A stretch of 64,000 bases of DNA. Origin: Actinomycetota bacterium. Lineage in GTDB: Bacteria > Actinomycetota > UBA4738 > CALAEC01. The stretch lies in assembly GCA_036001425.1 (NCBI GenBank), contig DASYUI010000035.1, positions 1,756 through 65,755 of the forward strand, given 5' to 3'. This document shows, one piece after another, positions 1 to 64,000 of this stretch; the first letter of the stretch is position 1; each line of letters starts with the position of its first letter. Both the position numbers and the translations under genes were made by a program. The notes under the pieces were generated by a model. The model saw only the letters and a program-made list of their open reading frames with translations. It ran no database searches and had not been told where the DNA came from.

Positions 1-256
1 CTCTGCGGAATCTGCGAGGGGGAACAACGCCCGCGGCGTCGGTGAGGCCGGTACCTCGGGCTCCTCAGGACTCAGATGAGCACCTAGATGTCCCCTCGTG
101 GCGTCCAGACCATCGTCAGTCCTGCCCTGCTCAAGTGGGCTCGCGAGTCTGCCCCGGTCAGCAGGTTGCGGGCCGCAGACCATATCGGTAGGAGAGTGGA
201 AGTTCGGGCCGCGGTCCAGGTCCCGCGCGTGGGGCCACTGGCGTACCCTTCATCGG

Positions 257-1858
257 GTGACGGAGAGCACATCGCCTGAGAGCGAGTCCGTCCGGGCCGC
301 CGAGATCATCGCCGCGGCGTGCCTGGCCACCGACCTGGGCATGGGGTTCCCGTTCGAGCACGGCCTGCACGGCACGCTCATGGCCATGAGGCTCGCCGAC
401 CTGCTCGATGTCGATCGCGAGACCGAGTCGCAGACCTACTACGCCTCCCTCCTGATGTATTCGGGATGCACGACCGACCTGGATATCGCGACACGCATCT
501 TCGCGGGGAGCAGGACCGAGAACTTCACCCCGAGGATGATGGGATCGCCGCTGGAGGCCTTTGCGGGCTTCGTCCGCGCCCTCCCTCCTCCGGACGCCCC
601 CCCTCTCCGGCGCGTCTACGAGGTCGGGAGGCGCCTGATCCCAGTGGGGAGATTCGTGAAGCCCCACCTCACGGCGATCTGCGACGTCGCTGAGATGATG
701 GCGAAGCGGCTCGGTCTGCCCCCGGCGGTGCACAAGCTGTTCGTCCTCCTGACCGAGCGCTGGGACGGGAAGGGGATGCTGAAGCGAGCGAAGGGAGAGG
801 AGGTCCCCTTGCCTCTTCGCATCGTCGGCGTCGCGCGCGACGCGGCCTATCAGCGGATCCTGGGCGGGGACGATCATGCCGTGGAGGTGATCCGCAGGCG
901 AGCCGGGCACGCCTTCGACCCCCGCATCGCCGCCCGGTTCATCGAGGAGGCGCCGGAGGTCATGGCCGCGGCGGACGGAGCCGACTCGGCGTGGGAGGCG
1001 ATCCTGGCCGCCGAGGCCCGCCCCTGGCTGACGCTGGAGGACGAGGGGGTAGACCGGGCGCTCGCCGCCATCGGCGACTTCGCCGACCTCGTCTCGCCCC
1101 ACCTGTCTGGGCACTCGAGCGGGGTGGCCGAGCTGGTGGAGACCGCCGGCCGGCTCTACGGCTTCGCTCCCTCCGACGTCGCCCTGGTGCGGCGGGCGGC
1201 GTTCGTGCACGACGTGGGGCGCGTCGCGATCGATCCGCGGGTCTGGCAGAAGCCGGCGGCCCTGACGGTCGATGAGTGGGAGCAGGTGCGACTGCACCCC
1301 TACCACACCGAGCGCGTCGTGCTCCACCCCGGTTTCCTCGCCTCGCTGGCCGAGCCGGCATGCGCGCACCACGAGCGGCTCGACGGGGACGGGTACCACC
1401 GAAGGATGTCGGCCTCCGCCCTCCCTCCGGCTGCACGCCTCCTCGCAGCCGCTGACGCGTTCCACGCTATGCGCGAGCCGCGCCCGTACCGGCCCGGACT
1501 CTCACCCGCAGAAGCCGCGAAGCTCCTCAGCGAGGAATCGCACGCCGGTCGTCAGGACTCCGAGATGGTCGCCGCCGTGATCCAAGCCGCGGGGCAGCCG
1601 GCGCCGCCGGTCGAGCGCCCGGCCGGGCTGACCGAGCGGGAGGCCGAGGTCGTCGGGCTCCTCGCCCGGGGCCTCCAGACGAAGCAGGTGGCCAGAAGAC
1701 TCGGCATCTCGGTTAAAACCGCCGATCGGCACATTCAGAACGCCTACCGGAAGATCGGCGTCTCCAGCCGTGCCGCCGCCACGCTGTTCGCGATGGAGCA
1801 CGGCCTGGTGCCCAAGCCTGGTCCCTTCGTTCGAGCGGCGACGGACACTCGACGCTGA
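257..1858 (+). CDS. HD-GYP-like phosphohydrolase fused to a C-terminal LuxR/GerE-type HTH
   Basis: ORF 98..1858. Contains 'HDVGRVAI' and 'HHERLDGDGYHR' (HD-GYP signature with GYH instead of GYP). C-terminal 'LTEREAEVVGLLARGLQTKQVARRLGISVKTADRHIQNAYRKIGV' is a LuxR-type HTH. The first 53 ORF codons are Arg/Ser/Pro-rich and look non-coding, so the in-frame GTG at 257 was chosen. Start is uncertain. Confidence 0.8.
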   Translation: MTESTSPESESVRAAEIIAAACLATDLGMGFPFEHGLHGTLMAMRLADLLDVDRETESQTYYASLLMYSGCTTDLDIATRIFAGSRTENFTPRMMGSPLEAFAGFVRALPPPDAPPLRRVYEVGRRLIPVGRFVKPHLTAICDVAEMMAKRLGLPPAVHKLFVLLTERWDGKGMLKRAKGEEVPLPLRIVGVARDAAYQRILGGDDHAVEVIRRRAGHAFDPRIAARFIEEAPEVMAAADGADSAWEAILAAEARPWLTLEDEGVDRALAAIGDFADLVSPHLSGHSSGVAELVETAGRLYGFAPSDVALVRRAAFVHDVGRVAIDPRVWQKPAALTVDEWEQVRLHPYHTERVVLHPGFLASLAEPACAHHERLDGDGYHRRMSASALPPAARLLAAADAFHAMREPRPYRPGLSPAEAAKLLSEESHAGRQDSEMVAAVIQAAGQPAPPVERPAGLTEREAEVVGLLARGLQTKQVARRLGISVKTADRHIQNAYRKIGVSSRAAATLFAMEHGLVPKPGPFVRAATDTRR

Positions 1859-1973
1859 GCTGACCCGACGCCGACCCGCCCGGAGCCTCGGTCCTGAGGC
1901 GTCGAGGGGCGCATCCTCCGAATGGGGAGGACTCCCGATTTTTCCCAGATCCGGCCGCGCGTACGGTCGCGGC

Positions 1974-2378
1974 ATGGCAAGGACCTACCAGGACGAGACG
2001 CGAGGCTCCGCCGACAGGGACCGTGCTCGCCGTTTCCGTCTCCTCTCGGCCGCCCTCTGCGCGTTCGCGCTCTCGGCCGCCGTGGTGATGACGGCCGTGG
2101 GGGACGACGGGCCCCTCGGCGCTCCCCCGTTCTGGTCGTGGCTGCTGACCGGGCTTCAGGTGCTCGCGCTGCGTTCGGCCGGAACGGGGCGCTGGTGGGG
2201 CTGGCTCCTGGGCGCCGGGGTGCAGCTGCCGTGGATCGCGTATGCGGTGGTCACGGGGCAGCTTGGGTTCATCGCCGGCTGCGCGGTCTCCGCCGCCGTC
2301 CAGACTCGCAATTTCCTGGAGGCGAGCCGGATCCGCCACGTCGTCAGGTTTCAGGAATGGAGGGGGTGGTGTTCATGA
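1974..2378 (+). CDS. small hydrophobic (membrane) protein, unknown function
   Basis: In-frame ATG inside ORF 1770..2378. Has hydrophobic segments 'FRLLSAALCAFALSAAVVMTAV', 'FWSWLLTGLQVLAL' and 'WWGWLLGAGVQLPWIAYAVV'. Its TGA overlaps the next gene's ATG (ATGA at 2375-2378). Confidence 0.45.
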   Translation: MARTYQDETRGSADRDRARRFRLLSAALCAFALSAAVVMTAVGDDGPLGAPPFWSWLLTGLQVLALRSAGTGRWWGWLLGAGVQLPWIAYAVVTGQLGFIAGCAVSAAVQTRNFLEASRIRHVVRFQEWRGWCS

Positions 2379-3475
2379 AAGCTCAGCACACCGAACGGAT
2401 CGAGACGCTCGTCATCGGGGGCGGGCAGTCGGGACTCTCGGTCGGGTACCACCTGGCTCAACGCGGCCTGCCGTTCCTGATCGTCGACGCGAACGAGCGG
2501 GTCGGGGACGCCTGGCGCAAGCGCTGGGATTCCTTGCGGCTCTTCACCCCCAACCGTGTCAACGGGTTGGATGGGATGCCGTTCCCCGGCCCCCGCTGGG
2601 GATTCCCGACCAAGGACGAGTACGCCGACTATCTCGAGAGCTACGCCGAGCGGTTCGAGCTGCCAGTGCGAACCGGCTTGGAGGTGGAGCGGCTGACCCG
2701 GAACGGGGACGGCTTCCTCGCGACCGCCGGTGATCGGCGCTTCGAAGCCGAGAACGTGGTCGTCGCGATGTCCTCGTGGCAGCGCCCGCGGGTGCCGGAC
2801 TTCGCGTCCGAGCTCGATCCCGCGATCGTCCAGCTCCACGTCGCCGACTATCGCAACCCGGAGCAGCTCCGCGAGGGGGACGCCCTCGTCGTCGGGGCGG
2901 GCAACTCGGGAGCCGAGGTCGCCATGGAGCTCTCGAAGACCCGGCGGGTCTGGCTGTCGGGCCCGGACAACGGTGCCCTCCCCTTCCGACTAGATAGCCG
3001 CGTGGGGCGCATGGTGGGGCCCTTCGTCGCCCGGGTCATCTTTCATCGGGTGTTCTCCACGGGTAATCCGATCGGACGGCGGATCCGCCCGAAGATTCTC
3101 GCGAAGCGCGATCCTCTGATCCGGGTCAAGCCGAAGGACCTCGCAGCGGCGGGAGTGGAGCGGGTGCCGCGGACGACGGGCGTCGAGGACGGGTGGCCCA
3201 GGCTCGAGGACGGCCGTCGCCTGAAGGTCGCGAACGTGGTCTGGACGTCCGGGTTCCACCCCGGATTTTCGTGGATCGAGCTGCCCGTGTTCGGGCCGAA
3301 CGAGCCGAAGCACGACGGGGGAATCGTCGACTCCGAACCCGGTCTTTACTTCGTCGGCCTCCGGTTCCTGTACTCGAAGTCGTCGGAGCAGATCCACGGG
3401 GTCGGCCGCGACGCCGACCGCATCGCCGACGCGATCGCCGCTCGCCAGACGCAACGAGTGGCGGTCGCCCGCTGA
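2375..3475 (+). CDS. FAD/NAD(P)-binding flavoprotein monooxygenase-like oxidoreductase
   Basis: Two dinucleotide-binding motifs, 'LVIGGGQSGLSVGYHL' and 'VVGAGNSGAEVAMEL'. The ATG at 2375 is preceded by AGGGGG. The upstream part of ORF 1922..3475 is Arg/Pro-rich, which looks like a frame artefact. Confidence 0.9.
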   Translation: MKAQHTERIETLVIGGGQSGLSVGYHLAQRGLPFLIVDANERVGDAWRKRWDSLRLFTPNRVNGLDGMPFPGPRWGFPTKDEYADYLESYAERFELPVRTGLEVERLTRNGDGFLATAGDRRFEAENVVVAMSSWQRPRVPDFASELDPAIVQLHVADYRNPEQLREGDALVVGAGNSGAEVAMELSKTRRVWLSGPDNGALPFRLDSRVGRMVGPFVARVIFHRVFSTGNPIGRRIRPKILAKRDPLIRVKPKDLAAAGVERVPRTTGVEDGWPRLEDGRRLKVANVVWTSGFHPGFSWIELPVFGPNEPKHDGGIVDSEPGLYFVGLRFLYSKSSEQIHGVGRDADRIADAIAARQTQRVAVAR

Positions 3476-3838
3476 CAGGTTCAGGCGGTGGGTGGGCGCC
3501 GTGGACTTGAGAAGTCAGCGTCGGCGAGGAGCGCTAACCGACGCGGACCTGCGGATCAGTGATTAGTGGGTCGCCCCGGATGACGTGTGCCGCGCTCCCA
3601 AAGCACCAGCCTGGCCGGGGGATCTTGGGCCACCCGCGGTCGCCGAATTGGGCTGCGGTGAACTCCGCCCTGCTGGGGCGGGAACGGTGATTGGCAAGTC
3701 GGTGACCAGGGCTCTCCCAGACCCGAAGGAGGCCCGGGGCCGCACTTTCACAATTCTCGCGGAATCTGTGCGGAATCAGCCGGAGGGTCCAGGGGGACCT
3801 CAGCTCGAGAGACCGCCCCCGACCTGCTGCGATGCATG

Positions 3839-3910
3839 TGGGCGCTGGTGGTTTCGAACCACCGACCTCCGCCTTGTAAGGGCGGCGCTCTCCCACTGAG
3901 CTAAGCGCCC
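3839..3910 (-). tRNA. tRNA-Val (anticodon TAC)
   Basis: Reverse complement reads GGGCGCT TA GCTC AGTGGGA GAGC G CCGCC CTTACAA GGCGG AGGTC GGTGG TTCGAAA CCACC AGCGCCC A. This is a full 72-nt cloverleaf with a 7-bp acceptor stem, a TTCGAAA T-loop and anticodon loop CT-TAC-AA. CCA is not encoded. Confidence 0.9.
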
Positions 3911-4019
3911 CGGGTATGGTGCCACGCCGCGCCCCCGGCCGTACGCCTTTGCGCCGATCCCCCTGGACGCGTGCTCGCGGCCGATGCCACACTCTCGATA
4001 CCCCCCCGAGGAGGAGGCC

Positions 4020-4811
4020 GTGGCCGAGTTCGAGACCATCAAGTACTCCGGGCACGACGGCCTGGCCACGATCGAGCTGGCCAGGCCGGAGAAGCTCAAC
4101 GCGATGAACGCCCAGATGTTCTACGACCTGGGCAAGGCCGCCGAGCGAGCCGCCTCCGACCCCGGGATCCGGGTCATGCTCGTCAGGGGTCAGGGCCGGG
4201 CGTTCTGCTCGGGGATCGACGTGTCGCTCTTGGGACAGCTCGCCGGCACGCGGGGCGCGCGGTTCCGGTCGTTCGTCCTCGCGGCCCAGCGCCCGTTCCT
4301 GCTCCTTGCTCAGATGGGAAAGCCGACGGTTGCGGCCGTGCGGGGGCATGCATTGGGCGCAGGTTTCCAGCTCGCGCTGGCGTGCGACCTCCGCGTGGCC
4401 GCCGACGACGCGAGCTTCGCCATGCTCGAGGTGAAGTTCGGGCTCGTGCCTGACCTGGGAGGCACGCACCGCCTGGTGCGACTGGTCGGTCCGGCCCGGG
4501 CCAAGGAGATGGTCTGGACGGGAGCGAGGCTCGACGCCAGCGCGGCGGAGCGGATCGGCCTGGTGAACCGGGTGGTTCCGGTGGACACGCTGGACAAGGA
4601 AGCGGAAGTGTATGCGCGCGAGGTGGCGGCGTCTCCGCCGATCCCGGTGAGCCTCACCAAGACCGCCATCAACCGGGCCGAGGAGACGCCCCTCGAGAGC
4701 GCGCTCGAGCGTGATGCGCAGGCCCAAGCCGCGTGCGTCGACTCCGAGGACCACCGGGAAGCCGTGGCCGCCCACCTCGAGAAGCGTCCCCCGCGGTTCA
4801 CCGGGCGCTAG
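4020..4811 (+). CDS. enoyl-CoA hydratase/isomerase (crotonase) family protein
   Basis: 'GLATIELARPEKLNAMN...VMLVRGQGRAFCSGIDVS...FGLVPDLGGT' is the crotonase fold signature. The GTG at 4020 is preceded by GAGGAGGAGG. The ORF-track start at 3984 is an alternative. Confidence 0.9.
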   Translation: MAEFETIKYSGHDGLATIELARPEKLNAMNAQMFYDLGKAAERAASDPGIRVMLVRGQGRAFCSGIDVSLLGQLAGTRGARFRSFVLAAQRPFLLLAQMGKPTVAAVRGHALGAGFQLALACDLRVAADDASFAMLEVKFGLVPDLGGTHRLVRLVGPARAKEMVWTGARLDASAAERIGLVNRVVPVDTLDKEAEVYAREVAASPPIPVSLTKTAINRAEETPLESALERDAQAQAACVDSEDHREAVAAHLEKRPPRFTGR

Positions 4812-5021
4812 ACCCGCAACGCGAGACCCCCGAGGGGGAGAGGACCCTCGGGGGCTCGGTCGGCGTCTTGCCTCCACCCGGTGGGGGGCACCAGAGGCGG
4901 TCACGCCGCACGCATCCTTCCCGCGGCTCGATTCGTCTAAACGGTTTCACCTGCGACGCGAACGGGAAATCGTCAGGGCGGCCGGGCGGACGCGCGTTCA
5001 CCCGAGAGGAGGTGTAGCCAC

Positions 5022-5201
5022 ATGCTGGCCCTTCTATCCCTCCTGGCCGTAACCGGAGGGCTCGCCACGATCCTGTGGATCATCGCCGTCATCCTGGTGA
5101 TCGCGGGGATCGTGCAGATCGTTCAAGGGCAGGTCGTTCTCGGGATCGTGCTCATCGTGGTGGGTCTCCTGGTGGGACCCGGCGGAGTGAGCATCTTCTG
5201 A
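5022..5201 (+). CDS. 59-aa two-helix membrane peptide
   Basis: Below the ORF-track cutoff. ATG is preceded by GAGAGGAGGTG. Translates to MLALLSLLAVTGGLATILWIIAVILVIAGIVQIVQGQVVLGIVLIVVGLLVGPGGVSIF, and a hairpin follows. Confidence 0.6.
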   Translation: MLALLSLLAVTGGLATILWIIAVILVIAGIVQIVQGQVVLGIVLIVVGLLVGPGGVSIF

Positions 5202-5220
5202 CCATCTCCCGACGCGCACG

Positions 5221-5252
5221 GGCCGGGGGGGCGGGGCTCCCTCCCCCCGGCC
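5221..5252 (+). terminator. GC-rich hairpin downstream of the 59-aa gene
   Basis: GGCCGGGGGG (5221-5230) pairs perfectly with CCCCCCGGCC (5243-5252) across a 12-nt loop. There is no clear U-tract. Confidence 0.4.
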
Positions 5253-5350
5253 GGAGCGCCATCGTGTCCCGTTGCTCACGATGCGCGGCTGAGGCGCGCG
5301 GCCCCATCGGTCCGTTTGCTTGGCATCTCCGAGGGAAAAAGGGACGTGAC

Positions 5351-5458
5351 ATGGATATCGGCAAGACTCAGAAGGTGATCGAGATCGAGCCGATCGAGGA
5401 GCCGGTGAGCGTTCCTTCCGAGCCGGCTCCCGACGAGCTCCCCACCCCCGTTCCCTAG
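5351..5458 (+). CDS. 35-aa acidic/proline-rich peptide
   Basis: ATG preceded by GAGGGAAAAAGGGA. Translates to MDIGKTQKVIEIEPIEEPVSVPSEPAPDELPTPVP. Its TAG stop lies 2 nt before the GTG of the next ORF. Confidence 0.35.
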   Translation: MDIGKTQKVIEIEPIEEPVSVPSEPAPDELPTPVP

Positions 5459-5460
5459 TC

Positions 5461-5928
5461 GTGTCACCCTGGAGGGCCCCGGACGGGATCGAGCCCGTCC
5501 TGGCCGCTCGTCTGTGGGTGCTTCGCGGAGACGACCTCACACTCCGTTCCCTGGTCAAGCCGGTGACCTGGCCATCGAACTCCCCTCTCCACGCTCGGTG
5601 CTCCGCACCGGAGGAGCTTCGCAGCGACCAGCACGAGGCGCCGGGAGAGGCCTGCTTCTGCGGCGTCTGGGGTGTCCCGTTCCCCGGGCGCCTCGAGGAG
5701 ATCGGCCGGTCGGCGCTAGAGGGTTGGAAAGTCGGCGGCATCATCCAGCTCTGGGGCAGGATCGTCGTGGGAACGAAAGGGTGGCGGGGGGAGTGGGCTC
5801 GACCAGCCGCACTCGTGGTTTCGGGCCGCAGGAGGTCGGTCCCGGTCGACCTCGTCCAGTCGGTGGCCTTCCGCTACGGGATCCTAATGCTCGACGAGTG
5901 GCCCGTGCTCACGCCGCTGGCCGCCTGA
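5461..5928 (+). CDS. conserved-looking hypothetical protein with a His/Cys cluster
   Basis: ORF 5461..5928 (GTG start). Contains 'LHARCSAPEELRSDQHEAPGEACFCGVWG' followed by 'GGIIQLWGRIVVGTKGWRGEWARPAAL'. The composition is protein-like. No family could be assigned. Confidence 0.55.
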   Translation: MSPWRAPDGIEPVLAARLWVLRGDDLTLRSLVKPVTWPSNSPLHARCSAPEELRSDQHEAPGEACFCGVWGVPFPGRLEEIGRSALEGWKVGGIIQLWGRIVVGTKGWRGEWARPAALVVSGRRRSVPVDLVQSVAFRYGILMLDEWPVLTPLAA

Positions 5929-6084
5929 CCTCGTTCCCCCGATATCGACGCCGGACATTCCCGACCGTTCGCCAACGGCTCACGAAAATGGGCATTCCGA
6001 GTCTTGTCTTGGCCCACCCCCTTCTGGTACCGTGGCGCGGTTCTGTGGCCAGCTTGGTCAGCTAACCCGGAGGAAAGCCCGCCC

Positions 6085-8994
6085 GTGGCGTATCCCCAGC
6101 CACACATCGTTCCGGCGAGGATCCGCGTTCCCGCGACCCGCGGACTCCGGCGTGAGCGCCTACTCGGCGCGCTCGACCGGCTCTGGGATCATCGGTTGGC
6201 CCTGGTCGTGGCGCCGGCCGGATCGGGGAAGACCACCCTCCTGTCGCAGTTCGCGTCGGCACTGGAGGGCCCGGTCGCCTGGTACACCGCCGACGGATCC
6301 CACGCCGAGCCCAGTGTGTTCCTCAGCCATCTGGAGCAGGCGGTATGCACGGCCTTCGGAGACGTCCCCCGAGGGTGGGAGTCGGAGGACGCGGCGGCCC
6401 AGTCGCTCGAAGGCTGGGCGGGCACCAGAGGCCTGGTGGTCCTGGACGACCTTCACGCGCTGGAGGGGACACCTGCGGAGGCGGCCCTCGAGCGACTGAT
6501 CGACTACATCCCACCGAACGTGTTCGTTCTGGCGGCTTCCCGCCGGACTCCGGGGTTCAACCTCTCCAGGCTGCGGGTCTCCGGGGCACTCCTCGAGGTG
6601 GGCTCCGACGACCTCCGGTTCCGATCGTGGGAAGTCGAGCGCCTGTTCCGCGACATCCACGGCGAGCCGCTCACCCCTGAGGATCTCGCCGCTCTGACAC
6701 GAGGAACCGAGGGCTGGGCGGCCGGCCTCCAGCTGTTCCACCTGGCGACTCGCGGGAAACCGGTGCACGAGAGCAGGAAGATCCTGGCCGAGTTGCGCAC
6801 GCGATCTCGCCTGGTCCGCGAGTACCTGGCGAGGAACGTCATCGACGAGCTCCCCGAGGCCCTTCGGGCCTTCCTCCTGGATACGTGTGTGCTGGACCGG
6901 ATGTCGGGTCGCTTGTGCGACGAGCTCCTGGGCGTCTCCGCCAGCGAGCTGGTCCTGGAGGAGCTGGAGCGCCGCCAGATCTTCACGTACGGGCTCGAGG
7001 AGGGGTGGTGGCGGTACCACGAAGTGCTGCGGTCACATCTCCAGGTCCAGCTCGTCCAGACGGTCGGCGAGGCCGAGGCTCGGGAACGATACCGGCGAGC
7101 CGGGGAGCTCCTGGAGACGGCGGGCGCGGTGCGGGAGGCCCTGCAGGCCTTCTGCCGCGCGGAGGACTGGGACGCGGTCGACCGGCTCCTGGGGAAGGAA
7201 GGCGAGCTTCTGGCCGATGGTCCCGACGGGTGGCTGGATCTCGTTCCCTCGGACCTCCGGGAAGACGACCCGTGGGTCCTCCTTGCCGCCGCCCGCAGAG
7301 AGAGAGCCCGGGGCAGGTGGCACCCCGCTCAGGAGGCGTACCAGAAAGCGGAGCGGGCGTTCGGGGGTGCCGGCGCGGCGGAGATCTGCCGCGCAGAGCG
7401 CCAGGCCCTGACCTCCTGGATGGAACCGGCATTCGTCCCCATCGACACTCCGTCGGGGGCCGTCCGAGCCGCGGTCTCGCGCGAGCCGCTCCGGGCGAAG
7501 GGATCGTGGCCCGGCGCTCAGGGGGCCCTTGCCCGAGGGATCTGCTCTCTGCTCGCCGGCCAGGTGCTGGACGCCAGACCCGTTCTTCTTTCGGTCGGCG
7601 ACCACCCGGACGCCAGCCCGAGCCTGGTGGCGGGAGCCCGGCTCGCTGCCGCCCTGGCGGCCATGCTGGCCGGTGACCCTGGTGGCGAACGCGAAACCGA
7701 AGCTGCGGCCGAGGAGGCCGAACACCTGGGTATCCTCTGGCTGGCGCGCCTGAGCCGAGCCTCTCTGGCCCTGTCGGACCGCCCCGACGGAGCGTCCGAA
7801 GCGGCGGCGGCTCGGTTGGCGGGCGAGCGCCGGGGCGACCAGTGGGGAACCTCCCTGGCCGCGCTGCTCGAGGGCATGGGGGCGCTCCGGATCGGCGGGA
7901 GCCCGACCGCCGTCCTGGACGTGGCCGTTCAGGGGTTCCGTCACCTGGGTGCGGGGACGCTGGAGGCCTGGGCCCGATCCGCCCATGCGCTGGCGGTGGC
8001 GCGGACCGGAACACCCGAGGCCCGGCAGACCGCTCTCCAGGCTGAGACCTTCGCCCGGGCCGCCATGGTTCGGGGCGCGCAGATGATCGCCTTCCTGGCC
8101 CTGGCGCAGGCTGATCCCGCTCGGGAAGGTGAGCACCGAGCCGTCGCCATGGAGATCGCCAACGAGTGCGGTCTTGCGTTGCCAGAGCCTCCGAGTGCCA
8201 CCCAGGCTCCGTCGGCCCCGTTCCAGATCTGGTGCTTCGGGAGGTTCTCCCTGACGATCGACGGAAAAGCGGCGGACCTGTCGAGCCTTCGGCCACGGAT
8301 CCGCAGGCTGCTTCGGCTCCTGGCCATGGGCGCCGGAGCCCCGATTCATCGAGAGGTCCTCACCGAGGCCCTGTGGCCGGGGGCCGACCCCGAGACCGGT
8401 GGCCGGAACCTCCACGTCGCGATCTCCACGCTCCGGCGCGTGCTGGAGCCGGACCTGCCCAAGGGTGCCGGCAGCCTCATCCTCCGCGAAGGTGAGACCT
8501 ACCGCTTGGCGCTGCCGGAGGACACCTTCGTCGACGTGCTGGAGCTCGATGACCGCTTGGTCGCCGCCCGGGGTGCCCTGGCCCGGAAGGACGCGGAGAC
8601 AGCACTGACGGAGTTCCGCCGGGCCATGGCCTTCTACGTCGGGGACCTGCTGCCGGAGGAGGGGCCCGCCGAGTGGATCGTGGGAGAACGGGAGCGGAGG
8701 CGCCTCGACGTCTCCGAGCTCGCCGGGGCCCTGGCCGAAGCGTTATTGGTCGCGGGCGAGCCCGGCGAGGCCGCGTGGGTGTGCCGGCGGGGTCTCCAGG
8801 TGGACCGGTACCATGATGCCCTGTGGCGCACGCTCGTCCGCGCCTGCGACCAGGCCGGCGACCCCGTCGCCTCAGCCCGGGCGGGCCGCGACTACCAAGC
8901 GCTTCTCCTGGAGCTCGGGCTCCCGCCGTCCTCGAACAGCCAATCGGAGTCTGACGTGGGCGTCGACCCCGACCGGGCTCTTAACAGCTCTTAG
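6085..8994 (+). CDS. MalT-like STAND ATPase with C-terminal SARP module (OmpR-type wHTH + BTAD)
   Basis: Walker A 'VVAPAGSGKTTLLSQFA', Walker B 'LVVLDDLH', and MalT-like 'TEGWAAGLQLF'. The central part is Ala/Leu-rich and TPR-like. C-terminus has 'FQIWCFGRFSLTIDGKAADL...REVLTEALWP...LHVAISTLRRVLEP' (wHTH) and 'DRYHDALWRTLVRACDQAGDPVASARAGRDYQALLLELGLPP' (BTAD). GTG 6085 is preceded by GGAGGAAAG. The ORF-track start at 6004 is an alternative. Confidence 0.85.
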   Translation: MAYPQPHIVPARIRVPATRGLRRERLLGALDRLWDHRLALVVAPAGSGKTTLLSQFASALEGPVAWYTADGSHAEPSVFLSHLEQAVCTAFGDVPRGWESEDAAAQSLEGWAGTRGLVVLDDLHALEGTPAEAALERLIDYIPPNVFVLAASRRTPGFNLSRLRVSGALLEVGSDDLRFRSWEVERLFRDIHGEPLTPEDLAALTRGTEGWAAGLQLFHLATRGKPVHESRKILAELRTRSRLVREYLARNVIDELPEALRAFLLDTCVLDRMSGRLCDELLGVSASELVLEELERRQIFTYGLEEGWWRYHEVLRSHLQVQLVQTVGEAEARERYRRAGELLETAGAVREALQAFCRAEDWDAVDRLLGKEGELLADGPDGWLDLVPSDLREDDPWVLLAAARRERARGRWHPAQEAYQKAERAFGGAGAAEICRAERQALTSWMEPAFVPIDTPSGAVRAAVSREPLRAKGSWPGAQGALARGICSLLAGQVLDARPVLLSVGDHPDASPSLVAGARLAAALAAMLAGDPGGERETEAAAEEAEHLGILWLARLSRASLALSDRPDGASEAAAARLAGERRGDQWGTSLAALLEGMGALRIGGSPTAVLDVAVQGFRHLGAGTLEAWARSAHALAVARTGTPEARQTALQAETFARAAMVRGAQMIAFLALAQADPAREGEHRAVAMEIANECGLALPEPPSATQAPSAPFQIWCFGRFSLTIDGKAADLSSLRPRIRRLLRLLAMGAGAPIHREVLTEALWPGADPETGGRNLHVAISTLRRVLEPDLPKGAGSLILREGETYRLALPEDTFVDVLELDDRLVAARGALARKDAETALTEFRRAMAFYVGDLLPEEGPAEWIVGERERRRLDVSELAGALAEALLVAGEPGEAAWVCRRGLQVDRYHDALWRTLVRACDQAGDPVASARAGRDYQALLLELGLPPSSNSQSESDVGVDPDRALNSS

Positions 8995-11098
8995 AGCGGA
9001 ACTCGATCTCCGTCAGCGACAGCGCGTTCCCTGCCTGTCCCTCGTAGACGGAATCGATCCGGATATCGATCCTCTTGGTCCCGGCGCCCGAAACCTCCAC
9101 GGGCTGGGGTGCCTTCGTGTCTCCGAGCGTCTCCTTCTCGGTCGCAACGACCCGTCCCCTCGCGTTGATGAACCTCATGGTGATCTCGGCGGGCCGCGGC
9201 TGCTTCGCGAAGCTCTGAGGCGTCTCCTGGTTGCCGGTGGTGAAGATCATCTGGGCGATGTCAACGGGTTCGTTGAAGAGGATCGAGATCCTCTCGCCGG
9301 TTCCGTCACCCGGACCCGATTCCGCCCAGTGGGTGTTGTTCCCATCGTCGATCAAGAGGCTGGCGGGATGTCCTTTCTGCCCCGGGGCCTCTGCGCGGAG
9401 GGCATGGACGGGATTGAAGTCCGGGAAGGCACGAATCTTCACCGCGCAGTACGCACCCTGGACCCCGGAAAGGATCGCCCCTCGCGCGCTCGGGATGACC
9501 ATGCCGCCCGCCAGGCCCAGCAAGGCCAGGACGGCGACGAGCATCCGCAGCTTCCCGAGCATGCCCAGGATCTGCCGGAAGCCGCGCCTCGCGGTCTTGC
9601 CCTTCTGGCCGGCCTTGGCTCGGCCCCGCCGGGTACCGGCCGCCATGGGCTTACGCCCGAAGATCCGCTTATACCAGGGGACCTTCTTGGCGACCTCGGC
9701 CGCCAGCAGCGTGTTCGCGCACCGCCGGCAGAACTTCCGATCGCGGTCGTTGACCTCACCGCACTGGCCGCAGATGAGGTCGCCCGGCTTGGGCTGCCGG
9801 GTCGGCTCCATCTTCACCTGTTGCCTGGCGCGCTTTTCCCTTTGCGCGGCGGGCTTCTGGGCCCCAGGTGTCCGGGCCGCCACGTCCGGGGTGGGAGCCG
9901 TGGGGGGCTTGGCCACGAGCGCCGCCGCCCGATCCGTCCGCTCCTGCTCCTCGGCCTCGGCCAGGAGGCGCCGGGCCTCCTCGTCCTCGCGATGCCGCTG
10001 TGCCTCTTCTTCGGCGCGCTTCCTGGCCTCGGCTTCGGCGCGCTTCCTGGCCTCGGCTTCCTTGCGGGCCTTGGCCACGGCCTCCGCACTGGCCACCATG
10101 GATGCCGCCTGGGAGCGCCGCCGCTCCTCCTCGGAAGCCGCCTGGGTGCGCCGCTGCTCCTCCTCGGAGGCCGCCTGGGAGCGCCGCTGCTCCTCCTCGC
10201 GGGCCTTGCGCTCGGCCTCCTCACGCTGCTTGGCCTCGAACTCCTGGCGGGCCTTGGCCTCCGCTTCTTGCCGCTGCTTGGCCGCCTCCTCCTCACGGAC
10301 CTTGCTCTCGGCCTCCTCACGGGCGTTACGCTCCGCCTCCTCACGAGACCTGCGCTCCGCCTCATCACGCTGGCGGCGGGCCTCCTCCTCGGTGAGCCTG
10401 CGCTCCGCCTGCTCGCGCTCCCTGGCCTCGGCCTCCTCACGGGACTTGCGGTCGGCCTCCTCACGGGACTTGCGGTCGGCCTCCTCCCGGGCCTTGCGCT
10501 CGGCCTCCTCGCGCTCCCGAGTGACCTCGGGGGTCTCGACCTCCGGAACGACCACGGCCAGCTCGGGCTCCGCGGTCTTCACCGACGTGTCCTCAGCGGA
10601 CGCGGCCGGGGCCTCCCCCGTGGACGCCGCGGCCGGCATGGGCCGGGTCACGTCCCGCCGGGGAGGCTCGATCCGTGGCGACCCCGCCGGTTGCGACGGG
10701 CTCACTGTGGGTGCTGTGCCGGAAGCACCCTGCCGTTCCGCGGCCGTGTCCGGTGGCCCGGTTCCTGTCGGGGCAGCCGGTTCGGCATCAACCACAGGGG
10801 TCTCAGGAGCACCCTCGCCGGCGCCGCTCTCCGCGGCGGGCTGCTCAGTGGGCGGAGCCTGCGGAGTCGTTCCGGTCTGTCCGTCGGGCTGGTCTTCGTC
10901 GCCGATCCCCAGGGTGGACTTCACGCGATCCATGAACCCCGCCTTTTCGGGCTCGGGTTCGGGCTGGGATTCGGGCTCGGGTCCGGGCTCCTGCTCCTCG
11001 GTCAGCCTCTCTCCGGCCCACTCGAGAAACGTTCCGCACGAGCCGCAGAACGCGTCGTCGTCCTCGTTCTGGTAGCCGCAGTTCTTACAGATGATCAT
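8981..11098 (-). CDS. zinc-ribbon / charged coiled-coil / zinc-ribbon / TM / discoidin-like (galactose-binding-like) membrane protein; last gene of the CIS operon
   Basis: N-terminal 'CKNCGYQNEDDDAFCGSCG'. About 200 aa of E/R/K/A repeats ('EAERKAREEADRKSREEA'). Second ribbon 'CGQCGEVNDRDRKFCRRC', a basic stretch, then TM 'LRMLVAVLALLGLAGGMVIP'. C-terminal 'LLIDDGNNTHWAE...ISILFNEPVDIAQMIFTTGN...IDIRIDSVYEG...LSLTEIEF' looks like F5/8-type-C. Its ATG overlaps the stop of the gpI-like gene (ATGA at 11095-11098). Confidence 0.85.
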   Translation of the reverse strand: MIICKNCGYQNEDDDAFCGSCGTFLEWAGERLTEEQEPGPEPESQPEPEPEKAGFMDRVKSTLGIGDEDQPDGQTGTTPQAPPTEQPAAESGAGEGAPETPVVDAEPAAPTGTGPPDTAAERQGASGTAPTVSPSQPAGSPRIEPPRRDVTRPMPAAASTGEAPAASAEDTSVKTAEPELAVVVPEVETPEVTREREEAERKAREEADRKSREEADRKSREEAEAREREQAERRLTEEEARRQRDEAERRSREEAERNAREEAESKVREEEAAKQRQEAEAKARQEFEAKQREEAERKAREEEQRRSQAASEEEQRRTQAASEEERRRSQAASMVASAEAVAKARKEAEARKRAEAEARKRAEEEAQRHREDEEARRLLAEAEEQERTDRAAALVAKPPTAPTPDVAARTPGAQKPAAQREKRARQQVKMEPTRQPKPGDLICGQCGEVNDRDRKFCRRCANTLLAAEVAKKVPWYKRIFGRKPMAAGTRRGRAKAGQKGKTARRGFRQILGMLGKLRMLVAVLALLGLAGGMVIPSARGAILSGVQGAYCAVKIRAFPDFNPVHALRAEAPGQKGHPASLLIDDGNNTHWAESGPGDGTGERISILFNEPVDIAQMIFTTGNQETPQSFAKQPRPAEITMRFINARGRVVATEKETLGDTKAPQPVEVSGAGTKRIDIRIDSVYEGQAGNALSLTEIEFRSKSC

Positions 11099-11871
11099 TC
11101 AGCGGGCACCTCACCTTCTCCGTTCGGAGTTTCCTGATCCAAGTTCCCCGGGGCGACGGTCTCGGTCTTCGGGCTCTCGCCTGCCTCGGGCTCTGGCTCG
11201 GGCTTGGCGGGGGGAAGCTCGACGCCCGTCGGGGTCTCCCCCGTCTCTGGCTCGGGCTTCGCGGGGGCAACCTGGCCGGCCTTCGGCGCCTCCGGTTCCC
11301 CACCCTTCGGCCCTGGCTTTGCAGGTTCGCGCCCCGGACCGACCAGCTCGATCTGATGCAGCACGTGGGCCGGCTTCGCCGCTCGGATGATGGCGTCGAG
11401 CCGGTCGACATCCACTGCCGAGCGATCGGGCACCCTGAGCCGGATCGTGAACCTCGGCTCGGGCTCACCCGGTACCCTTCCGTTCGGGGTGGGCGACCAC
11501 TCCACCCCGCCGGTGTCGACGATCTCCGGCTCCACCCCCGCGTACAGGGCAACCAGGGCGGAGACTCCCTTCACCGTCCCTCGCCACCGGTACAGCTCCA
11601 CGGCCTCGGCCACGAAGGTTCGCTGCCGCTCGAGGGGCCAGTTCTCGTCGAGCACCACGCCCACCCACCCGGCGAGCCACTCGAGGAAGTCTGTCGGGGT
11701 CAGCTTCGGATCCAGGTACGCGACCAGATTGTCCAGCGTCGATGGAAGGGGAGCCAGTACCGAGTCGAGTGCGGACGTGAACCGCTGGGTGAAATCGTCC
11801 TCCTGGTAGACGGCCGGGAGCGCCACCCCGATCGGGTGAGGGTTCGGAAGTTCCTCGATGATCCCTCGCAC
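11095..11871 (-). CDS. short phage-tail-protein-I-like baseplate protein (Afp12 N-domain-like) with P/E-rich tail
   Basis: 'LPAVYQEDDFTQRFTSALDSVLAPL...FLEWLAGWVGVVLDENWPLERQRTFVAEAVELYRWRGTVKG' is P2 gpI-like. The tail is 'AKPEPETGE...PAKPEPEPEAGE'. GTG 11871 has AAGGAG 9 nt upstream. GTG 11940 and TTG 11973 are alternative starts. Confidence 0.8.
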   Translation of the reverse strand: MRGIIEELPNPHPIGVALPAVYQEDDFTQRFTSALDSVLAPLPSTLDNLVAYLDPKLTPTDFLEWLAGWVGVVLDENWPLERQRTFVAEAVELYRWRGTVKGVSALVALYAGVEPEIVDTGGVEWSPTPNGRVPGEPEPRFTIRLRVPDRSAVDVDRLDAIIRAAKPAHVLHQIELVGPGREPAKPGPKGGEPEAPKAGQVAPAKPEPETGETPTGVELPPAKPEPEPEAGESPKTETVAPGNLDQETPNGEGEVPAE

Positions 11872-11956
11872 GGCCCCGCGCTCCTTGCTCAGCTCCCAGG
11901 TCCAGGGGGCGATGTTACCCCGCCCTGGAACACCCGTCACTCCCCAATTTTGCTGG

Positions 11957-13906
11957 TTACATCCCCTCCACAAGTACCTGATGCTCGTACGAGAACACCA
12001 GGGCGTGCGGCTCCAGCTCGATCCGAGGCATGGCCTTCCCGCGCTCGCCGGTGATGGGGTCCGCCGAGAACAAGCGAGCGTCCTCGACGAGCTCCACCCC
12101 CTTGAGGCGCTGGAGAACGGAGTAGACCTCCCCCGCCTGGACGGGCCGGCCGAACGGCCATCCCTTGCCCTCCGGCCCTCCCTTGATCGGATGGAAGTAC
12201 CGGTACAGGGCCCCGATCGCTGCCTCTTGCAGCCGCCTCGGGCTAGTCCGCGACCGGGCTCGGAGCCGGGCCACCACCGTGATCCCCTGGTACACCGGAG
12301 GCTCCACGATGACTCGGGCCCCGATGATCCGCCGCTCGTCGAGGGACTCCGCCATCCGCTGGAGTGTCTCGTCGGCCGGGACCAGTTGCTCGAACCGTAG
12401 CCTGCCCACCTCGTCGTCGGCGGCCGCCGGAACGACCAGGATGCGGACGCCTCCGGCCTCGGCGCCGTCTCCGGCAGCCACGCAGCGCACCCGAGCCACC
12501 TCGGGAGCGGACTGACGCGCCAGCTCCTCGTAATCCTCTGCCGTCACCGCCCGGTTGCGGGTCCGGAACACGATCGGGCCTCGCGCCTTAGCGTTCTCGA
12601 TGTCCTCCCCCTCGACTCCCCCGCCGGCCGGATAACGGTTCTCCACCCGAGAGATGTATGGGATCGTCGTCTTCAGCACGGAGATCTCCCCCCGGGCGAC
12701 GTTGCCCCTGGAGCCGCCACCGGTTCGGTACGTCCGGATCCGGAGCGGTGAGGCCGTGGGCGGAACCGCCCCGAATTGGCGCAAGGTGCCTTCGGGCTCC
12801 CGGACGGCAGGCCCGAGGATCACTTCGCCCGTCACCTCGTCGAGGATGAAGTGACGGTCCTCCGGGCCGCTGTCCGCGAAGTTCTCGACCTGCGTCCATT
12901 CCTGCCATCCCTCTCCGCTTCCGGACTCCAGAACCACGGCTCCGTCCCCGCGGACGACGGGCCGGTGCTTGAGCGTGAACCGTTGCCCCGGGACTCCCTC
13001 GGAGAGGCCGATGATTTCGCCCTCGACGACTTCCGCGTTCAACGCCTCGGTCGTCCCGCCGATCGTGAAGGCCGAGAGGTTCCTGATCTTGGGCGAGGCG
13101 CTGTAGAAGGGCTGCTCCTCTTCGGGCTCGAGCACTCGGCAGCGCAGCCACCCCGCCCGCTGCCGGTCGATCACGGATGCCACATGGGTTCGGGGAACGT
13201 GAAGAACGACGTCCCCCGCCTTGTTCAGCCCTCCGGTATCGTCGTGGTCGACCTCACAGGGAACCCACTGCTCCCCGTCCCACGCCTCCCACACCATCGG
13301 GGGGTTCGTCGGGTCTACGCCGACGCCCTCGACCTCGCAGACGAACCGCAGCGACACGGCGCAGGACGGAACCGGGTTCGAGAGTCCCACCAGCATGACG
13401 TCCCCCGGTTTCGGCGGGTTGGTGAAACAGTAGAACTCCTGGCCCTTGAGGAGCGCATCGGTGTGGTCCCTGATCTCGTTCTCCTCGATGGAAGAAGCCA
13501 GGCGTTCCAGCGAGCACGACACGATGGGCAAGTCCGATATCGTCGTAAAGGTGACGGGCTCCTCCCCGGTGGTCCTTTCCGTTGCCACCTGAGTGCCCGA
13601 GGAGACCTGCAGCGTGGTCTCATGCGCGCCCGAGAGCCAGAAGGTCACCTCAGACCGAGCCGCGTTCGGAGGGAACAGGCGGACCCCGATGAGCTCCAGG
13701 AACTTCACGTAGTTGCGGTCGGGTACACGGTTCACCCGGTAGATAAGCTGCTCGGTCATCCAGGCAAACGTCTCGATCAGCGTCACTCCGGGGTCGGACA
13801 CGTTGTGGTCCGTCCACTCGGGGCATCGCTGCTGGACCATCCGCTTGGCGTCGTCCACCAGCTCCTGAAACCGCCGATCGTCAAGGTTGGGTACGGGAAG
13901 GGCCAT
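11957..13906 (-). CDS. baseplate J-like protein (Afp11 / gp6-like)
   Basis: 'MALPVPNLDDRRFQELVDDAKRMVQQRCPEWTDHNVSDPGVTLIETFAWM' is the typical N-terminus of putative baseplate assembly proteins. Length is 649 aa, and it sits after gp25. Confidence 0.9.
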   Translation of the reverse strand: MALPVPNLDDRRFQELVDDAKRMVQQRCPEWTDHNVSDPGVTLIETFAWMTEQLIYRVNRVPDRNYVKFLELIGVRLFPPNAARSEVTFWLSGAHETTLQVSSGTQVATERTTGEEPVTFTTISDLPIVSCSLERLASSIEENEIRDHTDALLKGQEFYCFTNPPKPGDVMLVGLSNPVPSCAVSLRFVCEVEGVGVDPTNPPMVWEAWDGEQWVPCEVDHDDTGGLNKAGDVVLHVPRTHVASVIDRQRAGWLRCRVLEPEEEQPFYSASPKIRNLSAFTIGGTTEALNAEVVEGEIIGLSEGVPGQRFTLKHRPVVRGDGAVVLESGSGEGWQEWTQVENFADSGPEDRHFILDEVTGEVILGPAVREPEGTLRQFGAVPPTASPLRIRTYRTGGGSRGNVARGEISVLKTTIPYISRVENRYPAGGGVEGEDIENAKARGPIVFRTRNRAVTAEDYEELARQSAPEVARVRCVAAGDGAEAGGVRILVVPAAADDEVGRLRFEQLVPADETLQRMAESLDERRIIGARVIVEPPVYQGITVVARLRARSRTSPRRLQEAAIGALYRYFHPIKGGPEGKGWPFGRPVQAGEVYSVLQRLKGVELVEDARLFSADPITGERGKAMPRIELEPHALVFSYEHQVLVEGM

Positions 13907-13909
13907 CGC

Positions 13910-14359
13910 TCACTCCTCGCTCATCGAATCCACTTGCGCCGCCAGCTCCTGGGGTGTGGGTTGTTCTTCCTCGGGGGGGATCACGTAGAAGGGAAAGACC
14001 AGGTTTCTCGGGTCGTTCGTCGCCTTAATCGTGTATCGGATGTCGATGTACAGGAGAGATGGATCCTCTGTATCGAACAGGACCTCCACCGCGTCGACGT
14101 CGACACGTGGCTCCCACATCGTCAGAGCTCGACGGACCTCGAACTCGATCTCTCCTGCGGTCGCGGCTTCTGCCGAGGCGAAGATGAAGTCGTGGATCCG
14201 GCATCCGAAGGTGGGCCTCATCGGCCGTTCCCCCGGTGAGGTCATCAGGACGAGCTTGATGGCTTCCTCGATCTCCCGGTCCCGCGAAACCAGGGCGATG
14301 CTGCCCGTGGCGTCGGTGCGCAGCGGGAAGGCCCAGCCCTTGCCGACGAACTCCTCCAT
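13910..14359 (-). CDS. GPW/gp25 baseplate wedge protein (Afp9-like)
   Basis: 'GKGWAFPLRTDATGSIALVSRDREIEEAIKLVLMTSPGERPMRPTFGCRIHDFIF' is the gp25 lysozyme-like fold signature. Confidence 0.9.
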   Translation of the reverse strand: MEEFVGKGWAFPLRTDATGSIALVSRDREIEEAIKLVLMTSPGERPMRPTFGCRIHDFIFASAEAATAGEIEFEVRRALTMWEPRVDVDAVEVLFDTEDPSLLYIDIRYTIKATNDPRNLVFPFYVIPPEEEQPTPQELAAQVDSMSEE

Positions 14360-14375
14360 CCCCTTTTCTCCCTCG

Positions 14376-16160
14376 CTAGTTCAGCTTGATGACCGAGCCC
14401 TTCGCCTCGAGCACGCCCGAGGACTCGATCTTCACCATGGCCCCCTTGAGCTCCAGGTTGCCCGTAGCCTCGAACTTGACGTTCGTATCACCCTTCACCG
14501 TGATGTCCTGCGTCCCGTGGATGGTGATCTTGCCGCCGCTCTCGATCTCGATCTGCGTCTTGCCTTGATCGAGCTTCAGCATGTACTTCTTGTCTCCCGT
14601 GCTGAGCTCGACGTACTCGTCGCCGCTCTTGTCCGAGAAGATGAGCCTATGCTTGAGCCCCGAGATGAACCCTCTCCAGTTCATCTTTCCGGAGCTGTCG
14701 GGCGCCTCGAAGGGTCCAGGGTCGGCCTTGTCCACACCGTTGTAGAGCCCCCCCAGCACGTATGGGAACCGAGGGTTGCCCATGTTGAACGCCACCAGGA
14801 CCTCGTCGTCCTTCTCCGGAAGGATGACGGTTCCTCGGTCCGCCCCCGCACCGGCCTGGACCACCCGCGCCCAGTGGGAAGCGTACGCAGTGTCGCCGTC
14901 GGAGACCCAGGGGAACTTCACCTTGACCCGCCCTAGCTTGTCCGGGTCCTGAACGTCGGTGACCACTCCGATGACCACACCGTTGATCGGGGGGCCGCTG
15001 TCGAGGGTGATGTTCTCGGCCCCATTAGACAGGAGCCCATAGATCGTTCGGTCCTGGGATCCGGTCAGCATCAGGTGCGTCCGCCATCCCTGGCCATCGA
15101 ACACGTGTCGGGTGCTCCCCACGGTCCACTGCCCGACGAACTCCTTGCTGACGCCCTCGACCGAGACCGCTTCCCCCGCTCGGACCGCCATCCCGTCGAT
15201 GGTGGCCTCCGCCTCGGCGTAAGTGCTCCCGATTTGGGCCGCGAGGGTCTTGGCGAGGGCGTCCACCTCGCCTTGATCGTCATAAGGGGTGGGCTGGAGG
15301 TAAGTGGCGGATCCGAACTTTCCGGCCAGGGAGGCCGCGTCCTCCCCAAGGCCGCTCAACACGGCGTTGTTCCCCGCAATCGGCTCCTCGTTGGACTCCA
15401 GCATCTTCTTCTGGCTCGGGTCCCACCCCCTGGCCTGGGCCTTCTCGTGCTGGGGGGCGGTCACCCGAGGGACGAACGACCGTAGGTTCTGCCCGAAGAT
15501 CAGCTTCCGGCGTTCCGGCGGTCCGTCCGTCGCCCCTCCACCCGGCTCGGGAGCCTCGCTGGCCTCCGCGCGCTCCTGGAACACGAGCTGAGGCATACCG
15601 TTGGAAACGATCCGCAGCTCTCGATCGTGGGCCCGGGCTTTCGGTCCCAGGAACTCGGCCCCGGTCTGATTGAATCGGGGAACAGGGTCCTTGTATGTGA
15701 AGTCGTCGACCGTCCCGACGGTCAGCTCCGCTTCTCCCGCCACCGCCTGGACGAGACTCGCGTCGGTCGCCTGGTTGTACATCTCCGTCTTGCGTCCCCG
15801 GTGCAACCGGTGAAAGAAATCGTGGCCCCGAACGGCGATGTGCCTACCTCTTCCGGCTTCATAGGCGCCCTCGATCGCCGTGACCTCTCCGATGATGAGC
15901 AGCTCGACCTCGTTCGCTCCCAGCGGGATGCCTGAGATCTTGATCTCTGTCCCGATCGTGAGACCGGCGGCCTCGAGAAGGGACCCCCCGGGTGTGGCTC
16001 CCTCCTGGTTCCTGTACAGATCGCTGAACCGGATCGTGAAGGTATCCGGGAGCGACAGGTGGTCCTCGACCACGGTCATGTCCAGGAGCTCCACAAACTC
16101 ATCGCCCAGGAGCTGGCCGTCGATCTCGATGACCGGTTTGGTACCAAAATGCTCGTACAT
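14376..16160 (-). CDS. VgrG / phage late-control-D-like spike protein (Afp8-like)
   Basis: OB-fold segment 'GVVIGVVTDVQDPDKLGRVKVKFPWVSD...HWARVVQAGAGADRGTVILPEKDDEVLVAFNMGNPRFPYVLGGLYNG'. C-terminal beta-helix 'ITIHGTQDITVKGDTNVKFEATGNLELKGAMVKIES'. Confidence 0.9.
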   Translation of the reverse strand: MYEHFGTKPVIEIDGQLLGDEFVELLDMTVVEDHLSLPDTFTIRFSDLYRNQEGATPGGSLLEAAGLTIGTEIKISGIPLGANEVELLIIGEVTAIEGAYEAGRGRHIAVRGHDFFHRLHRGRKTEMYNQATDASLVQAVAGEAELTVGTVDDFTYKDPVPRFNQTGAEFLGPKARAHDRELRIVSNGMPQLVFQERAEASEAPEPGGGATDGPPERRKLIFGQNLRSFVPRVTAPQHEKAQARGWDPSQKKMLESNEEPIAGNNAVLSGLGEDAASLAGKFGSATYLQPTPYDDQGEVDALAKTLAAQIGSTYAEAEATIDGMAVRAGEAVSVEGVSKEFVGQWTVGSTRHVFDGQGWRTHLMLTGSQDRTIYGLLSNGAENITLDSGPPINGVVIGVVTDVQDPDKLGRVKVKFPWVSDGDTAYASHWARVVQAGAGADRGTVILPEKDDEVLVAFNMGNPRFPYVLGGLYNGVDKADPGPFEAPDSSGKMNWRGFISGLKHRLIFSDKSGDEYVELSTGDKKYMLKLDQGKTQIEIESGGKITIHGTQDITVKGDTNVKFEATGNLELKGAMVKIESSGVLEAKGSVIKLN

Positions 16161-16168
16161 CCGGCCTC

Positions 16169-16996
16169 CTAGGAAAGCCCGTCCACGTCACTCCGCGGCG
16201 GGATCAAGAGCCTCGCGCCGACGCCGACTCGCAATGGGTCATCGATCCCGTTGAAGTCGGCAAGGCCTCGCCAGAACTTCGGGTGCCCGTATGTCTGGAA
16301 CGCGATCGAGTGGAGCGTCTCTCCCTCTGTGACCAGTCGCGTGCGCCACCCGGGGGCGCCACGAGACGTCGGGTTGGTCGGAGGTGGTGGTGCGCCGCCC
16401 ACTCTCTGCAGTTCGATGGTAGCCTCGGCCCGCACGGGGGTCCCGTTCTTCCGGAACATCGTGTACGTGACGTTCGCCGACGTCAGGATGAAATGCCCAA
16501 AGATCGCCTTGCCCCACCGGAACTCGATCCAGGGTTGCTGCGCCGCCTCTGACGAAAGGAACTTCTCCACCGGCAGCGTCCAGCTGAGGAGCATATCCAC
16601 GGCGGGGGTCACGCTGGCCGCCAGCGCCTCCCACTCGTCGAAGAGGAGTTTCATGGAGAGGGTTTGGGCCTGGGGCCCCCGGTAGTCCGGGACGGGGTGG
16701 CCCGTCGTTGTATCGGGGTTCGGTTTCGCCTCCACCTTGGCGCTCTGCTTGATCGACAGCTCCGTCGGGTTGAATTTGCACACCAGCTTGCCGAGGGTCG
16801 CGATTCCGGGCTTGCTCATTAGTCCCCCCGCCCCGAACAGGAAGCTGCTTGGAGCGGCCGCCAGGCTGCTGCCGATACTGCTGACCAAGCCACCCAGGGA
16901 GAAACCGCCAGCGGCTGCCACGACGTCCTTGGGGTGGTGGGCGGTAAAAGTCGCCTTCTCAGTCTTCAGCGGATTCGAGACCGCCGACAGTCCCAT
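16169..16996 (-). CDS. LysM-domain tube-initiator-like protein (Afp7-like)
   Basis: C-terminal LysM 'ETLHSIAFQTYGHPKFWRGLADFNGIDDPLRVGVGARLLIPP'. The ATG at 16996 shares its A with the TGA of the upstream tube gene (TGATG). GTG 17005 is an alternative start. Confidence 0.85.
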   Translation of the reverse strand: MGLSAVSNPLKTEKATFTAHHPKDVVAAAGGFSLGGLVSSIGSSLAAAPSSFLFGAGGLMSKPGIATLGKLVCKFNPTELSIKQSAKVEAKPNPDTTTGHPVPDYRGPQAQTLSMKLLFDEWEALAASVTPAVDMLLSWTLPVEKFLSSEAAQQPWIEFRWGKAIFGHFILTSANVTYTMFRKNGTPVRAEATIELQRVGGAPPPPTNPTSRGAPGWRTRLVTEGETLHSIAFQTYGHPKFWRGLADFNGIDDPLRVGVGARLLIPPRSDVDGLS

Positions 16997-17469
16997 CACA
17001 CCCACCCCTTTGCGGTCTTCGCGCCCGCGGCTACGCCACCGACGCCGCCCAACTCACCCATGAACCCGTTGTGCATCAGCTCGAGCGTCTCCTTGGCGAC
17101 CTGGTTGCCGTCCGAGGTGAGCGACGGACCCGTGTACTTGCTCGGGTAGACGCCCTCCAGGTTCCATTGAGCGATCCGCTCGCCGTTGCCGTCGTAGACG
17201 CTGATCGAGGCCGTTTGCCGCTTCACCGTGACCGCCAGGCTGGAGAACCAGGCGGAGAGCACCGCGGACTCACCATCGATCGCGCGGGTCAGCTTGATAG
17301 GGGTGTACTTCATCCGCCCCGGCAGCTTGTGGACGAACCCGTTCTCCCCGCCTTCCTCGTAGTCCTTGACCGCGTATTCCGCGCCGATGCCATCGCACGA
17401 GGTGAACGTCCCCAGCATCACGCCGTCGATCCTGACCTCGAACCGGAGAGACACCGCGGTATCGGCCAT
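16996..17469 (-). CDS. second tail-tube-family protein (Afp5-like)
   Basis: 'VSLRFEVRIDGVMLGTFTSCDGIGAEYAVKDYEEGGENGFVHKLPGRMKYTPIKLTRA' is the T4 gp19-like tube pattern and is paralogous to 20122..20571. Confidence 0.85.
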   Translation of the reverse strand: MADTAVSLRFEVRIDGVMLGTFTSCDGIGAEYAVKDYEEGGENGFVHKLPGRMKYTPIKLTRAIDGESAVLSAWFSSLAVTVKRQTASISVYDGNGERIAQWNLEGVYPSKYTGPSLTSDGNQVAKETLELMHNGFMGELGGVGGVAAGAKTAKGWV

Positions 17470-17489
17470 CGTTGCTTACACCTCCTTCG

Positions 17490-19541
17490 CTACAGGTCCG
17501 CCAGTCGCCCGGCGCGCTCCCTGAGGTCTCGCAATTCCTGTCGGAGGAGCCGGGTCATCGGCTCGTACAGCTTGTTTGCGAGTTCCTCCATGTCCTCTTC
17601 CTTTTGAGGCTCGGGGGCCACGGCCGTGACCGGAGCAGCCTCCTCGACCCGCTGGACCGGAGCCACCGGCTCCGACGGCGGGGCATGGAAGGTCACGGAG
17701 CCATCCGCCTGCCGTTGGGCGATGCCCGCGGCCACCGCGGCGGTCGCCGGATCGACGATCGGCGCCGGCGGAGCTCCAGGCTCGGCGGGCGCCCTAGAAA
17801 CCAGCGGCATCTCCGGAGCGGCCCTCCACGCCGACTCCATCGAGCGGGCCTCTGTCTCGAGGCCCTGTCCATCGCTCGTCCTCTCGGCGGGCAGCGCGGG
17901 CCCGAGGCGCCGCTGCTGCGCCGCGTGGACCAGATCGTGCGCCACCAGGGTCCTGCCCTCGCTGGCCTCCAGCGACCCATGGTCGGCGGGGACGTGCACC
18001 TCGCCACCGGTGGTGAACGCGCGTGCCGACATCTGGCGCGCCGCCGTCGCGGTAGAGGCTTCCCTGTGGACCTTGACCTCTCTGAGGTCCACCCCCGTCC
18101 GGCGCTCGACCACCTGCCGTACGGGCTCGGGTGGGGCCTCGCTCGCCCGTTGGACGCGAGCGAGAGGCCGCGCGGACACCAGTGGCGCTACCTGGGGCGG
18201 CGGCTGCGGGCGTCCGGTCCACTCGGCAACCGGAGCCTCAAGGGCCCGGGTCGAGGAGATCGGGGCCTCGCCGACCAGCGGTCCGCTTGGTTCGGGAACG
18301 ATGTCCTCTTCCGGCTCGCCGGGGAGTGTCACCGGGCTCGGCGGCTCGGTCGAAGCAGGCGCCTCTTCCTCAGGAGCCCGCTGGGCCGGACGGGGAGATA
18401 CAGGGAGAGGCAGCTCTTCGGGGGCGCCCTGCACGGACTCGCGTGCGAGTGTCCCCTCTCCCGACACCTGCGCCTTCGAGGCTTGTTCTGCGGGCAGCGG
18501 GGTCAGGCGGCGCGGCACGGGGAGGTCCGGCCCCGTCGCGCGGGGCATCGGGGTTCTGCTCACGGTCATCTCCGGGGCGGCCTCCGAAGGCACTTCGGCT
18601 TCCCGCCCTCCTGTCGCCCACTTCCTGAGGACGGGTCTGCCAGCGAGAGGAGGTCCCTCTCCGACGACGGGCGCCACCTCTGCCATCTCTCCCCCCGAGC
18701 CGGCGATCCCCGGCGCTCGCTGGACGCCGTCCGGGCGGGGAGCCGCCATCTCCGCCTTGTCACCGCCCTCCGCCTTCCCTCTGGGAGACAGGGGCAACCT
18801 CTCGTCAGGTGCCGATGGAGTGGCCCTGGCCGTCATTGGCCGGGAGGTCAGCGGCTCGCCGAGACCGAGGCGCCTGCCGATCAGAGGCGCATCGGGTGAA
18901 GGAGCCCGCTGTACCTCACCGGGGACCGTCTCCTCTCCCTCGGCCGTGGCCTTCCCCGCCGCTTCCTCGGGGGCGGGCGCGGGGGAAGGCTCCGCCTCGC
19001 CGACCCGGCTCACCTGACTCGCCGACTCGGTCTCGGGGACGATCTCGGGCTCGGCGTCGCTGGCCGGCGGCTGCTCAGGAGCCCGCTGGACAGGCGGAAG
19101 CGATAGAGGTTGGAGGGAACGAACCGGCTCCACCTCGGGCATGCGGCCGGCCGGGGGACTCTGGGCCTGAGCGATGGGCGCGCGTTGCGCGGCGGCCCAG
19201 GCGTCCTCCGCCCTCGCGACCGCCGGCTCGTGTCGACGGTCCGGCGGGTGGGAGAAGTCGAGCTCGGGTCCTTCCGTCCGGGCTGCGGCTGGAGTCGCGA
19301 TCCCCGTCGCGATTCCGCCGGGGGCCTCGGTTCTCACGTCGTGTCCGAGCGGCTCCAGGAAATGCTCGAGCGGATGACGCGTGCCGAGGTCGTGAACGAA
19401 CCCTTCGGAATGAGCCGAGGGTTCGATGGGATCCACGGCGCGCTGGATGGGAGGCAGCGACCGCCATGCGGCCGGCTCCGAACGGGATGTCGGTCCCGCT
19501 AGAGTCGGAGCCGGCCGAGGTCGGCGAAACGGCCAGCGCAC
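17490..19541 (-). CDS. tape-measure-position protein with DUF4157 (eCIS core) domain and repeated [VIA]QRAP motifs
   Basis: 683 aa, GTG start. The N-terminal two thirds are Pro/Ala/Glu-rich and disordered. DUF4157-like segment 'VERRTGVDLREVKVHREASTATAARQMSARAFTTGGEVHVPAD...LVAHDLVHAAQQ'. C-terminal helix 'EEDMEELANKLYEPMTRLLRQELRDLRERAGRLADL'. It lies between the chaperone-like genes and tube 2, which is the tape-measure slot in P2-like tails. Confidence 0.8.
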   Translation of the reverse strand: MRWPFRRPRPAPTLAGPTSRSEPAAWRSLPPIQRAVDPIEPSAHSEGFVHDLGTRHPLEHFLEPLGHDVRTEAPGGIATGIATPAAARTEGPELDFSHPPDRRHEPAVARAEDAWAAAQRAPIAQAQSPPAGRMPEVEPVRSLQPLSLPPVQRAPEQPPASDAEPEIVPETESASQVSRVGEAEPSPAPAPEEAAGKATAEGEETVPGEVQRAPSPDAPLIGRRLGLGEPLTSRPMTARATPSAPDERLPLSPRGKAEGGDKAEMAAPRPDGVQRAPGIAGSGGEMAEVAPVVGEGPPLAGRPVLRKWATGGREAEVPSEAAPEMTVSRTPMPRATGPDLPVPRRLTPLPAEQASKAQVSGEGTLARESVQGAPEELPLPVSPRPAQRAPEEEAPASTEPPSPVTLPGEPEEDIVPEPSGPLVGEAPISSTRALEAPVAEWTGRPQPPPQVAPLVSARPLARVQRASEAPPEPVRQVVERRTGVDLREVKVHREASTATAARQMSARAFTTGGEVHVPADHGSLEASEGRTLVAHDLVHAAQQRRLGPALPAERTSDGQGLETEARSMESAWRAAPEMPLVSRAPAEPGAPPAPIVDPATAAVAAGIAQRQADGSVTFHAPPSEPVAPVQRVEEAAPVTAVAPEPQKEEDMEELANKLYEPMTRLLRQELRDLRERAGRLADL

Positions 19542-19547
19542 GTCCGG

Positions 19548-19706
19548 TCACCCCTCTTCCGCGAGGCGCCGGTTGATCCGGCCGATTTCCTCCACGAAAC
19601 GCTGGCGCAGGGAATGCTCGAGGTCGAGGATCTCGTCCAGCGACCAGTGGAAATGGTAGGCCACGTACGCAACCTCCTCATAGAGACGGTCGGTTGCGTA
19701 CGTCAT
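19548..19706 (-). CDS. 52-aa conserved-looking small protein (resembles the eCIS-associated family I recall as DUF6760)
   Basis: Below the ORF-track cutoff. Translates to MTYATDRLYEEVAYVAYHFHWSLDEILDLEHSLRQRFVEEIGRINRRLAEEG. Its ATG overlaps the upstream stop (ATGA), and it is in the -1 frame relative to the upstream gene. Confidence 0.65.
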   Translation of the reverse strand: MTYATDRLYEEVAYVAYHFHWSLDEILDLEHSLRQRFVEEIGRINRRLAEEG

Positions 19707-20125
19707 GATCCCCCCGGTGCACCACCGGCCACATCGACCGTGAACTCATGCTCGCAGGAGGGGCACGTCACGGTGGCCCGTGTGTGCCCCTCCTGGTTGA
19801 TCCGTCGATACAGGTCCTGCAGGAACGCCAGGTCGGAGGCGAACAGACCTTCGATCGTGGCCGGCGTCACCTCCCGGAGGTCGCCGAGCTGCGTGACCAC
19901 CCGGGACAGAAGGAGCACCGTGAGGTACGCCTCGTTGTCGCGAACCCTCGGGTCCCGGAGCGGGAGAATCTCGTCCCGTGCCGTGGCCAAGCGGATGACA
20001 CCCCGCTTGTGCGTGGTCCCCGAGTCGTCCGTGTACCCGATGGGTAGCTCGAACTCGAACTCCGTCCGTACGGCCTCGCCACGCGATTCCCGGCCGGCCA
20101 CCTCCGCTGGGCTCGGCGCTCTCAT
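19703..20125 (-). CDS. tail-assembly-chaperone-like protein (gpE/gpG position) with C-terminal CxxC
   Basis: 'FEFELPIGYTDDSGTTHKRGVIRLATARDEILPLRDPRVRDNEAYLTVLLLSRVVTQLG...TVTCPSCEHEF'. Sits directly after the tube gene and before the tape-measure-like gene. Its ATG overlaps the tube stop (ATGA at 20122-20125). Confidence 0.7.
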   Translation of the reverse strand: MRAPSPAEVAGRESRGEAVRTEFEFELPIGYTDDSGTTHKRGVIRLATARDEILPLRDPRVRDNEAYLTVLLLSRVVTQLGDLREVTPATIEGLFASDLAFLQDLYRRINQEGHTRATVTCPSCEHEFTVDVAGGAPGGS

Positions 20126-20571
20126 GCGGGAGCGAGTCCTTCGTGGACGATGGTGCACTCCTCGACGAGGATGTCGTTCCCCGAAGCCGAGAGCGCACCG
20201 ATGCTCACCTTTGACGGCCAGCCGTTCACGAAGTTGAACCGGCCCACCTCGCCTCTGGCGTAGTCGTACAGGACCACCGAGCCGTTCCTGCGGGCGGTCT
20301 CGATGTTCCCGTCCTGGACCTCCTTGATCCAGTCCCAGAGGGCCTTGTCGTTCGTCTTCCCGTGCTTGAGCGTGATGGGCCCGAACTTCTTCGCCCCGGG
20401 GAGCTGCTTCATCAGGGCGAGACCGCCCAACTTGTTCTCCCGGTGCTCGATCACCTGGATCTCGGCCGAGAGACCGCTCACTTCCTTGAACTGGGCCATC
20501 GAGACGCCGTCGATCTCGATCTGGAAGGTATAACCAGCGACTGCGTCTCCTCCGGCGATATCAATTCCCAC
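20122..20571 (-). CDS. tail tube protein (Afp1-like, T4 gp19 family)
   Basis: 'YTFQIEIDGVSMAQFKEVSGLSAEIQVIEHRENKLGG...KQLPGAKKFGPITLKHGKTNDKALWDWIKEV'. Confidence 0.9.
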   Translation of the reverse strand: MGIDIAGGDAVAGYTFQIEIDGVSMAQFKEVSGLSAEIQVIEHRENKLGGLALMKQLPGAKKFGPITLKHGKTNDKALWDWIKEVQDGNIETARRNGSVVLYDYARGEVGRFNFVNGWPSKVSIGALSASGNDILVEECTIVHEGLAPA

Positions 20572-20617
20572 AGACTCTCACCTCCTCGTAGCTTTCAGCT
20601 GGCCTCTCCGGCCACGT

Positions 20618-22153
20618 CTACTCCGACACCTCCGCGCCGCCCGAGAACTGGGCGAGACGGAACACCACGAACTCGGCCGGCTTGACCGGCGCGATGCCGA
20701 TCTCCACCGTGACCTGTCCGGCGTCCACCATGTCCGGGGGGTTGGTCTCCTCGTCGCACTTGACGAAGAAGGCCGCCTCCGGGGTGGCCCCGAACAGGGC
20801 CCCATCCCGCCACAGCCGGAGCAGGAAGGAGGTGATCGTCCGGCGGAGCCGGGCCCAGAGGTCCATGTCGTTCGGCTCGAACACGACCCACTGGGTGCCG
20901 AGCAGGATCGACTCCTCGATGTAGTTGAAGAGCCGACGGACGTTGATGTACCGCCATGCGGAATCGCTGGACAGGGTCCTCGCGCCCCACACCCTGATTC
21001 CCCGGCCGGGGAAGGCCCGGATGACGTTGACCCCGATGGGGTTCAGGAGGTCGTGCTCGGCCTTGGTGATATTGGTCTCGAGGGTGATCGCTCCCCTGAT
21101 GACCTCGTTCGCGGGAGCCTTGTGCACGCCCCGGGTGTCGTCGTTTCGGCCCCAGATACCGGCCAGGTGGCCGCTCGGTGGCACGAACGTGTTCTGTCCG
21201 CTGGCCGGGTCGAACACCTTGATCCACGGCCAGTACAGAACGGCGAACTTGGAGTCGTAGCCGGCCTTGTCGACCCGCCACTCGCGGATCTGCTGAGCGG
21301 TCAGGCCGGGCGGCGCGTCCAGGACCGCCATCCGGTCACCCATGTTCTCGCAGTGCGCGATCATGGCTAGCTGGACCGCCTGGAGCCCCTCGAGGTCGAT
21401 CATGCCCTTCTGGTAGGCGGCCATGAGGTCCGGGCAGGACACCATGGTCACCTCGTCGATGGCCTCTAGACCTCCGAGGCCCGTCCGGTCCGCGGCGTCG
21501 CCGACGTAGTCCTCGGGAGCGATCCGAGTGGGCGCAGGGGCCCCGCCGCCAGCCAGGCTGACCTTGCTGCCGGTGGCCGGCCGACGCTCCAGCGTGGAAG
21601 CCGAGCCCACCTCTTGGAGCTGGATGAGCTTCGACTCCGCGTTGACCACCGTGACGGCGTTCTGCTTTCCCTTCTTCGTCGTCAGGTTGTCGAAGGACTC
21701 CTCGACCTTGGTTCCCCGCTTCACGACGAGCTTGAAGGTCTCTTCCTTCTCACCTTCCGAGGCGTCCTGCACCTCGACGGTGAGGTCGTTGCCGGCGGTG
21801 CCCTCCTCCAGCGCGAGCACGCGGTAGGCCGACAGGTCTTCCTTGGCCCCGCTGGGCAGCTCGCCCCGGGCGGTGGGTGGGCCGGCGCCGTCCTGTCCTA
21901 CGCGGACCACGTACGCCGCGCCGCCGCCATTGTTGAAGTAGCCGTACACCGCGTGGGCCAGGTACGAGCCCTCGATGAAGTCACCGAAGGTCTGCGAGAA
22001 CTGGCTCCAGTTGGTGACCAGGGTCGGGGTGTTCACGGGTCCCTGCGCCGCCATCCCCGCGAACGCGGCGACGGCGGTCCCCACACCCTCGATCGGTCGA
22101 GACCCGGCCTCTACTTCCTCTACGTAGACGCCGGGCGACAAGTACTGAGGCAT
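20618..22153 (-). CDS. contractile tail sheath protein (Afp2-4-like)
   Basis: 'MPQYLSPGVYVEEVEAGSRPIEGVGTAVAAFAGMA' is the canonical sheath N-terminus. C-terminal 'GVNVIRAFPGRGIRVWGARTL'. RBS GGAGAGGAGG. Confidence 0.95.
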   Translation of the reverse strand: MPQYLSPGVYVEEVEAGSRPIEGVGTAVAAFAGMAAQGPVNTPTLVTNWSQFSQTFGDFIEGSYLAHAVYGYFNNGGGAAYVVRVGQDGAGPPTARGELPSGAKEDLSAYRVLALEEGTAGNDLTVEVQDASEGEKEETFKLVVKRGTKVEESFDNLTTKKGKQNAVTVVNAESKLIQLQEVGSASTLERRPATGSKVSLAGGGAPAPTRIAPEDYVGDAADRTGLGGLEAIDEVTMVSCPDLMAAYQKGMIDLEGLQAVQLAMIAHCENMGDRMAVLDAPPGLTAQQIREWRVDKAGYDSKFAVLYWPWIKVFDPASGQNTFVPPSGHLAGIWGRNDDTRGVHKAPANEVIRGAITLETNITKAEHDLLNPIGVNVIRAFPGRGIRVWGARTLSSDSAWRYINVRRLFNYIEESILLGTQWVVFEPNDMDLWARLRRTITSFLLRLWRDGALFGATPEAAFFVKCDEETNPPDMVDAGQVTVEIGIAPVKPAEFVVFRLAQFSGGAEVSE

Positions 22154-22248
22154 AGCGGTCCTCCTCTCCGGAAACCGTCCGTGCGCAGAGTCTCGCGTTG
22201 GAGGACCTGCTACTAGGTCCTACCGGGCGCGCCTACGGGTAGGAGTGG

Positions 22249-22329
22249 TTGCCCGAAGGAGTGGGCGGCCGCGTTCCCGAAGGGGAGACGGAATTGCCCG
22301 ATGAGCGGGTCGGGTTGCCCGAATGGGCA
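22249..22329. promoter_or_regulatory. array of TTGCCCGA-type direct repeats ending in the palindrome TGCCCGAATGGGCA, upstream of the sheath gene
   Basis: Plus-strand copies: TTGCCCGAAGG (22249), TTCCCGAAGG (22274), TTGCCCGATG (22294), TTGCCCGAATG (22315). Spacing is 25/20/21 bp. TGCCC-GAAT-GGGCA lies at 22316-22329. Confidence 0.5.
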
Positions 22330-22369
22330 GCGGGTGGACGTGAATCGTCTTCCCGCGGCCCTTCGGCCG

Positions 22370-23068
22370 TTACGTGGCGGCGGGTGCTTCCTCTTCTTCT
22401 TCTTCTTCGGTGGCCTCTTGGGTGGCGACTTCCTCTTCTTCCTCTTCCGCCTCGCGGCCCACCGGAGCAGTCTGGAGCTCTTCTTCCTCTTCCGCCTCGC
22501 GGCCCACCGACGCTCCCGCATCGCTCCGTGCGGTGACCCTGTCCGCTACCGCGCTCGCTTGCTGCTCGGAGGCGTCGCCGGGGTCGGAGACTTCGAGCTT
22601 CTGCGCAGGCGGGGCGTTCCGCTGCTGGACCACGTGGGTCAGCTCGTGCGCCAGGAGCTTGTCCCCGTCGCCGCTTCCCGGCTGGTACTCGCCGGAACGG
22701 AAGAAGATGTCCTGCCCCGTGGTGAAGGCCTTGGCCTTGACCGACCGTGACAGCGAGTCCGCCTCCGTGTCGTTGTGAACGCGCACGCCGGAGAAGTCCT
22801 CGCCCATGGTTCGCTCCATCTTCTGGCGAGACCCCTCATCCAGGGTCGAGCCCCCTCCTCGCTTGGACTGGATGGCCCGGGCGATGGTGTCGTCGACGTC
22901 CGCTCCCTTCGCCCCCTTCATCTGCACACGTAGCTTCGGAACCAGTCGCTGCATGGCCTGGTTTCCAAGACGGCCCTCGCCGCCGGTCGGGTCCTTCGAA
23001 CGCGCCGCCTCACCCTCGGCGGGCTTCCGCGAGGACTTCCGGACCTCGTCGATGTCGAACGAATCCAT
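22370..23068 (-). CDS. DUF4157 (eCIS core domain) zincin-like protein with intact HExxH and poly-Glu tail
   Basis: 'STLDEGSRQKMERTMGEDFSGVRVHNDTEADSLSRSVKAKAFTTGQDIFFRSGEY...LLAHELTHVVQQ'. The C-terminus carries 'VGREAEEEEE' twice and an EEEEEEE run. Confidence 0.85.
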   Translation of the reverse strand: MDSFDIDEVRKSSRKPAEGEAARSKDPTGGEGRLGNQAMQRLVPKLRVQMKGAKGADVDDTIARAIQSKRGGGSTLDEGSRQKMERTMGEDFSGVRVHNDTEADSLSRSVKAKAFTTGQDIFFRSGEYQPGSGDGDKLLAHELTHVVQQRNAPPAQKLEVSDPGDASEQQASAVADRVTARSDAGASVGREAEEEEELQTAPVGREAEEEEEEVATQEATEEEEEEEAPAAT

Positions 23069-23086
23069 CGTCAGTCGCCTCCTCCC

Positions 23087-25177
23087 CTACAGGCGCGGCG
23101 GGCCATCCAACGCCTCGCTTGTCGACACCAGGTGGAAATATGGTCCGAACTCCGCCTCCACGCACAACCGCCCGAGCTTGCGGTACTCGCGCTGGACCCC
23201 TCGGATGAGGTCCTCCACCGAAACGGATCTCTCCGCGTCCGCCGCCAGGTACGCAGCCGTGACGCAGATGTTCCGGATGTTCCCACCGGAGAATTCGAAG
23301 GACTTGGCCAGGAAATCGAGGTCCAGGTCTCCCTCCCTGGGGACCTCCGGGCTCAGGCACTTCTCCCACAGCGAACGGCGATGTCTCTCATCGGGCATGG
23401 GGAAGTCCACGATGACGTCGAGCCTTCGGGTGAACGCCTCGTCGAGGTTGGCCCTCAGGTTGGTGGCCAGGATGGCCATCCCCTCGAAGGTCTCCATCCG
23501 CTGCAGCAGGTATGCCACCTCGATGTTGGCGTAGCGGTCGTGGGCGTCCTTGACCTCGGACCTCTTTCCGAACAACGCGTCCGCCTCGTCGAAGAAGAGG
23601 ACGCCGTTGACACCCTCCGCCTCGGAGAAGATGCGTTCGAGGTTCTTCTCGGTCTCTCCGATGTACTTGTCCACCACGGTGGCCAGGTCGATCGTGTAGA
23701 GGTCCAGCCCGAGCTCGCCGGATAGCACCTCCGCGGCCATGGTCTTCCCGGTCCCGGACTCACCCGCGAACAGGGCCGTGATCCCCCCGCCCCGGCCGCC
23801 CCCCTTCCGCATCCCCCACTCCCCGAGGACGCGCTCCCGGTACCGCGCCCGGGCGGACAACTCGTGGAGGTGAGCGAGGGTATCGGCCGGGAGGACGATG
23901 TCTTGCCACCCAACCGCCGGCTCGATCCGGCGGGCCAGCCTCTCCAACCCAGCGGCGTTCTGGGCCCGGGCCCCCGCCCTGAGGTCGGTCGGGTCAATGG
24001 ATCGGCCGGCGTAGGAGGCTCGCAGGCGAGCGGCCGTGGCCGCCCTGGCCACCTGTTCGGGGCCGAGGCGGAAGGGGGTCATGACCGCCGCCGCGTCCAG
24101 CTCCTTCGGGGTGTCGCCGTCGAGGTGGGCCCGCCACATGCCGGCTCGCTCCTCCGGCCCGGGGAGGCCGACGTCGACGACCAGCGGGATCTCCCGTGAC
24201 CACATGGGGTCCCAGTTCCGTGTCCCGGTGATCACCACGGGCCAGGGGATCTCGGCGAATGCCCGCACGCCGAGCGCTCCGCGCTCCACGACCTGTTCGA
24301 CCGGCCCCACCACCAGACCAGCCCCTCGCAGGCCCGCCTCGCGCCCCGCCGCTGCGGCGATGGCGGTGGGGTCGTCGTCAACGGTCAGTCGAGCCAGGTC
24401 GAGGGCCAGCGTGGGGATCCCCATCCCGGCGAAGGCGGCCGCGGCAAGCCCTCGTCCCGCGCCCGCCAGCCGCTCCCGCAGGTAGCAGAGCCGCGCGCCC
24501 TCGGCGATGGCGCGAGCCAGGGCCTCCCCGTCTTGCTCGTCCCAGCTGATCGGAGAGGCCAGGAGTGTGGTGAGCGCGTGGTCGGGGCGGTCGTCGCCCA
24601 AGAGATGAGCCGCGACCCGGTCCGGGACCCGCAGGGTCCGCGTGAGGAACGGCCGATCGGGGTCCTCCACCAGGATGAGCCCCGCCTCGACCAGAGGGCT
24701 TCCCCCCTGTAGCCTTCGCCGGGCGCGGGCGTCGGCCGGTGAGGCTCCGCACAGTTCCAGAGACAGGCCCACGCTGGCCCGCCGGCGGGTCACGTCGTCG
24801 TGCAGATACCCGTAGAGGCGTTCGAACCGCGCGTCGAGGTCCGGCGCCAGCGAAACGAGGAGAAGCTCGGCATCGAGGGGCTCGAGATCGAAGGTCTTTG
24901 CCAGGCGCCGGAGCCGGATGTCCTCTCCCTCGGCCTCAGCGGTGTCGGCGGCCTTCTCCACGCGCGACAGGTCCTCGGCTGCCGCGGGATCGGGCGGGGG
25001 CGGTGGGGCCGGGGCATCCAGGAGCTGGTCGACCTGCTCTTCCGTGAGGTAGAGACCACGGAAGGGGTCGTCGGGTTCCGGGTCTCCGGCCCGGCGGCGG
25101 TTGACTGCCGCCTTCACGCGAGCCTCCACGACGGCCAAGCGACCCAGGAGGTGCTCGAGCGATGGAGACGGCTTCAT
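23087..25177 (-). CDS. AAA+ ATPase (Afp15-like)
   Basis: Walker A 'FAGESGTGKTMAAEVL', Walker B 'VLFFDEADALFGKR', and 'ILATNLRANLDEAFTRRLD'. ATG 25177 overlaps the DUF4255 stop (ATGA). The ORF-track extension to 25624 is Arg/Pro-rich, a frame artefact. Confidence 0.9.
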   Translation of the reverse strand: MKPSPSLEHLLGRLAVVEARVKAAVNRRRAGDPEPDDPFRGLYLTEEQVDQLLDAPAPPPPPDPAAAEDLSRVEKAADTAEAEGEDIRLRRLAKTFDLEPLDAELLLVSLAPDLDARFERLYGYLHDDVTRRRASVGLSLELCGASPADARARRRLQGGSPLVEAGLILVEDPDRPFLTRTLRVPDRVAAHLLGDDRPDHALTTLLASPISWDEQDGEALARAIAEGARLCYLRERLAGAGRGLAAAAFAGMGIPTLALDLARLTVDDDPTAIAAAAGREAGLRGAGLVVGPVEQVVERGALGVRAFAEIPWPVVITGTRNWDPMWSREIPLVVDVGLPGPEERAGMWRAHLDGDTPKELDAAAVMTPFRLGPEQVARAATAARLRASYAGRSIDPTDLRAGARAQNAAGLERLARRIEPAVGWQDIVLPADTLAHLHELSARARYRERVLGEWGMRKGGGRGGGITALFAGESGTGKTMAAEVLSGELGLDLYTIDLATVVDKYIGETEKNLERIFSEAEGVNGVLFFDEADALFGKRSEVKDAHDRYANIEVAYLLQRMETFEGMAILATNLRANLDEAFTRRLDVIVDFPMPDERHRRSLWEKCLSPEVPREGDLDLDFLAKSFEFSGGNIRNICVTAAYLAADAERSVSVEDLIRGVQREYRKLGRLCVEAEFGPYFHLVSTSEALDGPPRL

Positions 25178-25890
25178 CGGGAATCGCGGGAGCGGGTGCT
25201 CCTTCCGGCCTTCGCCTGCTTCCCGGCCGGCTTTCGCTCCTCTTCCTTCTCCTTCGTAGCGTCCCCGTTGCCGGACAAGGTGCGCTGCACCCGACCACCT
25301 GCCTGGTCTCGCGTGCCTTCTGGGCCGGCGAGCTTGACGACGGGCTCCGCGAGCACCGGCGGGCCCGCCTCGACCATCCGGCGGGGGTCGAACGGCGCGG
25401 TGATCACCAGGTCCAGTGAGGGCTTGAGCTCTCCGCCAAGTGCGGACCAGACGTCGGAGAGGTTTCGGTCCTTGGGGGGCGGCAGCCCCACCTGAGAGAT
25501 GACGGCCAGCGGCTGGTCGGCCAGCGATCCGACGAGCACGTCTCGAGGCAGCGCGTCGCGACGGAGGAAGCAGGTCAGCACCGCCGCAAGGAGCCGGTGC
25601 TCGTCCTCCGGACGCTGGGTCCACGCGGTGAGGAGATAGGAAAGCTTGAATCGCCGAGGAGGCGGCCGTCGTTCGGTCACCCGGCCGGTCTTGTCCCTGA
25701 TCTCCTCGTACTCGACCTGGCGCCGCTCGAGGTCCTCCCGGATGTCGTACAGGTAGACGCTGACCGTGGGACTGTTGCGGCGGGCCGCCCAGTCCTTCGT
25801 CGGCGCGTCGAACGTCACCTCGACGTCGGCGCCGTTCAGCGCCTCGCGCCGGATGAGGTTCCGGAGCGCCTCATCGACCTCGTGGATCAT
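25174..25890 (-). CDS. DUF4255 / Pvc16-Afp16-like tail terminator (cap) protein
   Basis: 'MIHEVDEALRNLIRREAL...VEVTFDAPTKDWAARRNSPTVSVYLYDIREDLERRQ...FKLSYLLTAWTQRPEDEHRLLAAVLTCF' is the typical Pvc16 N-terminal domain pattern. Confidence 0.85.
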   Translation of the reverse strand: MIHEVDEALRNLIRREALNGADVEVTFDAPTKDWAARRNSPTVSVYLYDIREDLERRQVEYEEIRDKTGRVTERRPPPRRFKLSYLLTAWTQRPEDEHRLLAAVLTCFLRRDALPRDVLVGSLADQPLAVISQVGLPPPKDRNLSDVWSALGGELKPSLDLVITAPFDPRRMVEAGPPVLAEPVVKLAGPEGTRDQAGGRVQRTLSGNGDATKEKEEERKPAGKQAKAGRSTRSRDSR

Positions 25891-25961
25891 GCGTCCCGAT
25901 GCTCCTCTCCGGCGCTGAGGGAAGCCACCCGCCCCGGTACATTCCTTGGTGCAGTTCCGCC

Positions 25962-25975
25962 TGCCCGTTGGGGCA
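25962..25975. promoter_or_regulatory. palindrome TGCCCGTTGGGGCA upstream of the first CIS gene
   Basis: TGCCC-N4-GGGCA lies 72-85 nt upstream of the DUF4255 start. The architecture is the same as TGCCCGAATGGGCA at 22316-22329. Confidence 0.45.
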
Positions 25976-25980
25976 TCGGT

Positions 25981-26009
25981 CGGCGCCCGGCAAAGAGGGC
26001 CGGGCGCCG
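25981..26009 (-). terminator. perfect 11-bp hairpin after the LuxR-family gene
   Basis: CGGCGCCCGGC-AAAGAGG-GCCGGGCGCCG lies 24 nt downstream of the stop at 26033. It has no U-tract, which fits the I-shaped type common in GC-rich genomes. Confidence 0.5.
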
Positions 26010-26032
26010 GACGGGTCCGCGCCGATCCGAGC

Positions 26033-26659
26033 CTAGATCAGTCCCTGCCGAAGTGCGAAGGCGACCGCGTGGGACCGGTTGCGCAGATGGAACCGGGTGG
26101 TGATGTCGTGGATGATGTTCTTGATCGTCCGCTCCGAGTACGCGAGCTGCTGGGCGATCTCCGCGGTGTCCATTCCTTCGGCCACGAGCTTCAGCACGCC
26201 GAGCTCCCGCTCGGTCAGGCCCGAGAAGGTAAGACCCCGAGGAGCCAGCACATGACGCTGGAGCCTGCCCACCTGAGACAGCAAGCGTCCCAAGAGGTCA
26301 GGTGGAACGGTGCCATCGCCCTGGGCGGCCGCGACCACTGCCCTGGTCAGGATCTCAGGCGTGGCTTCCGAGCGCCGAAGGAGCCCACAGGCGCCCGCCT
26401 CGACCGCCGCCACCAGGCCACCGTCGTCGGGCCGGGCCACGACCAGGACCACCCGAGGACCGCCGCTGCGCTGGATGGCCTTGATGACCCGAAGGGTCTC
26501 ATCGTCGACCTCGTCCGCGGCGACGACCGCGACATCGGCCTGGTCGACCTCGGTCTCGCTCAGGACTTCGAGCTCAGGGCGTCCGCGAAGCTCGGCCGCG
26601 ATCCCCGCCTGTGAGATCGGGTCTCGCGCATAGACGAACACGGGTACGCGCTCCGTCAT
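26033..26659 (-). CDS. LuxR/NarL-family regulator with degenerate (pseudo-)receiver domain
   Basis: C-terminal HTH 'LTERELGVLKLVAEGMDTAEIAQQLAYSERTIKNIIHDITTRFHL'. The N-terminal REC-like fold starts 'VFVYARDPIS', where NarL has 'LLIDDHP'. Confidence 0.85.
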   Translation of the reverse strand: MTERVPVFVYARDPISQAGIAAELRGRPELEVLSETEVDQADVAVVAADEVDDETLRVIKAIQRSGGPRVVLVVARPDDGGLVAAVEAGACGLLRRSEATPEILTRAVVAAAQGDGTVPPDLLGRLLSQVGRLQRHVLAPRGLTFSGLTERELGVLKLVAEGMDTAEIAQQLAYSERTIKNIIHDITTRFHLRNRSHAVAFALRQGLI

Positions 26660-26735
26660 TTCCCCTCCTCCTCCTGCTCAGGTCCGTCGGGCATCCTAGG
26701 AGGGCAATCTTTCCGGGCACTTCACCTGGGCTTAA

Positions 26736-26766
26736 CGGGCATGGGAAGTTGCCCGGATGTTCTCCT
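26736..26766 (+). promoter_or_regulatory. conserved element CGGGCA-N8-TGCCCGGATGTTCTCCT (copy A)
   Basis: 23 fixed positions are identical to copy B at 32185..32215. It lies in the divergent region between the LuxR gene and the 26814 operon. Confidence 0.5.
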
Positions 26767-26813
26767 CGGTGGCTCTAAAGGGCTATTGACCTGCCTGGTA
26801 GTATCCTCGCGTC

Positions 26814-28097
26814 GTGGGCGCGACTGCCATGCTGCGGCCGGCCACCATTCGCGTGGATCCTGGCGGAGAGACCAGCTTCGACATCAGCGTTCGAAACACT
26901 GGGACGATTGTCGATGAGTTCTCCTTCGAGATCCGCGGGGATCCGGCTCCCTGGGCCGAGGTCGAGCCGGGGGTCCTCCGGCTGTTCCCCGGCGCGGAGG
27001 GGATCGTCACGGTCAGGTTCCGCCCTCCACGGACGCCGACGACGCGGGGGGGTCTCACACCCTTCGGCGTGAAGGTCATCTCCAAGGAGGACCCCGAGGG
27101 CACGATCGTCGAAGAGGGGACCCTCGAGGTCGGCGAGTACAGCGACAACAACGTGGAGATGATCCCCCGGACCTCCCGCGGGCGGATGGGCGCCTCTCAC
27201 GACGTCTACATCGACAATCGCGGGAACCAGCGGGTCAGCACGACCATCGACGCCACCGATCCCGACGACAACCTCCAGTTCCAGATCAGCCCGCCGTCGA
27301 CGACGGTCGACCCGGGGAACGCCACTCGGGTGAGGGTCCGGGCCCAGCCGAAGAAGCGGTTCCTCCGAGGAGCGCCGAAGACACATCCGTTCAAGGTGAT
27401 CGTCCAGCCGGAGGGCGACCAGGCCCTCCAAGCCGACGGCACCATGCTTCAGGAGCCGCTGATCCCGAAGTGGCTCATCCCGGCGCTGCTCGCCCTGGCG
27501 GCGCTGGTGCTGATCTGGTTCTTCCTCCTCAAACCGGCGGTTGAGACGGCAGCTGTGAGCGCCGTCCCCAAGAACGTCGCCAAGAACGACGAACTGGCCG
27601 CCGCCGAGGAGCGGATGAACGAGGCTCTCGCAGCCCAGGCCGCGGCGGCCGAGAAGCAGGCCAAAGCATTGCAGAAGCAGATCGACGAGCTGGCGGGTGG
27701 GGCCGCGGCCGGCGAAACCAGCGACCAGCGACTCGACCCCAGCAACGAGGCGTTCCTGGACAAGAACAACTTCGAAGCGTCGTTCACCGTCCCCAAGGGC
27801 AAGACCCTCAAGATCACCGACCTGGTCCTGCAGAACCCCGCGGGAGCGACCGGACGAATCCTCATCATCCGTGATGATCTGGTGGATGACGCGAAGGACG
27901 CCACGCTCCTCGTGTCAGCTCTCGAGAACTTCCGAGACCTCGACTACCATTTCGTGACTGCGGTGGAGATCGGGGAGGGTCAGAACCTGCTGGTGAGGGT
28001 GACGTGCGACAAGCGCGCCGGACAGACAGTCGCCGAGGCCCAATCCGCCTGTAATCAGGCGGCCGTGTACTACACCGGTTCTCTGGCCAAGGCGTAG
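26814..28097 (+). CDS. bitopic membrane protein: two Ig-like (CARDB/NEW3-like) N-terminal domains, one TM, coiled coil + beta-rich C-terminal domain
   Basis: 'ATIRVDPGGETSFDISVRNTGTIVDEFSFEIRGDPAPWAEVEPGVLRLFPGAEGIVTVRFRPP' and 'VYIDNRGNQRVSTTIDATDPDDNLQFQISPPSTTVDPGNATRVRVRAQP'. TM 'WLIPALLALAALVLIWFFLL'. There is no N-terminal signal peptide, so the N-terminus is probably cytoplasmic. GTG start; ATG 26829 is an alternative. Confidence 0.8.
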   Translation: MGATAMLRPATIRVDPGGETSFDISVRNTGTIVDEFSFEIRGDPAPWAEVEPGVLRLFPGAEGIVTVRFRPPRTPTTRGGLTPFGVKVISKEDPEGTIVEEGTLEVGEYSDNNVEMIPRTSRGRMGASHDVYIDNRGNQRVSTTIDATDPDDNLQFQISPPSTTVDPGNATRVRVRAQPKKRFLRGAPKTHPFKVIVQPEGDQALQADGTMLQEPLIPKWLIPALLALAALVLIWFFLLKPAVETAAVSAVPKNVAKNDELAAAEERMNEALAAQAAAAEKQAKALQKQIDELAGGAAAGETSDQRLDPSNEAFLDKNNFEASFTVPKGKTLKITDLVLQNPAGATGRILIIRDDLVDDAKDATLLVSALENFRDLDYHFVTAVEIGEGQNLLVRVTCDKRAGQTVAEAQSACNQAAVYYTGSLAKA

Positions 28098-28099
28098 CC

Positions 28100-29731
28100 G
28101 TGCGGCTCCGCAGCCTCTCCCTTGCCCTCCTCCTCAGCGTCTTCCTAACCGGGCTGGGACTCCCGATGGCCGCGGCCGACCCATCCGATCCGACGCCCGA
28201 CCCAACACCGACTTCGGACCCGACCCCCAGCCCGGATCCCTCCACCGATCCGACCCCGGACCCCCAGCCGACCGTGACTCCGCCCGACGACGGTGGGGCG
28301 GGAGACAACCCTCCCCCCACGCCCCCTCCCGATCAGGACGGCAAGGACGGCAAGAGCGGCAAGGGGAAGCACGGCCAGAACGGCAACCGGGACGGGAAGC
28401 GGAAGAAGGATCCGTTCGCCATGGCCGGGCCGCAAAACACGGCCACGCTCGTGTCTCTGCTCGCCGAGCTGACCCAGCGGGGAATGTCCCTCGAGAAGGC
28501 CTTCCTCAAGGTGGTCGGACCCTTCCCCGTCGCGGGCCTGGCCTGGTGGAGCGACGACTGGCACGCGCCCCGGTGTTGCCCCTTCCCGCACCTCCATCAG
28601 GGCCTCGACATCTTCGCGCCGATGGGCACCCCCTTGGTAGCGGCGGCGGATGGGTACATCAGCCAGAAAGTCAATTCCCCCTCGGCTACAGGGTTCGGCC
28701 TCGAGGTCACCGACGCCCGGAACGTCCAGTACTTCTACGCGCACCTATCGGCCTTCGAACCGGGCATCGAGGTAGGAACCCACGTCGAGATGGGCCAGGT
28801 CATCGGGTACGTGGGTGACACCGGGAACGCCCGGGGGACCATCCCCCACGTGCACTTCGAGCGCCAGCCAGACGGCGTTCCGGCCCCGCCCAAGCCCTGG
28901 GTCGACCGGTGGCTCAGGATCGCCGAGCGGAAGGCCATGCTGCTCGTGCAGGAGGTCACGGGGAGGAAGCCCAAGGTGGAGCGCCTGACCTTCCGGCTCA
29001 CCAGACTGTTCGACCTGGTCGATGCGGAGCGCACCGACCTCGACGACGCGGCCACCGGGGACGCCGGGGAAATCCTCGTGCTGACCGGCCTCCATCCGGC
29101 TGCCACGTACGACATGGCTCGGGACACTGCCGGGGCCATGGCCTGGGAGATCGACTGGGGCGACGAGGCCGTCGACCAGATCGCCACCGGGATCAAGGCG
29201 TATCGGCAGGAGTTGACCGAGCAGACGCTCATGGGCATCCTCCACGATCCCGAAGAGGGGCAAACGGCGATCCCAGCGGGCGGGATGCTTCCCGGAAGCG
29301 AGGATGTGGGCCTGGCCGAAGGCATCGGCGATCCAATGGCACCCGTCGCCACGGAGAGCGGCGCACTGGTCAACGTGCCCTCCGTTCCCGGGGGCGTGAG
29401 CGCGCACGACGGGACCGGCACGGAGGGCAGCCTCCCTGTCGGCGCGCCGGGGGCCCCGGTCGCGTCGGGCAGCCAGGTCGCCGATACGGGCACCGGCTCT
29501 TCGGTTCCCTCGATCGGCAGGGAGAGCGACACGTCGAGCTCATGGAGGGCGGGTGTCGGGCCCGGCCTGGTCAGGGTCCTTGCCCTCTACAGTGCGTTCT
29601 CGACCGGGCTCCCGGGCATGACCCAGACCCTGTGGCACGAGATCCTGGCGGCGGTGCAGGATGAGGGCGCACGCGGCCTCCTGGGAAACGAGACCGAGGC
29701 CCAGTTCCCGGCCGCCGCAGGAAGGCCCTAG
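28100..29731 (+). CDS. secreted M23 family metallopeptidase
   Basis: Signal peptide 'MRLRSLSLALLLSVFLTGLGLPMAAA' and a DPTP-rich linker. M23 motifs 'HQGLDIFAPMGTPLVAAADG' and 'GDTGNARGTIPHVHFE'. The GTG lies 2 nt after the upstream stop. Confidence 0.9.
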   Translation: MRLRSLSLALLLSVFLTGLGLPMAAADPSDPTPDPTPTSDPTPSPDPSTDPTPDPQPTVTPPDDGGAGDNPPPTPPPDQDGKDGKSGKGKHGQNGNRDGKRKKDPFAMAGPQNTATLVSLLAELTQRGMSLEKAFLKVVGPFPVAGLAWWSDDWHAPRCCPFPHLHQGLDIFAPMGTPLVAAADGYISQKVNSPSATGFGLEVTDARNVQYFYAHLSAFEPGIEVGTHVEMGQVIGYVGDTGNARGTIPHVHFERQPDGVPAPPKPWVDRWLRIAERKAMLLVQEVTGRKPKVERLTFRLTRLFDLVDAERTDLDDAATGDAGEILVLTGLHPAATYDMARDTAGAMAWEIDWGDEAVDQIATGIKAYRQELTEQTLMGILHDPEEGQTAIPAGGMLPGSEDVGLAEGIGDPMAPVATESGALVNVPSVPGGVSAHDGTGTEGSLPVGAPGAPVASGSQVADTGTGSSVPSIGRESDTSSSWRAGVGPGLVRVLALYSAFSTGLPGMTQTLWHEILAAVQDEGARGLLGNETEAQFPAAAGRP

Positions 29732-29735
29732 TCGG

Positions 29736-31811
29736 CTACCGGTTCACGAACTTGGGCGGCTGCCCTGTCGCCGGAGTGACCATGAAGTCGGCTTCCGCGA
29801 GTACCCCGGGTCCCTTGGCGCGCAGGAGCCTCGGTCCGGTGATGTCATTGTGGAAGACCAGCACCTGGCCGACGATGTTCCCGTCGACATCCGACACGAT
29901 CTCGAACCGGCCGAGCCCTGGCTTCCACTTGAGGACGATCGTCCTCTCCGGCGGGAACAGGCTCCCCTCCACGAACGGCACGAACCCGGGTGGCCCGATG
30001 TTCGGGCTCAGGGATACGATCGGCTGGAAGCCGCCTCCCAGCAAGAGTGCGGTGTCCGCTGCCGGTGATTTCGCTCGAGTGACCGCGAACAGTGCCGAGC
30101 GGACCCCCGAGGCCTTCGGGCGGAACTGGACGCCGACGAAACACTCCTCCTCGGGATGGAGCCGCACGTTCGAGCAGCCGTCGGTGTGGATGATGAAGTC
30201 GCCGGGGTTACCGGGGCCCAGTACGTCGATGGAAGCGATAGTCACCGGCCCGTCTCCCTCGTTCGCCACGCTCACGAGCTGTTCCGGGCTGGTCGTGGTG
30301 ACGATCCGGGTGTCGAACTGGATGGGGATCGGATCGATCTGGACGGTCGGCTGACGGTCGCGCACGAAGACGTCCTGGACATCGTTCCTGTCGCATCCCG
30401 CGTCGCAGATTCCGTCTTCGTTCGAGTCTTGTCCGATGAGATTCGATGCGGTCGACACGAAGGCCACGTACTGTCCGGAGTCCGAGGCCGCCGGATCACT
30501 ATTCACGCTCCGCGGGGGGGTCTCGTCGCCGTCGGCGCTGATGGAGACTCGGTTGGTCCGGCCAACGAACTGGTCGCGGACGTAGACGTCCTGCGCTCGG
30601 TTCGTGTCTCCCCGCCGAAGGGTCGAAGCCAGGGACTCGAACGCCACGTATCGGCCATCCGCGGTCATGTCGGGGTCCGTGCTCCGACCGTTTCCCGGAT
30701 TCCCGTTGGAAGCCACCGAGGCCTTGATCGTCGTCTCCGCGCTCCGGTCACGGATGAAAATGTCCCGGACACCGGACGCTGGGAGCGTCTCCAGCAACGG
30801 GAGCATGTTCGTCGCGTCGCTGGCGAAGGCCACCCATCGACCGGCCGCGTCGATGGTGGGTTGGACGCTCGCGCCGTTGGCCTGGGCCTCGGAGGTGCTG
30901 ATCGACACCCGTGAGGTGCTCTGCGTCGCGAGGTCCCTCAAGTAGATATCGCTGACGTTGTTGGTATCTGCCCCGATGAGATTGGTTGCCGTGCTGCTGA
31001 AAGCCACGAGCTGGCCGTCGCCCGAAAGCGCGGGGTCCACGCTGTCGTCGTCGCCAGCGGCACCGCTGGCCCCCGACGCCCGCGACGCAAGCTGCGTATC
31101 CACCAACCCGGCCTCGTCGTAAACCCCGTCGAGATCGGTGTCCCGGTCCCTGACGAACACATCGAAGTTGTCGCTGGTCTTGGCGGGGTCGAGGTCGTCG
31201 GAGTTGCTCACGAAGGCCACGAACCGCCCGTCCGCCGAGAGGTCGGGCTGGGTGTTGGAGCTGGAAAACCTCCCGTCGTCGTCCACGGAGACCATCACCG
31301 TGGCCACGCCACGGGCCTCGTCGAAGGTGCCGTTCCGGTCCGTGTCCCGGTCGCGGACGTACACGTAGGGCCCCCCGCAAAACTCGGAGCAGTCGGGTAT
31401 GAAGTTGGTGGCCTCGGACACGAAGGCAACGAAGCGACCATCGGCGCTGATCGCTGGGGAGTTGGAGTCGCCGTTCCCCTGCTCTCCACTGGTCAATACG
31501 GAGACCCGGACGGTGGTCCCAGCCGTGATGTCCCGGACGAATACGTCCTCGACGCCGTTCGAGTCTTCGGGGACGAGATTCGACGCGTCCGTAGCGAACG
31601 CAACCCATTGGCCGCCCGCCGAGATCGCCGGCTGAGCGCTGCCCCGGTTGGCCTGGTCTTCATCGGAGGACAGGGAAGCCAGGAACGTCGTCCCGGGGCC
31701 CTCGGACCGTGCCTGGCTCACGAACAGGAGCGACGCCACCAGGGCCAGGACGAGCGGCAGTCCCATCCTGGCTCGCCGGGAAAGGGCGCGTTTCCGCTGG
31801 CCCGGGGGCAT
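29736..31811 (-). CDS. secreted PD40/TolB-like beta-propeller repeat protein with C-terminal Ig-like (choice-of-anchor-D-like) domain
   Basis: Repeated 'S.SADGR[FYW]VAF.S.A.NL...D.N...DV[FY][VL]RD' blocks. Signal-like 'RKRALSRRARMGLPLVLALVASLLFVSQA'. Start is ambiguous (31766, 31811, 31886 or 31907). Confidence 0.85.
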   Translation of the reverse strand: MPPGQRKRALSRRARMGLPLVLALVASLLFVSQARSEGPGTTFLASLSSDEDQANRGSAQPAISAGGQWVAFATDASNLVPEDSNGVEDVFVRDITAGTTVRVSVLTSGEQGNGDSNSPAISADGRFVAFVSEATNFIPDCSEFCGGPYVYVRDRDTDRNGTFDEARGVATVMVSVDDDGRFSSSNTQPDLSADGRFVAFVSNSDDLDPAKTSDNFDVFVRDRDTDLDGVYDEAGLVDTQLASRASGASGAAGDDDSVDPALSGDGQLVAFSSTATNLIGADTNNVSDIYLRDLATQSTSRVSISTSEAQANGASVQPTIDAAGRWVAFASDATNMLPLLETLPASGVRDIFIRDRSAETTIKASVASNGNPGNGRSTDPDMTADGRYVAFESLASTLRRGDTNRAQDVYVRDQFVGRTNRVSISADGDETPPRSVNSDPAASDSGQYVAFVSTASNLIGQDSNEDGICDAGCDRNDVQDVFVRDRQPTVQIDPIPIQFDTRIVTTTSPEQLVSVANEGDGPVTIASIDVLGPGNPGDFIIHTDGCSNVRLHPEEECFVGVQFRPKASGVRSALFAVTRAKSPAADTALLLGGGFQPIVSLSPNIGPPGFVPFVEGSLFPPERTIVLKWKPGLGRFEIVSDVDGNIVGQVLVFHNDITGPRLLRAKGPGVLAEADFMVTPATGQPPKFVNR

Positions 31812-32094
31812 GCCTCCGGGCAGGGTGGAGCTGCCTTCGCCACGCGAAGGCCGGGATCCCTCGGTATGCGGGCCCATCAGGTCCATGCTCGCCGCAATGC
31901 CCCCCAACCCGGCAGAGGAGCCAGTGTAGCCCCTGGGGCAAGGGCCGGTTCCCCATGGGGCAGGTCAACCCTCGGCCGGATCGTGCTCAGCACGCCGCCG
32001 AAGGCGACCCGGTGATCGCCCAACACCCAGAGGTCACGGCTCCGTTATCCCGTCCCCGATGGGACGAGGTGATCAACTTAGTCATATCGGGCTA

Positions 32095-32123
32095 TTGAGC
32101 AACTTCTGCGCGGCCCGTAGTCT
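32095..32123 (+). promoter_or_regulatory. sigma70-like promoter candidate for the RTX gene
   Basis: TTGAGC (32095-32100), a 17-nt spacer, then TAGTCT (32118-32123). This would give a 5' UTR of about 250 nt containing element copy B. Confidence 0.3.
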
Positions 32124-32184
32124 CGTCTTTCCGACCTGGCCACCTGAATGAGTCATTCATCGCTCGCGTCTCCGGATGTCCGAA

Positions 32185-32215
32185 CGGGCAGCGCTTCCTG
32201 CCCGGATGTTCTCCT
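32185..32215 (+). promoter_or_regulatory. conserved element CGGGCA-N8-TGCCCGGATGTTCTCCT (copy B)
   Basis: Identical arms, 8-nt spacer and 17-mer as copy A. An extra CCGGATGTC lies 30 nt upstream (32172-32180). Confidence 0.5.
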
Positions 32216-32378
32216 TGTTGCCTCTGAGGTGAGCCACAATCGGCCAGTACGCTCAACCCAAGTGGTTGCTCAGGTTTCTGTTCGCTTGCCGTCAGGCGGC
32301 CGGACCGTCGTGCCCGGAGCCGCCATTTCCTTTGATCCATCGAGCGGGACCTTTGGCCCGCGAAGGAGGTCCCCGTAG

Positions 32379-35300
32379 ATGGCTCTCAGTCACAGGCTCC
32401 GCTCTTCTGGACGCACCCGTCTGGTTGCCGGCTTGGTCGTCACAGCAGCGGCCTTGGCCTATTCCCTGATCCTTGCTCCACGGGCATTCGCCGTCAGCAG
32501 CTGCAGCAACGATGGTGCCGGCAACCTCTTCGTGATCCTCAATGCGGCTGGTGACGACGCCAGGGTCGTGCTGCTCGCCGGGACCATCCAGGTCTTCGAC
32601 GCTCCGGCTGCAGACGGTACGGGCGGCACGCTGCTCGCATGTGGAGGAGCGACTCCCACCACGTCCAACATCAACACCATTCACTTCGTGTATGGGGGCG
32701 GGAACGGGGGGGACGAGCTCGTCTCCATCGACATGTCGGGCGGGGCCTTCCTCGACGCCACACCAGTCGGAGAGGGCGATCTCACTGAGGAGATCGAGTT
32801 CAACGTTCCCGACATGGGTCTGGGGGCCGACGCCCTCGTCATCATCGGCGGGGCGGGAGCTGACCGGATCACATTCGGAGCCGCGGGCATCAACCCGAAC
32901 ACCGATGCGAGCCCTCCTCCTCCGCCCTCTCCCCCCGACGACTCTGACGTGGACATCTTCCTGGCCAGCCCAGCCAATACCGAGACACACCGTGTGGACG
33001 CGGGGGCGGGCGCGGACGTCATAAGCGGCGCCGGAGACGCGGTTACGGGAGGCGCCTTCGCTTCGCCGCTCACGTTCGACGGAGGGACCGCTAACGACAC
33101 GCTGACCGGTGGCACCGCGGCCGACAACCTGTCGGGTGCGGCAGGCGACGACACCCTCAACGGTGGAACCGGGGCCGACACGCTCTCCGGAGGAGACAAC
33201 AACGACACCATCAGCGGCGGCGACGGCGCGGACGTCCTCGATGGGGGGAACGGCGACGACGACCTTACGGGGAACGAGCAAAACGATGCCATCGATGGGA
33301 GCGCCGGCGACGACGATCTGACTGGCGGTAACGGCGACGACACCCTCGACGGGGGGGCGGACGCCGACACGGTCAACGGTAGCGATGGGATAGACGTCCT
33401 CAGCGGAGGATCGGGGGGCGACACCGTTTCCGGAGGACCGGGCAACGACACCCTGGCCGGAGGACCGGGCAACGACACCCTGGCCGGTGGCGGCGACAAC
33501 GATACCGGCGATTACTCCGCCGCAGCGGGAGCGGTGACGGTCAACCTGACCACCGGTGTCGGTACGGGCGAGGGCGCCGACACGCTGACGGAGATAGAGA
33601 ACCTGACCGGCTCGGCCTTCGCCGACTCCCTCACCGGGGACAACAGCGTTGCGATCGGCAACCTGCTCCAGGGGGGCGCGGGCAACGACACCCTCGACGG
33701 AGCCGCCGGCACCGACAACGTGTCGGGAGGTTCCGGGAACGACACGCTCGACGGTGGTCTCGGGGCCGACACCTTCGCCGGGGGCTCCGAAACCGATACC
33801 GCTACCTATGCGGCCCGGGTGGCCACGGTATTCGTATCACTCGACGGCTCCCCCAACGACGGAGAAGCCCTTGAGGCTGACAACGTTGGGCTGGACATCG
33901 AACGAGTCGTCGGCGGCAGCGGCGACGACGAGCTGACCGGCGGAAGTGGCAACGACACGCTGGAGGGAGGACCGGGCCAGGACACGCTCGTGGGAGGAGC
34001 GGGTAACGACAGCTTCGACGGCGGCACCGGACTGGAAGACAAAGCCGACTACAACGCCGCCACCGGTTCAGTCACGGTGGACCTCTCCTTGGGAACCGCC
34101 AGCGGACAGGGCTCCGACACGCTTAGCGCCGTCGAAAACGTAACGGGTTCTCCCTTCGCCGACACTCTTGTCGGCGACAGTGTCGCCAATGACCTGTTGG
34201 GCGATGCCGGCAACGACACGCTGGTCGGCAGAGCGGGGAACGACGGCCTCGACGGAGGCCTCGGCACCGACACCGTCGACTACTCCTCTGCCGGGGGGGT
34301 CACGGTCAATCTGGCGACCGGGACCTCAACAGGCGACGGCGCGGACACCTTGACCTTGATTGAGAACGTCACCGGGTCTCCGGCCGACGATGTGATCACC
34401 AGCGACAACCTCACGACCAACACCAATCTTCTCTCCGCTGGGAACGGAAACGATGCCGTCGCTGGTGGCGATGGGGTGGAGATCATCCTCGGAGGAGCCG
34501 GCAACGACGTGCTCAGCGGCGGGGCCGAGAACGACAACATCGACGGCGAGCAAGGCCTTGACACTATGAACGGAGGCTTGGGTAACGATTCACTGGACGG
34601 TGGCGACGGCAACGACTCTCTGACAGGCGGAGCGGGCGACGACCCCCTCGACGGCGGCGCCGGAACCGACACGGCGTTCTACTCAGGCGCTGGAGCCCCG
34701 GTGAACGTGAACCTGGCCGCCGGAACGGCAACGGGCGGCGACGGGACCGACTCCCTCTCCCTGATCGAGAACGTAACCGGCTCTACCTTCGGCGACACCC
34801 TGACTGGCGACGGAGGGAACAACCTCCTTGCTGGAGGTGCGGGTGCCGACAACATGTCCGGGGCTGACGGCGACGATAGCCTCAACGGAGGACCGGGCCC
34901 CGACACCATGGACGGCGGAAACGGCGCCGACAGCCTCAACGGAGACACCGAGAATGACACACTGGTCGGCGGCGCCGGGAACGACTCTCTCGTCGGCGGG
35001 CTGCATATCGATTTCGCCGACTACTCGGGCTCCTCCTCTCCCATGACCGTGAATCTCGGGGCCGGGTCCGCTACCGGACAAGGAACGGACACGCTCGCCG
35101 GCGTCGAGAATGTCCTGGGTTCCGCCTTCGACGATGTCATCACCGGTGACGGACTGGGGAACGAACTCTCCTCCCTTGGCGGTAACGACGTCGTGGCGGG
35201 GGCCCTGGGCAACGACACGCTCTCCGGTGGCGGCGGAATCGATAATGTCGATTTCTCACCTTCGGCCACCCCAGTCACGGTCAACCTTGGGGCGGGGTCC

Positions 35301-38300
35301 GCGACGGGGGAAGGAACGGATAGCCTCTCGGGCTTCGAGAACGTCACCGGGTCGGCCTTTGGGGACACCCTGACCGGAGACGCACTGAACAACGTCCTGG
35401 CGGCCGGAGACGGAACGGACTCGCTGGACGGTGGTCTCGGGGATGACGCTTTGAATGGCGGAGCAGGAACCGACACGGCAGTCTTCACCGCCGCAACGAG
35501 CGGAGTCACGGTGAACCTATTCGCCGGGATCGCCATCGGTCAGGGCTCGGACACTCTCTCCGGGGTCGAAGACGTCATCGGCTCCAACTTCGCGGACGAT
35601 CTCCGCGGAAACCTCGGCCCCAACACACTTCACGGGGCAGACGGTGCCGACAGCCTGGAGGGCAATGCCGGCAACGACTTCCTGTTCGGCGGCGACCAGG
35701 CCGACATCCTGAACGGCGGCGACGGAAACGACTCTCTCGATGGAGAGAACCACAACGACGTGCTGGTCGGTGCGGCGAACGACGACAGCCTTACGGGAGG
35801 CATCGGCAGCGACACGGCCGACTACTCCACTGCTCCGGGGCTCATGACCGTGGACATCGATAACGGGACCGCGACCGGTCACGGTAACGACACTCTCACG
35901 ACCGTCGAGAACGTCACCGGGTCGGCTTTTGGGGACGATCTCCGAGGGGACGGAGGTCAGAACACCCTGAGCGGTGGAAGCGGGAACGACACCGTCGCGG
36001 GCCGCGACGGCGACGACTCGCTGGACGGCGGATCCGGCACGGACATCGCGGACTATTCGGAGGCGGGGGCCGGAGTCACCGTCGACCTGTCTGTCGGGAT
36101 AGCGCAGAACACGTTCGGCGCGGGCACCGACACCCTCTCAACGCTCGAGAACCTGACGGGTTCTGCGTTCAACGACACTCTGCGGGGCAACGCGTCGGCA
36201 AACGTCCTCGACGGTGGGTTCGGCGCCGACGACATGGCCGGAGGAGCGGGGACCGACACGGCGACTTACCAGAGCCGCGTCAGCTCAGTCACCGTGCTCA
36301 TCGACGGTCTTGCGAACGACGGCAACCCAGCGGCCGACGGCGGAGCAGACAACGTGAGGACCGACGTCGAGAACGTGATCGGGGGCGCCGGCGACGACAC
36401 CCTTATCGGAAGCCTCCTCGACAACGAGCTCCGCGGAGGTGCAGGCGAGGACACCTTGTCCGGCGGGACTGGCGTCGATGCGCTGTTCGGGGAGAACGGC
36501 AACGACGAGCTGGCGGGTGGAGCCGGCGCTGACCTGCTGGACGGCGGTGCGGACGACGACCAACTCTCAGGCGGAACCGAGGACGACTCTCTCCAGGGCG
36601 GTTCCGGCATCGACACCATGGACGGCGGCACGGGCAACGACTCCCTGGTCGGCGGGGCAGATGGCGACCTCCTGGATGGCGGCGATGGGAACGACTCGCT
36701 CGACGGCGGGGAAGGCATCGACGATCTCTCCGGTGGGATCGGCGACGACATCATCAGCGGCGGCCCCGCGGCTGACGTCTTCGCCGGCGGCAGCGGCCGT
36801 GACACTGCGACGTATGAGACGCGCACAGAGTCGGTGAAGGTTACCCTCGACGGCCTCGCGGACGACGGGACCGACCTGACACTCGACGGAGTCTCTGAGG
36901 AAGGCGACAACGTTCCCACCGACATCGAGGACGTGATCGGTGGGCTCGGCGACGACCACCTGATCGGCAACGACCTGGTGGATAACGGACTCTCCGGCGG
37001 AGGTGGTACCGACATCCTCGAGGGTCTCGGCGGAAACGATACCCTCGATGGAGGCGCGGGAGACGATCAGTCTTCGCCAGCCATCCTCGGCGGACCCGGA
37101 GATGACACGCTCATGGGCGGCCTGGGCAACGACACCCTTGACGGAGGTCCGGGCATCGACAGCGTCAGTGGTGGAACCGGGAACGACACCCTGATCGGTG
37201 ACGAGGGGGCGGACACGCTGTCCGGCGGTGCGGGGCCGGACGACCATGCCGACTACTCCAGCAGGGCGGCCCCTCTGGCCATCTCGCTCGACGGTGTGGC
37301 AAACGACGGCTCCGACTTCGACTTCGATGGCGTCGGCGACGAGGGTGACAACGTGGCGATCGATGTCGAGAACGTGACCGGCGGATCCGGAGACGACATC
37401 ATCACGGGAAGCCTCCTGGCCAACGATCTGTTCGCCGGACCGGGCAACGATGTCATCGATGGTGGCTTGGGAACCGATGTCCTCGCCGGAGGCCCCGGAG
37501 TGGACACTGCCAGCTACAGGACCCGCGCGGCGGCTTTGAACGTCAGCCTGGACGCCGTTGCAAACGACGGCCAGGCCGGGGAGAACGACGCGGTCGGCGT
37601 TGCTACTGGTGATCTCGCGGACGACCCCGACATCGAGAACGTGATCGGCGGTGCGGGCAGCGACTCCATCACGGGCAGCACTGTGGGAGCCCCAAACACG
37701 ACACCCAACCAGCTCGAGGGTGGCGCCGGAAACGACACCATCGACGGTGGCGATGGGGACGACCTCCTGTTCGGTGGGCTGGTAGCGTCTCCGACTCCCC
37801 CGCCGGCGGATGGGAACGACCTACTGGTCGGCGGTCTCGGGGACGACGATCTCCGGGGCGGCCTCAACAACGACAGCCTGTCGGGCGGCGATGGGGACGA
37901 CTCCCTCCTGCCGGGACTCGGGGACGACTCCGTCGACGGTGGGGCGCATCTCGTCGAAGGGGACACGGTCTCCTTCGCTGGCGCGGCCGGGCCCGGGGGC
38001 GTCACGGTCAACCTCCTGGACAACCCCGCCACCCCGACCGTCGAGGGGACGGCGACCGGAGAGGGAACCGATTCTCTCGCCATCGGCACCATCGAAAACG
38101 TGGTCGGGTCTAACTTCGCCGACATAATCCGCGCTGACAGCGTAGCGAACGTCCTGACCGGTGGATCGGGAGCCGACCTGCTCGACGGACGCGGCCAGAA
38201 CGACACCCTGTCCGGTGGCGCCGGCAACGACGATCTGTTCGGACGCTCAGGCAACGACACCCTGAACGGCGGCTCCGGCGCCGACCTGCTCGTCGGCGAG

Positions 38301-38678
38301 AGCGGGCGCGACGACCTGAATGCGGGCGCCGGCAGCGGCGACGTGCTGAAGGGCGGTACGGATGAAGACGACCTCAACGGCGGAGACGGTGCCGACCTCC
38401 TCGACGGCGGACCACAGGCCGACGTCCTGAACGGCGGCGAAGGGACCGGTGCCGACATCCTGCGGGGTGGCGACGGCGCTGACGACCTGCTCGGTGGGTC
38501 TGGCCGCGACGACCTCTTCGGCGAGGGCGGGAACGACGACCTGTTCGGCAACCGAGGGCCCGACGACCTCGACGGCGGGGCGGGCAACGACGATCTGAAT
38601 GGGGGTCCGGGGAACGACCGGTGCGCACAGCGCGGGGGTTCGGGCGCCGAGATCTCCTGCGAGGCGCCACTCCCCTGA
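32379..38678 (+). CDS. giant (2099 aa) RTX-type calcium-binding repeat protein with N-terminal Sec signal
   Basis: RBS GAAGGAGG. Signal 'RLVAGLVVTAAALAYSLILAPRAFA'. Dozens of GGxGxD nonapeptides ('GGAGNDTLDGG'). Recurrent modules of the form 'ADYS...VTVNL..G.ATG.G.DTL..IENV.GS.F.D.L.GD'. Confidence 0.95.
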   Translation: MALSHRLRSSGRTRLVAGLVVTAAALAYSLILAPRAFAVSSCSNDGAGNLFVILNAAGDDARVVLLAGTIQVFDAPAADGTGGTLLACGGATPTTSNINTIHFVYGGGNGGDELVSIDMSGGAFLDATPVGEGDLTEEIEFNVPDMGLGADALVIIGGAGADRITFGAAGINPNTDASPPPPPSPPDDSDVDIFLASPANTETHRVDAGAGADVISGAGDAVTGGAFASPLTFDGGTANDTLTGGTAADNLSGAAGDDTLNGGTGADTLSGGDNNDTISGGDGADVLDGGNGDDDLTGNEQNDAIDGSAGDDDLTGGNGDDTLDGGADADTVNGSDGIDVLSGGSGGDTVSGGPGNDTLAGGPGNDTLAGGGDNDTGDYSAAAGAVTVNLTTGVGTGEGADTLTEIENLTGSAFADSLTGDNSVAIGNLLQGGAGNDTLDGAAGTDNVSGGSGNDTLDGGLGADTFAGGSETDTATYAARVATVFVSLDGSPNDGEALEADNVGLDIERVVGGSGDDELTGGSGNDTLEGGPGQDTLVGGAGNDSFDGGTGLEDKADYNAATGSVTVDLSLGTASGQGSDTLSAVENVTGSPFADTLVGDSVANDLLGDAGNDTLVGRAGNDGLDGGLGTDTVDYSSAGGVTVNLATGTSTGDGADTLTLIENVTGSPADDVITSDNLTTNTNLLSAGNGNDAVAGGDGVEIILGGAGNDVLSGGAENDNIDGEQGLDTMNGGLGNDSLDGGDGNDSLTGGAGDDPLDGGAGTDTAFYSGAGAPVNVNLAAGTATGGDGTDSLSLIENVTGSTFGDTLTGDGGNNLLAGGAGADNMSGADGDDSLNGGPGPDTMDGGNGADSLNGDTENDTLVGGAGNDSLVGGLHIDFADYSGSSSPMTVNLGAGSATGQGTDTLAGVENVLGSAFDDVITGDGLGNELSSLGGNDVVAGALGNDTLSGGGGIDNVDFSPSATPVTVNLGAGSATGEGTDSLSGFENVTGSAFGDTLTGDALNNVLAAGDGTDSLDGGLGDDALNGGAGTDTAVFTAATSGVTVNLFAGIAIGQGSDTLSGVEDVIGSNFADDLRGNLGPNTLHGADGADSLEGNAGNDFLFGGDQADILNGGDGNDSLDGENHNDVLVGAANDDSLTGGIGSDTADYSTAPGLMTVDIDNGTATGHGNDTLTTVENVTGSAFGDDLRGDGGQNTLSGGSGNDTVAGRDGDDSLDGGSGTDIADYSEAGAGVTVDLSVGIAQNTFGAGTDTLSTLENLTGSAFNDTLRGNASANVLDGGFGADDMAGGAGTDTATYQSRVSSVTVLIDGLANDGNPAADGGADNVRTDVENVIGGAGDDTLIGSLLDNELRGGAGEDTLSGGTGVDALFGENGNDELAGGAGADLLDGGADDDQLSGGTEDDSLQGGSGIDTMDGGTGNDSLVGGADGDLLDGGDGNDSLDGGEGIDDLSGGIGDDIISGGPAADVFAGGSGRDTATYETRTESVKVTLDGLADDGTDLTLDGVSEEGDNVPTDIEDVIGGLGDDHLIGNDLVDNGLSGGGGTDILEGLGGNDTLDGGAGDDQSSPAILGGPGDDTLMGGLGNDTLDGGPGIDSVSGGTGNDTLIGDEGADTLSGGAGPDDHADYSSRAAPLAISLDGVANDGSDFDFDGVGDEGDNVAIDVENVTGGSGDDIITGSLLANDLFAGPGNDVIDGGLGTDVLAGGPGVDTASYRTRAAALNVSLDAVANDGQAGENDAVGVATGDLADDPDIENVIGGAGSDSITGSTVGAPNTTPNQLEGGAGNDTIDGGDGDDLLFGGLVASPTPPPADGNDLLVGGLGDDDLRGGLNNDSLSGGDGDDSLLPGLGDDSVDGGAHLVEGDTVSFAGAAGPGGVTVNLLDNPATPTVEGTATGEGTDSLAIGTIENVVGSNFADIIRADSVANVLTGGSGADLLDGRGQNDTLSGGAGNDDLFGRSGNDTLNGGSGADLLVGESGRDDLNAGAGSGDVLKGGTDEDDLNGGDGADLLDGGPQADVLNGGEGTGADILRGGDGADDLLGGSGRDDLFGEGGNDDLFGNRGPDDLDGGAGNDDLNGGPGNDRCAQRGGSGAEISCEAPLP

Positions 38679-38698
38679 CGCCTGGAGCCTGACGGGAA

Positions 38699-38727
38699 GA
38701 GGGGCCGCTCCGATGGGGCGGTCCCTC
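38699..38727 (+). terminator. hairpin after the RTX gene
   Basis: GAGGGGCCGC (38699-38708) pairs with GCGGTCCCTC (38718-38727) as 10 bp with one G-U. The loop is 9 nt and CCCTTTCTCC follows. Confidence 0.45.
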
Positions 38728-38751
38728 CCCTTTCTCCGGGATAATTGATCC

Positions 38752-39363
38752 GTGCAAGGCAAGCATCCCGGAGATCCCTGGGAAGACTTCTTCGGCTCAC
38801 GGGACGGCGCACCGGAGGGCGCTCGGGAGCTGTTCATCTCAGCCCTGAGCCGGCTGCCGGAGCCGCCGTTTCCCCACGACAGCCTGGAGCGCGCATGTCG
38901 CTCGCTTCGAGGCGCGCTCCGATGGGGGGAGCCTCCCTGCGACCTGCTCCTCGCAGCGGGAGGACTGGAGGCGGAGCGGCTCCCCCGGGAGGACCTCGAC
39001 CTCTGGATGATGCTGGCGGCGGGAACCATCTCCCCCCGCCGGCCGATCCCCGGCCAGATCTCGACGGCTTGGGACGAGCTCGATGACGCCGATTGGCTTG
39101 GCGCGACGCTCTACATGGCCCGCGGAGGCCCGGGCACCCCAACCATGCCCGGCGACCTTCTCTCGGGCATCGTCCTCTGTCCCGAGACGCGTGGCGACAT
39201 CGATACCCAGCACGCCCGAGCCATCACCCAGGCGTTCGAGGCCGTCGGGCCCCTGTGGCGAGTGCTGGGAGTCGTGGGCTCCGCTCAGGAGGGACGGCCG
39301 CTGACCACGTTGGGCCACTGGGGGCTACCCCTCGCGCTCCTCCGGGCGTGGGAGGCGCGCTGA
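38752..39363 (+). CDS. hypothetical protein
   Basis: ORF with GTG start and protein-like composition ('DPWEDFFGSRDG...DLWMMLAAGTISP...DADWLGATLYMARGG'). No recognisable motif. Confidence 0.45.
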   Translation: MQGKHPGDPWEDFFGSRDGAPEGARELFISALSRLPEPPFPHDSLERACRSLRGALRWGEPPCDLLLAAGGLEAERLPREDLDLWMMLAAGTISPRRPIPGQISTAWDELDDADWLGATLYMARGGPGTPTMPGDLLSGIVLCPETRGDIDTQHARAITQAFEAVGPLWRVLGVVGSAQEGRPLTTLGHWGLPLALLRAWEAR

Positions 39364-39385
39364 GCGCCGCCCGCGGAGCCCGATC

Positions 39386-39907
39386 CTATGCGTGGGCCTC
39401 GACCGATTCCTCGAGCAGGTCGATCTGGGCGAGCGGCTCCTCACCCACCGGCGGCCGTGCGCTCCATGGGAAGTCGATCCACCGCTCGGTGCGGCGCCAC
39501 ACGTACTCGCAGGACACCACCGACCGGGGCTTCTCGTAGAGGACAGCGCATCGGACCTCTCCCACCTTCCCCTCGCAGAACTGCTTCACGACGGCGAGGG
39601 TCTGGCCCGTGTCGGCCACGTCGTCCCCGATGAGGACCCTGGATTCCAGGAGATCCACGAACTCGGGAACCGGCGGAAGGATCATGGGCACCGGGAGCCG
39701 CTCGTCCACGTCCGTGTAGAACTCCACGTTCATGGTGTACAGATTCTTCACCCCGAGGACGTACCCGAGGGCTCCGGCGACCAGGAGCCCGCCGCGAGCG
39801 ATGGCCAGGATGATGTCGGGGCGATACCCGTCGCCGTGCACCATCTCAGCGAGGGCCCTGGCTCCGGTTCCCAGGTCGTCCCAGGACATCTCCTCGCGCT
39901 CGGGCAT
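39386..39907 (-). CDS. purine (xanthine/hypoxanthine-guanine-type) phosphoribosyltransferase
   Basis: 'DIILAIARGGLLVAGALGY' and the PRPP motif 'RVLIGDDVADTGQTL'. ATG 39907 is preceded by GGAGGAG. The rest of ORF 39386..40687 is artefact. Confidence 0.85.
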   Translation of the reverse strand: MPEREEMSWDDLGTGARALAEMVHGDGYRPDIILAIARGGLLVAGALGYVLGVKNLYTMNVEFYTDVDERLPVPMILPPVPEFVDLLESRVLIGDDVADTGQTLAVVKQFCEGKVGEVRCAVLYEKPRSVVSCEYVWRRTERWIDFPWSARPPVGEEPLAQIDLLEESVEAHA

Positions 39908-40060
39908 GGCGTCTCCTCCCCCCAGTGGTCGAGGCCAGCGTAGCGTGCCGATCCGGGGACCGAAGGATCGCCAGGAAATCAGTTCGCCAAATCTCGCGGC
40001 CAGGGCGGACGAGGGGTTGCGCCTGACCCTGGCGGAACGCCGGCCCCTAGACTGGACCCC

Positions 40061-40852
40061 ATGTCGCTGGATGGACCCACCTCCGCCTACGCCCGAGCCG
40101 CGGTGGATCGGCTCCGCAGGCTCCTCGGGGACGGCCTGCTCGGCGTGTACCTCCTCGGTTCGGGATCGATGGGAGGGTTTGATCCGAGGATGAGCGATGT
40201 GGACCTGGCCGCGGTCGTGACCAAGACGCTCAGTCGGGAACAGAAACGAGCGGTGGTGCGAGGGCTGTCTCACCCAGCCCTCCCCTGCCCCGTCCGGAAG
40301 TTGGAGCTGGTGATGTACGGAGCCGAGGCGGTGAGAGGACGGTCCCCCAGCCTGGGCTGGGAGCTCAATCTGAACACCGGACCCGAGGTCGGCGTCGACG
40401 CCTCGCTCGACCCGCCCAAGGAGGCCGGGCACTGGTTCGTCCTGGACGTGGCCATTGCCCGGCAGCACGCGCGCCCTCTCTTCGGGCCTCCTCCTCGGAC
40501 GGTGTTCGGTGAGATCGACGAGGACCGGGTGCTCCGCGCGCTCATCGGATCGATCCGGTGGCACCGACGGAGGGATCCCCAGGGGATCCAGAGCGTTCTC
40601 AACGCGTGTCGGGCCTGGCGCTGGAGCGAGGAGGGAACGTGGGCGCCGAAGCCGGCCGCCGCGCGGTGGGCACGCGCTCGCGCCCACGACACCACCGCGA
40701 TCGACGCGGCCATCGCTGCCCGCGAAGACGATGGCAGCTCTCCCCTCGACGGTGAGGCGGTCGAACGTTTCGTGACGGACATCGAACGGCGCCTCGAGGG
40801 CGCCCGGAGGGAGGTTGAGTGGAGCCGAAGCGCATCATCCGGACGTACCTGA
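40061..40852 (+). CDS. nucleotidyltransferase, aminoglycoside adenylyltransferase (ANT(3'')/AadA)-like
   Basis: 'GVYLLGSGSMGGFDPRMSDVDLAAVV' is a NTase fold (GS...D.D). The C-terminal half, 'VLNACRAWRWSEEGTWAPKPAAARWA', resembles the AadA C-domain. Confidence 0.7.
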   Translation: MSLDGPTSAYARAAVDRLRRLLGDGLLGVYLLGSGSMGGFDPRMSDVDLAAVVTKTLSREQKRAVVRGLSHPALPCPVRKLELVMYGAEAVRGRSPSLGWELNLNTGPEVGVDASLDPPKEAGHWFVLDVAIARQHARPLFGPPPRTVFGEIDEDRVLRALIGSIRWHRRRDPQGIQSVLNACRAWRWSEEGTWAPKPAAARWARARAHDTTAIDAAIAAREDDGSSPLDGEAVERFVTDIERRLEGARREVEWSRSASSGRT

Positions 40853-42111
40853 CCATCACAGCGCTGTTCACGCTGTCGGCCTCCCTGATCTGGGGGATCA
40901 ACACGCTGTTCCTTCTCGACGCGGGCCTCGACATCTTCGAGGTGTTCGTGGCCAATGCCGCCTTTACCGCCGCGATGGCCCTCTTCGAGGTCCCCACCGG
41001 CGTCGTCGCCGACACCAGGGGTCGTCGCATCTCGTTTCTCCTCAGTGAGGCGGTTCTGGTGGTGGGAACGCTGGCGTACGTCGGCGTGGCTGCCATCCAC
41101 GGAGGCCTCCTGCTCTTCTCGCTGGCCGGGGTGATCCTTGGGCTCGGCTACACCTTCTATTCCGGAGCCGTCGAAGCCTGGCTGGTGGATGCCCTGCGGG
41201 CCACCGGCTTCCGCGGAGAGCTGGACCGCGTGTTCGCCAGAGGCGGGATGGTCTCCGGAGCGGCGACGCTCGTGGGAACGGTCGCCGGCGGGGTGATCGG
41301 GAGCATCGATCTCTCGATCCCCTACCTGGTGCGTTCGGCCCTTCTCGCGGGAGCGTTCGCGGTCGGGTTCTCGATGATGCACGACCTCGGCTTCACTCCG
41401 CGGACCCTTCGCCTTCGCGGCATCACGGTCGAGATGCGCAAGGTCGCTCGGGCCGGAATCACTTACGGGTGGCGCGTCCCCTCCGTACGCCTCCTGGTAC
41501 TGGGATCGTTCGTGACCCTGGGGTTCTTCTTCTGGGCCTGGTACGCATGGCCGCCGTACTTCCTCGACCTCCTGGGACGCGACCTGGTGTGGGTGGTTGG
41601 GGTGATCGCCGCGCTCTTCTCTCTAGCGCAGATCTGCGGCAACGCTCTGGTCGGCCGACTGGTCCGACCGGGGATTCGTCGGACCACCATCCTCATCACC
41701 GGGAGCGGTGTGCTGACCGCAGCGATGGTGGCCGTCGGCACCATCCAACTCTTCTGGGTGGCCGTCCCGATGTTCCTCCTGGCGGCGGTCGTGGCCGGGT
41801 TTCTCTTTCCGGTCCGTCAGACGTATCTGCACGCCGTGATCCCCACGGAGCAGCGCGCCACGCTCGTCTCCTTCGACGCCCTCTTGGGGAGCCTGGGCAG
41901 CGTTGGGGGCCAGACGGGACTGGGCTACCTCTCCAGAGTCCGCTCGATCCCGGACGGGTTCGTCGTGGGCGGCCTTGCCACGGGGATCGTCGTTCCCCTC
42001 TACCTCTTGCTACGCGCCCGCAGCGACCAGGCAGACGTCGTGAGAGGTGAGCCGGTCCCTGAAGCGGAGCACATTCCGGGAGAGGCACCCGGCGGCCCGC
42101 CCCCGCGGTAA
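40819..42111 (+). CDS. MFS transporter
   Basis: About 12 predicted hydrophobic helices. Loop motif 'GVVADTRGRRISF' (MFS D-R/K-x-G-R-R/K). GTG preceded by GGGAGG. Confidence 0.85.
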   Translation: MEPKRIIRTYLTITALFTLSASLIWGINTLFLLDAGLDIFEVFVANAAFTAAMALFEVPTGVVADTRGRRISFLLSEAVLVVGTLAYVGVAAIHGGLLLFSLAGVILGLGYTFYSGAVEAWLVDALRATGFRGELDRVFARGGMVSGAATLVGTVAGGVIGSIDLSIPYLVRSALLAGAFAVGFSMMHDLGFTPRTLRLRGITVEMRKVARAGITYGWRVPSVRLLVLGSFVTLGFFFWAWYAWPPYFLDLLGRDLVWVVGVIAALFSLAQICGNALVGRLVRPGIRRTTILITGSGVLTAAMVAVGTIQLFWVAVPMFLLAAVVAGFLFPVRQTYLHAVIPTEQRATLVSFDALLGSLGSVGGQTGLGYLSRVRSIPDGFVVGGLATGIVVPLYLLLRARSDQADVVRGEPVPEAEHIPGEAPGGPPPR

Positions 42112-42210
42112 CAGTCAGGCAAGCGGCGACTCTATGAGCCCGCGCCGGATCCTGACCGCTACAGGCTGGGCCCGACGGTCAGGCCCTCCGACTTGTCTGT
42201 TTCCGCGTAC

Positions 42211-44619
42211 ATGACCCTGATCGTCACGCTACGTTCGCGATCTCACGGTGTGGGTGCGAGACAATGGTGGACCGTTGCGCGCGCCATCGGAAGAGAGCGC
42301 TCTCTGGTGAGGATCGGGGCGGGACGGGTGCTCGTCCTCGGTCCTGTCCTCCTCGCGGCCACCACCCTGCTAGTTCAGCCCGCCTCGGCCCAAGCCTTCC
42401 GGCCCGAGGTCGACCGCCAGGTCATCGTGTTTCTCCTCGACCGCGTGTCCTTCGAGGAACTCCTGGCCGCCCCGGCGATACGGGCCCTGGCGCGGGCCGG
42501 GGGGGCCGCCCTCCTCAGTCCCCTCACCGTTCCCGGGGACGACGGACCGGGGGCCTACCTGACGCTCGGGGCCGGGACGCGGAGCGCGGGCCCGGACCCG
42601 CGCGTCCTGGCGTTCGACGCGACCGAGCCCGTCGAGGGTGACACCCGGGCAATCGAGATCTACGAGAAGCGTTACCCCCAGCGTGACCCGCCGAGCGGGC
42701 CCTTCCTCCTGGAGATCGAGCCGTACGTCCGCGCCAACGAGGGCCGCAGCGTGCCCGGTCTTCTCGGCCGCGTGTTGGCGGAGGCCGATCGAACCGTGGC
42801 GGTTTACGGGAACGCCGACTTCGGGGCGGGCCGGCACCGTCCAGCGGTGCTCGTGGGCATGGACGGCCGCGGGGAAGTCAACCGCGGCCGGGTGGGCCAG
42901 GCCTTCCTCCCTGTGGCGCCCGGGGACCCGCCCCTCCTCCTCCCCCTCGACGAGCCTGCCCCCGACGAGATCGGCGGGTACCGAACGGACTTCGACGTTC
43001 TCAGCTTCGTCGCACTGGGGAACCGATTCCCCAACCCCTCCCCGTACCTTTCCGCCCACCTCACGGTGTTCGACATGGGCGACACCCTCCGGATCGACGA
43101 GGGGGCCTCAGAGGCGTCAGCCGCGGCAGTGGCGGCCGCCCGCAGGGAAGCCCTCGGTCGGATCGGCGACCACGTCGAGCGCCTCGTCGGAAGGGCCGCC
43201 GCCCACGACGTCCTGGTGATCGTGGTGGGACCCTCCACCTCGGGTGCCATGGATACCGCCAAGGACATGGTGACGCCGATCGTGGTTGCCCGCGGCGACC
43301 CCCTCGAGCTATTCCCGGAGGAGGGACCTCTTGGCATCCTCACCTCGGCCACAACGCGACGGGACGGCGTCGTTTCCAATGAGGACGTGGCTCCCACCAT
43401 CCTTGACTTCTTCCGGCTGCGCATCAGCGCCGACATGCGGGGGTCGCCGATCACTCGGGTCGAGGGAGCGGCCCCCTTCGAGCTGCACGCTCGCCACCTC
43501 GCCAACCGGCGGATGACGGTGCCAATCCAAGCCGGGGCGGGCGCGTACGCGGCGCTGGCCGGGCTCCTGGGCGTGGTTCTGGCGGCGCGGCCGGATCGGG
43601 GGCCCCGCTGGCTCCGGCACGCGGCCGCGTGGCTCGCCCTATCGCCCCTGCCCCTCGCGGCGGCCCTGCTGCTCGCCGGTCACTTGCCTCGGCTGACCTA
43701 CACCGTGGTGGTGCCGTTCATCGTCGCGGCGGCAGCGGTGGGAACCCTCTTCCCGTTGCCACTTCGCCGCAACGGGCCGGTCGCTGCGCCGGCGGCCATC
43801 GGCGCGGTGCTTCTCGCCGCGCTCGCCGTTGAGGCGGCATTCGGGTGGACCGCGGCCCTCACGCCGTTCCTGGGAGGCTCGGAGCTCGACGGCGTGCGCT
43901 TCTACGGGCTTCCCAACGTCTTCATCGGGCTCCTCTTGGGCGGTGGGCTATGGGCGGCGGCCTTCCTGCCGACCGTAGCTGGCTTCGCCCTCCTGGTCGC
44001 CCTGGCTCTGTTCGCGGGCCTCCCGTGGACAGGGGCGAACATCGGGGCCGCCGTCACGCTGTTCACCGCGGCGGGCCTGTGGCTCGGGCTCCGGCGGCGG
44101 GGTGGGCTCGGATGGCGCGAGGTCGCGTTGGCTGCGGCGGTGGTGATCGGTGGTATGGCCGTGGTCCTGGCCTTTCACGCCCTCCCGGCCGGGCCCACCA
44201 CCCACGCCACGCGGTTCCTGCGGGGACCGGCCCGCACCCCCGCGGGTATCCTCTCGACCCTGGCGTCTCGCCTGGCGATCGGCGTCCGCATGGTCGCGCA
44301 GAACCCCCTCGCGCTCATCCCCGCCCTCGGCATCGGGGCCTGCCTCGCCGTCGTTCTGCGGCCGCCGGCGGCCATCCGAGGCTCGCTGGAGAGGTACGGG
44401 GCGTGGCGGGACGCACTCCTCGTGATCCTCCTCGCCAGCGCCGTGGCCTACGTCGCCAACGACACCGGTCCCTCCGCGGCCGGGCTCGGCTTCGCCGCGG
44501 GCCTGGGTGGCCTGCTGTGGGTGACACTGACCCACGAGGCTGCGCCCGCCTCTCCAGCGATCCCCCCTGCGCCCCCTCCGCCGATGCCGCCGGCCCCACC
44601 CGAAGTGACGCCGGGATGA
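42211..44619 (+). CDS. large membrane protein: N-terminal extracytoplasmic domain + polytopic C-terminal half
   Basis: Signal/TM 'RVLVLGPVLLAATTLLVQPASA', a soluble region of about 380 aa, then many hydrophobic helices. Start is ambiguous (42193, 42211 or 42307). Confidence 0.75.
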   Translation: MTLIVTLRSRSHGVGARQWWTVARAIGRERSLVRIGAGRVLVLGPVLLAATTLLVQPASAQAFRPEVDRQVIVFLLDRVSFEELLAAPAIRALARAGGAALLSPLTVPGDDGPGAYLTLGAGTRSAGPDPRVLAFDATEPVEGDTRAIEIYEKRYPQRDPPSGPFLLEIEPYVRANEGRSVPGLLGRVLAEADRTVAVYGNADFGAGRHRPAVLVGMDGRGEVNRGRVGQAFLPVAPGDPPLLLPLDEPAPDEIGGYRTDFDVLSFVALGNRFPNPSPYLSAHLTVFDMGDTLRIDEGASEASAAAVAAARREALGRIGDHVERLVGRAAAHDVLVIVVGPSTSGAMDTAKDMVTPIVVARGDPLELFPEEGPLGILTSATTRRDGVVSNEDVAPTILDFFRLRISADMRGSPITRVEGAAPFELHARHLANRRMTVPIQAGAGAYAALAGLLGVVLAARPDRGPRWLRHAAAWLALSPLPLAAALLLAGHLPRLTYTVVVPFIVAAAAVGTLFPLPLRRNGPVAAPAAIGAVLLAALAVEAAFGWTAALTPFLGGSELDGVRFYGLPNVFIGLLLGGGLWAAAFLPTVAGFALLVALALFAGLPWTGANIGAAVTLFTAAGLWLGLRRRGGLGWREVALAAAVVIGGMAVVLAFHALPAGPTTHATRFLRGPARTPAGILSTLASRLAIGVRMVAQNPLALIPALGIGACLAVVLRPPAAIRGSLERYGAWRDALLVILLASAVAYVANDTGPSAAGLGFAAGLGGLLWVTLTHEAAPASPAIPPAPPPPMPPAPPEVTPG

Positions 44620-44772
44620 ACCAGCGAACCATGGAACGGGAGCAGCGCTTGATCAACGAGTTCGAGGTGACCCGCACCTACGGAATGTATTGCCCGGTCG
44701 GACCACGATTAGCCGGCTCAGTGTGGCGGGCAGGACTTGCGTTGTCCGGCCCGGAGGGTGTAGAAAGGCCAC

Positions 44773-44814
44773 GGAACCGCGGGAGTCTTCGGACTCCGGC
44801 GGTTCCTTGTTTCT
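44773..44814 (+). terminator. Rho-independent terminator
   Basis: GGAACCGCGGGAGTC-TTCG-GACTCCGGCGGTTCC forms a 15-bp stem with 1 mismatch, followed by TTGTTTCT. Confidence 0.6.
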
Positions 44815-44885
44815 CGTGAGCCGGTCGCTGGGGAGTTACGCGTCGATGAGGAGAGGCACTCCCCGGCCGAGGAGAGCTCGGGTCT

Positions 44886-45428
44886 CTACCACACGTCTCC
44901 GGGCCGCCAGTCACAGCTGATCGGTGCCCACAGGTCGAGCTCGGGAGACGTGGGTGTCAGACGCACGAGCACGTTGCCGTCCTCCTGGGGCGTTCGGATG
45001 AGCCCCGAGTTCGTCCGGACGAAGGTGGGACCATTCCATACCACCCATCCAAGGCGCTCGTAGAAAGCGGAGCTGCCCGTGTCCAACGCGCCGAGTTGGA
45101 AGGTCTCATCGATGTGCTCATCCACATCTCGCATCAAGGCCGACCCATGGCCCCGTCGCTGATGGATGGGCCATGTCGCGACCGCCTCAACGTACCCTGT
45201 TGCGAGGATGTGGCCGCTCGTGTGCAGCTCTCGTTCGACCACGGACGCGTGGGCCACGAGTGCCCCGCCCTCTTCGAGGATGAAGTGGAGGCCTCCCAGG
45301 GCATGGTCCCAGTCCTCGTCGGTGAACTCGTCAGAATTGCCACCCCAGGCGGCACCGAACAGTTCGCGAAGCGCTGCGACCTCCTCCTTGCTCAGTTCGT
45401 CGCTGGCAAGTCGTCGCACAGCCGTCAC
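44886..45428 (-). CDS. GNAT acetyltransferase, aminoglycoside 2'-N-acetyltransferase AAC(2')-I-like
   Basis: From memory it matches mycobacterial AAC(2')-Ic along its length. Examples are 'FTDEDWDHALGGLH', 'GYVEAVATWPIHQRRGHGSALM', 'QLGALDTGSSAFYERLGW' and the terminal 'CDWRPGDVW' (Mtb 'CDWRAGDVW'). Confidence 0.8.
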   Translation of the reverse strand: MTAVRRLASDELSKEEVAALRELFGAAWGGNSDEFTDEDWDHALGGLHFILEEGGALVAHASVVERELHTSGHILATGYVEAVATWPIHQRRGHGSALMRDVDEHIDETFQLGALDTGSSAFYERLGWVVWNGPTFVRTNSGLIRTPQEDGNVLVRLTPTSPELDLWAPISCDWRPGDVW

Positions 45429-45509
45429 ACGAGAACGATACCTCGAGGACTTGAACCCTCCGGCTTACGGATCACGAGTCCGTCGCGGCTCCGGCTCGGA
45501 TCCGCGCGC

Positions 45510-46379
45510 CTAGGTGTCCGGCAGCCGGGGGCCGCCGGCCGTGGTCATGGGGCAGCGGGGGTCGGGGCCCGCAGCGTCGAGGGCCTCGGCGAGCCACTCG
45601 TGGGCCGGGTCCAGGCACACCCGCCACGCCCGCTCGGCCGGGCCCGCCATCACGTTGAGGTAGTACATCGTATGGCCCGGCATGGCGACGCAGGGGCCGT
45701 GATAGCCACGAGGGATGAGGAACACGTCTCCATCGCGGACCGTCACGGTGGCGTCGATCTCTCCGTCGAGCGTGTACGTGCGGTGGAATCCGAACCCGGA
45801 GTCACCCCGGATCCGGAAGTAGTAGATCTCCTCCAGGGGCACCTCGCTCTCGTTGTGCTCGTCGTGCTTGTGGGGCGGGAACGAGGACCAGTTCCCCTCC
45901 GGCGTGAGCACCTCGACGGCGATCAGCTTCTCCGCCTCGAAGGCGTCCGCCGACATGAAGTTGTTGATCTGTCGGGTGGCGACCCCGCCGCCTCGAACTT
46001 CCACGGCCACCGCTCCGGCCGGGACGTACACGGGCTCGAGCCGGCGGGTCGCGCGGGCCGAGGGCAGCGCGAGCTCCCCCCCAGTCGAGCTCGTGATGCG
46101 AGCCTCGCTCCCGGCCGGCAAGTACGCGAAGTCACTGACCCGGGAAAACACGTCTCGGCGCCCTTCGAGCTGGAAGGACTCCGATCCCACTTCCACCCGG
46201 AAAGAGCCCGAGAGCGGGAGCATCGCGGCCTCGAATCCCTCGAGGGTGATCGTCCGGCTCCCGGCGGGAGGGACCGCCATCACTCGCAATGCCGAGAATC
46301 CCCAGCCCGCCCCCTCCGGGGTGATGGCTACCGGGTCGGGTCCGTCGGCCAGTGTCCCGGCTGGGCGGAAGAGATCCAT
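45510..46379 (-). CDS. iolB: 5-deoxy-glucuronate isomerase
   Basis: Cupin region 'SFPPHKHDEHNESEVPLEEIYYFR...GYHGPCVAMPGHTMYYLNVMAGP'. Sits in iol context. ATG 46379; the upstream part of the ORF is artefact. Confidence 0.85.
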   Translation of the reverse strand: MDLFRPAGTLADGPDPVAITPEGAGWGFSALRVMAVPPAGSRTITLEGFEAAMLPLSGSFRVEVGSESFQLEGRRDVFSRVSDFAYLPAGSEARITSSTGGELALPSARATRRLEPVYVPAGAVAVEVRGGGVATRQINNFMSADAFEAEKLIAVEVLTPEGNWSSFPPHKHDEHNESEVPLEEIYYFRIRGDSGFGFHRTYTLDGEIDATVTVRDGDVFLIPRGYHGPCVAMPGHTMYYLNVMAGPAERAWRVCLDPAHEWLAEALDAAGPDPRCPMTTAGGPRLPDT

Positions 46380-46401
46380 CGAGGACCCTCGAGAGGCCGG
46401 C

Positions 46402-47319
46402 TCAGTCATCACCCAGCAAGGCCAGGACCTGTTTCTCGTCCGGCATGGCATCGGCGCAGGCAAGCTGGGCGGCCACATGTGCTCCGGCGGCGCCCGCGAA
46501 ACGGATCGTGCGCACGGTGTCCCAGCCCTCCAGAAGCCCATGACAGAGGCCCGCCCCAAAAGCGTCCCCCGCCCCCACCCCGCAGACCACCTCAACGGGC
46601 ACGGCGGGGACCCGCTCCATCTCGCCATCCCAGGCCACCAGCACCCCGGCCGGGCCCAGTTTCACGATGGCGAGCTCGACTCCGATGTCGAGCAGCCGTC
46701 CGGCCAGCTCCTCCGGTTCGCCATCCCCCACGGCCACCGACACCTCCTCGCGGTTCCCCACGGCGACGGTCGCGTGGACGAGCGCGGCCTTCTGCCGGTC
46801 TCCCGCCTCACCGGGTTCCGGCCAGAGCGTGGGCCGGTAGTCGAGGTCGTGGACGGTGATCCCCGACCGTCCCCTAGCCTCCAGAGCAGCCACGGTGGCG
46901 GAGCGGCTCGGTTCGTCGGAGAGGCCGGTGCCGGTGGTCCAGAAGATGCGGGCGTCGCGGATGGCGTCGTAGTCGAGCTCCTCTGGCTCCAGGTTGATGT
47001 CAGGGGCCTTGGGCTCCCGGTAGAAGAGAAGGGGAAACCGATCAGGTGGGTAGATCTCGCAGAACACAAGGGGGGTACGGAGGGACGGATCGGTGCCGAC
47101 GTACCGATCGTCCACGCCGAACTCCCGCAACGCGACGCGCGCGTACACGCCGAATCCGTCGTCTCCGACCTTGGTGATGACCGCCGACCGGTGCCCGTAC
47201 CGGGCTGCCCCGACCGCCACGTTCGTCGGGCTCCCTCCGAGGGATTTGGCGAACGTCCGGATTTCTGCCAGAGAGACCCCGATCTGCTCCGGGTACAGGT
47301 CCACGCTGATCCGTCCCAT
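46402..47319 (-). CDS. iolC: 5-dehydro-2-deoxygluconokinase (PfkB family)
   Basis: 'MGRISVDLYPEQIGVSLAEIRTFAKSLGGSPTNVAVGAARYG' and the PfkB C-terminal 'GAGDAFGAG'. Confidence 0.85.
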   Translation of the reverse strand: MGRISVDLYPEQIGVSLAEIRTFAKSLGGSPTNVAVGAARYGHRSAVITKVGDDGFGVYARVALREFGVDDRYVGTDPSLRTPLVFCEIYPPDRFPLLFYREPKAPDINLEPEELDYDAIRDARIFWTTGTGLSDEPSRSATVAALEARGRSGITVHDLDYRPTLWPEPGEAGDRQKAALVHATVAVGNREEVSVAVGDGEPEELAGRLLDIGVELAIVKLGPAGVLVAWDGEMERVPAVPVEVVCGVGAGDAFGAGLCHGLLEGWDTVRTIRFAGAAGAHVAAQLACADAMPDEKQVLALLGDD

Positions 47320-47345
47320 GGTGAGGACGTCGTACGGCGATCTCG

Positions 47346-48257
47346 TCAGATCCCCCTCGCCTCCAGGAACCTTCGGTTCCGAGCTTGCGCTTCGGCCGCC
47401 TCGCTCAATTGCTCCTCCGGCCCTGGGATCCGATCCTGCTCCACCACGAGCCAGCCGGAAAAGCGCCGATCCTTCACGAGAGAGAGGAATCCCTCGATAT
47501 CGACGTCTCCGGTTCCGAGCTCACAGAAGGTGCCCCAGCTCCACACGGCTTCCATCCCGGCGCGTTCGGCGATCACCTTCCGGAGGACCTCCATGCGAAC
47601 GTCCTTGACGTGCAGGTGGTTGATACGGTCGCCCCAGTCCCCGAGCGCCTGAGCCGGGTCCCCGCCCCCCAGCAGCAGGTGGCCGGTGTCGAGGCACAGG
47701 CCGACGTCGGTCAGTTCGAGCAGCCGTTCGATCTCGTGCGGGGCCTCCACGTGAGAGCAAGCGTGGTGATGGAACGTGGGCTCGACGCCTCGCTCCCGAC
47801 ACCGGTCGGACGCCCGCTTCACCCCGTCGGCCAGACGCACCCATCCCGACGCGTCGAGCCCGATCTCGGGCAGGTCCTTCCCCCTTCCCGGGTTGGACGC
47901 CCTCGCCGGCGACCCGGCGTCCGCGAGGGTTGGCTTGGGAGGGTCCAGCCCTACATCGGCGACAGCGGAGAAGATATCGAGCGCCTGGTCCAGGTCGGTG
48001 ACATCCTCCTCGAATCCCTCCGGCTCGGAGAACCGCATCTGCACCCATCCGCCCGCCAGCCTCAGACCGCGAGTCTCGAGCCGCGCGGGCAGCTCGTATC
48101 GGTGCCCGAGGTATCCAACCGGCCCGAGGTCGATCCCCTCGTACCCTGCGCCGGCCACCGCATCCAGGATCTCCGCTGAGCCCGGCAGGTTGGGTAGCTT
48201 CCCCATGGTCAGCTCGAAGACACCGAAGCTCACCGGGGCATTGGCGACTCGGATCAC
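47346..48257 (-). CDS. xylose-isomerase-like TIM-barrel protein, inosose dehydratase (IolE)-like
   Basis: 'VANAPVSFGVFE', 'FHHHACSHVE' and 'GLCLDTGHLLLGGGDP'. GTG 48257 overlaps the iolG stop (GTGA). Confidence 0.75.
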   Translation of the reverse strand: MIRVANAPVSFGVFELTMGKLPNLPGSAEILDAVAGAGYEGIDLGPVGYLGHRYELPARLETRGLRLAGGWVQMRFSEPEGFEEDVTDLDQALDIFSAVADVGLDPPKPTLADAGSPARASNPGRGKDLPEIGLDASGWVRLADGVKRASDRCRERGVEPTFHHHACSHVEAPHEIERLLELTDVGLCLDTGHLLLGGGDPAQALGDWGDRINHLHVKDVRMEVLRKVIAERAGMEAVWSWGTFCELGTGDVDIEGFLSLVKDRRFSGWLVVEQDRIPGPEEQLSEAAEAQARNRRFLEARGI

Positions 48258-49258
48258 CCTCCCAGCTCCGCGTCCCCGACCGACACCGGCGTTCCGGTTT
48301 GGGCCGACCTCCCACATGCCTCAGCCACGATGATCGCGGCTCGAGCGTCCCGCGGAGTGCATGGACTCGGGCGAGCTCCGGCCGCGACCTCGATGAAGGC
48401 CTGCATCTCCGTCACGTAGGCCTCCCCGAACCGATCGAGCCAGCCTTTTGTCACGGGCTCCGCCGGCGGAGGCATCCCCTCCTCCAGTGAACGGATCGGC
48501 GCGTGCGGGTCCAGGCCCACCGCGACGCTGTCCTCGGTCCCGAACACCTCCATGCGGACGTCGTACCCGAGGGGATCGCGGCGGCTCCCCGAGAGGATCG
48601 CCAGCGCACCCCCCTCGAGATGTGCGACCACAGCCACGCTGGCCAGATCGCCATGAGTCTCGAACACCGGCATGGTCAGGTTCGAGCCGGTCGCGTAGAC
48701 GGTCACCACCTCGCTTCCAGAGACGAAACGAAGGGCGTCGATGTCGTGGATCAACATGTCCTTGAATACTCCGCCGGAACGCGAGATGTACTCCTCGGGA
48801 GGTGGGGCGGGGTCGTGAGTGTGGGCCGTCACGAGGAGCACGTCTCCAAGCCGCCCAGATGCGACCAGATCGTGCGCCTCCCCATATCCGGGATCGAACC
48901 TTCGTTGGAACCCGATCTGAACGGGGATCTCGGCCTTCTCGATCGCCGCGATGGCCCGCTCGGTCTCCTCCAGGGTCAGCGCGATGGGCTTCTCACAGAA
49001 AGCCGGTAGGCCGGTCTCTGCCGCCTTGAGGAGGTACTCGACGTGCGTATCGGTCGGCGAGGCGATGACGACGGTGTCCACTTCGCCGAACAGCCGGTCC
49101 GCCGATTCGACGAGCTTCGCGTCGTGCAGCGACGCCAGTCGCTCCCCCGCCTCCAGGACGGGGTCGAAGACCGCCAGGCTCTCGACCTCTGGGTGACCGG
49201 CGAGCGTCGCCGCGTGGATGGAGGCGATGCGGCCGGCTCCGATCAAGCCAACTCTCAA
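48254..49258 (-). CDS. iolG: myo-inositol 2-dehydrogenase (Gfo/Idh/MocA family)
   Basis: 'MRVGLIGAGRIASIHA', 'AFCEKPIALTLEE' and 'VQIGFQRRFDPGY'. Confidence 0.85.
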   Translation of the reverse strand: MRVGLIGAGRIASIHAATLAGHPEVESLAVFDPVLEAGERLASLHDAKLVESADRLFGEVDTVVIASPTDTHVEYLLKAAETGLPAFCEKPIALTLEETERAIAAIEKAEIPVQIGFQRRFDPGYGEAHDLVASGRLGDVLLVTAHTHDPAPPPEEYISRSGGVFKDMLIHDIDALRFVSGSEVVTVYATGSNLTMPVFETHGDLASVAVVAHLEGGALAILSGSRRDPLGYDVRMEVFGTEDSVAVGLDPHAPIRSLEEGMPPPAEPVTKGWLDRFGEAYVTEMQAFIEVAAGARPSPCTPRDARAAIIVAEACGRSAQTGTPVSVGDAELGG

Positions 49259-49373
49259 GGAAACCCCCTCGGACGCTCAACGGGCGCCAGATAGAATATC
49301 TTCCGGCCAACCCAGGGTGCGCGCGGGTTACCTATCGCACGAGGTCGGCAGCAGGACAGGAGCTGAGAGAGCG

Positions 49374-51221
49374 ATGGAAACCGTCCGCCTTACCGTTGCC
49401 CAAGCGATCGTGAAGTTCCTGATGGCCCAGCGGATCGATCTCGACGGCGAGGAGGCGCCCCTCTTCCCCGGAGTGTTCGCGATCTTCGGCCACGGAAACG
49501 TGACGTGCCTGGGCGAGGCGCTCCAGGCGGTCGAGGACGAGCTTCCCACCTGGCGAGGGCAGAACGAGCAGACCATGGCCATGGCCGCGGTGGCGTACGC
49601 CAAAGCCAAGCGACGCCGCCAGATCATGGTGGCGACCAGCTCCATCGGCCCCGGCACCACGAACATGCTGACCGCGGCCGCGATCGCTCATGCCGATCGC
49701 CTTCCTCTTCTAGTGTTGGCGGGAGACACGTTCGCCAGCCGGCTGCCCGATCCGGTCCTCCAGCAGGTCGAGCCGTTCCACGACCCGACCATCACCGTGA
49801 CCGACGCGTTCCGGCCCGTGACCCGTTACTGGGACCGAATCACTTCCCCCGAGCAGATCATCCAATCACTTCCGCATGCCGTGGCCACGATGCTCGACCC
49901 CGCGGAGTGCGGCCCCGCCTTCGTCGGATTGCCTCAGGACGTCCAGCCACAGGCATTCGACTATCCGGCAGTATTCTTCGAACGCCGGGTGCACCGGATC
50001 AGGCGTCCGGGCCCAGATCCGGCCGAGATCGGCACGGCCGCGGAGATCCTGCGCTCGGCCCGGCGTCCGCTGTTGATCGCGGGCGGAGGAGTTCACTACT
50101 CGCTCACTACACCCGAACTTTCGTCCTTCGCCGAGAAGCATCGGCTTCCGGTCGTGGAGACGATGGCGGGCAAGTCCTCGCTGACCTGGGATCACCCATG
50201 CTACGCCGGTCCACTCGGGGTCACCGGAAGCACGTCGGCCAATGCCCTCGCTGCGGAGGCGGATGTTGTTCTGGCGGTGGGAACGCGTCTCCAGGACTTC
50301 ACGACCGGCTCTTGGACCGTGTTCCACGAAGAGGACATGCGGCTGATCTCCTTGAACGTCGGTCGGTTCGACGCTACCAAGCACCGGGCCTTCCCGGTCG
50401 TCGCGGACGCAAGGCGCGGGATCGAAGAGCTGAGCTTCGCCCTGGGCGACTGGCGCGCGGCGGAGGGGTGGATGTCCCGAGCCCAGGAAGAGTACCGAGC
50501 CTGGAACGCCTATCTGGACGAGGCTGCTGCGCCGCCTCCCGCGGGTAAGCTTCCTTCTTACGCGGCAGTGATCCGCACTGTGAACCATCACGCGGGACCG
50601 AACGACTACGCGCTTTCCGCGGCAGGTGGATTCCCTGGGGAGCTCAACAAGCATTGGCGAGCCCTCGAGGTCGGGAGCTTCGACTGCGAGTACGGGTTCA
50701 GCTGCATGGGCTACGAGATCGGCGGGGCGTGGGGCGCGGCCATGGCGCTCCCCGAGCGGACGGTGATCTCGTTCTGTGGCGACGGCTCCTACTTGATGGC
50801 GAACTCTGACGTCTACAGCTCGGTTCTCTCAGGCCACAAGTTCATCGTGATCCTTTGCGACAACGGCGGGTACGCGGTGATCAACCGGCTCCAGGAGTTC
50901 AAGGGAGGAGCTCCGTTCAACAACCTCATCGAGCATTCCCGCTTCAAGGAGCTCGTGTACGTCGATTTCGTCCAACATGCCCGGGCGATGGGCGCCAGGG
51001 CGGAGGAAGTCGCCTCGCTCGAGGAGTTGGAGCAGGCTCTGGAGCGCGCCCGAGTGGCCGACCGGACCACGGTAATCGTGACGAAGACCGATCCGTACAC
51101 GTGGACGGGCGGAGACGCGTGGTGGGACGTGGGCGTTCCGGAGGTATCCGACCGGGAAGAGGTGCGGGTGGCCAAGGCTCAGCACGAGGCGGAGCGCAAG
51201 CATCAGCGTGTGGGGGTATGA
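49374..51221 (+). CDS. iolD: 3D-(3,5/4)-trihydroxycyclohexane-1,2-dione acylhydrolase (ThDP enzyme)
   Basis: 'METVRLTVAQAIVKFL...FAIFGHGNVTCLGEAL' and the ThDP motif 'GDGSYLMANSDV...NGGYAVIN'. Divergent from iolG. Confidence 0.9.
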   Translation: METVRLTVAQAIVKFLMAQRIDLDGEEAPLFPGVFAIFGHGNVTCLGEALQAVEDELPTWRGQNEQTMAMAAVAYAKAKRRRQIMVATSSIGPGTTNMLTAAAIAHADRLPLLVLAGDTFASRLPDPVLQQVEPFHDPTITVTDAFRPVTRYWDRITSPEQIIQSLPHAVATMLDPAECGPAFVGLPQDVQPQAFDYPAVFFERRVHRIRRPGPDPAEIGTAAEILRSARRPLLIAGGGVHYSLTTPELSSFAEKHRLPVVETMAGKSSLTWDHPCYAGPLGVTGSTSANALAAEADVVLAVGTRLQDFTTGSWTVFHEEDMRLISLNVGRFDATKHRAFPVVADARRGIEELSFALGDWRAAEGWMSRAQEEYRAWNAYLDEAAAPPPAGKLPSYAAVIRTVNHHAGPNDYALSAAGGFPGELNKHWRALEVGSFDCEYGFSCMGYEIGGAWGAAMALPERTVISFCGDGSYLMANSDVYSSVLSGHKFIVILCDNGGYAVINRLQEFKGGAPFNNLIEHSRFKELVYVDFVQHARAMGARAEEVASLEELEQALERARVADRTTVIVTKTDPYTWTGGDAWWDVGVPEVSDREEVRVAKAQHEAERKHQRVGV

Positions 51222-51232
51222 CCTGATCTCTC

Positions 51233-52024
51233 TTACAGCACCCGTTCGAGGGCTGCCCAGCCGCGACGCGTGACCGAAACCGGATCCTCCTCCCAGTAGC
51301 GTGGATTGAACGTCTCGAGGCTCCACGGGCCCCGGTAGTCGCGGCTGCGGAGGACGTCGAGCAGCTCCGGGAGACGGATCACCCCCTCGCCGGGGAGCAC
51401 ACGATCGGCGTCCTCGATCTCCCGCGGCGGCTTCGCCGGGGCGTCGTTCAAGTGGACCATGGCAACGCGTTCGACCGGGAGCGGGTCGAGCGACCCGCCG
51501 CCACTGGCGTGCCAATGGCAGGAGTCCAGGACGAGGTCGACGTCTTCCAGGTCCTTCACCGCCGCTGCTGCAGCCTGCGGCGTTCCGATCGGGCAGTCGA
51601 AGAACCCGAGAAACTCGAAGGCGACCTTCACTCCGTGGGCCGCCGCTCGGTCCCGCACCAGCACGAGGCCCTCGCGGATCCCGGAAAGGGCCGCGGCCTC
51701 GCCGAGCCCCGCGACCCGAGGCGGGACGGCCAACAGGTAGACGGCGCCGATCGCGCGGCAGATCTCCAGGCGGGCGTCGAGGTCGGCCTGGAGCGTCTCT
51801 CGCTCGAGGCCGCCGTCCGCCAAGAGACCGATCCGTACTCCGTTGAGGCTCCAAACCTCACCGGGCCGGGCCGCCCGCGACGTGGCGGCCACCTCGGCAG
51901 CATCCGCGAGGAGACGCTCGGCGCGCGCCTCGATCCCCGAGAATCCAGCCCCTCGCGCGATCTGCAGCTGGAGCTGAGTCGGCGTCGTCATGATGGTCGC
52001 GCCGTTGAGATACCTCTCGTTCAT
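51233..52024 (-). CDS. sugar phosphate isomerase/epimerase (xylose-isomerase-like TIM barrel)
   Basis: 'VAFEFLGF', 'LDSCHWHASGG' and 'MVHLNDAP' are TIM-barrel metal-site patterns. Adjacent to the ABC importer. Confidence 0.75.
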   Translation of the reverse strand: MNERYLNGATIMTTPTQLQLQIARGAGFSGIEARAERLLADAAEVAATSRAARPGEVWSLNGVRIGLLADGGLERETLQADLDARLEICRAIGAVYLLAVPPRVAGLGEAAALSGIREGLVLVRDRAAAHGVKVAFEFLGFFDCPIGTPQAAAAAVKDLEDVDLVLDSCHWHASGGGSLDPLPVERVAMVHLNDAPAKPPREIEDADRVLPGEGVIRLPELLDVLRSRDYRGPWSLETFNPRYWEEDPVSVTRRGWAALERVL

Positions 52025-52039
52025 CGGTGTACCCGCGCC

Positions 52040-52882
52040 TCACTTCTCGCGAATGACGCCGAAGGTCAGCCCCGCGAGGACGTAGCGCCGGGCCAGCAAC
52101 ATCAACACGAGGGGAATGGCAATGGCGATCACCCCAGCCGCGGCCATCTCGTTCCAGATGATCTCGAACTGTGTCACCAGCCCCTGGACCCCAACCGGAA
52201 ACGTCTGGGCATCACGGGTCGCCGTGAGGATGAGCGCGAACAGGAACTCGCTCCAGGAGAAGGCGAAGATGATCACCGCCGACGCGAGCAGCCCCGGAGC
52301 GATCAGCGGTAGCAGGACACGTCGAAAGGCGACCAGTCTGGTGGCGCCGTCGACGTACGCCGCCTCCTCCACCTCTTGGGGAACCTCCGACAGGAACCCC
52401 TTCAGCATCCAGATGCCGAACGGCAGGTTGATCAGCGAGTAGACGAATACGAGAGCCATCGGATGGTTGTACAGACCGATGGTGCGGACGATCACGAAAT
52501 AGGGCACCACGACGGCGATCGGCGGGAGGAAGCGGAGCGAGAGAGCCCAGTTCAGCACCCAGACCCGCACGCCGCGCGACACCGGCAACCGTGTGATCGG
52601 ATACGTGATCGCCAGGCTGATCGTTAGCGTGATCAGGACGGTCAGGGAGCACACCAGCAGGCTGTTGCGCACCAGCCCCACGAACCCTCGGTCGAACAGC
52701 ACGCTGAGGTACGGGTCCAGCGTGGGGTGCTGAGCGATCAGGGTCGGCTTCGACGCGAAGAGCTCGGCGCGGCCCTTCACACTCGTGTTGACCAGCCAGT
52801 AGAGCGGAAACAGGTACACGAGCCCGAAGGTGGCAATGGCCAGCCACCCGATCAGCCTGAGCCCGCGGTGGGATCGACGCAT
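52040..52882 (-). CDS. carbohydrate ABC transporter permease (MalG-like)
   Basis: Six hydrophobic segments and the EAA loop 'EEAAYVDGATRLVAFRRVLLPL'. Confidence 0.9.
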   Translation of the reverse strand: MRRSHRGLRLIGWLAIATFGLVYLFPLYWLVNTSVKGRAELFASKPTLIAQHPTLDPYLSVLFDRGFVGLVRNSLLVCSLTVLITLTISLAITYPITRLPVSRGVRVWVLNWALSLRFLPPIAVVVPYFVIVRTIGLYNHPMALVFVYSLINLPFGIWMLKGFLSEVPQEVEEAAYVDGATRLVAFRRVLLPLIAPGLLASAVIIFAFSWSEFLFALILTATRDAQTFPVGVQGLVTQFEIIWNEMAAAGVIAIAIPLVLMLLARRYVLAGLTFGVIREK

Positions 52883-52885
52883 CGG

Positions 52886-53809
52886 TCAGTCACGCTCCAC
52901 GGGAAGGAGGCGGGAGACGCCGCTGTAGAGCAGGATCATCCCCACCAGGACCAAGATCGCCAGTGCCGCCGCCTCGCCCGAGTTGAAGAACTTGAAGCCG
53001 ACCCGGTACAGGTACAGGCTCAGCAGCTGCGTCGCGGTGCCCGGTCCCCCGCCGGTCAGCACGAAGATGTGGTCGAAGACGCGCAAGACGTCGGCCAACC
53101 GAAGGAAGAGAACGAGCAGGAGCAGCGGGCGAAGGTAGAAGAGCTCGATCCGGAAGAACAGCTGCCACCAGGTGGCGCCGTCGACCTGCGCCGCCTCCAC
53201 GGACTCCCGCGGGACGGTCTGGAGGCCGGCGAACATGACGAGGTAGACGAACGGCGTCCACTGCCAGATGTCGACGGAAGCGACCGACAGCATGGCGCTC
53301 GCCGGTTGGGAGAGCCAGGGGATCTCTCGCTGGATCAGGCCGGCCAGCTGGAGCAGGTGGTTGAGTGCACCGTAGTTGGGGGCGTAGATGAGACGGGCGA
53401 TAACGCCAACCCCGACGGGCGGGATGACGATCGGCATAATCGCGAAGACAAAGATCAGGGCGCGCACGGTCGGCGACCGTACCGAACGATGGACGAGCAG
53501 GGCCAGCGCGGTGCCAAGCGCGATCTCCGCGGGAAGAACGATGAGCGCGTAGATGCCGGTTGCGCGAAGCGCGACGTAGAGGAGCGGATTCGAAAGGGCC
53601 CGTGCGTAGTTCTGTGCGCCCACGAACGGACCGTCGCCGTCGGCGCGCAGGGAAGTGACGAGAGCGACCAGCAACGGCAGGAGGACGATGATGAAGACGA
53701 TCCCCACAACGGGGAGGAGCATCCGGTAGGCGAGGCGCTCCGGAGCGGTTGCGCCGAGGCGCCGCCTGGCAGCGGGCGGTAACGAAGCGGCGGGGACCGA
53801 CCCGCTCAT
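52886..53809 (-). CDS. carbohydrate ABC transporter permease (MalF-like)
   Basis: EAA loop 'ESVEAAQVDGATWWQLFFRIELFYL' and multiple TM segments. Confidence 0.9.
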   Translation of the reverse strand: MSGSVPAASLPPAARRRLGATAPERLAYRMLLPVVGIVFIIVLLPLLVALVTSLRADGDGPFVGAQNYARALSNPLLYVALRATGIYALIVLPAEIALGTALALLVHRSVRSPTVRALIFVFAIMPIVIPPVGVGVIARLIYAPNYGALNHLLQLAGLIQREIPWLSQPASAMLSVASVDIWQWTPFVYLVMFAGLQTVPRESVEAAQVDGATWWQLFFRIELFYLRPLLLLVLFLRLADVLRVFDHIFVLTGGGPGTATQLLSLYLYRVGFKFFNSGEAAALAILVLVGMILLYSGVSRLLPVERD

Positions 53810-53851
53810 CGAGCGCGCCGGTCCCCGACACTCAGGAGCAGCAGAACGAAC

Positions 53852-55150
53852 TTAGCCGTAGTAGCCAGCCTGCTCCATGATGTTGTGCACCTCATCGGAT
53901 GCGGCCTGGACCGCCTCCTCGGGGCTCATCTGCCCGGCGAGCGCGGCGTTCAGGTTCGTTCCGAGCACCGTTTCCACCGCGTTCCACTGGTCCGTCCGAG
54001 GGCGCCAGTTCGGCCCGGCGGCGAGGGACTCGGCCAGAGCGGCGAAGTAGGGGTTGGCCTCGTTCAGCTCGGCGTCGTTCAGGACGCTGGTCCGGCTGGG
54101 GATCCCGTCGTTCTCGGCATAGAGCCGCTGGGTGTCCTCCTCGGTCATCCACTTGATGAAGTCCGCCGCAGCCTGGCCGTTCTCAGCGGCCGTCGGGATG
54201 CCGAGCAGCCAGTTGCCCATCATCCCGAATCCCTGGCCGGAGGGTCCGGCGGGCATGGGGATGAACGTGACCTTTCCTTCAACCGTGGTCCCTTCACCCA
54301 ACACGATGCTGTTGACCTCGCCCGGCCACACGGTCGACTGCAGCGCCTCCCCGATGGCCATCAGGCGCGACCGGTCGGCGGCGTCCACGTTCTGAGGGCT
54401 CGACTCGGACACCGCCTTGAGGTCCTTGACCAGGAACTCCACGGCGGCCAGTGACTCCGGCGAGTCGAACACGACTTCCCAGTTCTCGTCGAAGACATCA
54501 CCGCCGAACGACCACAGGATCGGCAGGAAGTCGGCCACGATCGGATTGGTCGCCGCGCCGCGGATGGCGTAGCCGGCGAGGTTATCCGAGTTATTCTCCT
54601 TTGCGGCCGCCAGGACGTCGTCCCAGGACGCCGGCTCTTCCATCAGGTCGTTGCGGTACATGAACATCTCGACGTTGCCCACCACCGTGATGCCGAGCAG
54701 GTGCTGATCTTTGCCTTGCTCGCTCGGCGGGACCGGACCGCGCGGGGGCGGCCACGTGCCGACCTCGTAGATCACGTCGGCGATGTCTGAATCCCGCTCG
54801 AAGCCGTAATTCGAATCGAGGGGCTGGAGCCAGTCCTCCGTCCCGAACTTCGGCATCCACGGGTCGTCGAGCATCACCAGGTCATAGGTCGGCTCGTTCG
54901 CTTCGAAGGTCGTCACGAGCTTCTCGAAAAGTTGCGGGTACGGGAGCTCCTCGATCTGCAGCGTGACGCCGGTCTCCTGCTTGTAGTCGTCGGCAAGGGC
55001 CTTGATGCCGAGCGACTCGTTTCCTTGGACCGCGGCGATGACGAGCCGATCCGTCTTCCCTTCCTCGCCCCCTCCGCCGCCACCTTGGCAAGCGGCCATG
55101 ACGAGCATGACCACGGCCGATAGGGCGATCAGCTTGGTACGCTCCCCCAC
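53852..55150 (-). CDS. ABC transporter extracellular sugar-binding lipoprotein
   Basis: Lipobox 'VMLVMAAC' followed by a Gly-rich linker. The size and composition fit a family-1 solute-binding protein. No ATPase gene is present in the cluster. Confidence 0.85.
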   Translation of the reverse strand: MGERTKLIALSAVVMLVMAACQGGGGGGEEGKTDRLVIAAVQGNESLGIKALADDYKQETGVTLQIEELPYPQLFEKLVTTFEANEPTYDLVMLDDPWMPKFGTEDWLQPLDSNYGFERDSDIADVIYEVGTWPPPRGPVPPSEQGKDQHLLGITVVGNVEMFMYRNDLMEEPASWDDVLAAAKENNSDNLAGYAIRGAATNPIVADFLPILWSFGGDVFDENWEVVFDSPESLAAVEFLVKDLKAVSESSPQNVDAADRSRLMAIGEALQSTVWPGEVNSIVLGEGTTVEGKVTFIPMPAGPSGQGFGMMGNWLLGIPTAAENGQAAADFIKWMTEEDTQRLYAENDGIPSRTSVLNDAELNEANPYFAALAESLAAGPNWRPRTDQWNAVETVLGTNLNAALAGQMSPEEAVQAASDEVHNIMEQAGYYG

Positions 55151-55276
55151 GGGTCCCCCTTCCTCGCGGGCTTCTCGGTGCGCTGGCGATAATCATCACC
55201 CCACAGCCGGTCACTATGCCACCCGCGACCGCGTAGGGCCACCTCCGGCAGGGCCATTGACCTGCGGGGTTGATCG

Positions 55277-55316
55277 TGCGGCGGGGAGGACCTGAACCTC
55301 CGACCTACGGATTACG
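55277..55316 (-). other. tRNA-Thr(CGT)-like 3' half fragment (anticodon loop to acceptor)
   Basis: Reverse complement reads CGTAATCCGTAGGTC GGAGG TTCAGGT CCTCC CCGCCGCA. An intact T-arm is present, but there is no matching 5' acceptor, D-arm or anticodon 5' stem upstream. Confidence 0.5.
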
Positions 55317-55370
55317 CCTTCACCGGGGGCCATGGTCGGCCAACGGGCGCAACCGGCATACTCAACGGCG

Positions 55371-55829
55371 ATGAGCGGGGTCGAGGTGCGTCCGGTCCGG
55401 CGACAGGAGCTGGAAGAGCTCCTCCCGCTGGTCGACGGCTACCAGCGGTTCTATGGCGGGGAACCGGATGCCGAGCGCAACCGGCGGTTCTTCTCCCGGT
55501 TCCTCCACCCCAGCGACGAGGGGCTCCTCCTCGGCGCGTGGGCGAACGGGGGCCTGGTGGGGTTCGCCACGTTGTACTGGTTCCATAGCTCCACGAAGGC
55601 GGCGGACACCGTGCTGATGAACGACCTGTTCGTGCGGGAGGACGTCCGTGGCGGAGGCGTCGGTCGGGCGCTCATCCAGGCTGCCCTCGACGAGGCTCGC
55701 CGGCGCGGGGCCGGGCACCTCGAGTGGTACACGGGACCGGACAACCTGACGGCGCAACGACTCTACGATTCGTTTCCCGGCGCCAGACGTTCCACCTGGT
55801 ACGCCTACGAGATCGAGGCCGAGGACTGA
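55371..55829 (+). CDS. GNAT family N-acetyltransferase
   Basis: 'VREDVRGGGVGRALIQAALDEARRRGAGHLEWYT' is the acetyl-CoA-binding motif A. Confidence 0.85.
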   Translation: MSGVEVRPVRRQELEELLPLVDGYQRFYGGEPDAERNRRFFSRFLHPSDEGLLLGAWANGGLVGFATLYWFHSSTKAADTVLMNDLFVREDVRGGGVGRALIQAALDEARRRGAGHLEWYTGPDNLTAQRLYDSFPGARRSTWYAYEIEAED

Positions 55830-55833
55830 CCGG

Positions 55834-56589
55834 TCAGCCCTCCGGCCGTTGGGAGGCCTCTTCCGTCTTCCGCCTGAGCTCTTGCGCACGCTCCGCCGCG
55901 CGGTCGGCCTTCCGCCGGGCTCGCTCAGCGTCCTGCCGGGTACGCTCCGCCTGCTGCTCCATCCGGCGGGCCTCGCTGTCGGCCTCCTTGGCGGCTTCCT
56001 CCGCATCCCGAGCTTGCGCCTCCGCGCGCTGAGCACGCTCCCGGGCCTGCCGGTCTCGCGTCGAGGCGGCCTTCGCGGGAACGGGGATCTGCCCCGCCAG
56101 GCCCTCGAACCCCGAGGGCGGCGCCAGCTCGCGTTCCAGGCGCCCGGCCCGGACAGCGTCGGCCGCCTCCCCATCCCCCGTGGCCGCCATCAGCGTGTCC
56201 CCCACCTTGTCGAGGGTGGACCGGCTGGCCGCGTGCCCGGCCCGGGCCAGCAGGTCCTCGGCCCGGTCGAGGAGCCGGTCCACGACTCGCCGACGACGAC
56301 CGGTGATCTCGCGGATCTTCTCCGCCCCGCCCCCGGACAGCGCCCCTCGCTGCGCCGCCCGCACCTCCTCTCCCAGCGAGAGCAGCTCTTGGACTTCGCT
56401 CCGATGGTTGCGGATGAGCTGGTTGACGGCCCACGCGGCCACGCTGGGCCGGCGGAGCTTCTTGATTCGGGCGGCGGAGGCGGCGTCGCCGTGTCCTTGG
56501 AGCTCCGCCGCAAGCCGGTCCCGGGCGGGGGTGAACTCATCGAGTGGAAGCCCGTACAACCGGTCGAGGTGTTCGTTGGTGTCGGCCAT
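55834..56589 (-). CDS. hypothetical protein with C-terminal charged coiled coil
   Basis: 'MADTNEHLDRLYGLPLDEFTPARDRLAAEL...' followed by 'RERAQRAEAQARDAEEAAKEADSEARRMEQQAERTRQDAERARRKADRAAERAQELRRK'. Confidence 0.6.
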   Translation of the reverse strand: MADTNEHLDRLYGLPLDEFTPARDRLAAELQGHGDAASAARIKKLRRPSVAAWAVNQLIRNHRSEVQELLSLGEEVRAAQRGALSGGGAEKIREITGRRRRVVDRLLDRAEDLLARAGHAASRSTLDKVGDTLMAATGDGEAADAVRAGRLERELAPPSGFEGLAGQIPVPAKAASTRDRQARERAQRAEAQARDAEEAAKEADSEARRMEQQAERTRQDAERARRKADRAAERAQELRRKTEEASQRPEG

Positions 56590-57143
56590 CCCAAGGGCAG
56601 GTTACCTCCGACCGACCCCGGAGATACGTCGCTGAGCCGCGATGGCGGTCCGTCGGCCGTTCGTCCTCAGAGCGTCGGCGGTAGGCCGAATGCCGGGAAC
56701 AGCCCGGTGCCGAACATCGTGATCAGCAGTTTCGGCGCCCGACGTTACTCAACGTTTTGCATCCTTTCGCAGTCCGTCGCGGGGCACATGCGGGGCACAT
56801 CTCCCTTCGAACCGGCTCGCCGAGGCAAATCTCAGTTACCAAGAATTCGAGAATTGACTCCCTCCCGGTCCACCAGTACGAAGGTGTGACCGGGCTCGGA
56901 TCCCATGGCCCAGCGCATCACCCCGGGGGCGCTGGCAACTCCGTTTAGGGCACCCGAACACTCGCAACCCGGCAAAACTAACGACCTGAGGGGTCGCATT
57001 GCCATGGCCTCGCAGCAGTCGGCCGCGCCGGATTCGGCGGGCCAGCGCCGTTCCTTCCTACGCCGACGATCCCGCACAACATCGAAACCGCTCTCCGAGC
57101 GCTCTTGCGCGGCACCGCATGGCTCCGTTAGAACTTCCCCGAA

Positions 57144-57767
57144 ATGACCGCTCTCGCCCAGTCGGTCCCCCGCCCGAGGACCATCGCCTTCGATGCGGCG
57201 CTGGTGGTCTTGGGCAGCCTGGTGGTAGCGGGGCTGGCCCAGGTCTCCATCCATTTCCGGTTCGTCCCCATCACGGGCCAGACGCTGGGCGTGCTCCTCG
57301 TGGCCGCGGCCTTGGGGGCGGCACGAGGCGCGGCAGCGATCGCCCTCTACCTTGCGGAGGGGACTGTGGGGCTCCCCGTGTTCGCCGAAGGGAGGAGCGG
57401 TGTCGAATTTCTTCTCCTGCGCGACCCCCTGCACGTTACCGGAGGCTATCTGTGGGGCTTCGTCCTGGCAGCAGCGGTCGTGGGCGTCCTCGCCGAGCGG
57501 GGATGGGACCGCCGCCCCGGCAGCGCCCTGGGGGCCATGTTCCTGGGCAACGTGTCAATCTATCTCGTCGGGCTTCCCTGGCTTGCTGCCTCCCTTGGCA
57601 TCCCCGTGGTGGACCCGGCGGCCTCCCCCTGCGACCTGGCCACCGCCTCAGGGTGCGACGCCCTGGAGCTTGGCCTGTACCCGTTCGTGGTTGGGGATAC
57701 TGTCAAGCTGTTACTGGCGGCGGGGGCCCTGCCAGCCGTCTGGCGCCTCACGCGTCGCCGCCGATGA
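57144..57767 (+). CDS. bioY: biotin transporter BioY (ECF S-component)
   Basis: 'VPITGQTLGVLLVAAALGAARGAAAIALYLAEGTVGLPVFA...GGYLWGFVLAA...YLVGLPWL' is the BioY signature. Confidence 0.85.
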   Translation: MTALAQSVPRPRTIAFDAALVVLGSLVVAGLAQVSIHFRFVPITGQTLGVLLVAAALGAARGAAAIALYLAEGTVGLPVFAEGRSGVEFLLLRDPLHVTGGYLWGFVLAAAVVGVLAERGWDRRPGSALGAMFLGNVSIYLVGLPWLAASLGIPVVDPAASPCDLATASGCDALELGLYPFVVGDTVKLLLAAGALPAVWRLTRRRR

Positions 57768-58245
57768 GCACGAGGTGGCGGCCAACCTCCCTGGCGGCGA
57801 GTACCTTGGTGAGGTCACGGTTACGATGGGCCGCCCCAGCTTCGCCGTCGCCAACACTCACTGGGGCTTCGGCGGGAGATGCCCCCGACGGCGCCCACCA
57901 GGCGCTAGGTTTGACGCAAGATCTCGCAAGCACCCCCGAACACAGGGCGGTCCTCGGGCTTGGGATATTCCTTCCTTCTGTCCATTGATCAGGCGCTCTC
58001 GGCCACTCGGCTTCGGCGAAGACGCGAGGTCCATACCACCCCCACCGGATCGGCTGCCCGCCTGATCGACCGATTCAACAGATCGTGAGGAGGGAAGGCA
58101 CAAGGCCTCCCATCCTCAGCCACTTCGGACCGGCTGAGGCGCGCCGGCGGCGACACTGTCGCCGAACGAACAGTCGCGGACGCCGAGCCACGGTCGCAAG
58201 GTTGTGAGGGGCGATGACCAAAACTCGAGGAGGAAGGAACCACAG

Positions 58246-58605
58246 ATGGTGACCCAGGTGACGACCGAGGTCTTCCGGCCGGAGGTCCTGGAGAGCGACA
58301 GGCCCGTGGTGGTCGACTTCTACGCCGACTGGTGCCTGCCGTGCCGGCAGCTCGAGCCGGAGATCGAAGCCCTGTCGGAGCAGTGGGAAGCGCGGGTCCG
58401 GTTCGCCAAGCTCGACGTCGATCGAGCCCCGGAGCTGGCGCAGCGGTACAGAGTCTTTTCGATTCCTACGGTTCTGCGGTTCGAGCAGGGCAAGGTCAAG
58501 GCCAGAACCATGGGAGCCAAGCCCGGATCCCAGATCGCGATCGAACTCGGACTCGAGGACCACGAAGCGCCGGCGCACGAGTCCGGGTTGGAATGCGCGT
58601 GCTGA
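58246..58605 (+). CDS. thioredoxin (WCLPC active site, C-terminal CAC)
   Basis: 'VVVDFYADWCLPCRQLEPEIE...FSIPTVLRFEQGK'. RBS GAGGAGGAAGG. Confidence 0.85.
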   Translation: MVTQVTTEVFRPEVLESDRPVVVDFYADWCLPCRQLEPEIEALSEQWEARVRFAKLDVDRAPELAQRYRVFSIPTVLRFEQGKVKARTMGAKPGSQIAIELGLEDHEAPAHESGLECAC

Positions 58606-58717
58606 GCCTCGACCCGATCAGAAGGGCAAGCCATTGGCCCCGGGCCACAGGACGCTAGGCCCTGCCGGGGGGTCCTGAACAGGCAAAGACTGAGCGTGAG
58701 TGGAGGAGGAGATCAGC

Positions 58718-59305
58718 ATGAGATCCGACATCCAAGTGGGAGCCACGTTCCCCGACTACGAGCTGACCGATCACACGGGGACGCGGAGGAAGCTCTCCGA
58801 CCTCCAGGAGGACGACCCGATGATCCTGGTGCTCTCGCGAGGGCACTTCTGCCCCAAGGACCGGCGGCAGATGCGGAACCTCGTGGAGTTCTACCCCGAG
58901 CTCAAGGTGGGGTACACGAGGATCGTGACCATCTCCACGGACAACCTGATCCAGACCAACGAGCTCCGGGACGCCCTAGGGGCGCAGTGGCCGTTCCTGT
59001 CAGACCCCGGACGGAAGGTCCAGAAGGACCTGGACATCAAGGAGTACACCGACCCGCACAACGACCCGATGATCCCCCACACCATCGTGCTGGAGCCGGG
59101 GCTCAAGGTCTTCAAGATCTACAACGGGTACTGGTACTGGGGGCGGCCGTCGGTCGAAGACCTCCACGGCGACCTCCGGGAGATGTTCAACAAGATCCGG
59201 CCCGACTGGGACATCTCAAAGCCGGAGCTCCAGGAAGCGTGGGAGCGGGGCGAGCGGGAGCGGTTCTTCCCTTACAAGAGCAAGGCGCGGGGGGTAGCGG
59301 CATGA
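58718..59305 (+). CDS. redoxin / peroxiredoxin-like (AhpC/TSA family) protein
   Basis: 'FPDYELTDHTGTRRKLSDL..DPMILVLSRGHFCPKDRRQ' with a single Cys in the thioredoxin-fold position. RBS GGAGGAGGAG. Confidence 0.7.
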   Translation: MRSDIQVGATFPDYELTDHTGTRRKLSDLQEDDPMILVLSRGHFCPKDRRQMRNLVEFYPELKVGYTRIVTISTDNLIQTNELRDALGAQWPFLSDPGRKVQKDLDIKEYTDPHNDPMIPHTIVLEPGLKVFKIYNGYWYWGRPSVEDLHGDLREMFNKIRPDWDISKPELQEAWERGERERFFPYKSKARGVAA

Positions 59306-59665
59306 CGCACCCGCTGGGCTGGACCCTGGGGATGTCTGCCTTCACCCCACCTGCAGTACGAGGAGACGTGCCAAACGGGGATGGCAGACAGCGGCAGGAA
59401 GACCGTCGGCCTCGAGGGGAGCTCCGGAGGATGCACCGTGAGGTTCGCCGCCTCCCAAGACGCCGGACCGAGGCGCGGTCGCTGAGAGGCTTCTTCCATC
59501 CGTTCGGCGTGGGGACGCTCTCACTGGACTGGCGGCGCGAGCGAGAGGCGCACGCCAAGGTTTGCCTCTGGCTGGTGGAAGGATCCGATCCAGGGAAATG
59601 TCCGCCAGCACACAGTGTTGACAAGCTGGGGAGCCTAAGAGAGAGACCCCAATAAGAGGAGTGAC

Positions 59666-60346
59666 ATGTCCGACGGGATGCTTCGACACGCCGCCTGGAT
59701 CGCCCGAGCCCTGGGACGGGCGGAGCTCTCGCCGTTCTCCTCGGAGGACATGCGAGAACTCGCCTCGTCGATCGGGGTGCGACGGGTCTCGTCCGGCACC
59801 AAGCTCATGACCCAAGGGAAGCCGGTCACCTTCATCGGGGTCATCGAGGAGGGCGAGGTCGAGCTCTATCACCGGGCGGGGCTCCGCCGTGTGATGATCC
59901 AGATCCTCCGCTCCGGCGACACCATGGGAGACATCCCTTACTTCTGCCAGAAAGACGCCCCGTTCAGCGCGCGAGCCATCACGGACGTGGTGCTGATCCA
60001 GTTGGATGAGGCGGTGCTCGACCGCCTCTTCCAGACGCGGCCGGCCTTGTGTCGTCGCTATCTGTACAGCCTGGCGGCTCGCCTGGAGCGCAGCCAGCTC
60101 CGCCTACTCCAGCTGACCCGGGGTGATCTCCGCTCCCAGGTGGCCGCTCTCCTGTTGGACGAAACGGAGGGACACGAGGGGAGCATCCGCCTTCCCCAGT
60201 CCACGCTCGCCGAGTTGCTCGGGGCCACGCGCCCCAGCGTGAACCGCGTCCTGAAGGCGTTCGAGGCGGAGGGCCTTATCAGTGTGGACTACCGGCACGT
60301 AGAGATCAGGGATCGGAATGGCCTGCGGGCGCTCGTCCCCTCGTGA
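59666..60346 (+). CDS. Crp/Fnr family transcriptional regulator
   Basis: cNMP-binding-like beta-roll 'GTKLMTQGKPVTFIGVIEEGEVELY'. C-terminal HTH 'QSTLAELLGATRPSVNRVLKAFEAEGLI'. Confidence 0.85.
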   Translation: MSDGMLRHAAWIARALGRAELSPFSSEDMRELASSIGVRRVSSGTKLMTQGKPVTFIGVIEEGEVELYHRAGLRRVMIQILRSGDTMGDIPYFCQKDAPFSARAITDVVLIQLDEAVLDRLFQTRPALCRRYLYSLAARLERSQLRLLQLTRGDLRSQVAALLLDETEGHEGSIRLPQSTLAELLGATRPSVNRVLKAFEAEGLISVDYRHVEIRDRNGLRALVPS

Positions 60347-60571
60347 GGCCTCGCGGGATGGATCCGGCCGGTCAGGACATCATCGTCCCGGAGCTGCGAA
60401 ACGCTCCGGAACGAACGTGACGTCGTCGAAGCTGGGAGGGAGGAACCATGGCCTGGGTGGAGATCGCCCCCGAGGCTCGGGACCACGACTACTGTGCTGG
60501 CGTCCCACAGCATCGAAGCGACGTTACTAAACTGGCCCCGAGGCTGCCTTAACGCTCCCGTTACGGAGGTG

Positions 60572-60991
60572 ATGGCAATGGCGAATCCCCACTTCCCCGC
60601 ACCCGAGGAGGGGATGGTCCTCACCACGCTCTTGATCGTCGAAGACCAGGACCGCTCACGAGACTTCTACACGAAGGTCCTCGGAGCGGAGGTCGTGATG
60701 GAGCGGGACCCCGTGATCCTCCAGTTCCACAACTCCTGGATCATCATCAACGTGGGGGGCGGACCAACCGAGGACAAACCTGACGTTGAGATGGTGACGC
60801 CACAGGATCCGAAGCGCGTCAGCGCCTGCATGAACATCCGGGTCGCAGACGTCCACGCCGTGTACGAGGACTGGAAGGCCAAAGGCGCGGAGTTCCTTAC
60901 GCCGCCGCAGGACCGTGGTCGTGAGATCCGCTGCTACATCCGCGACCCCGACGGCCACCTGATCGAGGTCGGCCAGTCGAAGATGGGCTAG
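60572..60991 (+). CDS. VOC (glyoxalase/bleomycin-resistance/dioxygenase) family protein
   Basis: 'LLIVEDQDRSRDFYTKVLGAEVVME' and 'YIRDPDGHLIEV'. RBS GGAGGTG. Confidence 0.8.
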   Translation: MAMANPHFPAPEEGMVLTTLLIVEDQDRSRDFYTKVLGAEVVMERDPVILQFHNSWIIINVGGGPTEDKPDVEMVTPQDPKRVSACMNIRVADVHAVYEDWKAKGAEFLTPPQDRGREIRCYIRDPDGHLIEVGQSKMG

Positions 60992-61151
60992 GTCGTCCCG
61001 GACAATCGCACCTCCGAGCAACGGATCATCAGTCCGCCGGTCCAGTGTGCTGGTTCAGTTCCCAAGCGGATTGCAGCATGAATGCGGCATGGACGGCCTG
61101 CTCCGATTCGGGCTCGACCACCCGAAGATGGGCGCTGACCTGCGCCTTCGC

Positions 61152-61195
61152 TGGTGGGGCGGGCAGGACTTGAACCTGCGACCTACGGATACGAG
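61152..61195 (-). other. tRNA-Thr(CGT)-like 3' half fragment ending in encoded CCA
   Basis: Reverse complement reads CTCGTATCCGTAGGTC GCAGG TTCAAGT CCTGC CCGCCCC ACCA. No GGGG[CT]GG 5' acceptor occurs within the next 600 nt. Confidence 0.5.
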
Positions 61196-61666
61196 TTTGA
61201 TCCGGAGCGATGGGAGAACCAGGCGAAACACGGGAACTTCGTGTCTGACCAGCGCGTTTGGCTATTCAAAGCTACCCGACTTTGCCCAACGTTTCGCGGT
61301 CCATCGCGGGACAAATACCGGACACATCATCCCTCCGGCGCGTACCTAAGACGGCGGCGAGGTACTCCACGCCTAACCATCGATCGCGCTGATTGAGTGC
61401 AAGTAGCACCCATTTGGACACCCTCCGCCTTCCGACCGTCTCGGAAGTGGCTGGGCCCAGACGACGGCCATCCCGATGCGACGGGCAGATGGTCCGAGTC
61501 CTCTCGGGGACACGAGTCCCTCTTCCCTCGGAGAGGCGAGCCTCACAACCCGACCCCCACAAGGCCAAATCCCTCCGGAATTTAAGGATCTTGCAAGAGT
61601 CTCGACAGGGTGTTGCAAGGTGCAGGGCCTAGCCTTGAGGGTGCTACTGGAGAGAGGAGGCGACCA

Positions 61667-62062
61667 ATGAGACGGGTTGCAGTCCTCGCCGGCGTATCAG
61701 TCCTTCTCGCGTTCTCGGCACCGGCCCGGGCTGACACACCTCCCTTCGTATTCCCCGACGGGTGCTGCTTCTATGAGGAGACCACAGTGCGCACCGTGGT
61801 GCCTCCGGCAGCCACTCCTCAGGAGGGGAGGGACAACTTCTACGGGATCGTGGACGGCGCCTCAGGCCAGAAAGGCGTAGTGGGGGTGGCCCCCGGGGAC
61901 GTCGGCTATCACGGTGGTCAGTGGAAGTTCTTCGAGGTCACGTGGAACGTCACGCCGTACCTGCTGACGTCCGAGGAGCAGGTACTCACCGCCCAAGCCG
62001 CTGGCGACGTGACCGTCACTCGGGTACCTGGGGCCGACTTCAAGTGCCCGATCCAGCTGTAG
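61667..62062 (+). CDS. small secreted protein, unknown function
   Basis: RBS GAGAGGAGG. Signal peptide 'MRRVAVLAGVSVLLAFSAPARA'. Mature part has a CC pair and one late Cys. Confidence 0.65.
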   Translation: MRRVAVLAGVSVLLAFSAPARADTPPFVFPDGCCFYEETTVRTVVPPAATPQEGRDNFYGIVDGASGQKGVVGVAPGDVGYHGGQWKFFEVTWNVTPYLLTSEEQVLTAQAAGDVTVTRVPGADFKCPIQL

Positions 62063-62387
62063 GGGTTAGCTCGTAGCACAGCGATGCAGGGTTCCGGCGG
62101 GATGTCACAGTGCGCACTGGCGTCCCGCCCGAGCCTGACGAAGTGTCTTTCGACTGAAACACGGAGGGTCGCGGTTCGCGCGGCCCTCCGTCCCGCTTCC
62201 GGGGTCCCGGGCCGGAGGGTACCCGAAAGTGCTCAGCGGACTAGGCAGGACGTCGAGGCGACCTACCGACTATTCGAGCGCCAATCGCTCAGAGAGGCTC
62301 CCGGCAGCAGCCATACGGAGCGCGGGGATCCCGCCGGAACTGTGCCGTCGTCACGAACTCTCCCCCGCTCCCCGGCTACCGTCGGGC

Positions 62388-63533
62388 ATGAACCGGGACG
62401 AAAGGAAACAGATGGGCACCGATCGGATCGGAAGACGGGACTTCCTGGCCTGGGCTTCCCGACGAGGGCTCGGGATCGGCCTGGCCGGTGGGGCTCTCCC
62501 GGCCCTTCTGGCCGCGTGCGCGACGGGGGCCGAGCAAGCGACCCGAAAGCCCGCCACGCCTCGGCTTGCCGAGGGTCGGCCGATCGTCGGCGACGTGCTC
62601 GACTTCGCGCTCACATCCGACGAGTGGGAGGGCGCCTTCGGCTTCGTCACCTTGAAGCTCCACGAGGGCGTGGTGGGCGGGAGCCGCGTTTTCTTCATCC
62701 GGACCGATACCTCGGACCAGGTCCTGGCGGTGCAGGAAGGACTCGTCTTCGTCCCCAGGCTCGCTGTCCTGGCCGAGGAGCGTCGGACGGGGTCCTGGTA
62801 CGAGTTCGAGAACGGAATGGACGACCAGCCGATCGTGCTCTCCACCGACCCCGGCCGCGACGACTACGCCCCCACGTGGCGCGTCTCCCGGGCCCGGTGG
62901 AAGGCCTCCCTTCGAACCCTGACCTCCATGCGGGAAGTTGAGGCGGCTAGGAAGTCGGGGGAGCTCGCCGTGGAGAAGACGGGGATCGTCCTGAATGCTG
63001 CCGTAGTGAAGTGGTCCGGTGGCGAGATGCCGGTCGATACCGAGCTCCGAGAGTACCTGGGCGGCGGACAGCTCATCGAACCGCCGGATACCTCGGCGGG
63101 GGAAGTCACCTTCAAGCTCCACGAGTGCTTCCCGGGGGTGCGGTACATCGTGGCCGACGTCACCCTGGCCCCGATGGCCGAGGGGATGCACGTCGTCCAT
63201 TCGCCGGCCCTGGCCGGCGCCAGCGAGGCCGGGGCGACCGGTCGAACGAACGTGTTCATGAACGGGCTCGAAGGCCCCGGGCCGATGGGCTTCCAGCCGT
63301 CTGTGTTCGACTCCCAGGCCGGTGAGCCCGCCTGGAGCCCCTACTGGGACCACATGACCTACGCGTGGAAGGATGAGGCCTCCGCGCGAGTCCTGAAGAC
63401 CGAGCCAGAGGTGGTCCAGGCCCGGGACGCGGGAGAGCTCGACGAGTTCCCCGGCACCCCCGACACGAAGGGGGAGACGTTCACGGTGAACTGCCCGGTT
63501 CCTGTCCTCGCCCCGAACACCTTCCAGGGCTGA
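62388..63533 (+). CDS. Tat-signal lipoprotein, unknown function
   Basis: 'RIGRRDFLAWASRRGLGIGLAGGALPALLAAC' combines a twin-arginine motif with a lipobox. Two internally similar halves ('FVTLKLHEGV...' and 'VTFKLHECF...'). Confidence 0.7.
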   Translation: MNRDERKQMGTDRIGRRDFLAWASRRGLGIGLAGGALPALLAACATGAEQATRKPATPRLAEGRPIVGDVLDFALTSDEWEGAFGFVTLKLHEGVVGGSRVFFIRTDTSDQVLAVQEGLVFVPRLAVLAEERRTGSWYEFENGMDDQPIVLSTDPGRDDYAPTWRVSRARWKASLRTLTSMREVEAARKSGELAVEKTGIVLNAAVVKWSGGEMPVDTELREYLGGGQLIEPPDTSAGEVTFKLHECFPGVRYIVADVTLAPMAEGMHVVHSPALAGASEAGATGRTNVFMNGLEGPGPMGFQPSVFDSQAGEPAWSPYWDHMTYAWKDEASARVLKTEPEVVQARDAGELDEFPGTPDTKGETFTVNCPVPVLAPNTFQG

Positions 63534-63592
63534 CCCTTCACTGCGGGAATCCCCCGGCTCGTCGGGGGGTTGTGGTTTCTTGGGACCCGCTC

Positions 63593-64000
63593 GTGAGCGA
63601 CCACGCCTGCCTTCGGGAGACCGACCTCTTCCTCGGGCTCCTCCCCGAGGAGATGGCGTCGTGGGAGCGCCGCCTGCCGCTGCTCCGAGTCGCCGCCGGG
63701 GAACTGGTGTTCACTCCCCTCGACCGGTCTCGGGCCCTGTACATCGTGAAACGCGGCCGGGTACGCCTGTACCGCCTCTGGCAGGACGGCAGACAGGTGA
63801 CGCTGGGGGCGTTCGAGTCCGGCGAGGTCTTCGGGACGCTCGAGCTCTTCGGGGCAGCGGGACGGAACGCCTTTGCCGAGGCCGAACAGGATTCCCTGCT
63901 GTGCCTGCTCCGGGAGGAGGACCTGGGGGAACTCATTGGGCGCCACCCTGAGGTTGCTCTCCGGCTGCTACGGATCCTGGGAGCCCGGCTCGCCGCCGTC
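63593..64000 (+). CDS. Crp/Fnr family regulator (5' partial, runs off the window)
   Basis: Open frame from GTG 63593 to the window end. 'LFLGLLPEEMASWERRLPLLRVAAGELVFTP...ALYIVKRGRVRLYRLWQDGRQVTLG' is a cNMP-binding domain. Confidence 0.7.
   Translation, partial: MSDHACLRETDLFLGLLPEEMASWERRLPLLRVAAGELVFTPLDRSRALYIVKRGRVRLYRLWQDGRQVTLGAFESGEVFGTLELFGAAGRNAFAEAEQDSLLCLLREEDLGELIGRHPEVALRLLRILGARLAAV

What the first reader, a model, noticed from the sequence alone, without database searches (positions are those of the whole stretch)
19548..20125. Candidate -1 programmed frameshift (G GGG GGA) fusing the chaperone-like gene to the 52-aa ORF, as in phage G/GT and E/E+E'
On the coding strand the 140-aa gene ends ...GCA CCG GGG GGA TCA TGA.

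- The heptamer G GGG GGA (plus-strand 19709-19715) sits in the X XXY YYZ register of the zero frame, two codons before the stop.
- A -1 slip continues ATC ATG ACG TAC..., which is exactly the frame of the 52-aa ORF. The result would be a fusion of about 190 aa.
- The gene pair sits between tube and tape measure. That is the slot where dsDNA phages have a conserved tail-assembly-chaperone frameshift (lambda G/GT, P2 E/E+E').
- The same junction is also an ATGA stop/start overlap, so termination-reinitiation is the competing explanation.
Basis: partly seen in the sequence, partly recalled or inferred. Interest (0 to 1): 0.7.

Follow-up and report, generated by a model that had tools for sequence, protein, structure and literature searches.

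The report
Conserved frameshift in injection-system chaperone gene
A phage-tail-like injection system in this bacterium very probably makes two versions of its tail-assembly chaperone from one gene by a programmed -1 ribosomal slip, as tailed phages do. The signal is conserved across many bacterial phyla but is not annotated in the finished RefSeq records I inspected.

Summary
On the minus strand the 140-aa gene (19703-20125) ends CCG GGG GGA TCA TGA. The heptamer G GGG GGA (19709-19715) is in X XXY YYZ register. The 52-aa ORF (19548-19706, Pfam DUF6760) lies in the -1 frame.

Comparative evidence strongly favours a real -1 programmed frameshift over ATGA termination-reinitiation:
- DUF6760 is in the -1 frame in every analysable homologous locus (79 close, 65 distant, plus others in finished genomes).
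- The slip site is G GGG GAA/GGG/GGA. GGGGGAA is a documented slip motif of actinophage tail-chaperone genes.
- Some lower-GC lineages carry T TTT TTA/C/G or C CCT TTC instead, still in register.
- The DUF6760 start codon is dispensable: CTG in 24 of 80 close loci, and no canonical start in 54 of 65 distant loci.
- A hairpin 5 nt downstream (19663-19703) shows covariation in both clades.
- One lineage has the two ORFs fused in frame, has lost the G-run, and carries an extra chaperone-only paralog. It therefore encodes the short and long forms as two genes.

The predicted products are a 140-aa chaperone and a 192-aa chaperone-DUF6760 fusion, analogous to lambda G/GT and P2 E/E+E'. I found no paper reporting this for contractile injection systems. 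No experiment has been done.

The parts
19703..20125 (-). Tail-assembly-chaperone-like gene (140 aa). This is the zero-frame, short product. It has a C-terminal CPxC...zinc-ribbon-like stretch and a variable tail ending GGS-stop.
   Evidence: The ORF and its translation are. An identical 140-aa protein, P0001, and more than 7900 homologues were found. It matches PHROG phrog_508 'tail assembly chaperone' at E=4e-6. The AF2 model has pLDDT 73.5. Its best structural matches are T4-like baseplate hub assembly proteins (E 3e-7), with weaker matches to a TAC and to Mu FS-gp41. The top two PDB ranks are the HK97 TAC 2ob9 and YqbN, neither significant. No Pfam or NCBIfam family reaches threshold.
19709..19715 (-). 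Slippery heptamer G GGG GGA, in X XXY YYZ register, one sense codon before the stop.
   Evidence: Close clade: G GGG GAA 49, GGG 17, GGA 6 of 80. Distant clade: GGGGGAA 29, GGGGGGG 13, GGGGGGA 9, GGGGGAG 1, T TTT TTA/C/G 7, C CCT TTC 4 of 65. The slip-site Gly codon is GGG in 76 of 78 loci, whereas other invariant Gly columns in the same genes mostly use GGC or GGT.
19704..19708 (-). 5-nt spacer (TCATG) between the heptamer and the core stem. It contains the ATG of the small ORF and part of the TGA stop.
19663..19703 (-). Stimulatory hairpin candidate. The 5' arm is ACGUACGCAACC (19692-19703), the loop is 17 nt (19675-19691), and the 3' arm is GGUUGCGUACGU (19663-19674).
   Evidence: The 83-nt region folds at -37.1 kcal/mol, z = -3.5, with 0 of 200 shuffles as good. 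Close clade: 88% of cells paired against 15-46% with slid partners; 10 of 15 pairs show double changes; 0 of 500 shuffles reach the observed values. Loci with a different local sequence still form a stem at the same place (L001, L031, L078). The distant clade has a hairpin at the same distance built from different codons: 87% paired, and 41 double-change cells against 13 +/- 3.
19548..19709 (-). The -1 frame extension, which is the DUF6760 ORF (52 aa from its ATG at 19706). It would form the C-terminal 53 residues of the predicted 192-aa fusion.
   Evidence: Pfam PF20546 DUF6760, E=3.5e-15, 56 bits against a cut-off of 27. It is in the -1 frame in all 79 close loci and all 65 distant loci that could be analysed. 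The fusion sequence was derived.
20122..20571 (-). Context: tail tube gene directly upstream. Its stop overlaps the chaperone ATG (ATGA).
   Evidence: Phage_T4_gp19 E=1.7e-36; TIGR02241; junction sequence.
17490..19541 (-). Context: 683-aa eCIS_core (DUF4157) protein directly downstream. It is the probable tape-measure-related protein and the inferred client of the chaperone.
   Evidence: PF13699 E=3.2e-18. It is the positional equivalent of Streptomyces davawensis Tme, which is a DUF4157 protein, a remote tape-measure homologue, and lies immediately upstream of the baseplate genes (PMC11126660).

Best explanation
The 140-aa gene and the 52-aa DUF6760 ORF form one recoded gene of an extracellular contractile injection system (eCIS).

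Proposed mechanism:
- Most ribosomes terminate at TGA and make the 140-aa tail-assembly chaperone.
- A fraction slips back one nucleotide on G GGG GGA. The P-site tRNA-Gly re-pairs GGG to GGG, and the A-site tRNA-Gly re-pairs GGA to GGG.
- A 12-bp G+C-rich hairpin starting 5 nt downstream helps the slip.
- The slipped ribosome continues through ATC ATG ACG... and makes a 192-aa chaperone-DUF6760 fusion.

By analogy with lambda G/GT and P2 E/E+E', I infer that the short form coats the tape-measure-like protein. I infer that the long form, through DUF6760, links the complex to the tape-measure protein or to the tube during assembly, at a fixed low ratio.

Shown here (comparatively): the conserved slip site, its register, the frame relation, the dispensable start codon, the covarying hairpin, and a natural fusion accompanied by a short paralog.

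Inferred, not shown: the actual slip, its efficiency, and the roles of the two products. Because this window has an ATG, some free DUF6760 may also be made here.
For: 1. Frame. DUF6760 is in the -1 frame in 79 of 79 close loci and 65 of 65 distant loci. The same holds in finished genomes of Streptomyces, Rhodococcus, Paraburkholderia, Nostoc and Paenibacillus.

2. Slip site. It is an in-register G GGG G[AG][AG] in 72 of 80 close loci. GGGGGAA is the 'fivetwo' slip motif of about a thousand SEA-PHAGES tail-chaperone frameshifts, with tRNA-Glu re-pairing on GGA through G:U (PMC10885494). It is also proposed for corynephage phi16.

3. Replacement by other slippery heptamers. These are still in register, with the -1 frame open: T TTT TTA/C/G (7 loci; TTTTTTG is the P2 E/E+E' site, PMC3091744), C CCT TTC (4 loci), G GGA AAA (L009) and C CCG GGG (L091). 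T-runs cannot be Shine-Dalgarno sequences.

4. Codon choice.
- The slip-site Gly is GGG in 76 of 78 loci, while other invariant Gly columns use GGC or GGT.
- The slip-site Glu, where present, is GAA although GAG dominates about 5:1 overall.
- The only invariant residue in the hypervariable C-terminal tail is this Gly.

5. Start codon not needed.
- CTG stands at the overlap codon in 24 of 80 close loci, close to the background TCC:TCG usage.
- 11 close loci have no canonical start anywhere in the open -1 frame.
- 54 of 65 distant loci have none.
- The RefSeq CDS for DUF6760 starts at CTG, ATA or an internal TTG in the finished genomes checked, and the ORF was not called at all in L086.

6. The stop position floats (0 to 36 nt after the heptamer). 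The distance from the heptamer to the DUF6760 N-terminus is fixed.

7. A hairpin lies 5 nt downstream and shows covariation in both clades.

8. Natural experiment.
- In L081/L082 the two parts are fused in frame and the G-run and hairpin are gone.
- L081 carries an extra 108-aa chaperone-only paralog immediately upstream (45% identical to the chaperone part of the fusion; matches phrog_508).
- That lineage therefore encodes the short and long forms as two genes.

9. Neighbouring genes in the window use GGAGG-type SDs 6-11 nt upstream of the start. DUF6760 has only the G-run, 3 nt before the ATG.
Against: - There is no experimental evidence of any kind: no fusion peptide and no reporter data.
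- In this window, and in 55 of 80 close loci, a canonical start codon overlaps the stop. Coupled reinitiation is therefore possible and may coexist with frameshifting.
- Three loci (L064, L068, L129) have lost the heptamer and carry a GGAGG-type SD plus a start codon. Free DUF6760 can therefore apparently suffice in some lineages.
- A few loci with a heptamer have only a weak hairpin (L009, L014, L024).
- The majority heptamer G GGG GAA is non-canonical at the A site. It needs a G:U pair at the middle position.
- The chaperone assignment rests on weak similarities. There is no Pfam hit, and the PDB fold matches are not significant.
- Most apparent 'fusion' proteins in the database are frame-error artefacts.
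Confidence: 0.85

Rival explanations
1. Two ordinary genes joined only by translational coupling. Ribosomes terminate at TGA and reinitiate at the overlapping ATG (ATGA). The G-run serves as a Shine-Dalgarno-like retention site. The hairpin hides the start codon, so DUF6760 is made only when the upstream gene is translated. No fusion protein is produced.
For: - The window has an ATGA overlap.
- 55 of 80 close loci have ATG, GTG or TTG at that codon.
- In many loci the stem includes the start and stop codons.
- L064, L068 and L129 show that the small ORF can carry its own GGAGG-type SD and start codon.
- RefSeq annotates two separate genes.
Against: - The overlap codon is CTG in 24 of 80 close loci, and 54 of 65 distant loci have no canonical start.
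- Most distant loci end in TAG or TAA with no NTGA overlap.
- The heptamer is replaced by TTTTTTA/C/G or CCCTTTC in register. These are slippery but are not SDs.
- The G-run is never GGAGG and sits only 3-4 nt from the start, unlike the real SDs of the same operon.
- In L094, L117 and L157 the conserved DUF6760 N-terminus is encoded upstream of the chaperone stop.
- A natural in-frame fusion exists together with a short paralog.
Confidence: 0.08
2. The fusion is made by transcriptional slippage. RNA polymerase stutters on the G-run and inserts one extra G in a fraction of mRNAs, which puts DUF6760 in frame. The ribosome does not slip.
For: A homopolymer run is the conserved core in most loci. 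The T6 runs in some lineages resemble known polymerase-slippage tracts. Sequence analysis alone cannot separate the two routes to the same fusion.
Against: - The runs are short (5-7 G). From established knowledge, bacterial polymerase slippage usually needs about 8-9 A or T.
- Heteropolymeric heptamers (C CCT TTC, G GGA AAA, C CCG GGG) fit tandem tRNA slippage, not stuttering.
- The register of the motif relative to the zero frame is conserved. That matters for ribosomes, not for polymerase.
- A covarying hairpin at the classical 5-nt spacing points to a ribosomal mechanism.
Confidence: 0.04
3. Chance. A G-rich codon pair in a high-GC genome happens to sit next to a routine ATGA overlap and has no function.
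For: GGGGGRR occurs 73 times in the window. NTGA overlaps always place the downstream gene in the -1 frame.
Against: The motif, its register, the frame relation and the hairpin are conserved across more than 150 loci. These loci have GC content from 36% to 75% and come from at least eight phyla. Codon choice at the site runs against the genomic bias.
Confidence: 0.01

Closest known systems
Lambda G/GT tail assembly chaperone frameshift (Xu et al. 2004 class)
   Same: Two overlapping ORFs lie between the tube (major tail) gene and the tape-measure gene. A -1 slip at an in-register heptamer near the end of the first ORF gives a short product and a longer product that share an N-terminus. One related locus (L009) even uses G GGA AAA, close to lambda's G GGA AAG. 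The lambda motif is from my own knowledge. The general class is described in PMC3091744 and PMC10885494.
   Different: - The host element is a cellular contractile injection system, not a phage.
- The extension is only about 53 aa and belongs to DUF6760, with no detected similarity to T.
- No sequence similarity to gpG was detected.
- A conserved downstream hairpin is present.
P2 E/E+E' (and Mu gp41/FS-gp41) in contractile-tailed phages
   Same: Both belong to contractile tails and have the gene order sheath, tube, chaperone, tape measure. The sizes are similar: E is 91 aa and E+E' is 142 aa, so the extension is about 51 aa (PMC3091744). One related eCIS locus (L128) uses P2's own T TTT TTG. 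A relative, P0272, has sub-threshold hits to Phage_TAC_7 (the E/gp41 family, E=1e-3) and Gp41_Mu. Mu FS-gp41 appears among the fold matches.
   Different: P2 has no downstream secondary structure, whereas this element has a covarying hairpin. The window protein itself has no Pfam hit to these families. Here the usual heptamer is a G-run.
Actinobacteriophage tail assembly chaperone frameshift at GGGGGAA (SEA-PHAGES 'fivetwo' motif; corynephage phi16)
   Same: The slippery sequence and register are the same: G GGG GAA, with tRNA-Glu re-pairing on GGA through G:U. This is the majority motif among the homologous eCIS loci. Phi16 is also proposed to use a downstream RNA structure.
   Different: Those are siphophage genes. 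tblastn of the predicted fusion against 50,697 phage records found nothing. The window itself uses the canonical variant G GGG GGA.
ATGA/GTGA termination-reinitiation coupling of adjacent bacterial genes
   Same: In the window the stop and start codons overlap by 4 nt, as in the very common coupled gene pairs.
   Different: In coupled pairs the start codon is required. In this family it is frequently absent, while the slip site is kept.

Membership tests
Tail-assembly-chaperone -1 programmed frameshift (G/GT, E/E+E' type) | Two ORFs located between the tube/major tail gene and the tape-measure gene | tested here: met
   The order is tube 20122-20571, chaperone-like 19703-20125, DUF6760 19548-19706, then the 683-aa eCIS_core protein 17490-19541. 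The tape-measure identity of the last gene is inferred from Streptomyces Tme. In some distant loci a second tube gene sits between DUF6760 and the long protein.
Tail-assembly-chaperone -1 programmed frameshift (G/GT, E/E+E' type) | The second ORF is in the -1 frame of the first, and the -1 frame is open from the slip site | tested here: met
   True in the window, in 79 of 79 close loci and in 65 of 65 distant loci.
Tail-assembly-chaperone -1 programmed frameshift (G/GT, E/E+E' type) | A slippery heptamer in zero-frame register near the end of the first ORF, conserved or replaced by another slippery heptamer | tested here: met
   The window has G GGG GGA. Homologues have G GGG GAA/GGG/GGA/GAG, T TTT TTA/C/G, C CCT TTC, G GGA AAA or C CCG GGG, all in register.
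Tail-assembly-chaperone -1 programmed frameshift (G/GT, E/E+E' type) | The second ORF lacks its own translation start | tested here: inconclusive
   The window has an ATG, though with no GGAGG-type SD and with the G-run only 3 nt upstream. Across the family the start is dispensable: CTG in 24 of 80 close loci, and no canonical start in 54 of 65 distant loci.
Tail-assembly-chaperone -1 programmed frameshift (G/GT, E/E+E' type) | The first ORF is a tail assembly chaperone | tested here: inconclusive
   phrog_508 TAC matches at E=4e-6 for the window protein and about 1e-6 for relatives. Fold matches are to T4-like hub assembly proteins (E 3e-7), a TAC (E 0.03) and Mu FS-gp41 (E 0.04). The HK97 TAC ranks top in the PDB search but at E=0.3. 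Public sources name relatives 'phage tail assembly protein' (NCBI/RefSeq) or 'FluMu gp41' (JGI).
Tail-assembly-chaperone -1 programmed frameshift (G/GT, E/E+E' type) | Both the short and the frameshifted long protein are made, and both are needed | not testable with these tools
   There is only indirect support. L081 encodes a chaperone-only paralog plus an in-frame chaperone-DUF6760 fusion, with the slip signals lost.
Pfam PF20546 DUF6760 | Score above the Pfam gathering threshold | tested here: met
   56.2 bits against a cut-off of 27, E=3.5e-15, covering residues 3-50.
Pfam PF10109 Phage_TAC_7 (P2 E, Mu gp41, gp14) / PF23746 Gp41_Mu | Score above the Pfam gathering threshold | tested here: not met
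   The window protein gives no hit even at E<=10. The relative P0272 scores 19.4 bits (cut-off 25) and 17.7 bits (cut-off 27). I therefore do not file it as a member. The resemblance is functional and, at most, a remote homology.
Termination-reinitiation coupled gene pair | A canonical start codon overlapping or adjacent to the upstream stop, conserved among orthologues | tested here: not met
   It is present in the window, but it is not conserved across orthologues.
Rfam frameshift-element families | A covariance-model match | tested here: not met
   Only two chance miRNA-model matches (E>4) were found in 19400-19900.

The most novel reading that the evidence does not exclude
A deeply conserved ribosomal recoding event sits in cellular, non-viral operons. 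A whole lineage of extracellular contractile injection systems spans Actinomycetota, Chloroflexota, Cyanobacteriota, Bacillota, Pseudomonadota, KSB1 and others. This lineage has kept the phage tail-chaperone -1 frameshift (G GGG GAA-type heptamer plus hairpin).

On this reading DUF6760 is the counterpart of the phage 'T/E'' domain. The chaperone and chaperone-DUF6760 pair would be the hitherto undescribed tape-measure chaperone of these machines.

RefSeq-style annotation currently hides the event, using CTG, ATA or internal start codons or missing the gene altogether. I found no paper describing it.
Probability: 0.5. Interest if true: 0.65.

Novelty: new member of a known kind. Interest (0 to 1): 0.58.

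Why it matters
- **It gives a function to a domain of unknown function.** DUF6760 would be the frameshift-appended C-terminal module of the eCIS tail assembly chaperone.
- **It supplies a missing part of a model.** It identifies a likely chaperone pair for the tape-measure-related protein. A 2026 preprint still calls eCIS length determination 'not well understood'.
- **It matters for engineering.** Engineered or heterologous expression of these systems, and codon optimisation of their operons, would destroy the G-run and the hairpin and so lose the long form.
- **It matters for annotation.** Many DUF6760 genes are probably mis-started or missed by gene callers. In long-read MAGs, homopolymer errors at the G-run create false fusions.
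- **It shows persistence of a viral recoding signal.** The signal has survived domestication of a phage tail into a cellular machine across many phyla.

Tried and rejected
- **Phage search.** tblastn of the predicted fusion against the phage collection found no match, so no direct phage homologue could be used.
- **Family searches.** Pfam and NCBIfam gave nothing for the 140-aa protein.
- **Structure search.** The PDB fold search gave only non-significant TAC hits.
- **Database 'fusions'.** The search of 1.84 billion representatives with the fusion sequence returned several proteins that span the junction. Most (P0134, P0150, P0213, P0247) are frame-error junk and were rejected. Only the P0176/P0271/P0272 clade is a clean in-frame fusion.
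- **L005.** It shows chaperone, DUF6760 and the long protein as one ORF. It comes from a MAG with an 'MFD' isolate name, which I take (from memory, not checked here) to be Nanopore-based. I treated it as a homopolymer error, not as evidence.
- **RNAalifold on the distant clade.** It did not return the hairpin. The structure was then specified by hand and tested by pair counts and controls. This leans towards the proposed structure, although the slid and shuffled controls are far lower.
- **Rfam and operon signals.** Rfam has no matching family. No promoter or terminator lies between the genes.
- **G-run as Shine-Dalgarno sequence.** I considered this and rejected it because of the T-rich replacement heptamers, the 3-4 nt spacing and the absence of start codons.
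- **Literature.** Searches for DUF6760, and for eCIS or contractile injection combined with frameshift or chaperone, found nothing relevant. The library covers open-access papers only.
Full report
**What is in the window.** The window is high-GC DNA. An identical protein is recorded from an Actinomycetota MAG. On the minus strand it carries an extracellular contractile injection system (eCIS) cluster, in this order:
- Pvc16-like cap (25174-25890)
- AAA ATPase
- a 232-aa eCIS_core protein
- sheath (20618-22153)
- tube (20122-20571)
- the 140-aa gene of the finding (19703-20125)
- the 52-aa ORF (19548-19706)
- a 683-aa eCIS_core/DUF4157 protein (17490-19541)
- a second tube-like protein
- a LysM/CIS_tube protein, VgrG, gp25 and baseplate J

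**The observation.** It holds to the base. The coding strand reads GCA CCG GGG GGA TCA TGA. GGGGGGA is at 19709-19715 in X XXY YYZ register. The ATG of the small ORF overlaps the stop (ATGA). The -1 frame reads GGG GGG ATC ATG ACG TAC.... A slip would give a 192-aa protein.

**What the two ORFs are.** The small ORF is a clear member of Pfam DUF6760 (E=3.5e-15). No paper in the searchable library mentions that family. The 140-aa protein has no Pfam or NCBIfam family, but several weak lines point to a tail assembly chaperone:
- It hits PHROG phrog_508 'tail assembly chaperone' (E=4e-6), as do its distant relatives.
- Its AF2 model (pLDDT 73.5) best resembles T4-like baseplate hub assembly proteins. 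Weaker matches are to a TAC and to Mu FS-gp41.
- The HK97 TAC ranks top in the PDB search, without significance.
- Relatives are named 'phage tail assembly protein' by NCBI or 'FluMu gp41' by JGI.
- One relative has sub-threshold hits to the P2 E / Mu gp41 Pfam families.

'Chaperone-like' is therefore reasonable but weakly supported.

**Close homologues.** The family is very large: more than 7900 hits. I fetched 80 loci from GTDB genomes, with 62-81% protein identity, mostly Actinomycetota, Chloroflexota and Dormibacterota.
- DUF6760 is in the -1 frame in all 79 loci where it could be located.
- One codon before the stop there is an in-register G GGG GAA (49 loci), G GGG GGG (17) or G GGG GGA (6). 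Single cases carry G GGA AAA, G GGG GAC and G GGG AAA.
- The codon overlapping the stop, where the window has ATG, is GTG in 48 loci, CTG in 24, ATG in 5 and TTG in 2.
- That split is close to the background TCG:TCC usage in these genes (197:166). A start codon at this position is therefore not under visible selection.
- Eleven loci have no canonical start anywhere in the open -1 frame.

**Codon choice.** The slip-site glycine is GGG in 76 of 78 loci. Other invariant glycines in the same genes are GGC in 53 of 80, GGC in 45 of 80, and GGT in 48 of 80. The slip-site glutamate, where present, is GAA, although GAG outnumbers GAA about 5:1 overall. In protein alignments this Gly is the only invariant position in an otherwise hypervariable C-terminal tail. 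That pattern indicates constraint on the nucleotides rather than on the protein.

**The majority heptamer is a known slip site.** The PRFect paper reports GGGGGAA as the 'fivetwo' motif in about a thousand annotated SEA-PHAGES frameshift sites, nearly all of them tail assembly chaperone genes. It explains the motif by tRNA-Glu re-pairing on GGA through a G:U pair (PMC10885494). Corynephage phi16 is proposed to use the same sequence with a downstream pseudoknot (PMC5506516).

**Distant homologues settle the rivalry with reinitiation.** I read loci from three further sources:
- contigs encoding distant relatives
- IMG/VR
- finished genomes in PLSDB

I also read 80 metagenome loci anchored on a KSB1 relative. 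GC content ranges from 36% to 75%. The finished genomes or named organisms include Siccirubricoccus, Paraburkholderia, Rhodococcus, Streptomyces, Nostoc and Paenibacillus.
- DUF6760 is again in the -1 frame in 65 of 65 analysable metagenome loci.
- In-register heptamers there are GGGGGAA 29, GGGGGGG 13, GGGGGGA 9 and GGGGGAG 1.
- In several lower-GC lineages the G-run is replaced by T TTT TTA (4), T TTT TTC (2), T TTT TTG (1; P2's own E/E+E' site, PMC3091744) or C CCT TTC (4). In each case the -1 frame is open from the heptamer into DUF6760.
- These replacements are slippery but cannot act as Shine-Dalgarno sequences.
- 54 of 65 loci have no canonical start codon for the conserved DUF6760 N-terminus. 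Most end the first ORF in TAG or TAA, so there is no NTGA overlap.
- The stop lies 0 to 36 nt after the heptamer, while the distance from the heptamer to the DUF6760 N-terminus stays constant. In L094, L117 and L157 the conserved N-terminal DUF6760 residues are encoded upstream of the chaperone stop.
- The RefSeq CDS for DUF6760 begins at CTG (S. cadmiisoli), ATA (Nostoc) or an internal TTG (Rhodococcus). No gene was called at all in the KSB1 contig.
- Only three loci (L064, L068, L129) have lost the heptamer. All three have a GGAGG-type SD and a start codon instead.

**RNA structure.** In the window a 12-bp stem (ACGUACGCAACC / GGUUGCGUACGU, 19692-19703 with 19663-19674) starts 5 nt after the heptamer. 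The 83-nt region folds with z = -3.5.
- Across the close clade, 88% of cells pair, against 15-46% when partners are slid. Ten of 15 pairs show changes on both sides, including third-codon-position pairs (GC 47, CG 10, AU 4, GU 4). No shuffle in 500 reaches the observed values.
- Loci whose local sequence differs (L001, L031, L078) still form a stem at the same place.
- The distant clade has a hairpin at the same 5-nt distance, built from different codons (GGCUACC.CCUCG / CGAGG.GGUAGCC). There 87% of cells pair against 35-60% slid, and 41 cells show double changes against 13 +/- 3.
- RNAalifold alone did not find the distant-clade hairpin.
- The hairpin is weak in a few loci that keep the heptamer (L009, L014, L024). 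In the SD-bearing loci L064 and L068 no equivalent stem is predicted at this position. In the in-frame fusion loci the equivalent stretch folds only weakly, at about -14 to -16 kcal/mol.

**A natural experiment.** One clade (P0176, P0271, P0272, 80-88% identical to each other) has the chaperone and DUF6760 fused in one frame inside an eCIS cluster.
- In these loci the G-run has decayed (CTG ACA GGT GAA ACG ATC GGT...).
- The L081 contig carries, immediately upstream, an extra 108-aa chaperone-only paralog. It is 45% identical to the chaperone part of the fusion and also matches phrog_508.
- That lineage thus encodes a short form and a long form as two genes. This is what a frameshift delivers from one gene, and it argues that the fusion is a functional product.

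**Mechanism and limits.** The best reading is a -1 programmed ribosomal frameshift at G GGG GGA, stimulated by the downstream hairpin. It would give a 140-aa chaperone and a 192-aa chaperone-DUF6760 fusion, analogous to lambda G/GT and P2 E/E+E'. The assignment of roles is inference by analogy and by gene position: the short form coating the tape-measure-related protein, and the long form tethering it through DUF6760. The following are not established:
- Nothing here measures frameshifting.
- The window's ATG means that free DUF6760 may also be made.
- Transcriptional slippage cannot be formally excluded. However, the register conservation, the heteropolymeric heptamers and the hairpin all argue for the ribosome.

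**Novelty.** Tail-chaperone frameshifting is a classic feature of long-tailed phages. I found no report of it for contractile injection systems.
- Searches combining eCIS or contractile injection with frameshift or chaperone returned nothing relevant.
- Two Streptomyces CIS papers that discuss the tape-measure-related effector mention neither a chaperone nor a frameshift.
- A 2026 preprint states that eCIS length determination is not well understood.
- The search covers open-access literature only.

I file it as a new member of a known kind. It is of moderate interest because of its breadth, the function it gives DUF6760, and its consequences for annotation and engineering.

Noticed in passing
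L081:5668-5994 and 6001-6480: In the lineage where the chaperone and DUF6760 are fused in frame, a chaperone-only paralog (108 aa, 45% identical to the chaperone part of the fusion) sits directly upstream. This looks like gene duplication replacing the frameshift.
   Followed up: partly
proteins P0121-P0124, sequence of P0121: Some relatives of 244-252 aa match the chaperone query in two stretches. The one sequence I read (P0121) has two chaperone domains in tandem, each with its own CPxC motif. Their context and meaning were not examined.
   Followed up: no
L005:2501-4849: In a MAG with an 'MFD' isolate name (Nanopore-assembled as far as I recall, not checked), the chaperone, DUF6760 and the long downstream protein read as one ORF. 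Across the junction it reads ...GGAPGGIVTYATDR, exactly the predicted frameshift product. This is probably a homopolymer error at the G-run, and a warning for long-read assemblies.
   Followed up: partly
L100:1875, L096:2887, L099:1878, L083:3414, L086:3370-3543: The annotated DUF6760 CDS starts at CTG, ATA or an internal TTG/CTG codon in these records, and the ORF is not called at all in L086. This is a symptom of the missing start codon.
   Followed up: yes
window 19716-19735 (-) and equivalent positions in L001-L080: A conserved Gly 2-3 codons upstream of the slip site prefers GGT (48 of 80), against the GGC bias. This gives GGTGGT, GGTGAT or GGTGAG, which resembles the GGUGAUC part of an extended Shine-Dalgarno sequence. 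It may be an upstream stimulator of the slip. Not tested.
   Followed up: no
L064, L068 (Dormibacterota) and L129: Three loci have lost the slippery heptamer and carry a GGAGG-type Shine-Dalgarno sequence plus GTG/ATG for DUF6760. In these lineages the small protein is apparently made on its own.
   Followed up: partly
window 17490-19541 (-) and 22370-23068 (-): Two eCIS_core (DUF4157) proteins flank the sheath-tube-chaperone block. The 232-aa one keeps an HExxH-like LLAHELTHVVQQ. The 683-aa one has LVAHDLVHAAQQ, with Glu replaced by Asp.
   Followed up: no
whole window: GGGGGRR is about half as frequent as in dinucleotide-preserving shuffles (73 against 144 +/- 18). G-runs therefore seem to be avoided in this genome.
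   Followed up: no
window 8981-11098 (-): A 705-aa ORF next to the cluster has an N-terminal zinc-ribbon-like CxxC...CxxC and a long, highly charged EEAERKAREE-type repeat region. Its function was not examined.
   Followed up: no
window 20122-20125 (-): The tube gene stop and the chaperone gene start also overlap as ATGA. The whole stretch from tube through the chaperone gene to DUF6760 has no promoter-like or terminator-like site on the coding strand between the genes.
   Followed up: partly

Follow-up and report, generated by a model that had tools for sequence, protein, structure and literature searches.

Genes and intergenic regions of the cluster

The window, by which we mean the whole 64-kb stretch of DNA that was analyzed, has a G+C content of 68%. 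Its minus strand encodes a contractile-injection-system (eCIS/CIS) cluster, as identified with Pfam. The genes discussed here are listed by position.

6004-8994, plus strand: STAND-NTPase/Trans_reg_C/BTAD (SARP-type) gene, 996 aa, with an OmpR-type winged helix and a BTAD
Down to about 8981, minus strand: more tube, spike and baseplate genes
20122-20571, minus strand: tube gene
20618-22153, minus strand: sheath gene (Pfam Phage_sheath_1 and Phage_sheath_1C), which heads the unit that the predicted promoter would serve
22370-23068, minus strand: eCIS_core (DUF4157) protein, 232 aa (Pfam)
23087-25624, minus strand: winged-helix and AAA ATPase protein (Pfam)
25174-25890, minus strand: Pvc16_N protein, encoded by a pvc16-like gene (Pfam)
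26033-26659, minus strand: LuxR/GerE regulator, the candidate binder; 208 aa, NarL/VraR-like, with a GerE helix-turn-helix (Pfam GerE)
29736-31907: PD40-repeat gene, 723 aa
32379-38678: RTX gene, 2099 aa

The eCIS_core and sheath genes are separated by 216 nt, the longest gap of the minus-strand operon. The original prediction described this as the only long gap, but a second sizeable one (142 nt, 25891-26032) follows the LuxR gene, and the same palindrome is present there. Megablast of the cluster against plasmids returned matches of only 75%, confined to the sheath gene; a scan of viral contigs for related loci found none, and an exact-protein lookup of the window's sheath gave no record.

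Repeats and a palindrome upstream of the sheath gene

The gap contains four same-strand copies of a short repeat, all at the coordinates originally predicted. TTGCCCGA starts at 22249, 22294 and 22315, and a variant, TTCCCGAAGG, starts at 22274. Aligned on the CCC/GGG core, the copies are 24, 21 and 21 nt apart by coordinate, which bears out the predicted spacing of about two helical turns. The predicted palindrome is also present, with TGCCCGAATGGGCA at 22316-22329. Read along the minus strand, as the genes run, the repeat is (C/A)TTCGGGCAA and the palindrome TGCCCATTCGGGCA. Sites are lettered from distal to proximal.

22316-22329, minus strand: site A, a distal perfect dyad, TGCCCATTCGGGCA, of the form TGCCC-N4-GGGCA
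22294-22301, minus strand: site B, a half-site, TCGGGCAA, without a recognizable left arm, 21 nt from site A
22274-22287, minus strand: site C, a degenerate dyad, CTCCCCTTCGGGAA (the copy originally given as TTCCCGAAGG), 21 nt from site B
22250-22258, minus strand: site D, the proximal half-site, CTTCGGGCA, at the canonical position of the family

The right arm of site A is the first of the four same-strand GGGCA-type half-sites. Read as a degenerate dyad, the copy at 22274 is CTCCCcttcGGGAA, and the GGGCA of site D (22254-22250) begins 101 nt before the sheath ATG.

It had been estimated that the repeat 8-mer should occur only a few times in the window and that three copies within the gap could not be due to chance. 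The first estimate holds: there are four copies in the window, three of them in the gap, compared to an expectation of about 2.5 per window. The second is weak. In Markov-3 simulations, one 8-mer or another occurs three times within 75 nt at a rate of 0.51 per 64 kb, and at least one such cluster was present in 40% of the simulations. Because the triple was picked out post hoc and clusters of this kind are so common in simulations, the statistic proves little alone, and we rejected in-window 8-mer counts as proof. The exact dyad TGCCC-N4-GGGCA was observed twice, compared to 0.08 expected in 64 kb, and none of 100 shuffles reached two.

Conservation of the dyad in related eCIS loci

We retrieved 170 related loci with flanks of 6-10 kb. 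By record, they belong to Chloroflexota/Limnocylindrales, Acidimicrobiia, other Actinomycetota, Georgenia and Amycolatopsis. Conservation was assessed in 63 non-redundant loci with a sheath at least 62% identical to that of the window, after removal of near-duplicates. The exact dyad, with its start about 95-140 nt before the sheath ATG, was found in 38/63 loci, compared to a background of 0.0011 per 46-nt interval. With up to one mismatch, a dyad was found in the same interval in 56 of the 63. The recurrence of the motif in related loci had been proposed as a check of the original prediction, and the dyad does recur at the matching place; most loci at this level of sheath identity have the exact dyad 105-134 nt upstream of the ATG. 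Among more distant loci (sheath less than 62% identical), only 1 of 41 has the dyad.

The spacer of the dyad was always N4 in a search that permitted N3-N6, and the arms show an invariance of at least 90% across 43 non-redundant sequences. Since the alignment is anchored on GGGCA, the right arm is invariant by construction, while the left arm is free of that constraint.

The closest relative, L081, has a sheath 94% identical to that of the window and carries a perfect dyad, TGCCCCTTTGGGCA, at the same offset as site A, together with three more copies of cccttcGGGCA. Relative to the proximal site, GGGCA is found at 0, -23, -45 and -66 in L081 and at 0, -24, -45 and -66 in the window; site B thus has a GGGCA counterpart at the same offset (-45), and site C has one at -23. 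The sequence between copies has diverged. L082 (sheath 81% identical) keeps two repeat copies and the promoter block described below. Across loci, same-strand half-sites are found at -22, -34, -45 and -66, or about multiples of 11 nt.

A variant dyad, TGCTCtttgGGGACA or TTCCCtttaGGGAA, is present in two loci whose LuxR homologues are more distant (about 40%). In the Streptomycetaceae plasmid loci L165-L167, no canonical dyad was found upstream of the sheath gene, and L167 has one near-dyad after its LuxR gene, suggesting that the motif has diverged, or is different, in that lineage.

These data bear on whether the repeats could be a chance cluster or a local duplication without function. While post hoc 8-mer triples do arise readily in simulated sequences, the conservation just described is position-specific and extends over several phyla, L081 keeps the repeats and not the spacers, and an independent profile matches the gap (see below). 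A chance origin is already contradicted by the conservation and is extremely improbable. On the evidence of the aligned loci, cross-locus conservation of the dyad is decisive for the reality of the repeats, with the exact-dyad count a better in-window statistic than the 8-mer.

Palindromes could also act in the RNA, as intercistronic stem-loops that terminate, process or stabilize the sheath mRNA. The original prediction had listed two hairpins in the gap, and both are present.

22203-22220: hairpin GGACCT-N6-AGGTCC
22219-22243: hairpin CCTACC-N13-GGTAGG

Both overlap the -35-like hexamer and the spacer described below. However, they are absent from the closest relatives, L081 and L082, with no sign of exceeding chance, and we dropped them as part of the element. 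The gap RNA as a whole folds better than shuffled sequences (z = -3.0; 1 of 200 shuffles as good), forming several short G+C-rich hairpins, one of them directly after the upstream stop codon, but the equivalent region of L081 has a z of -1.0 and a different fold. Furthermore, there are zero compensatory changes in the five dyad pairs among 43 sequences, the arms being invariant across phyla; many sites are lone half-sites; and at loci with a divergent upstream gene the element lies upstream of the promoter. A terminator scan of the gap detected no terminator-like site, and an Rfam scan of the gap returned only sub-threshold miRNA/sRNA noise (best E = 0.18). Invariant arms, lone half-sites, placement at divergent promoters and the lack of a terminator or Rfam match are the pattern predicted by protein-DNA recognition. 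We therefore rejected a role for RNA structure, which is very unlikely given a fold that is not kept in L081 and a dyad that does not covary.

A promoter-like module at a fixed distance from the sheath gene

We aligned 50 non-redundant sequences, ungapped and anchored on the proximal GGGCA. The anchor column, occupied by site D in the window, is 96-109 nt away from the ATG at most loci and is followed by further blocks. Their positions in the window are as follows.

22237-22242, minus strand: CTACCC box, 7 nt after GGGCA (family CT(T/A)CCC, columns +12 to +17)
22210-22215, minus strand: -35-like hexamer TAGTAG (family consensus TTGTCC, columns +39 to +44; TTGTAG in L081)
22187-22192, minus strand: -10-like hexamer GACTCT, 17 nt after the -35-like hexamer
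22178-22182, minus strand: predicted transcription start, at about 22180, placed from the -10-like hexamer and giving a 5' UTR of ~27 nt
22159-22169, minus strand: ribosome-binding site of the sheath gene, GGAGAGGAGGA, assigned from the sequence

The stretch reads GGGCA(22254-22250)-aaccact-CTACCC(22242-22237)...TAGTAG(22215-22210)-N17-GACTCT(22192-22187). The CTACCC box resembles a further TNCCC half-site and is invariant in the window, L081 and L082. Across the family, the -35-like block reads (C/G)TTGTCC at +37 to +44. The -10-like consensus is GACGCT or GAGCGT, about 33 nt from the sheath ATG; A2 and T6 are kept and match the two most conserved -10 positions. TTG at column 38/39, followed by N17-18 and NANNNT, was found in 27/52 non-redundant loci. 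The window's own -35-like hexamer is degenerate compared to the family consensus, and a simple sigma-70 consensus scan of the gap detected no promoter. A sigma-54-type reading of GGGCA-N7-CTTCCC was considered and dropped; neither the spacing nor the GC dinucleotide fits.

We built a profile HMM from 43 loci, leaving out the window, L081, L082 and L085. The best match of this profile in the 64-kb window (nhmmer) is at 22258-22186 (E = 5.9e-5), within the sheath-upstream gap. The next matches are 32177-32209 (second, E = 0.015), 25975-25898 and the distal dyad, and all are intergenic dyads. In many Chloroflexota relatives, the gene upstream of the module is a divergent pvc16 gene, which places the module in a true promoter region rather than within a transcript.

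The original prediction of an internal regulated promoter or operator before the sheath gene is supported by a conserved dyad, a CT(T/A)CCC box and -35-like and -10-like blocks at fixed distances from the ATG. From these alignments, the gap very probably holds a conserved protein-binding promoter module.

Dyads elsewhere in the cluster

Dyads and half-sites were also found at four other places in the window.

25962-25975, minus strand: the other exact dyad, TGCCCCAACGGGCA, within the 142-nt gap that follows LuxR, with its start 85 nt before the pvc16-like gene
26715-26754, minus strand: half-sites GGGCA, TTCCC and TGCCC and a tandem GTTAAG-N5-GTGAAG, upstream of the LuxR gene
31949-31962, minus strand: one-mismatch dyad, TGCCCCATGGGGAA, just upstream of the PD40-repeat gene
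32177-32190, no strand assigned: one-mismatch dyad, TGCCCGTTCGGACA, between the divergently arranged PD40 and RTX genes

The nhmmer match at 25975-25898 spans model positions 6-83, and L170 has an identically placed dyad. The half-sites at 26715-26754 could reflect autoregulation together with a second motif. In relatives, additional exact dyads are almost only intergenic and adjoin cluster genes. Their placements include the region that separates a divergent LuxR gene from a conserved 427-aa gene, the region upstream of eCIS_core, and the region after LuxR and upstream of pvc16.

Candidate binding proteins

Two binders had been proposed: the adjacent LuxR-family protein and the SARP-type regulator. 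Proteins of the NarL/VraR/DevR family recognize inverted repeats as dimers, and lone half-sites are often bound too. The LuxR protein of the window aligns to the NCBIfam NarL model over residues 54-203, and its PDB matches are VraR, ChrA, DesR, NarL and DevR. Its receiver-like domain is without the usual acidic pocket (VYARDP), which makes control of the protein by phosphorylation doubtful.

Full-length homologues of the LuxR protein (206-215 aa, 39-65% identity, or 52-65% where the dyad is canonical) are syntenic in many loci. In loci of Chloroflexota, Acidimicrobiia and Actinomycetes, they are encoded 4-5 kb upstream of the sheath, and GerE genes were called in L168 and L170. Co-occurrence was counted in loci for which 5.5 kb or more of upstream sequence was available. 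In the clade whose sheaths are at least 62% identical, 19 loci have both motif and LuxR gene, 25 have the motif and no LuxR gene within 6 kb, and two have the LuxR gene and no canonical motif. In the clade below 62% (again with at least 5.5 kb upstream), 19 loci have neither the motif nor a LuxR gene within 6 kb. Since the gene may lie further off in the 25 loci that have the dyad and no LuxR gene within 6 kb, co-occurrence is not proven. The LuxR-family candidate is supported by a conserved core that is an inverted repeat and by homologues that are syntenic across several phyla.

The same conserved module could be bound by another protein, either the 996-aa STAND-NTPase/SARP (6004-8994) or a host factor, in which case the repeats would be SARP-type. 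SARPs are known to bind phased direct repeats, heptamers with a periodicity of 11 or 22 bp, and same-strand half-sites do occur here at steps of 21-24 nt (window and L081) and at multiples of about 11 nt across loci. In these respects the array resembles the repeats bound by ActII-ORF4, DnrI and AfsR, which are same-strand, phased by helical turns and located upstream of a promoter, and a SARP-type gene is present in the window. However, SARP sites abut or overlap the -35 element, with the 3'-most repeat about 8 bp from the -10. In the window, the proximal GGGCA is 39 nt and the CTACCC box 22-27 nt upstream of the -35-like hexamer, leaving all sites at least 22 nt away from it and overlapping neither hexamer. 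The conserved core is an inverted repeat with a fixed N4 rather than a direct heptamer, and its unit is not a TCGAGXX-type heptamer. This is not the SARP-type geometry of direct heptamers abutting -35/-10, and the SARP-type candidate named in the original prediction is not supported. A BTAD is a recurrent eCIS "shell" domain (PMC8213781), a BTAD gene lies directly upstream of the sheath gene in S. clavuligerus, and L093 has a SARP-like gene nearby. No SARP homologue was found in the dyad loci, within 6-10 kb flanks that end short of the SARP position. Overall, we consider a SARP or host factor an improbable binder.

Comparison with known regulatory systems

The LuxR candidate invites comparison with operators of the NarL/FixJ family. 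As in those systems, a gene for a GerE-type helix-turn-helix protein lies next door, the half-site is short and G-rich, and a perfect inverted repeat and lone half-sites precede an activator-dependent promoter (here predicted). The motif is different: TGCCC-N4-GGGCA compared to the TACYYMT heptamers of NarL (7-2-7 pairs and lone heptamers) and the GGGAC half-sites of DosR/DevR.

A second comparison is with contractile tails. P2 Ogr/Delta sites and the P-box of the pyocin activator PrtN are activator sites located before tail operons, at about -55 of sigma-70 promoters in Proteobacteria. The likeness is a dedicated activator site (here putative) upstream of a tail structural operon that is expressed coordinately and at a high level; the proteins and motifs are unrelated to those of the window.

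Geller et al. 2021 described GerE as the first conserved eCIS regulator, and BTAD as a shell domain, from gene neighborhood alone (PMC8213781). That GerE regulator is of the same protein class as the window's LuxR protein, lies beside eCIS loci and was proposed as a master regulator, but that work concerned protein association only, with no cis-element or target promoter; a candidate motif and candidate promoters are added here.

The closest experimental parallel for a promoter within a CIS cluster comes from S. coelicolor. Hesketh et al. 2007 mapped a single transcription start by S1 analysis, 32 nt upstream of the sheath gene SCO4253, that is completely dependent on the cluster's LuxR-family protein SCO4263 (PMC2000904). 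Nagakubo et al. 2021 found that slpR mutants are without particles (PMC8505568). SCO4263 (SlpR) and its target, from the CIS (SLP) cluster of S. coelicolor/lividans, resemble the window in having a sheath gene promoter inside the CIS cluster (here predicted) and a cluster-encoded LuxR-family regulator. The upstream sequence of sco4253, printed in Supplementary Fig. 7 of Vladimirov et al. 2023, contains TGCCCcaacGGCAC at -125, GGGCAA at -105, TGCCCC at -93 and GAGGCT at -44 to -39. Transcription starts at the 7th nucleotide after GAGGCT, as mapped, a register that matches the family module.

There are also clear differences. The S. coelicolor dyad is imperfect (TGCCCcaacGGCAC), whereas that of the window is perfect, and the gene preceding the sheath gene is divergent in S. 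coelicolor and co-directional in the window. SCO4263 is a protein of 1251 aa (PMC3282765) with AAA and LuxR domains (PMC3466318). Compared by description, it is a multidomain protein, unlike the 208-aa REC-like and GerE protein of the window, and we rejected it as an orthologue because of its size. The family profile scored only 4.8 bits on the S. coelicolor region, which is not significant. Given this score and the size of SCO4263, the precedent serves as an analogy for promoters of this kind and not as an example of the same regulator. In the literature searched, no operator was found for SCO4263 or for these eCIS regulators.

Possible activation or repression of the sheath promoter

A LuxR-type protein could instead act at these sites as a repressor or roadblock, limiting read-through or holding the sheath promoter off. 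NarL-family proteins can repress, multi-site operator arrays are typical of repressors as well, and the array takes up about 80 bp of the region from the upstream gene to the promoter. However, the sites are confined to sequence before the -35/-10 elements, with no overlap, and the -10 is non-canonical, as in activator-dependent promoters. In addition, loss of the regulator abolishes sheath transcription and particles in S. coelicolor/S. lividans (PMC2000904, PMC8505568). Repression is therefore unlikely.

We consider it fairly probable that the binder is the cluster's own LuxR/NarL-type regulator and that it acts as an activator. In the model that we propose, the gap would contain an activator-dependent promoter for the sheath, tube and baseplate genes, preceded by an operator array. 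The promoter would combine a poor -35 (TAGTAG) with a non-canonical -10 (GACTCT) 17 nt further on, from which we infer a start near 22180 and a leader of ~27 nt. The proximal GGGCA half-site, at about -74, and the CTACCC box, at about -60, would then share one face of the helix, with three further sites at steps of 21-24 nt that end in the perfect dyad at about -145. Dimers of the LuxR/GerE protein encoded at 26033-26659 would bind the dyad, may spread cooperatively over the half-sites, and would recruit or stabilize RNA polymerase. The structural genes, which are highly expressed, would thereby get a boost of their own, independent of read-through from the pvc16, ATPase and eCIS_core genes. 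The dyad before pvc16 would be a further target of this regulator, and its own promoter would probably be another.

Implications for eCIS regulation

Before this work, the GerE regulator was known from gene neighborhood, and Streptomyces genetics had established that sheath transcription requires a LuxR-family regulator encoded in the cluster. The kind of element described here is ordinary. The motif, its conservation across phyla and its use for predicting regulons appear to be new. As a position-conserved motif with promoter architecture, it provides a directly testable candidate binding site.

We speculate, with less confidence than in the activator model, that TGCCC-N4-GGGCA represents a "CIS box" shared across phyla, which serves as operator for the conserved GerE/NarL-type eCIS master regulator and marks every transcription unit of these clusters. 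If so, the box could help to locate cargo and accessory genes that are unlinked or unannotated. In the window, candidates would be the PD40-repeat protein and the RTX protein, whose shared upstream region contains two near-perfect boxes. The LuxR gene may have a second tier of control through the conserved upstream tandem GTTRAG-N5-GTTRAG, perhaps exerted by the STAND/SARP protein, and the number of phased half-sites (four here, one to three elsewhere) would tune expression of sheath and tube.

An operator of this kind would explain how sheath and tube, as very abundant proteins, can exceed the upstream assembly genes in expression and would offer a handle for engineering particle expression. 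It would also enable prediction of the regulon, including effectors and cargo that are hard to recognize by sequence.

Alternative inverted repeat, gene boundaries and the sheath gap

The TGCCC-N4-GGGCA dyad found upstream of the sheath gene in the window is not present in a more distant clade of related loci from Dehalococcoidia (L053, L057-L061, L066, L069, L070 and L072). In these loci the sheath gene is preceded, at a distance of approximately 60-90 nt, by another conserved inverted repeat, TTGTCCC-N14-GGGACAA.

The gap before the window's sheath gene contains a short hairpin, directly 3' of the eCIS_core stop codon:

22353-22366, minus strand: short G+C hairpin, CGGCC-GAAG-GGCCG

No U tract follows this hairpin, and it is not found in L081, the closest relative. 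The C-terminal tail of the eCIS_core protein (22376-22470, minus strand) is highly acidic and repetitive (EEEE...), being encoded by GAAGAG repeats; tails of this kind also occur in several actinobacterial relatives (L035-L037, L040, L041 and L043). Further upstream, the ATPase ORF (23087-25624), whose boundaries come from a mechanical ORF listing, overlaps the Pvc16_N ORF (25174-25890) by 450 nt (25174-25624) in a different frame. The two genes abut in the related loci L170 and L168, and we propose the same placement for the window, with the true ATPase start probably near 25177.

Regulatory genes and the region upstream of the LuxR gene

The SARP-type gene (6004-8994, plus strand) encodes an unusual domain order, with an N-terminal MalT-like STAND NTPase (NCBIfam MalT match, E = 7e-54) followed by Trans_reg_C and a C-terminal BTAD. 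A TTA codon, which is rare at 68% G+C, is present at codon 914. There is no TTA codon in the LuxR gene of the window, whereas S. coelicolor sco4263 contains one.

The following features lie upstream of the LuxR gene (26033-26659, minus strand):

26720-26741, minus strand: TGCCC half-site and tandem direct repeat GTTAAG-N5-GTGAAG
26750-26765, minus strand: 16-mer GGAGAACATCCGGGCA, copy 1
26814-28097, plus strand: gene for an Ig-like (Cep192/HYDIN-type) domain protein of 427 aa, divergent to the LuxR gene
28100-29731: M23 peptidase gene, next after the Ig-like gene

The tandem repeat has a period of 11 nt and immediately follows the half-site. Its arrangement, as GTTRAG-N5-GTTRAG, is kept upstream of LuxR homologues from several phyla (L001, L005, L012, L018-L031, L093, L102, L168 and L170), and may represent the site of a second regulator, possibly OmpR- or SARP-type, or paired -35 elements. 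The divergent pairing of the Ig-like and LuxR genes is also conserved, from Chloroflexota to Streptomyces; homologues of the Ig-like protein occur in 21 loci, and that of Streptomyces is annotated as 'hydrolytic protein'.

A possible second promoter region at the PD40 and RTX genes

The 16-mer is present twice in the window, the second time between two divergent genes:

29736-31907, minus strand: PD40 beta-propeller gene, 723-aa protein
32199-32214, minus strand: 16-mer GGAGAACATCCGGGCA, copy 2
32379-38678, plus strand: RTX gene, 2099-aa protein, 40 RTX calcium-binding repeat matches

A TGCCCGTT... site follows each copy, and the two regions look like paralogous promoter modules. The PD40-RTX intergenic region also contains two near-perfect dyads (31949-31962 and 32177-32190). 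The RTX and PD40 genes may serve the injection system, as cargo or in an accessory role, with their control shared with the cluster.

What the first reader, a model, noticed from the sequence alone, without database searches (positions are those of the whole stretch)
26660..26813. 31-nt element CGGGCA-N8-TGCCCGGATGTTCTCCT in the LuxR / membrane-protein divergent region (copy A)
Positions 26736-26766 match 32185-32215 (upstream of the RTX gene) at all 23 specified positions with the same 8-nt spacer.

- The flanks are loosely similar too: ...CTCT.A.GG..., and GGGCTATTGA occurs in both regions.
- The arms are the everted form of the TGCCCG half-site seen at the CIS promoters. Another CCGGGCA lies at 26713-26719 and GGGCAA at 26702-26707.
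- Read as DNA, it looks like a dimer operator, possibly autoregulating the divergent LuxR gene.
- Read as RNA, it would be a 6-bp hairpin followed by a CUCCU anti-Shine-Dalgarno-like tail.
- TGG-TAGTAT (26796-26804) lies 9 nt before the GTG at 26814, so the transcript might be leaderless.
Basis: partly seen in the sequence, partly recalled or inferred. Interest (0 to 1): 0.65.

Follow-up and report, generated by a model that had tools for sequence, protein, structure and literature searches.

The report
Regulator binding site in injection-system promoters
The repeated 31-base element is a DNA control site, very probably where the neighbouring LuxR-type regulator of a phage-tail-like injection system binds to switch on two promoters; this is an ordinary kind of element, but its core is conserved across three bacterial phyla.

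Summary
CGGGCA-N8-TGCCCGGATGTTCTCCT occurs at 26736-26766 and 32185-32215 and nowhere else in the window, against 0 expected by chance. Both copies are kept at the same syntenic positions in four related lineages.

The core is the inverted repeat GGGCA-N7-9-TGCCC. It lies upstream of the same Ig/transmembrane gene in 46 of 79 genome loci from Actinomycetota, Chloroflexota and an unclassified bacterium, where about 0.25 would be expected by chance.

It works as DNA, not RNA:
- A -10 box (TAnnnT) lies downstream at 44, 55, 66 or 78 nt, a lattice of about 11 nt. It is followed 6-9 nt later by the start codon, so the mRNA is leaderless. In the window these are TAGTAT at 26799 and GTG at 26814.
- The LuxR gene's own -10 (TAGGAT) lies exactly 38 nt from the other arm.
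- Copy B has the same geometry (N44-TACGCT-N8-GTG) upstream of the RTX gene.
- There are no compensatory arm changes, folding is no better than shuffles, and Rfam gives no hit.

GGGCA half-sites are about fivefold enriched in the injection-system (eCIS) promoter regions. The adjacent NarL/FixJ-type LuxR protein, with an almost invariant recognition helix, is the likely binder; this is inferred, not shown. The GATGTTCTCCT tail is specific to this clade and its role is unclear.

This is a new member of a known kind, of moderate interest.

The parts
26736..26755 (.). Copy A core: inverted repeat CGGGCA-N8-TGCCCG, the putative operator.
   Evidence: Conserved in orthologues. GGGCA-N7-9-TGCCC lies at the equivalent place in 46 of 79 genome loci.
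26756..26779 (+). Copy A tail: GATGTTCTCCT followed by CGGTGGCTCTAAA. It is shared with copy B and specific to this clade. GTTCT (26759) lies 22 nt from the left arm, where other lineages carry a third half-site GGGC(A/G).
26710..26742 (+). Three 11-nt direct repeats, TTTCCGGGCAC / TTCACCTGGGC / TTAACGGGCAT. The last one contains the left arm. They correspond to T(T/C)AACG-N5-T(T/C)AAC-GGGCA in Chloroflexota.
26693..26698 (-). -10 box TAGGAT of the LuxR promoter, 38 nt from the left arm.
   Evidence: TAGGGT or TAGGAT at exactly this distance in 19 loci from both phyla.
26780..26789 (+). GGGCTATTGA box. AAGGGCTA lies at about -33 to -26 of the Ig/TM promoter, the same place as TCGGGCAA upstream of the conserved TAGGCG in the sheath upstream region. 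Read as a proximal half-site-like box.
   Evidence: read from the sequence.
26799..26804 (+). -10 box TAGTAT of the Ig/TM promoter, 44 nt after the right arm.
26814..28097 (+). Ig-like/transmembrane protein gene. The true start is GTG 26814 (conserved MGA N-terminus) and the mRNA is leaderless.
26033..26659 (-). NarL/FixJ-family LuxR (GerE HTH) regulator gene, the candidate binder.
32185..32204 (.). Copy B core: inverted repeat CGGGCA-N8-TGCCCG.
32205..32229 (+). Copy B tail: GATGTTCTCCT followed by TGTTGCCTCTGAGG.
32248..32253 (+). -10-like TACGCT, 44 nt after the right arm (the same spacing as copy A). Conserved in all 5 lineages.
32262..32378 (+). GTG 8 nt after the -10 box opens a 38-codon frame that ends with TAG directly before the RTX ATG. 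This could be a leaderless upstream ORF or simply the 5' leader.
   Evidence: intact in 3 of 4 lineages with full sequence, frameshifted in L018.
32379..38678 (+). Giant RTX-repeat protein gene downstream of copy B.
22249..22322 (-). Sheath-gene upstream region with four direct TCGGG(C)AA half-sites at 21, 21 and 24 nt spacing.

Best explanation
**What it is.** The element is a double-stranded-DNA regulatory site. Its core, the inverted repeat CGGGCA-N8-TGCCCG, is the strongest member of a family of GGGCA half-sites that mark the promoters of this phage-tail-like injection system (eCIS).

**Who binds it (inferred).** The most likely binder is the NarL/FixJ-type LuxR regulator encoded next door.
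- A dimer would sit on the inverted repeat.
- Further copies would occupy the flanking direct half-sites spaced 11 nt apart.

**What it does (inferred).** From this position the protein would activate the leaderless promoter of the Ig/transmembrane-M23 operon. Assuming transcription starts 7 nt after each -10 box, the site is centred near -65 of that promoter and near -59 of the LuxR gene's own promoter, so it would also feed back on the regulator gene.

Copy B places the same site, at the same 44-nt distance from a -10 box, in front of the RTX gene. This brings that gene into the same regulon.

**Shown versus inferred.**
- Shown: sequence conservation, geometry, phasing and enrichment.
- Inferred: the identity of the binder, the sign of regulation and the role of the GATGTTCTCCT tail.
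For: **Conservation.**
- There are two exact copies against 0 expected. Both are conserved in syntenic orthologues.
- GGGCA-N7-9-TGCCC lies 60-250 nt upstream of the Ig/TM gene in 46 of 79 loci from Actinomycetota, Chloroflexota and an unclassified bacterium.
- Across 858 kb there are 58 occurrences against about 14 in shuffles, and about 0.25 would be expected in that upstream window.

**Geometry.**
- The -10 box TAnnnT occurs after the right arm only at 44-46, 54-56, 65-68, 77-80 and 85-86 nt.
- It is followed by a leaderless start codon.
- In 17 sequence clusters the phasing statistic is R = 0.84 at a period of 11-11.25 nt, and 0 of 5000 random sets reach this.
- In L015, two duplications of 21 and 12 nt keep the distance on this lattice.
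- On the other strand, TAGGGT or TAGGAT lies exactly 38 nt from the left arm in 19 loci.
- Copy B has the same N44-TAnnnT-N8-GTG layout in all 5 lineages.

**Half-site family.** GGGCA/TGCCC is the most enriched of the 20 permutations of its letters. It is enriched 5.4-fold in the window's eCIS intergenic regions and 5.0-fold in Chloroflexota sheath/Pvc16 divergent regions.

**The regulator.**
- The LuxR gene is divergent from the Ig/TM gene in most loci.
- It is 97-99% identical among relatives whose other proteins are about 70% identical.
- Its recognition helix, SERT(V/I)KNIIHD, is nearly invariant in 71 loci.
- It is a NarL/VraR/DevR-type protein.

**Literature.**
- GerE regulators are the conserved eCIS regulators (PMC8213781).
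- The LuxR-type SCO4263/SlpR is required for transcription of the sheath operon (PMC2000904, PMC8505568).
Against: - No binding or expression data exist for these uncultured organisms, and the transcription starts are inferred from -10 boxes only.
- The spacer varies between 7 and 9 nt, and a few loci have 0 or about 19-21 nt. This is unusual for a rigid dimer site.
- Eighteen loci keep the T(N)AACG direct repeats but lack the strict inverted repeat, and some loci have the repeat without an adjacent LuxR gene. A second factor may therefore be involved.
- A SARP-like regulator (Trans_reg_C plus BTAD) is also encoded in the cluster.
- The conserved 11-nt tail is not explained by a LuxR half-site.
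- The source genome outside the 64-kb window could not be scanned. The metagenome scan returned only chance hits.
Confidence: 0.68

Rival explanations
1. The element is a DNA operator, but it is bound by a different protein or acts mainly as a repressor site. Candidates are the SARP-like STAND regulator at 6004-8994 or a host factor.
For: - The left flank consists of 11-nt direct repeats, the typical layout for OmpR/SARP winged-helix proteins.
- A protein with Trans_reg_C and BTAD domains is encoded in the cluster and next to the Ig/TM gene in some loci.
- The direct repeats and the inverted repeat occur separately in some loci.
Against: - The SARP-like gene appears in only a few of the 80 fetched loci, whereas the LuxR gene is nearly always adjacent.
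- Inverted GGGCA arms suit a LuxR-type dimer better than a tandem binder.
- The repeats do not end 8 bp upstream of the -10 box as classical SARP sites do.
- The promoters lack good -35 boxes, which favours activation.
Confidence: 0.15
2. The element is itself an ECF-sigma-type promoter. The -35 box would be T(T/C)AAC, the spacer 16-18 nt and the -10 box CG(A/G/T)N. The palindromic arms would be incidental or an overlapping operator.
For: - AAC directly precedes GGGCA in 64-88% of loci.
- C-G follows TGCC.
- Repeat spacers of 7, 8 and 9 nt give promoter spacers of 16, 17 and 18 nt in the ratio 10:34:7.
- In S. coelicolor the ECF sigma factor SigE drives the eCIS regulator gene sco4263 (PMC6767563).
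Against: - Promoter spacers are not normally conserved, yet both arms are invariant and symmetric.
- The -10 part is not the usual CGTC. It is CGGA here and mixed elsewhere.
- A well-conserved TAnnnT box with a leaderless start already lies downstream at phased distances.
- The T(N)AACG unit is repeated 11 nt upstream, as binding sites are.
- No sigma or anti-sigma gene was found among the 28 window ORFs scanned.
Confidence: 0.08
3. The element is an RNA element: a 6-bp hairpin followed by a CUCCU tail that masks a Shine-Dalgarno sequence or acts as another riboregulator.
For: - The arms can pair and the loop sequence varies.
- A few single changes are compatible with G-U pairs (L065, L076).
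- In copy B an upstream promoter-like site (TTGAGC-N17-TAGTCT, 32094-32122) could transcribe through the element, and the RTX gene has a GAAGGAGG ribosome-binding site.
Against: - In copy A the element lies upstream of both inferred transcription starts, and the downstream gene is leaderless with no Shine-Dalgarno sequence to mask.
- No compensatory double changes occur in any locus, and the arms are invariant across phyla.
- Folding is no better than shuffles.
- Rfam gives no hit even at E-value 1.
- The CUCCU tail is absent outside this clade.
Confidence: 0.04
4. The element is a dispersed REP-like repeat, or a neutral remnant of a local duplication, with no regulatory role.
For: - It is a short palindromic intergenic repeat present in two copies.
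- The rest of the source genome could not be searched.
Against: - Only 2 copies occur in 64 kb, and both lie in 5' regulatory regions rather than between convergent genes.
- Both are retained at orthologous positions in lineages with about 70% protein identity.
- The core is conserved across phyla at one specific promoter, with a phased distance to the -10 box.
- Scans of viral and metagenome collections gave only chance matches.
Confidence: 0.03

Closest known systems
Cluster-situated LuxR-type activator of Streptomyces type IId contractile injection systems (SCO4263 / SlpR) and its target promoters
   Same: - It is a small LuxR/GerE-family regulator encoded at the edge of an eCIS cluster.
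- In S. coelicolor it is required for transcription of the sheath operon (PMC2000904), and particles are absent in the slpR mutant (PMC8505568).
- GerE-domain regulators lie next to 25.8% of eCIS loci (PMC8213781).
- Divergent promoter regions are a feature of the cluster (PMC10020575).
   Different: - None of the papers read describes a DNA-binding motif for SCO4263/SlpR, and orthology of the window's protein with SCO4263 was not tested.
- In this window the regulator is paired with an Ig/transmembrane gene found in Chloroflexota and non-Streptomyces Actinomycetota.
- The motif also precedes an RTX gene.
Operators of NarL/FixJ-family response regulators (NarL 7-2-7 sites, the DosR/DevR box, ComA boxes)
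   Same: - The half-sites are short and G-rich and appear in inverted and direct arrangements. Several sit in one promoter, and the arrangement is flexible.
- ComA uses inverted plus direct elements (PMC4797271).
- From memory, the DosR half-site TTSGGGAC resembles TTCGGGCA, and the helix E(K/R)T(V/I)KN is shared.
- The protein matches VraR, NarL and DevR structures.
   Different: - The arm spacing is wider, at 8 nt between pentamers and 13 bp centre to centre.
- The receiver domain looks atypical (read from the alignment, not tested).
- The resemblance to the DosR box is recalled, not tested here.
SARP/OmpR-type direct-repeat sites (heptamers at 11-bp phasing)
   Same: - The left flank carries 2-3 direct repeats with an 11-nt period.
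- A protein with Trans_reg_C and BTAD domains is encoded in the cluster.
   Different: - The core of the finding is an inverted repeat, not a tandem one.
- The repeats do not abut the -10 box at 8 bp.
REP / dispersed palindromic intergenic repeats
   Same: It is a short imperfect palindrome found in intergenic DNA in more than one copy.
   Different: - There are only two copies, both promoter-linked and conserved with their neighbouring genes.
- The distance to the -10 boxes is phased.
- Neither copy lies at the 3' end of a gene.

Membership tests
Operator of a LuxR/GerE-type (NarL/FixJ) regulator | Paired short half-sites in inverted orientation, with additional half-sites nearby. | tested here: met
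   CGGGCA-N8-TGCCCG occurs twice. GGGCA half-sites are enriched 5.4-fold in the eCIS intergenic regions. Direct half-sites flank the repeat at 11-nt steps.
Operator of a LuxR/GerE-type (NarL/FixJ) regulator | Location in a promoter region at a constrained distance from the core promoter. | tested here: met
   The -10 box lies at 44, 55, 66 or 78 nt (R = 0.84, 0 of 5000 random sets). On the other strand the -10 box lies at exactly 38 nt in 19 loci.
Operator of a LuxR/GerE-type (NarL/FixJ) regulator | The cognate regulator gene is linked to the site and conserved with it. | tested here: met
   The LuxR gene is divergent from the Ig/TM gene in most of the 80 loci. Its recognition helix is nearly invariant.
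Operator of a LuxR/GerE-type (NarL/FixJ) regulator | The regulator binds the site directly, and transcription changes when the site is mutated. | not testable with these tools
   This needs EMSA, footprinting or DAP-seq, plus reporter assays.
Structured cis-regulatory RNA (hairpin plus anti-Shine-Dalgarno) | The element lies inside the transcript it regulates. | tested here: not met
   Copy A lies upstream of the inferred starts on both strands, and the downstream gene is leaderless. This rests on an inference from -10 boxes. Copy B is ambiguous.
Structured cis-regulatory RNA (hairpin plus anti-Shine-Dalgarno) | Base pairs are maintained by compensatory changes. | tested here: not met
   The arms are invariant in 46 loci. 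The variant loci show single-sided changes only.
Structured cis-regulatory RNA (hairpin plus anti-Shine-Dalgarno) | Folding is more stable than chance, or the sequence matches a described RNA family. | tested here: not met
   Folding z-scores are -0.05 to -1.4. Rfam gives no match at gathering score or at E-value 1.
REP-like dispersed repeat | Many copies scattered in unrelated intergenic regions. | tested here: inconclusive
   There are 2 copies in 64 kb and 2 per orthologous locus. The rest of the source genome was not available. Collection scans gave chance hits only.
ECF-sigma-type promoter | AAC-containing -35 box, 16-18 nt spacer and CGT-type -10 box. | tested here: inconclusive
   The AAC and the spacer length fit. 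The -10 part is CGGA here and mixed elsewhere, and the spacer arms are invariant, which is atypical.
ECF-sigma-type promoter | A cognate sigma or anti-sigma gene lies nearby. | tested here: not met
   None was found among the 28 window ORFs scanned against Pfam.
SARP-type activator site | Tandem heptamers at 11-bp phasing, ending 8 bp upstream of the -10 box. | tested here: not met
   The 11-nt repeats exist on the left flank. However, they lie 60 nt or more from the Ig/TM -10 box and do not end 8 bp from the LuxR -10 box.

The most novel reading that the evidence does not exclude
The inverted repeat is the common 'CIS box' of the master regulators of type IId contractile injection systems. 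On this reading it travelled with the gene island across Actinomycetota and Chloroflexota.

- The roughly 85-bp module (box, phased -10 box and leaderless GTG) would be a portable promoter cassette.
- In this clade the cassette was copied in front of a giant RTX gene. There it may launch a leaderless 38-codon upstream ORF whose stop codon abuts the RTX start codon.
- The motif could then be used to find cargo and accessory genes of these systems by regulon membership.
Probability: 0.3. Interest if true: 0.55.

Novelty: new member of a known kind. Interest (0 to 1): 0.42.

Why it matters
Contractile injection systems of Streptomyces and Chloroflexota are linked to regulated cell death and development. 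It is known that a LuxR/GerE regulator controls them, but the papers I could read give no DNA target for it.

A defined, cross-phylum half-site (GGGCA, strongest as GGGCA-N8-TGCCC), together with a promoter geometry, offers three things:
- a concrete binding site to test;
- a way to predict regulon members, here an Ig/transmembrane-M23 operon and a giant RTX protein;
- evidence that the conserved membrane-protein gene is expressed from a leaderless mRNA.

As a type of element it is ordinary, namely an operator in a divergent promoter region.

Tried and rejected
**Collection scans**
- The 17-mer scan of viral contigs returned 7 hits. All lack the left arm and the flanks, so they are chance matches.
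- A metagenome scan with a pattern of 20 specified bases returned 5 unrelated hits with no eCIS genes. The source contigs are evidently not in that collection, so no genome-wide copy count was possible.

**RNA reading**
- Rfam was searched at gathering score and at E-value 1, and both strands were folded. Nothing was found.

**Promoter readings of the element itself**
- Sigma-70 reading (TTAACG-N18-GATGTT): rejected because the -10 part is not kept in relatives.
- Sigma-54 reading (GG-N10-GC): rejected because the spacing is off by one in most loci. From memory, Actinomycetota also lack sigma-54.
- TTGACT on the minus strand as the -35 box of the LuxR promoter: rejected because the spacer to TAGGGT is 20 nt.

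**Other leads**
- The promoter scanner found no sigma-70 consensus site in 26000-33000.
- The first look-up of the Ig/TM protein with the GTG start found nothing, because public gene calls start at ATG 26829.
- The upstream ORF in copy B as a conserved peptide is undecided, because L018 is frameshifted.
- The homologue search with the LuxR protein gave no named Streptomyces protein among the top 120, so orthology with SCO4263 remains untested.

Full report
**1. The observation**

The two copies are exactly as described. CGGGCA-N8-TGCCCGGATGTTCTCCT lies at 26736-26766 and at 32185-32215 on the + strand. With up to three mismatches allowed these are the only matches in the 64-kb window, and no match occurred in 100 dinucleotide-preserving shuffles. 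The smaller details also check out:
- CCGGGCA at 26713 and GGGCAA at 26702.
- GGGCTATTGA in both regions.
- TGGTAGTAT ending 9 nt before GTG 26814.
- The loosely similar CTCT-A-GG flank.

**2. Context**

The window comes from a metagenome; identical contigs exist in JGI and Logan assemblies. Its closest genome relative is an uncultured Actinomycetota MAG. It carries a phage-tail-like contractile injection system (eCIS) on the - strand:

| Gene | Coordinates | Strand |
|---|---|---|
| Baseplate J | 11957-13906 | - |
| VgrG-like | 14376-16160 | - |
| Tube | 16169-17005, 20122-20577 | - |
| Sheath | 20618-22153 | - |
| eCIS-core proteins | within the cluster | - |
| AAA ATPase | 23087-25624 ORF; probably 23087-25177, from gene calls in related loci | - |
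| Pvc16_N | 25174-25890 | - |
| 208-aa LuxR/GerE regulator | 26033-26659 | - |
| Ig-like/transmembrane protein | from 26814 | + |
| M23 peptidase | 28100-29731 | + |
| PD40 beta-propeller protein | 29736 to about 31887 | - |
| 2099-aa RTX-repeat protein | 32379-38678 | + |

Copy A lies between the LuxR gene and the Ig/TM gene. Copy B lies between the PD40 gene and the RTX gene.

**3. Close relatives**

Four further lineages (L012/L021, L013, L015, L018) have Ig/TM proteins 69-78% identical to the window's and share its gene order.
- Both copies are present at the same positions in all of them.
- The arms GGGCA and TGCCC never change.
- The spacer varies: nnnGAAGT in A and GnnCTTCC in B.
- The tail is largely kept, with some changes: ACATGTTCTCCT in two A sites, and GGATGTCCTCCT and GGATGGATTCC in L018.
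- At this distance almost the whole intergenic region is conserved, so more distant relatives were needed.

**4. Distant relatives: the core is an inverted repeat**

An alignment of 42 Ig/TM homologues retrieved 80 genome loci. Most are from Chloroflexota and Actinomycetota, and a few are labelled Dormibacterota. They include Cellulomonas cellasea and an Actinokineospora strain.
- The LuxR gene is divergent from the Ig/TM gene in most of them.
- GGGCA-N7-9-TGCCC lies 60-250 nt upstream of the Ig/TM match in 46 of 79 loci that have upstream sequence. These 46 are from Actinomycetota, Chloroflexota and one unclassified bacterium; no Dormibacterota locus has the strict repeat.
- Over all 858 kb the pattern occurs 58 times against about 14 in shuffles. 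Only about 0.25 would be expected in that upstream window.
- Among 51 loci (the 46 plus the window and its close relatives), the spacer is 8 nt in 34, 7 nt in 10 and 9 nt in 7.
- The left flank is a tandem of 11-nt units, T(T/C)AACG-N5-T(T/C)AAC-GGGCA. In the window these are TTTCCGGGCAC / TTCACCTGGGC / TTAACGGGCAT.
- The right flank tends to be TGCCC-GAnC-GGGC(A/G), that is, a third half-site 22 nt from the first.
- The GATGTTCTCCT tail does not occur outside the window's clade. Its GTTCT occupies the position of that third half-site.

**5. It acts as DNA**

*Downstream side.*
- TAnnnT hexamers, mostly TACACT, occur after the right arm only at 44-46, 54-56, 65-68, 77-80 and 85-86 nt, and almost nowhere else.
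- In 42 of 49 loci this hexamer is followed 6-9 nt later by (A/G)TGGG, the start of the conserved N-terminus MGA.
- The Ig/TM mRNA is therefore leaderless. The hexamer is its -10 box, and the inverted repeat lies upstream of the transcription start.

*Phasing.*
- The distances fall on a lattice of about 11 nt.
- With one representative for each of 17 clusters (70% identity), the Rayleigh statistic is 0.84 at 11-11.25 nt. None of 5000 random sets reaches this.
- L015 is a natural experiment. It has a 21-nt and a 12-nt tandem duplication between the left arm and the -10 box, 33 nt in all. The distance stays on the lattice, at 78 nt from the first right arm or 56 nt from the duplicated one.

*Upstream side.*
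- On the - strand, TAGGGT or TAGGAT lies exactly 38 nt from the left arm in 19 loci of both phyla.
- In the window this box is at 26693-26698, followed by a GGAGGAGG ribosome-binding site and the LuxR start codon.

*Geometry of the two copies.*
- If transcription starts 7 nt after each -10 box, the repeat is centred at about -65 of the Ig/TM promoter and about -59 of the LuxR promoter.
- Copy B repeats this geometry: TGCCC-N44-TACGCT (32248-32253)-N8-GTG (32262), in all five lineages.

**6. The RNA reading fails**
- The arms are invariant across phyla.
- Loci with a changed arm show one-sided changes only: GGGCG/TGCCC, GGGCA/CGCCC and GGGCA/TGCCT.
- Predicted folding of either strand is no better than shuffles, with z between -0.05 and -1.4.
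- Rfam gives nothing at gathering score or at E-value 1.
- In copy A there is no Shine-Dalgarno sequence for a CUCCU tail to mask.

**7. A family of half-sites and a likely binder**

*Half-sites.*
- In the window, GGGCA/TGCCC reaches 12-30 per kb in the four eCIS-side intergenic regions, against 3.1 per kb overall.
- Among the 20 permutations of these letters it is the most enriched: 5.4-fold in the window and 5.0-fold in 14 Chloroflexota sheath/Pvc16 divergent regions.
- The window's sheath upstream region has four direct TCGGG(C)AA units at 21, 21 and 24 nt.
- Read directly from the sequence, a half-site starts 21 nt before a -10 or -10-like hexamer in three upstream regions:
  - sheath: TCGGGCAA, before the conserved TAGGCG (only a weak -10 candidate, since it lacks the final T);
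  - LuxR: TGCCCGGA, inverted;
  - Ig/TM: AAGGGCTA.

*The regulator.*
- The LuxR protein is a NarL/FixJ-type regulator whose closest solved relatives are VraR, ChrA, DesR, NarL and DevR.
- It is 97-99% identical among relatives whose other proteins are about 70% identical.
- Its helix-turn-helix, including SERT(V/I)KNIIHD, is nearly invariant in 71 loci. This fits an invariant half-site.

*Published work.*
- GerE regulators are the conserved eCIS regulators (PMC8213781).
- The LuxR-type SCO4263/SlpR is required for sheath-operon transcription and particle formation in Streptomyces (PMC2000904, PMC8505568).
- I found no described binding motif in these papers or in PMC10020575, PMC12237407 or PMC6767563.

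**8. Mechanism proposed**

*Shown:* a conserved inverted repeat at phased distances from two divergent -10 boxes, duplicated with the same geometry before the RTX gene, and belonging to an eCIS-specific half-site family.

*Inferred:*
- A LuxR dimer binds the repeat, and further protomers bind the flanking direct half-sites.
- The complex activates the weak-(-35) promoters of the Ig/TM-M23 operon and the RTX gene.
- It also autoregulates the LuxR gene.

*Unresolved:*
- The clade-specific tail (GATGTTCTCCT plus the CTCT box, about -55 to -31) may be a diverged third half-site, a docking surface for RNA polymerase, or a site for a second factor.
- One candidate second factor is the SARP-like protein at 6004-8994.

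**9. Rivals**
- *Another binder, or repression.* This remains possible. The 11-nt direct repeats and the inverted repeat occur separately in some loci.
- *ECF-type promoter (AAC-N16-18-CG).* It fits the spacer statistics. It does not explain the invariant symmetric arms, the non-canonical -10 part or the phased downstream promoter.
- *REP-like repeat.* Copy number, position and synteny contradict it, although the rest of the genome could not be scanned.

**10. Verdict**

The DNA-operator reading and the leaderless remark are supported, and the RNA reading is not.

The element is an ordinary kind of thing, a regulator binding site in a divergent promoter. It does, however, define a candidate cross-phylum target motif for the eCIS LuxR regulators, and it links an RTX giant protein to that regulon.

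Noticed in passing
window 32262-32378: GTG 8 nt after the copy-B -10 box opens a 38-codon frame whose TAG stop directly abuts the RTX ATG (TAGATG). The frame is intact in the window, L012 and L015 (L015 has an in-frame 3-nt deletion) but frameshifted in L018. It may be a leaderless upstream ORF coupled to RTX translation, or simply a conserved leader.
   Followed up: partly
L015 9920-10035: The copy-A region carries two tandem duplications. One is 21 nt (spacer end, right arm and GGATGT) and the other is 12 nt (GGCTATTGACCT). Together they add 33 nt, so the distance from the inverted repeat to the -10 box stays on the 11-nt lattice.
   Followed up: yes
window 6004-8994 (+): A 996-aa protein has an N-terminal STAND/AAA_16 ATPase domain and C-terminal Trans_reg_C plus BTAD domains. 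This is a SARP-like DNA-binding module at the C-terminal end, the reverse of the AfsR order. It lies at the far end of the eCIS cluster, and homologues lie next to the Ig/TM gene in a few other loci (L050, L088, L097, L098).
   Followed up: partly
window 32089-32125: GGGCTATTGAG-N16-CGTAGTCT reads as TTGAGC-N17-TAGTCT. It has conserved hexamers and a variable spacer in all five lineages, and lies about 60 nt upstream of copy B. It looks like a second promoter that would transcribe through copy B. The same GGGCTATTGA box lies between copy A and its -10 box.
   Followed up: partly
window 31900-31965 (-): A conserved block, TTGCCCC-N7-TACACT with GGGGCA/TGCCCC repeats, lies upstream of the PD40 gene. 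It is probably that gene's promoter. The conserved ATG at about 31887 suggests the PD40 start lies upstream of the one in public gene calls.
   Followed up: no
window 55258-55335 and 61136-61213: Two direct repeats of 78 nt, 73% identical and 5.9 kb apart, read as the reverse complement of tRNA 3' halves (T-arm, acceptor strand and CCA). ARAGORN and Rfam find no tRNA there. They may be attachment-site remnants of an integrated element.
   Followed up: partly
window 9991-10528: Tandem 24-nt coding repeats lie inside the gene for a zinc-ribbon / NADase-translocation-domain protein (8981-11098, - strand) next to the eCIS baseplate genes.
   Followed up: no
window 26814-28097 and loci L021-L100: The Ig-like/transmembrane protein family has a conserved MGA N-terminus, a single transmembrane segment and a C-terminal NFRDLDYH motif. 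It accompanies the LuxR gene and eCIS genes across Actinomycetota and Chloroflexota, and is also present in a few Dormibacterota-labelled loci. It has no characterised member that I found. It may be a membrane partner of these systems, comparable in role to Streptomyces CisA; homology to CisA was not tested.
   Followed up: no
window 26033-26659 (-): The receiver-like N-terminal domain of the LuxR protein appears to lack the usual acidic pair (it has AAD/ARD) and has Arg where the conserved Lys is expected. This was read from the alignment. It suggests an atypical response regulator that may not depend on phosphorylation.
   Followed up: no
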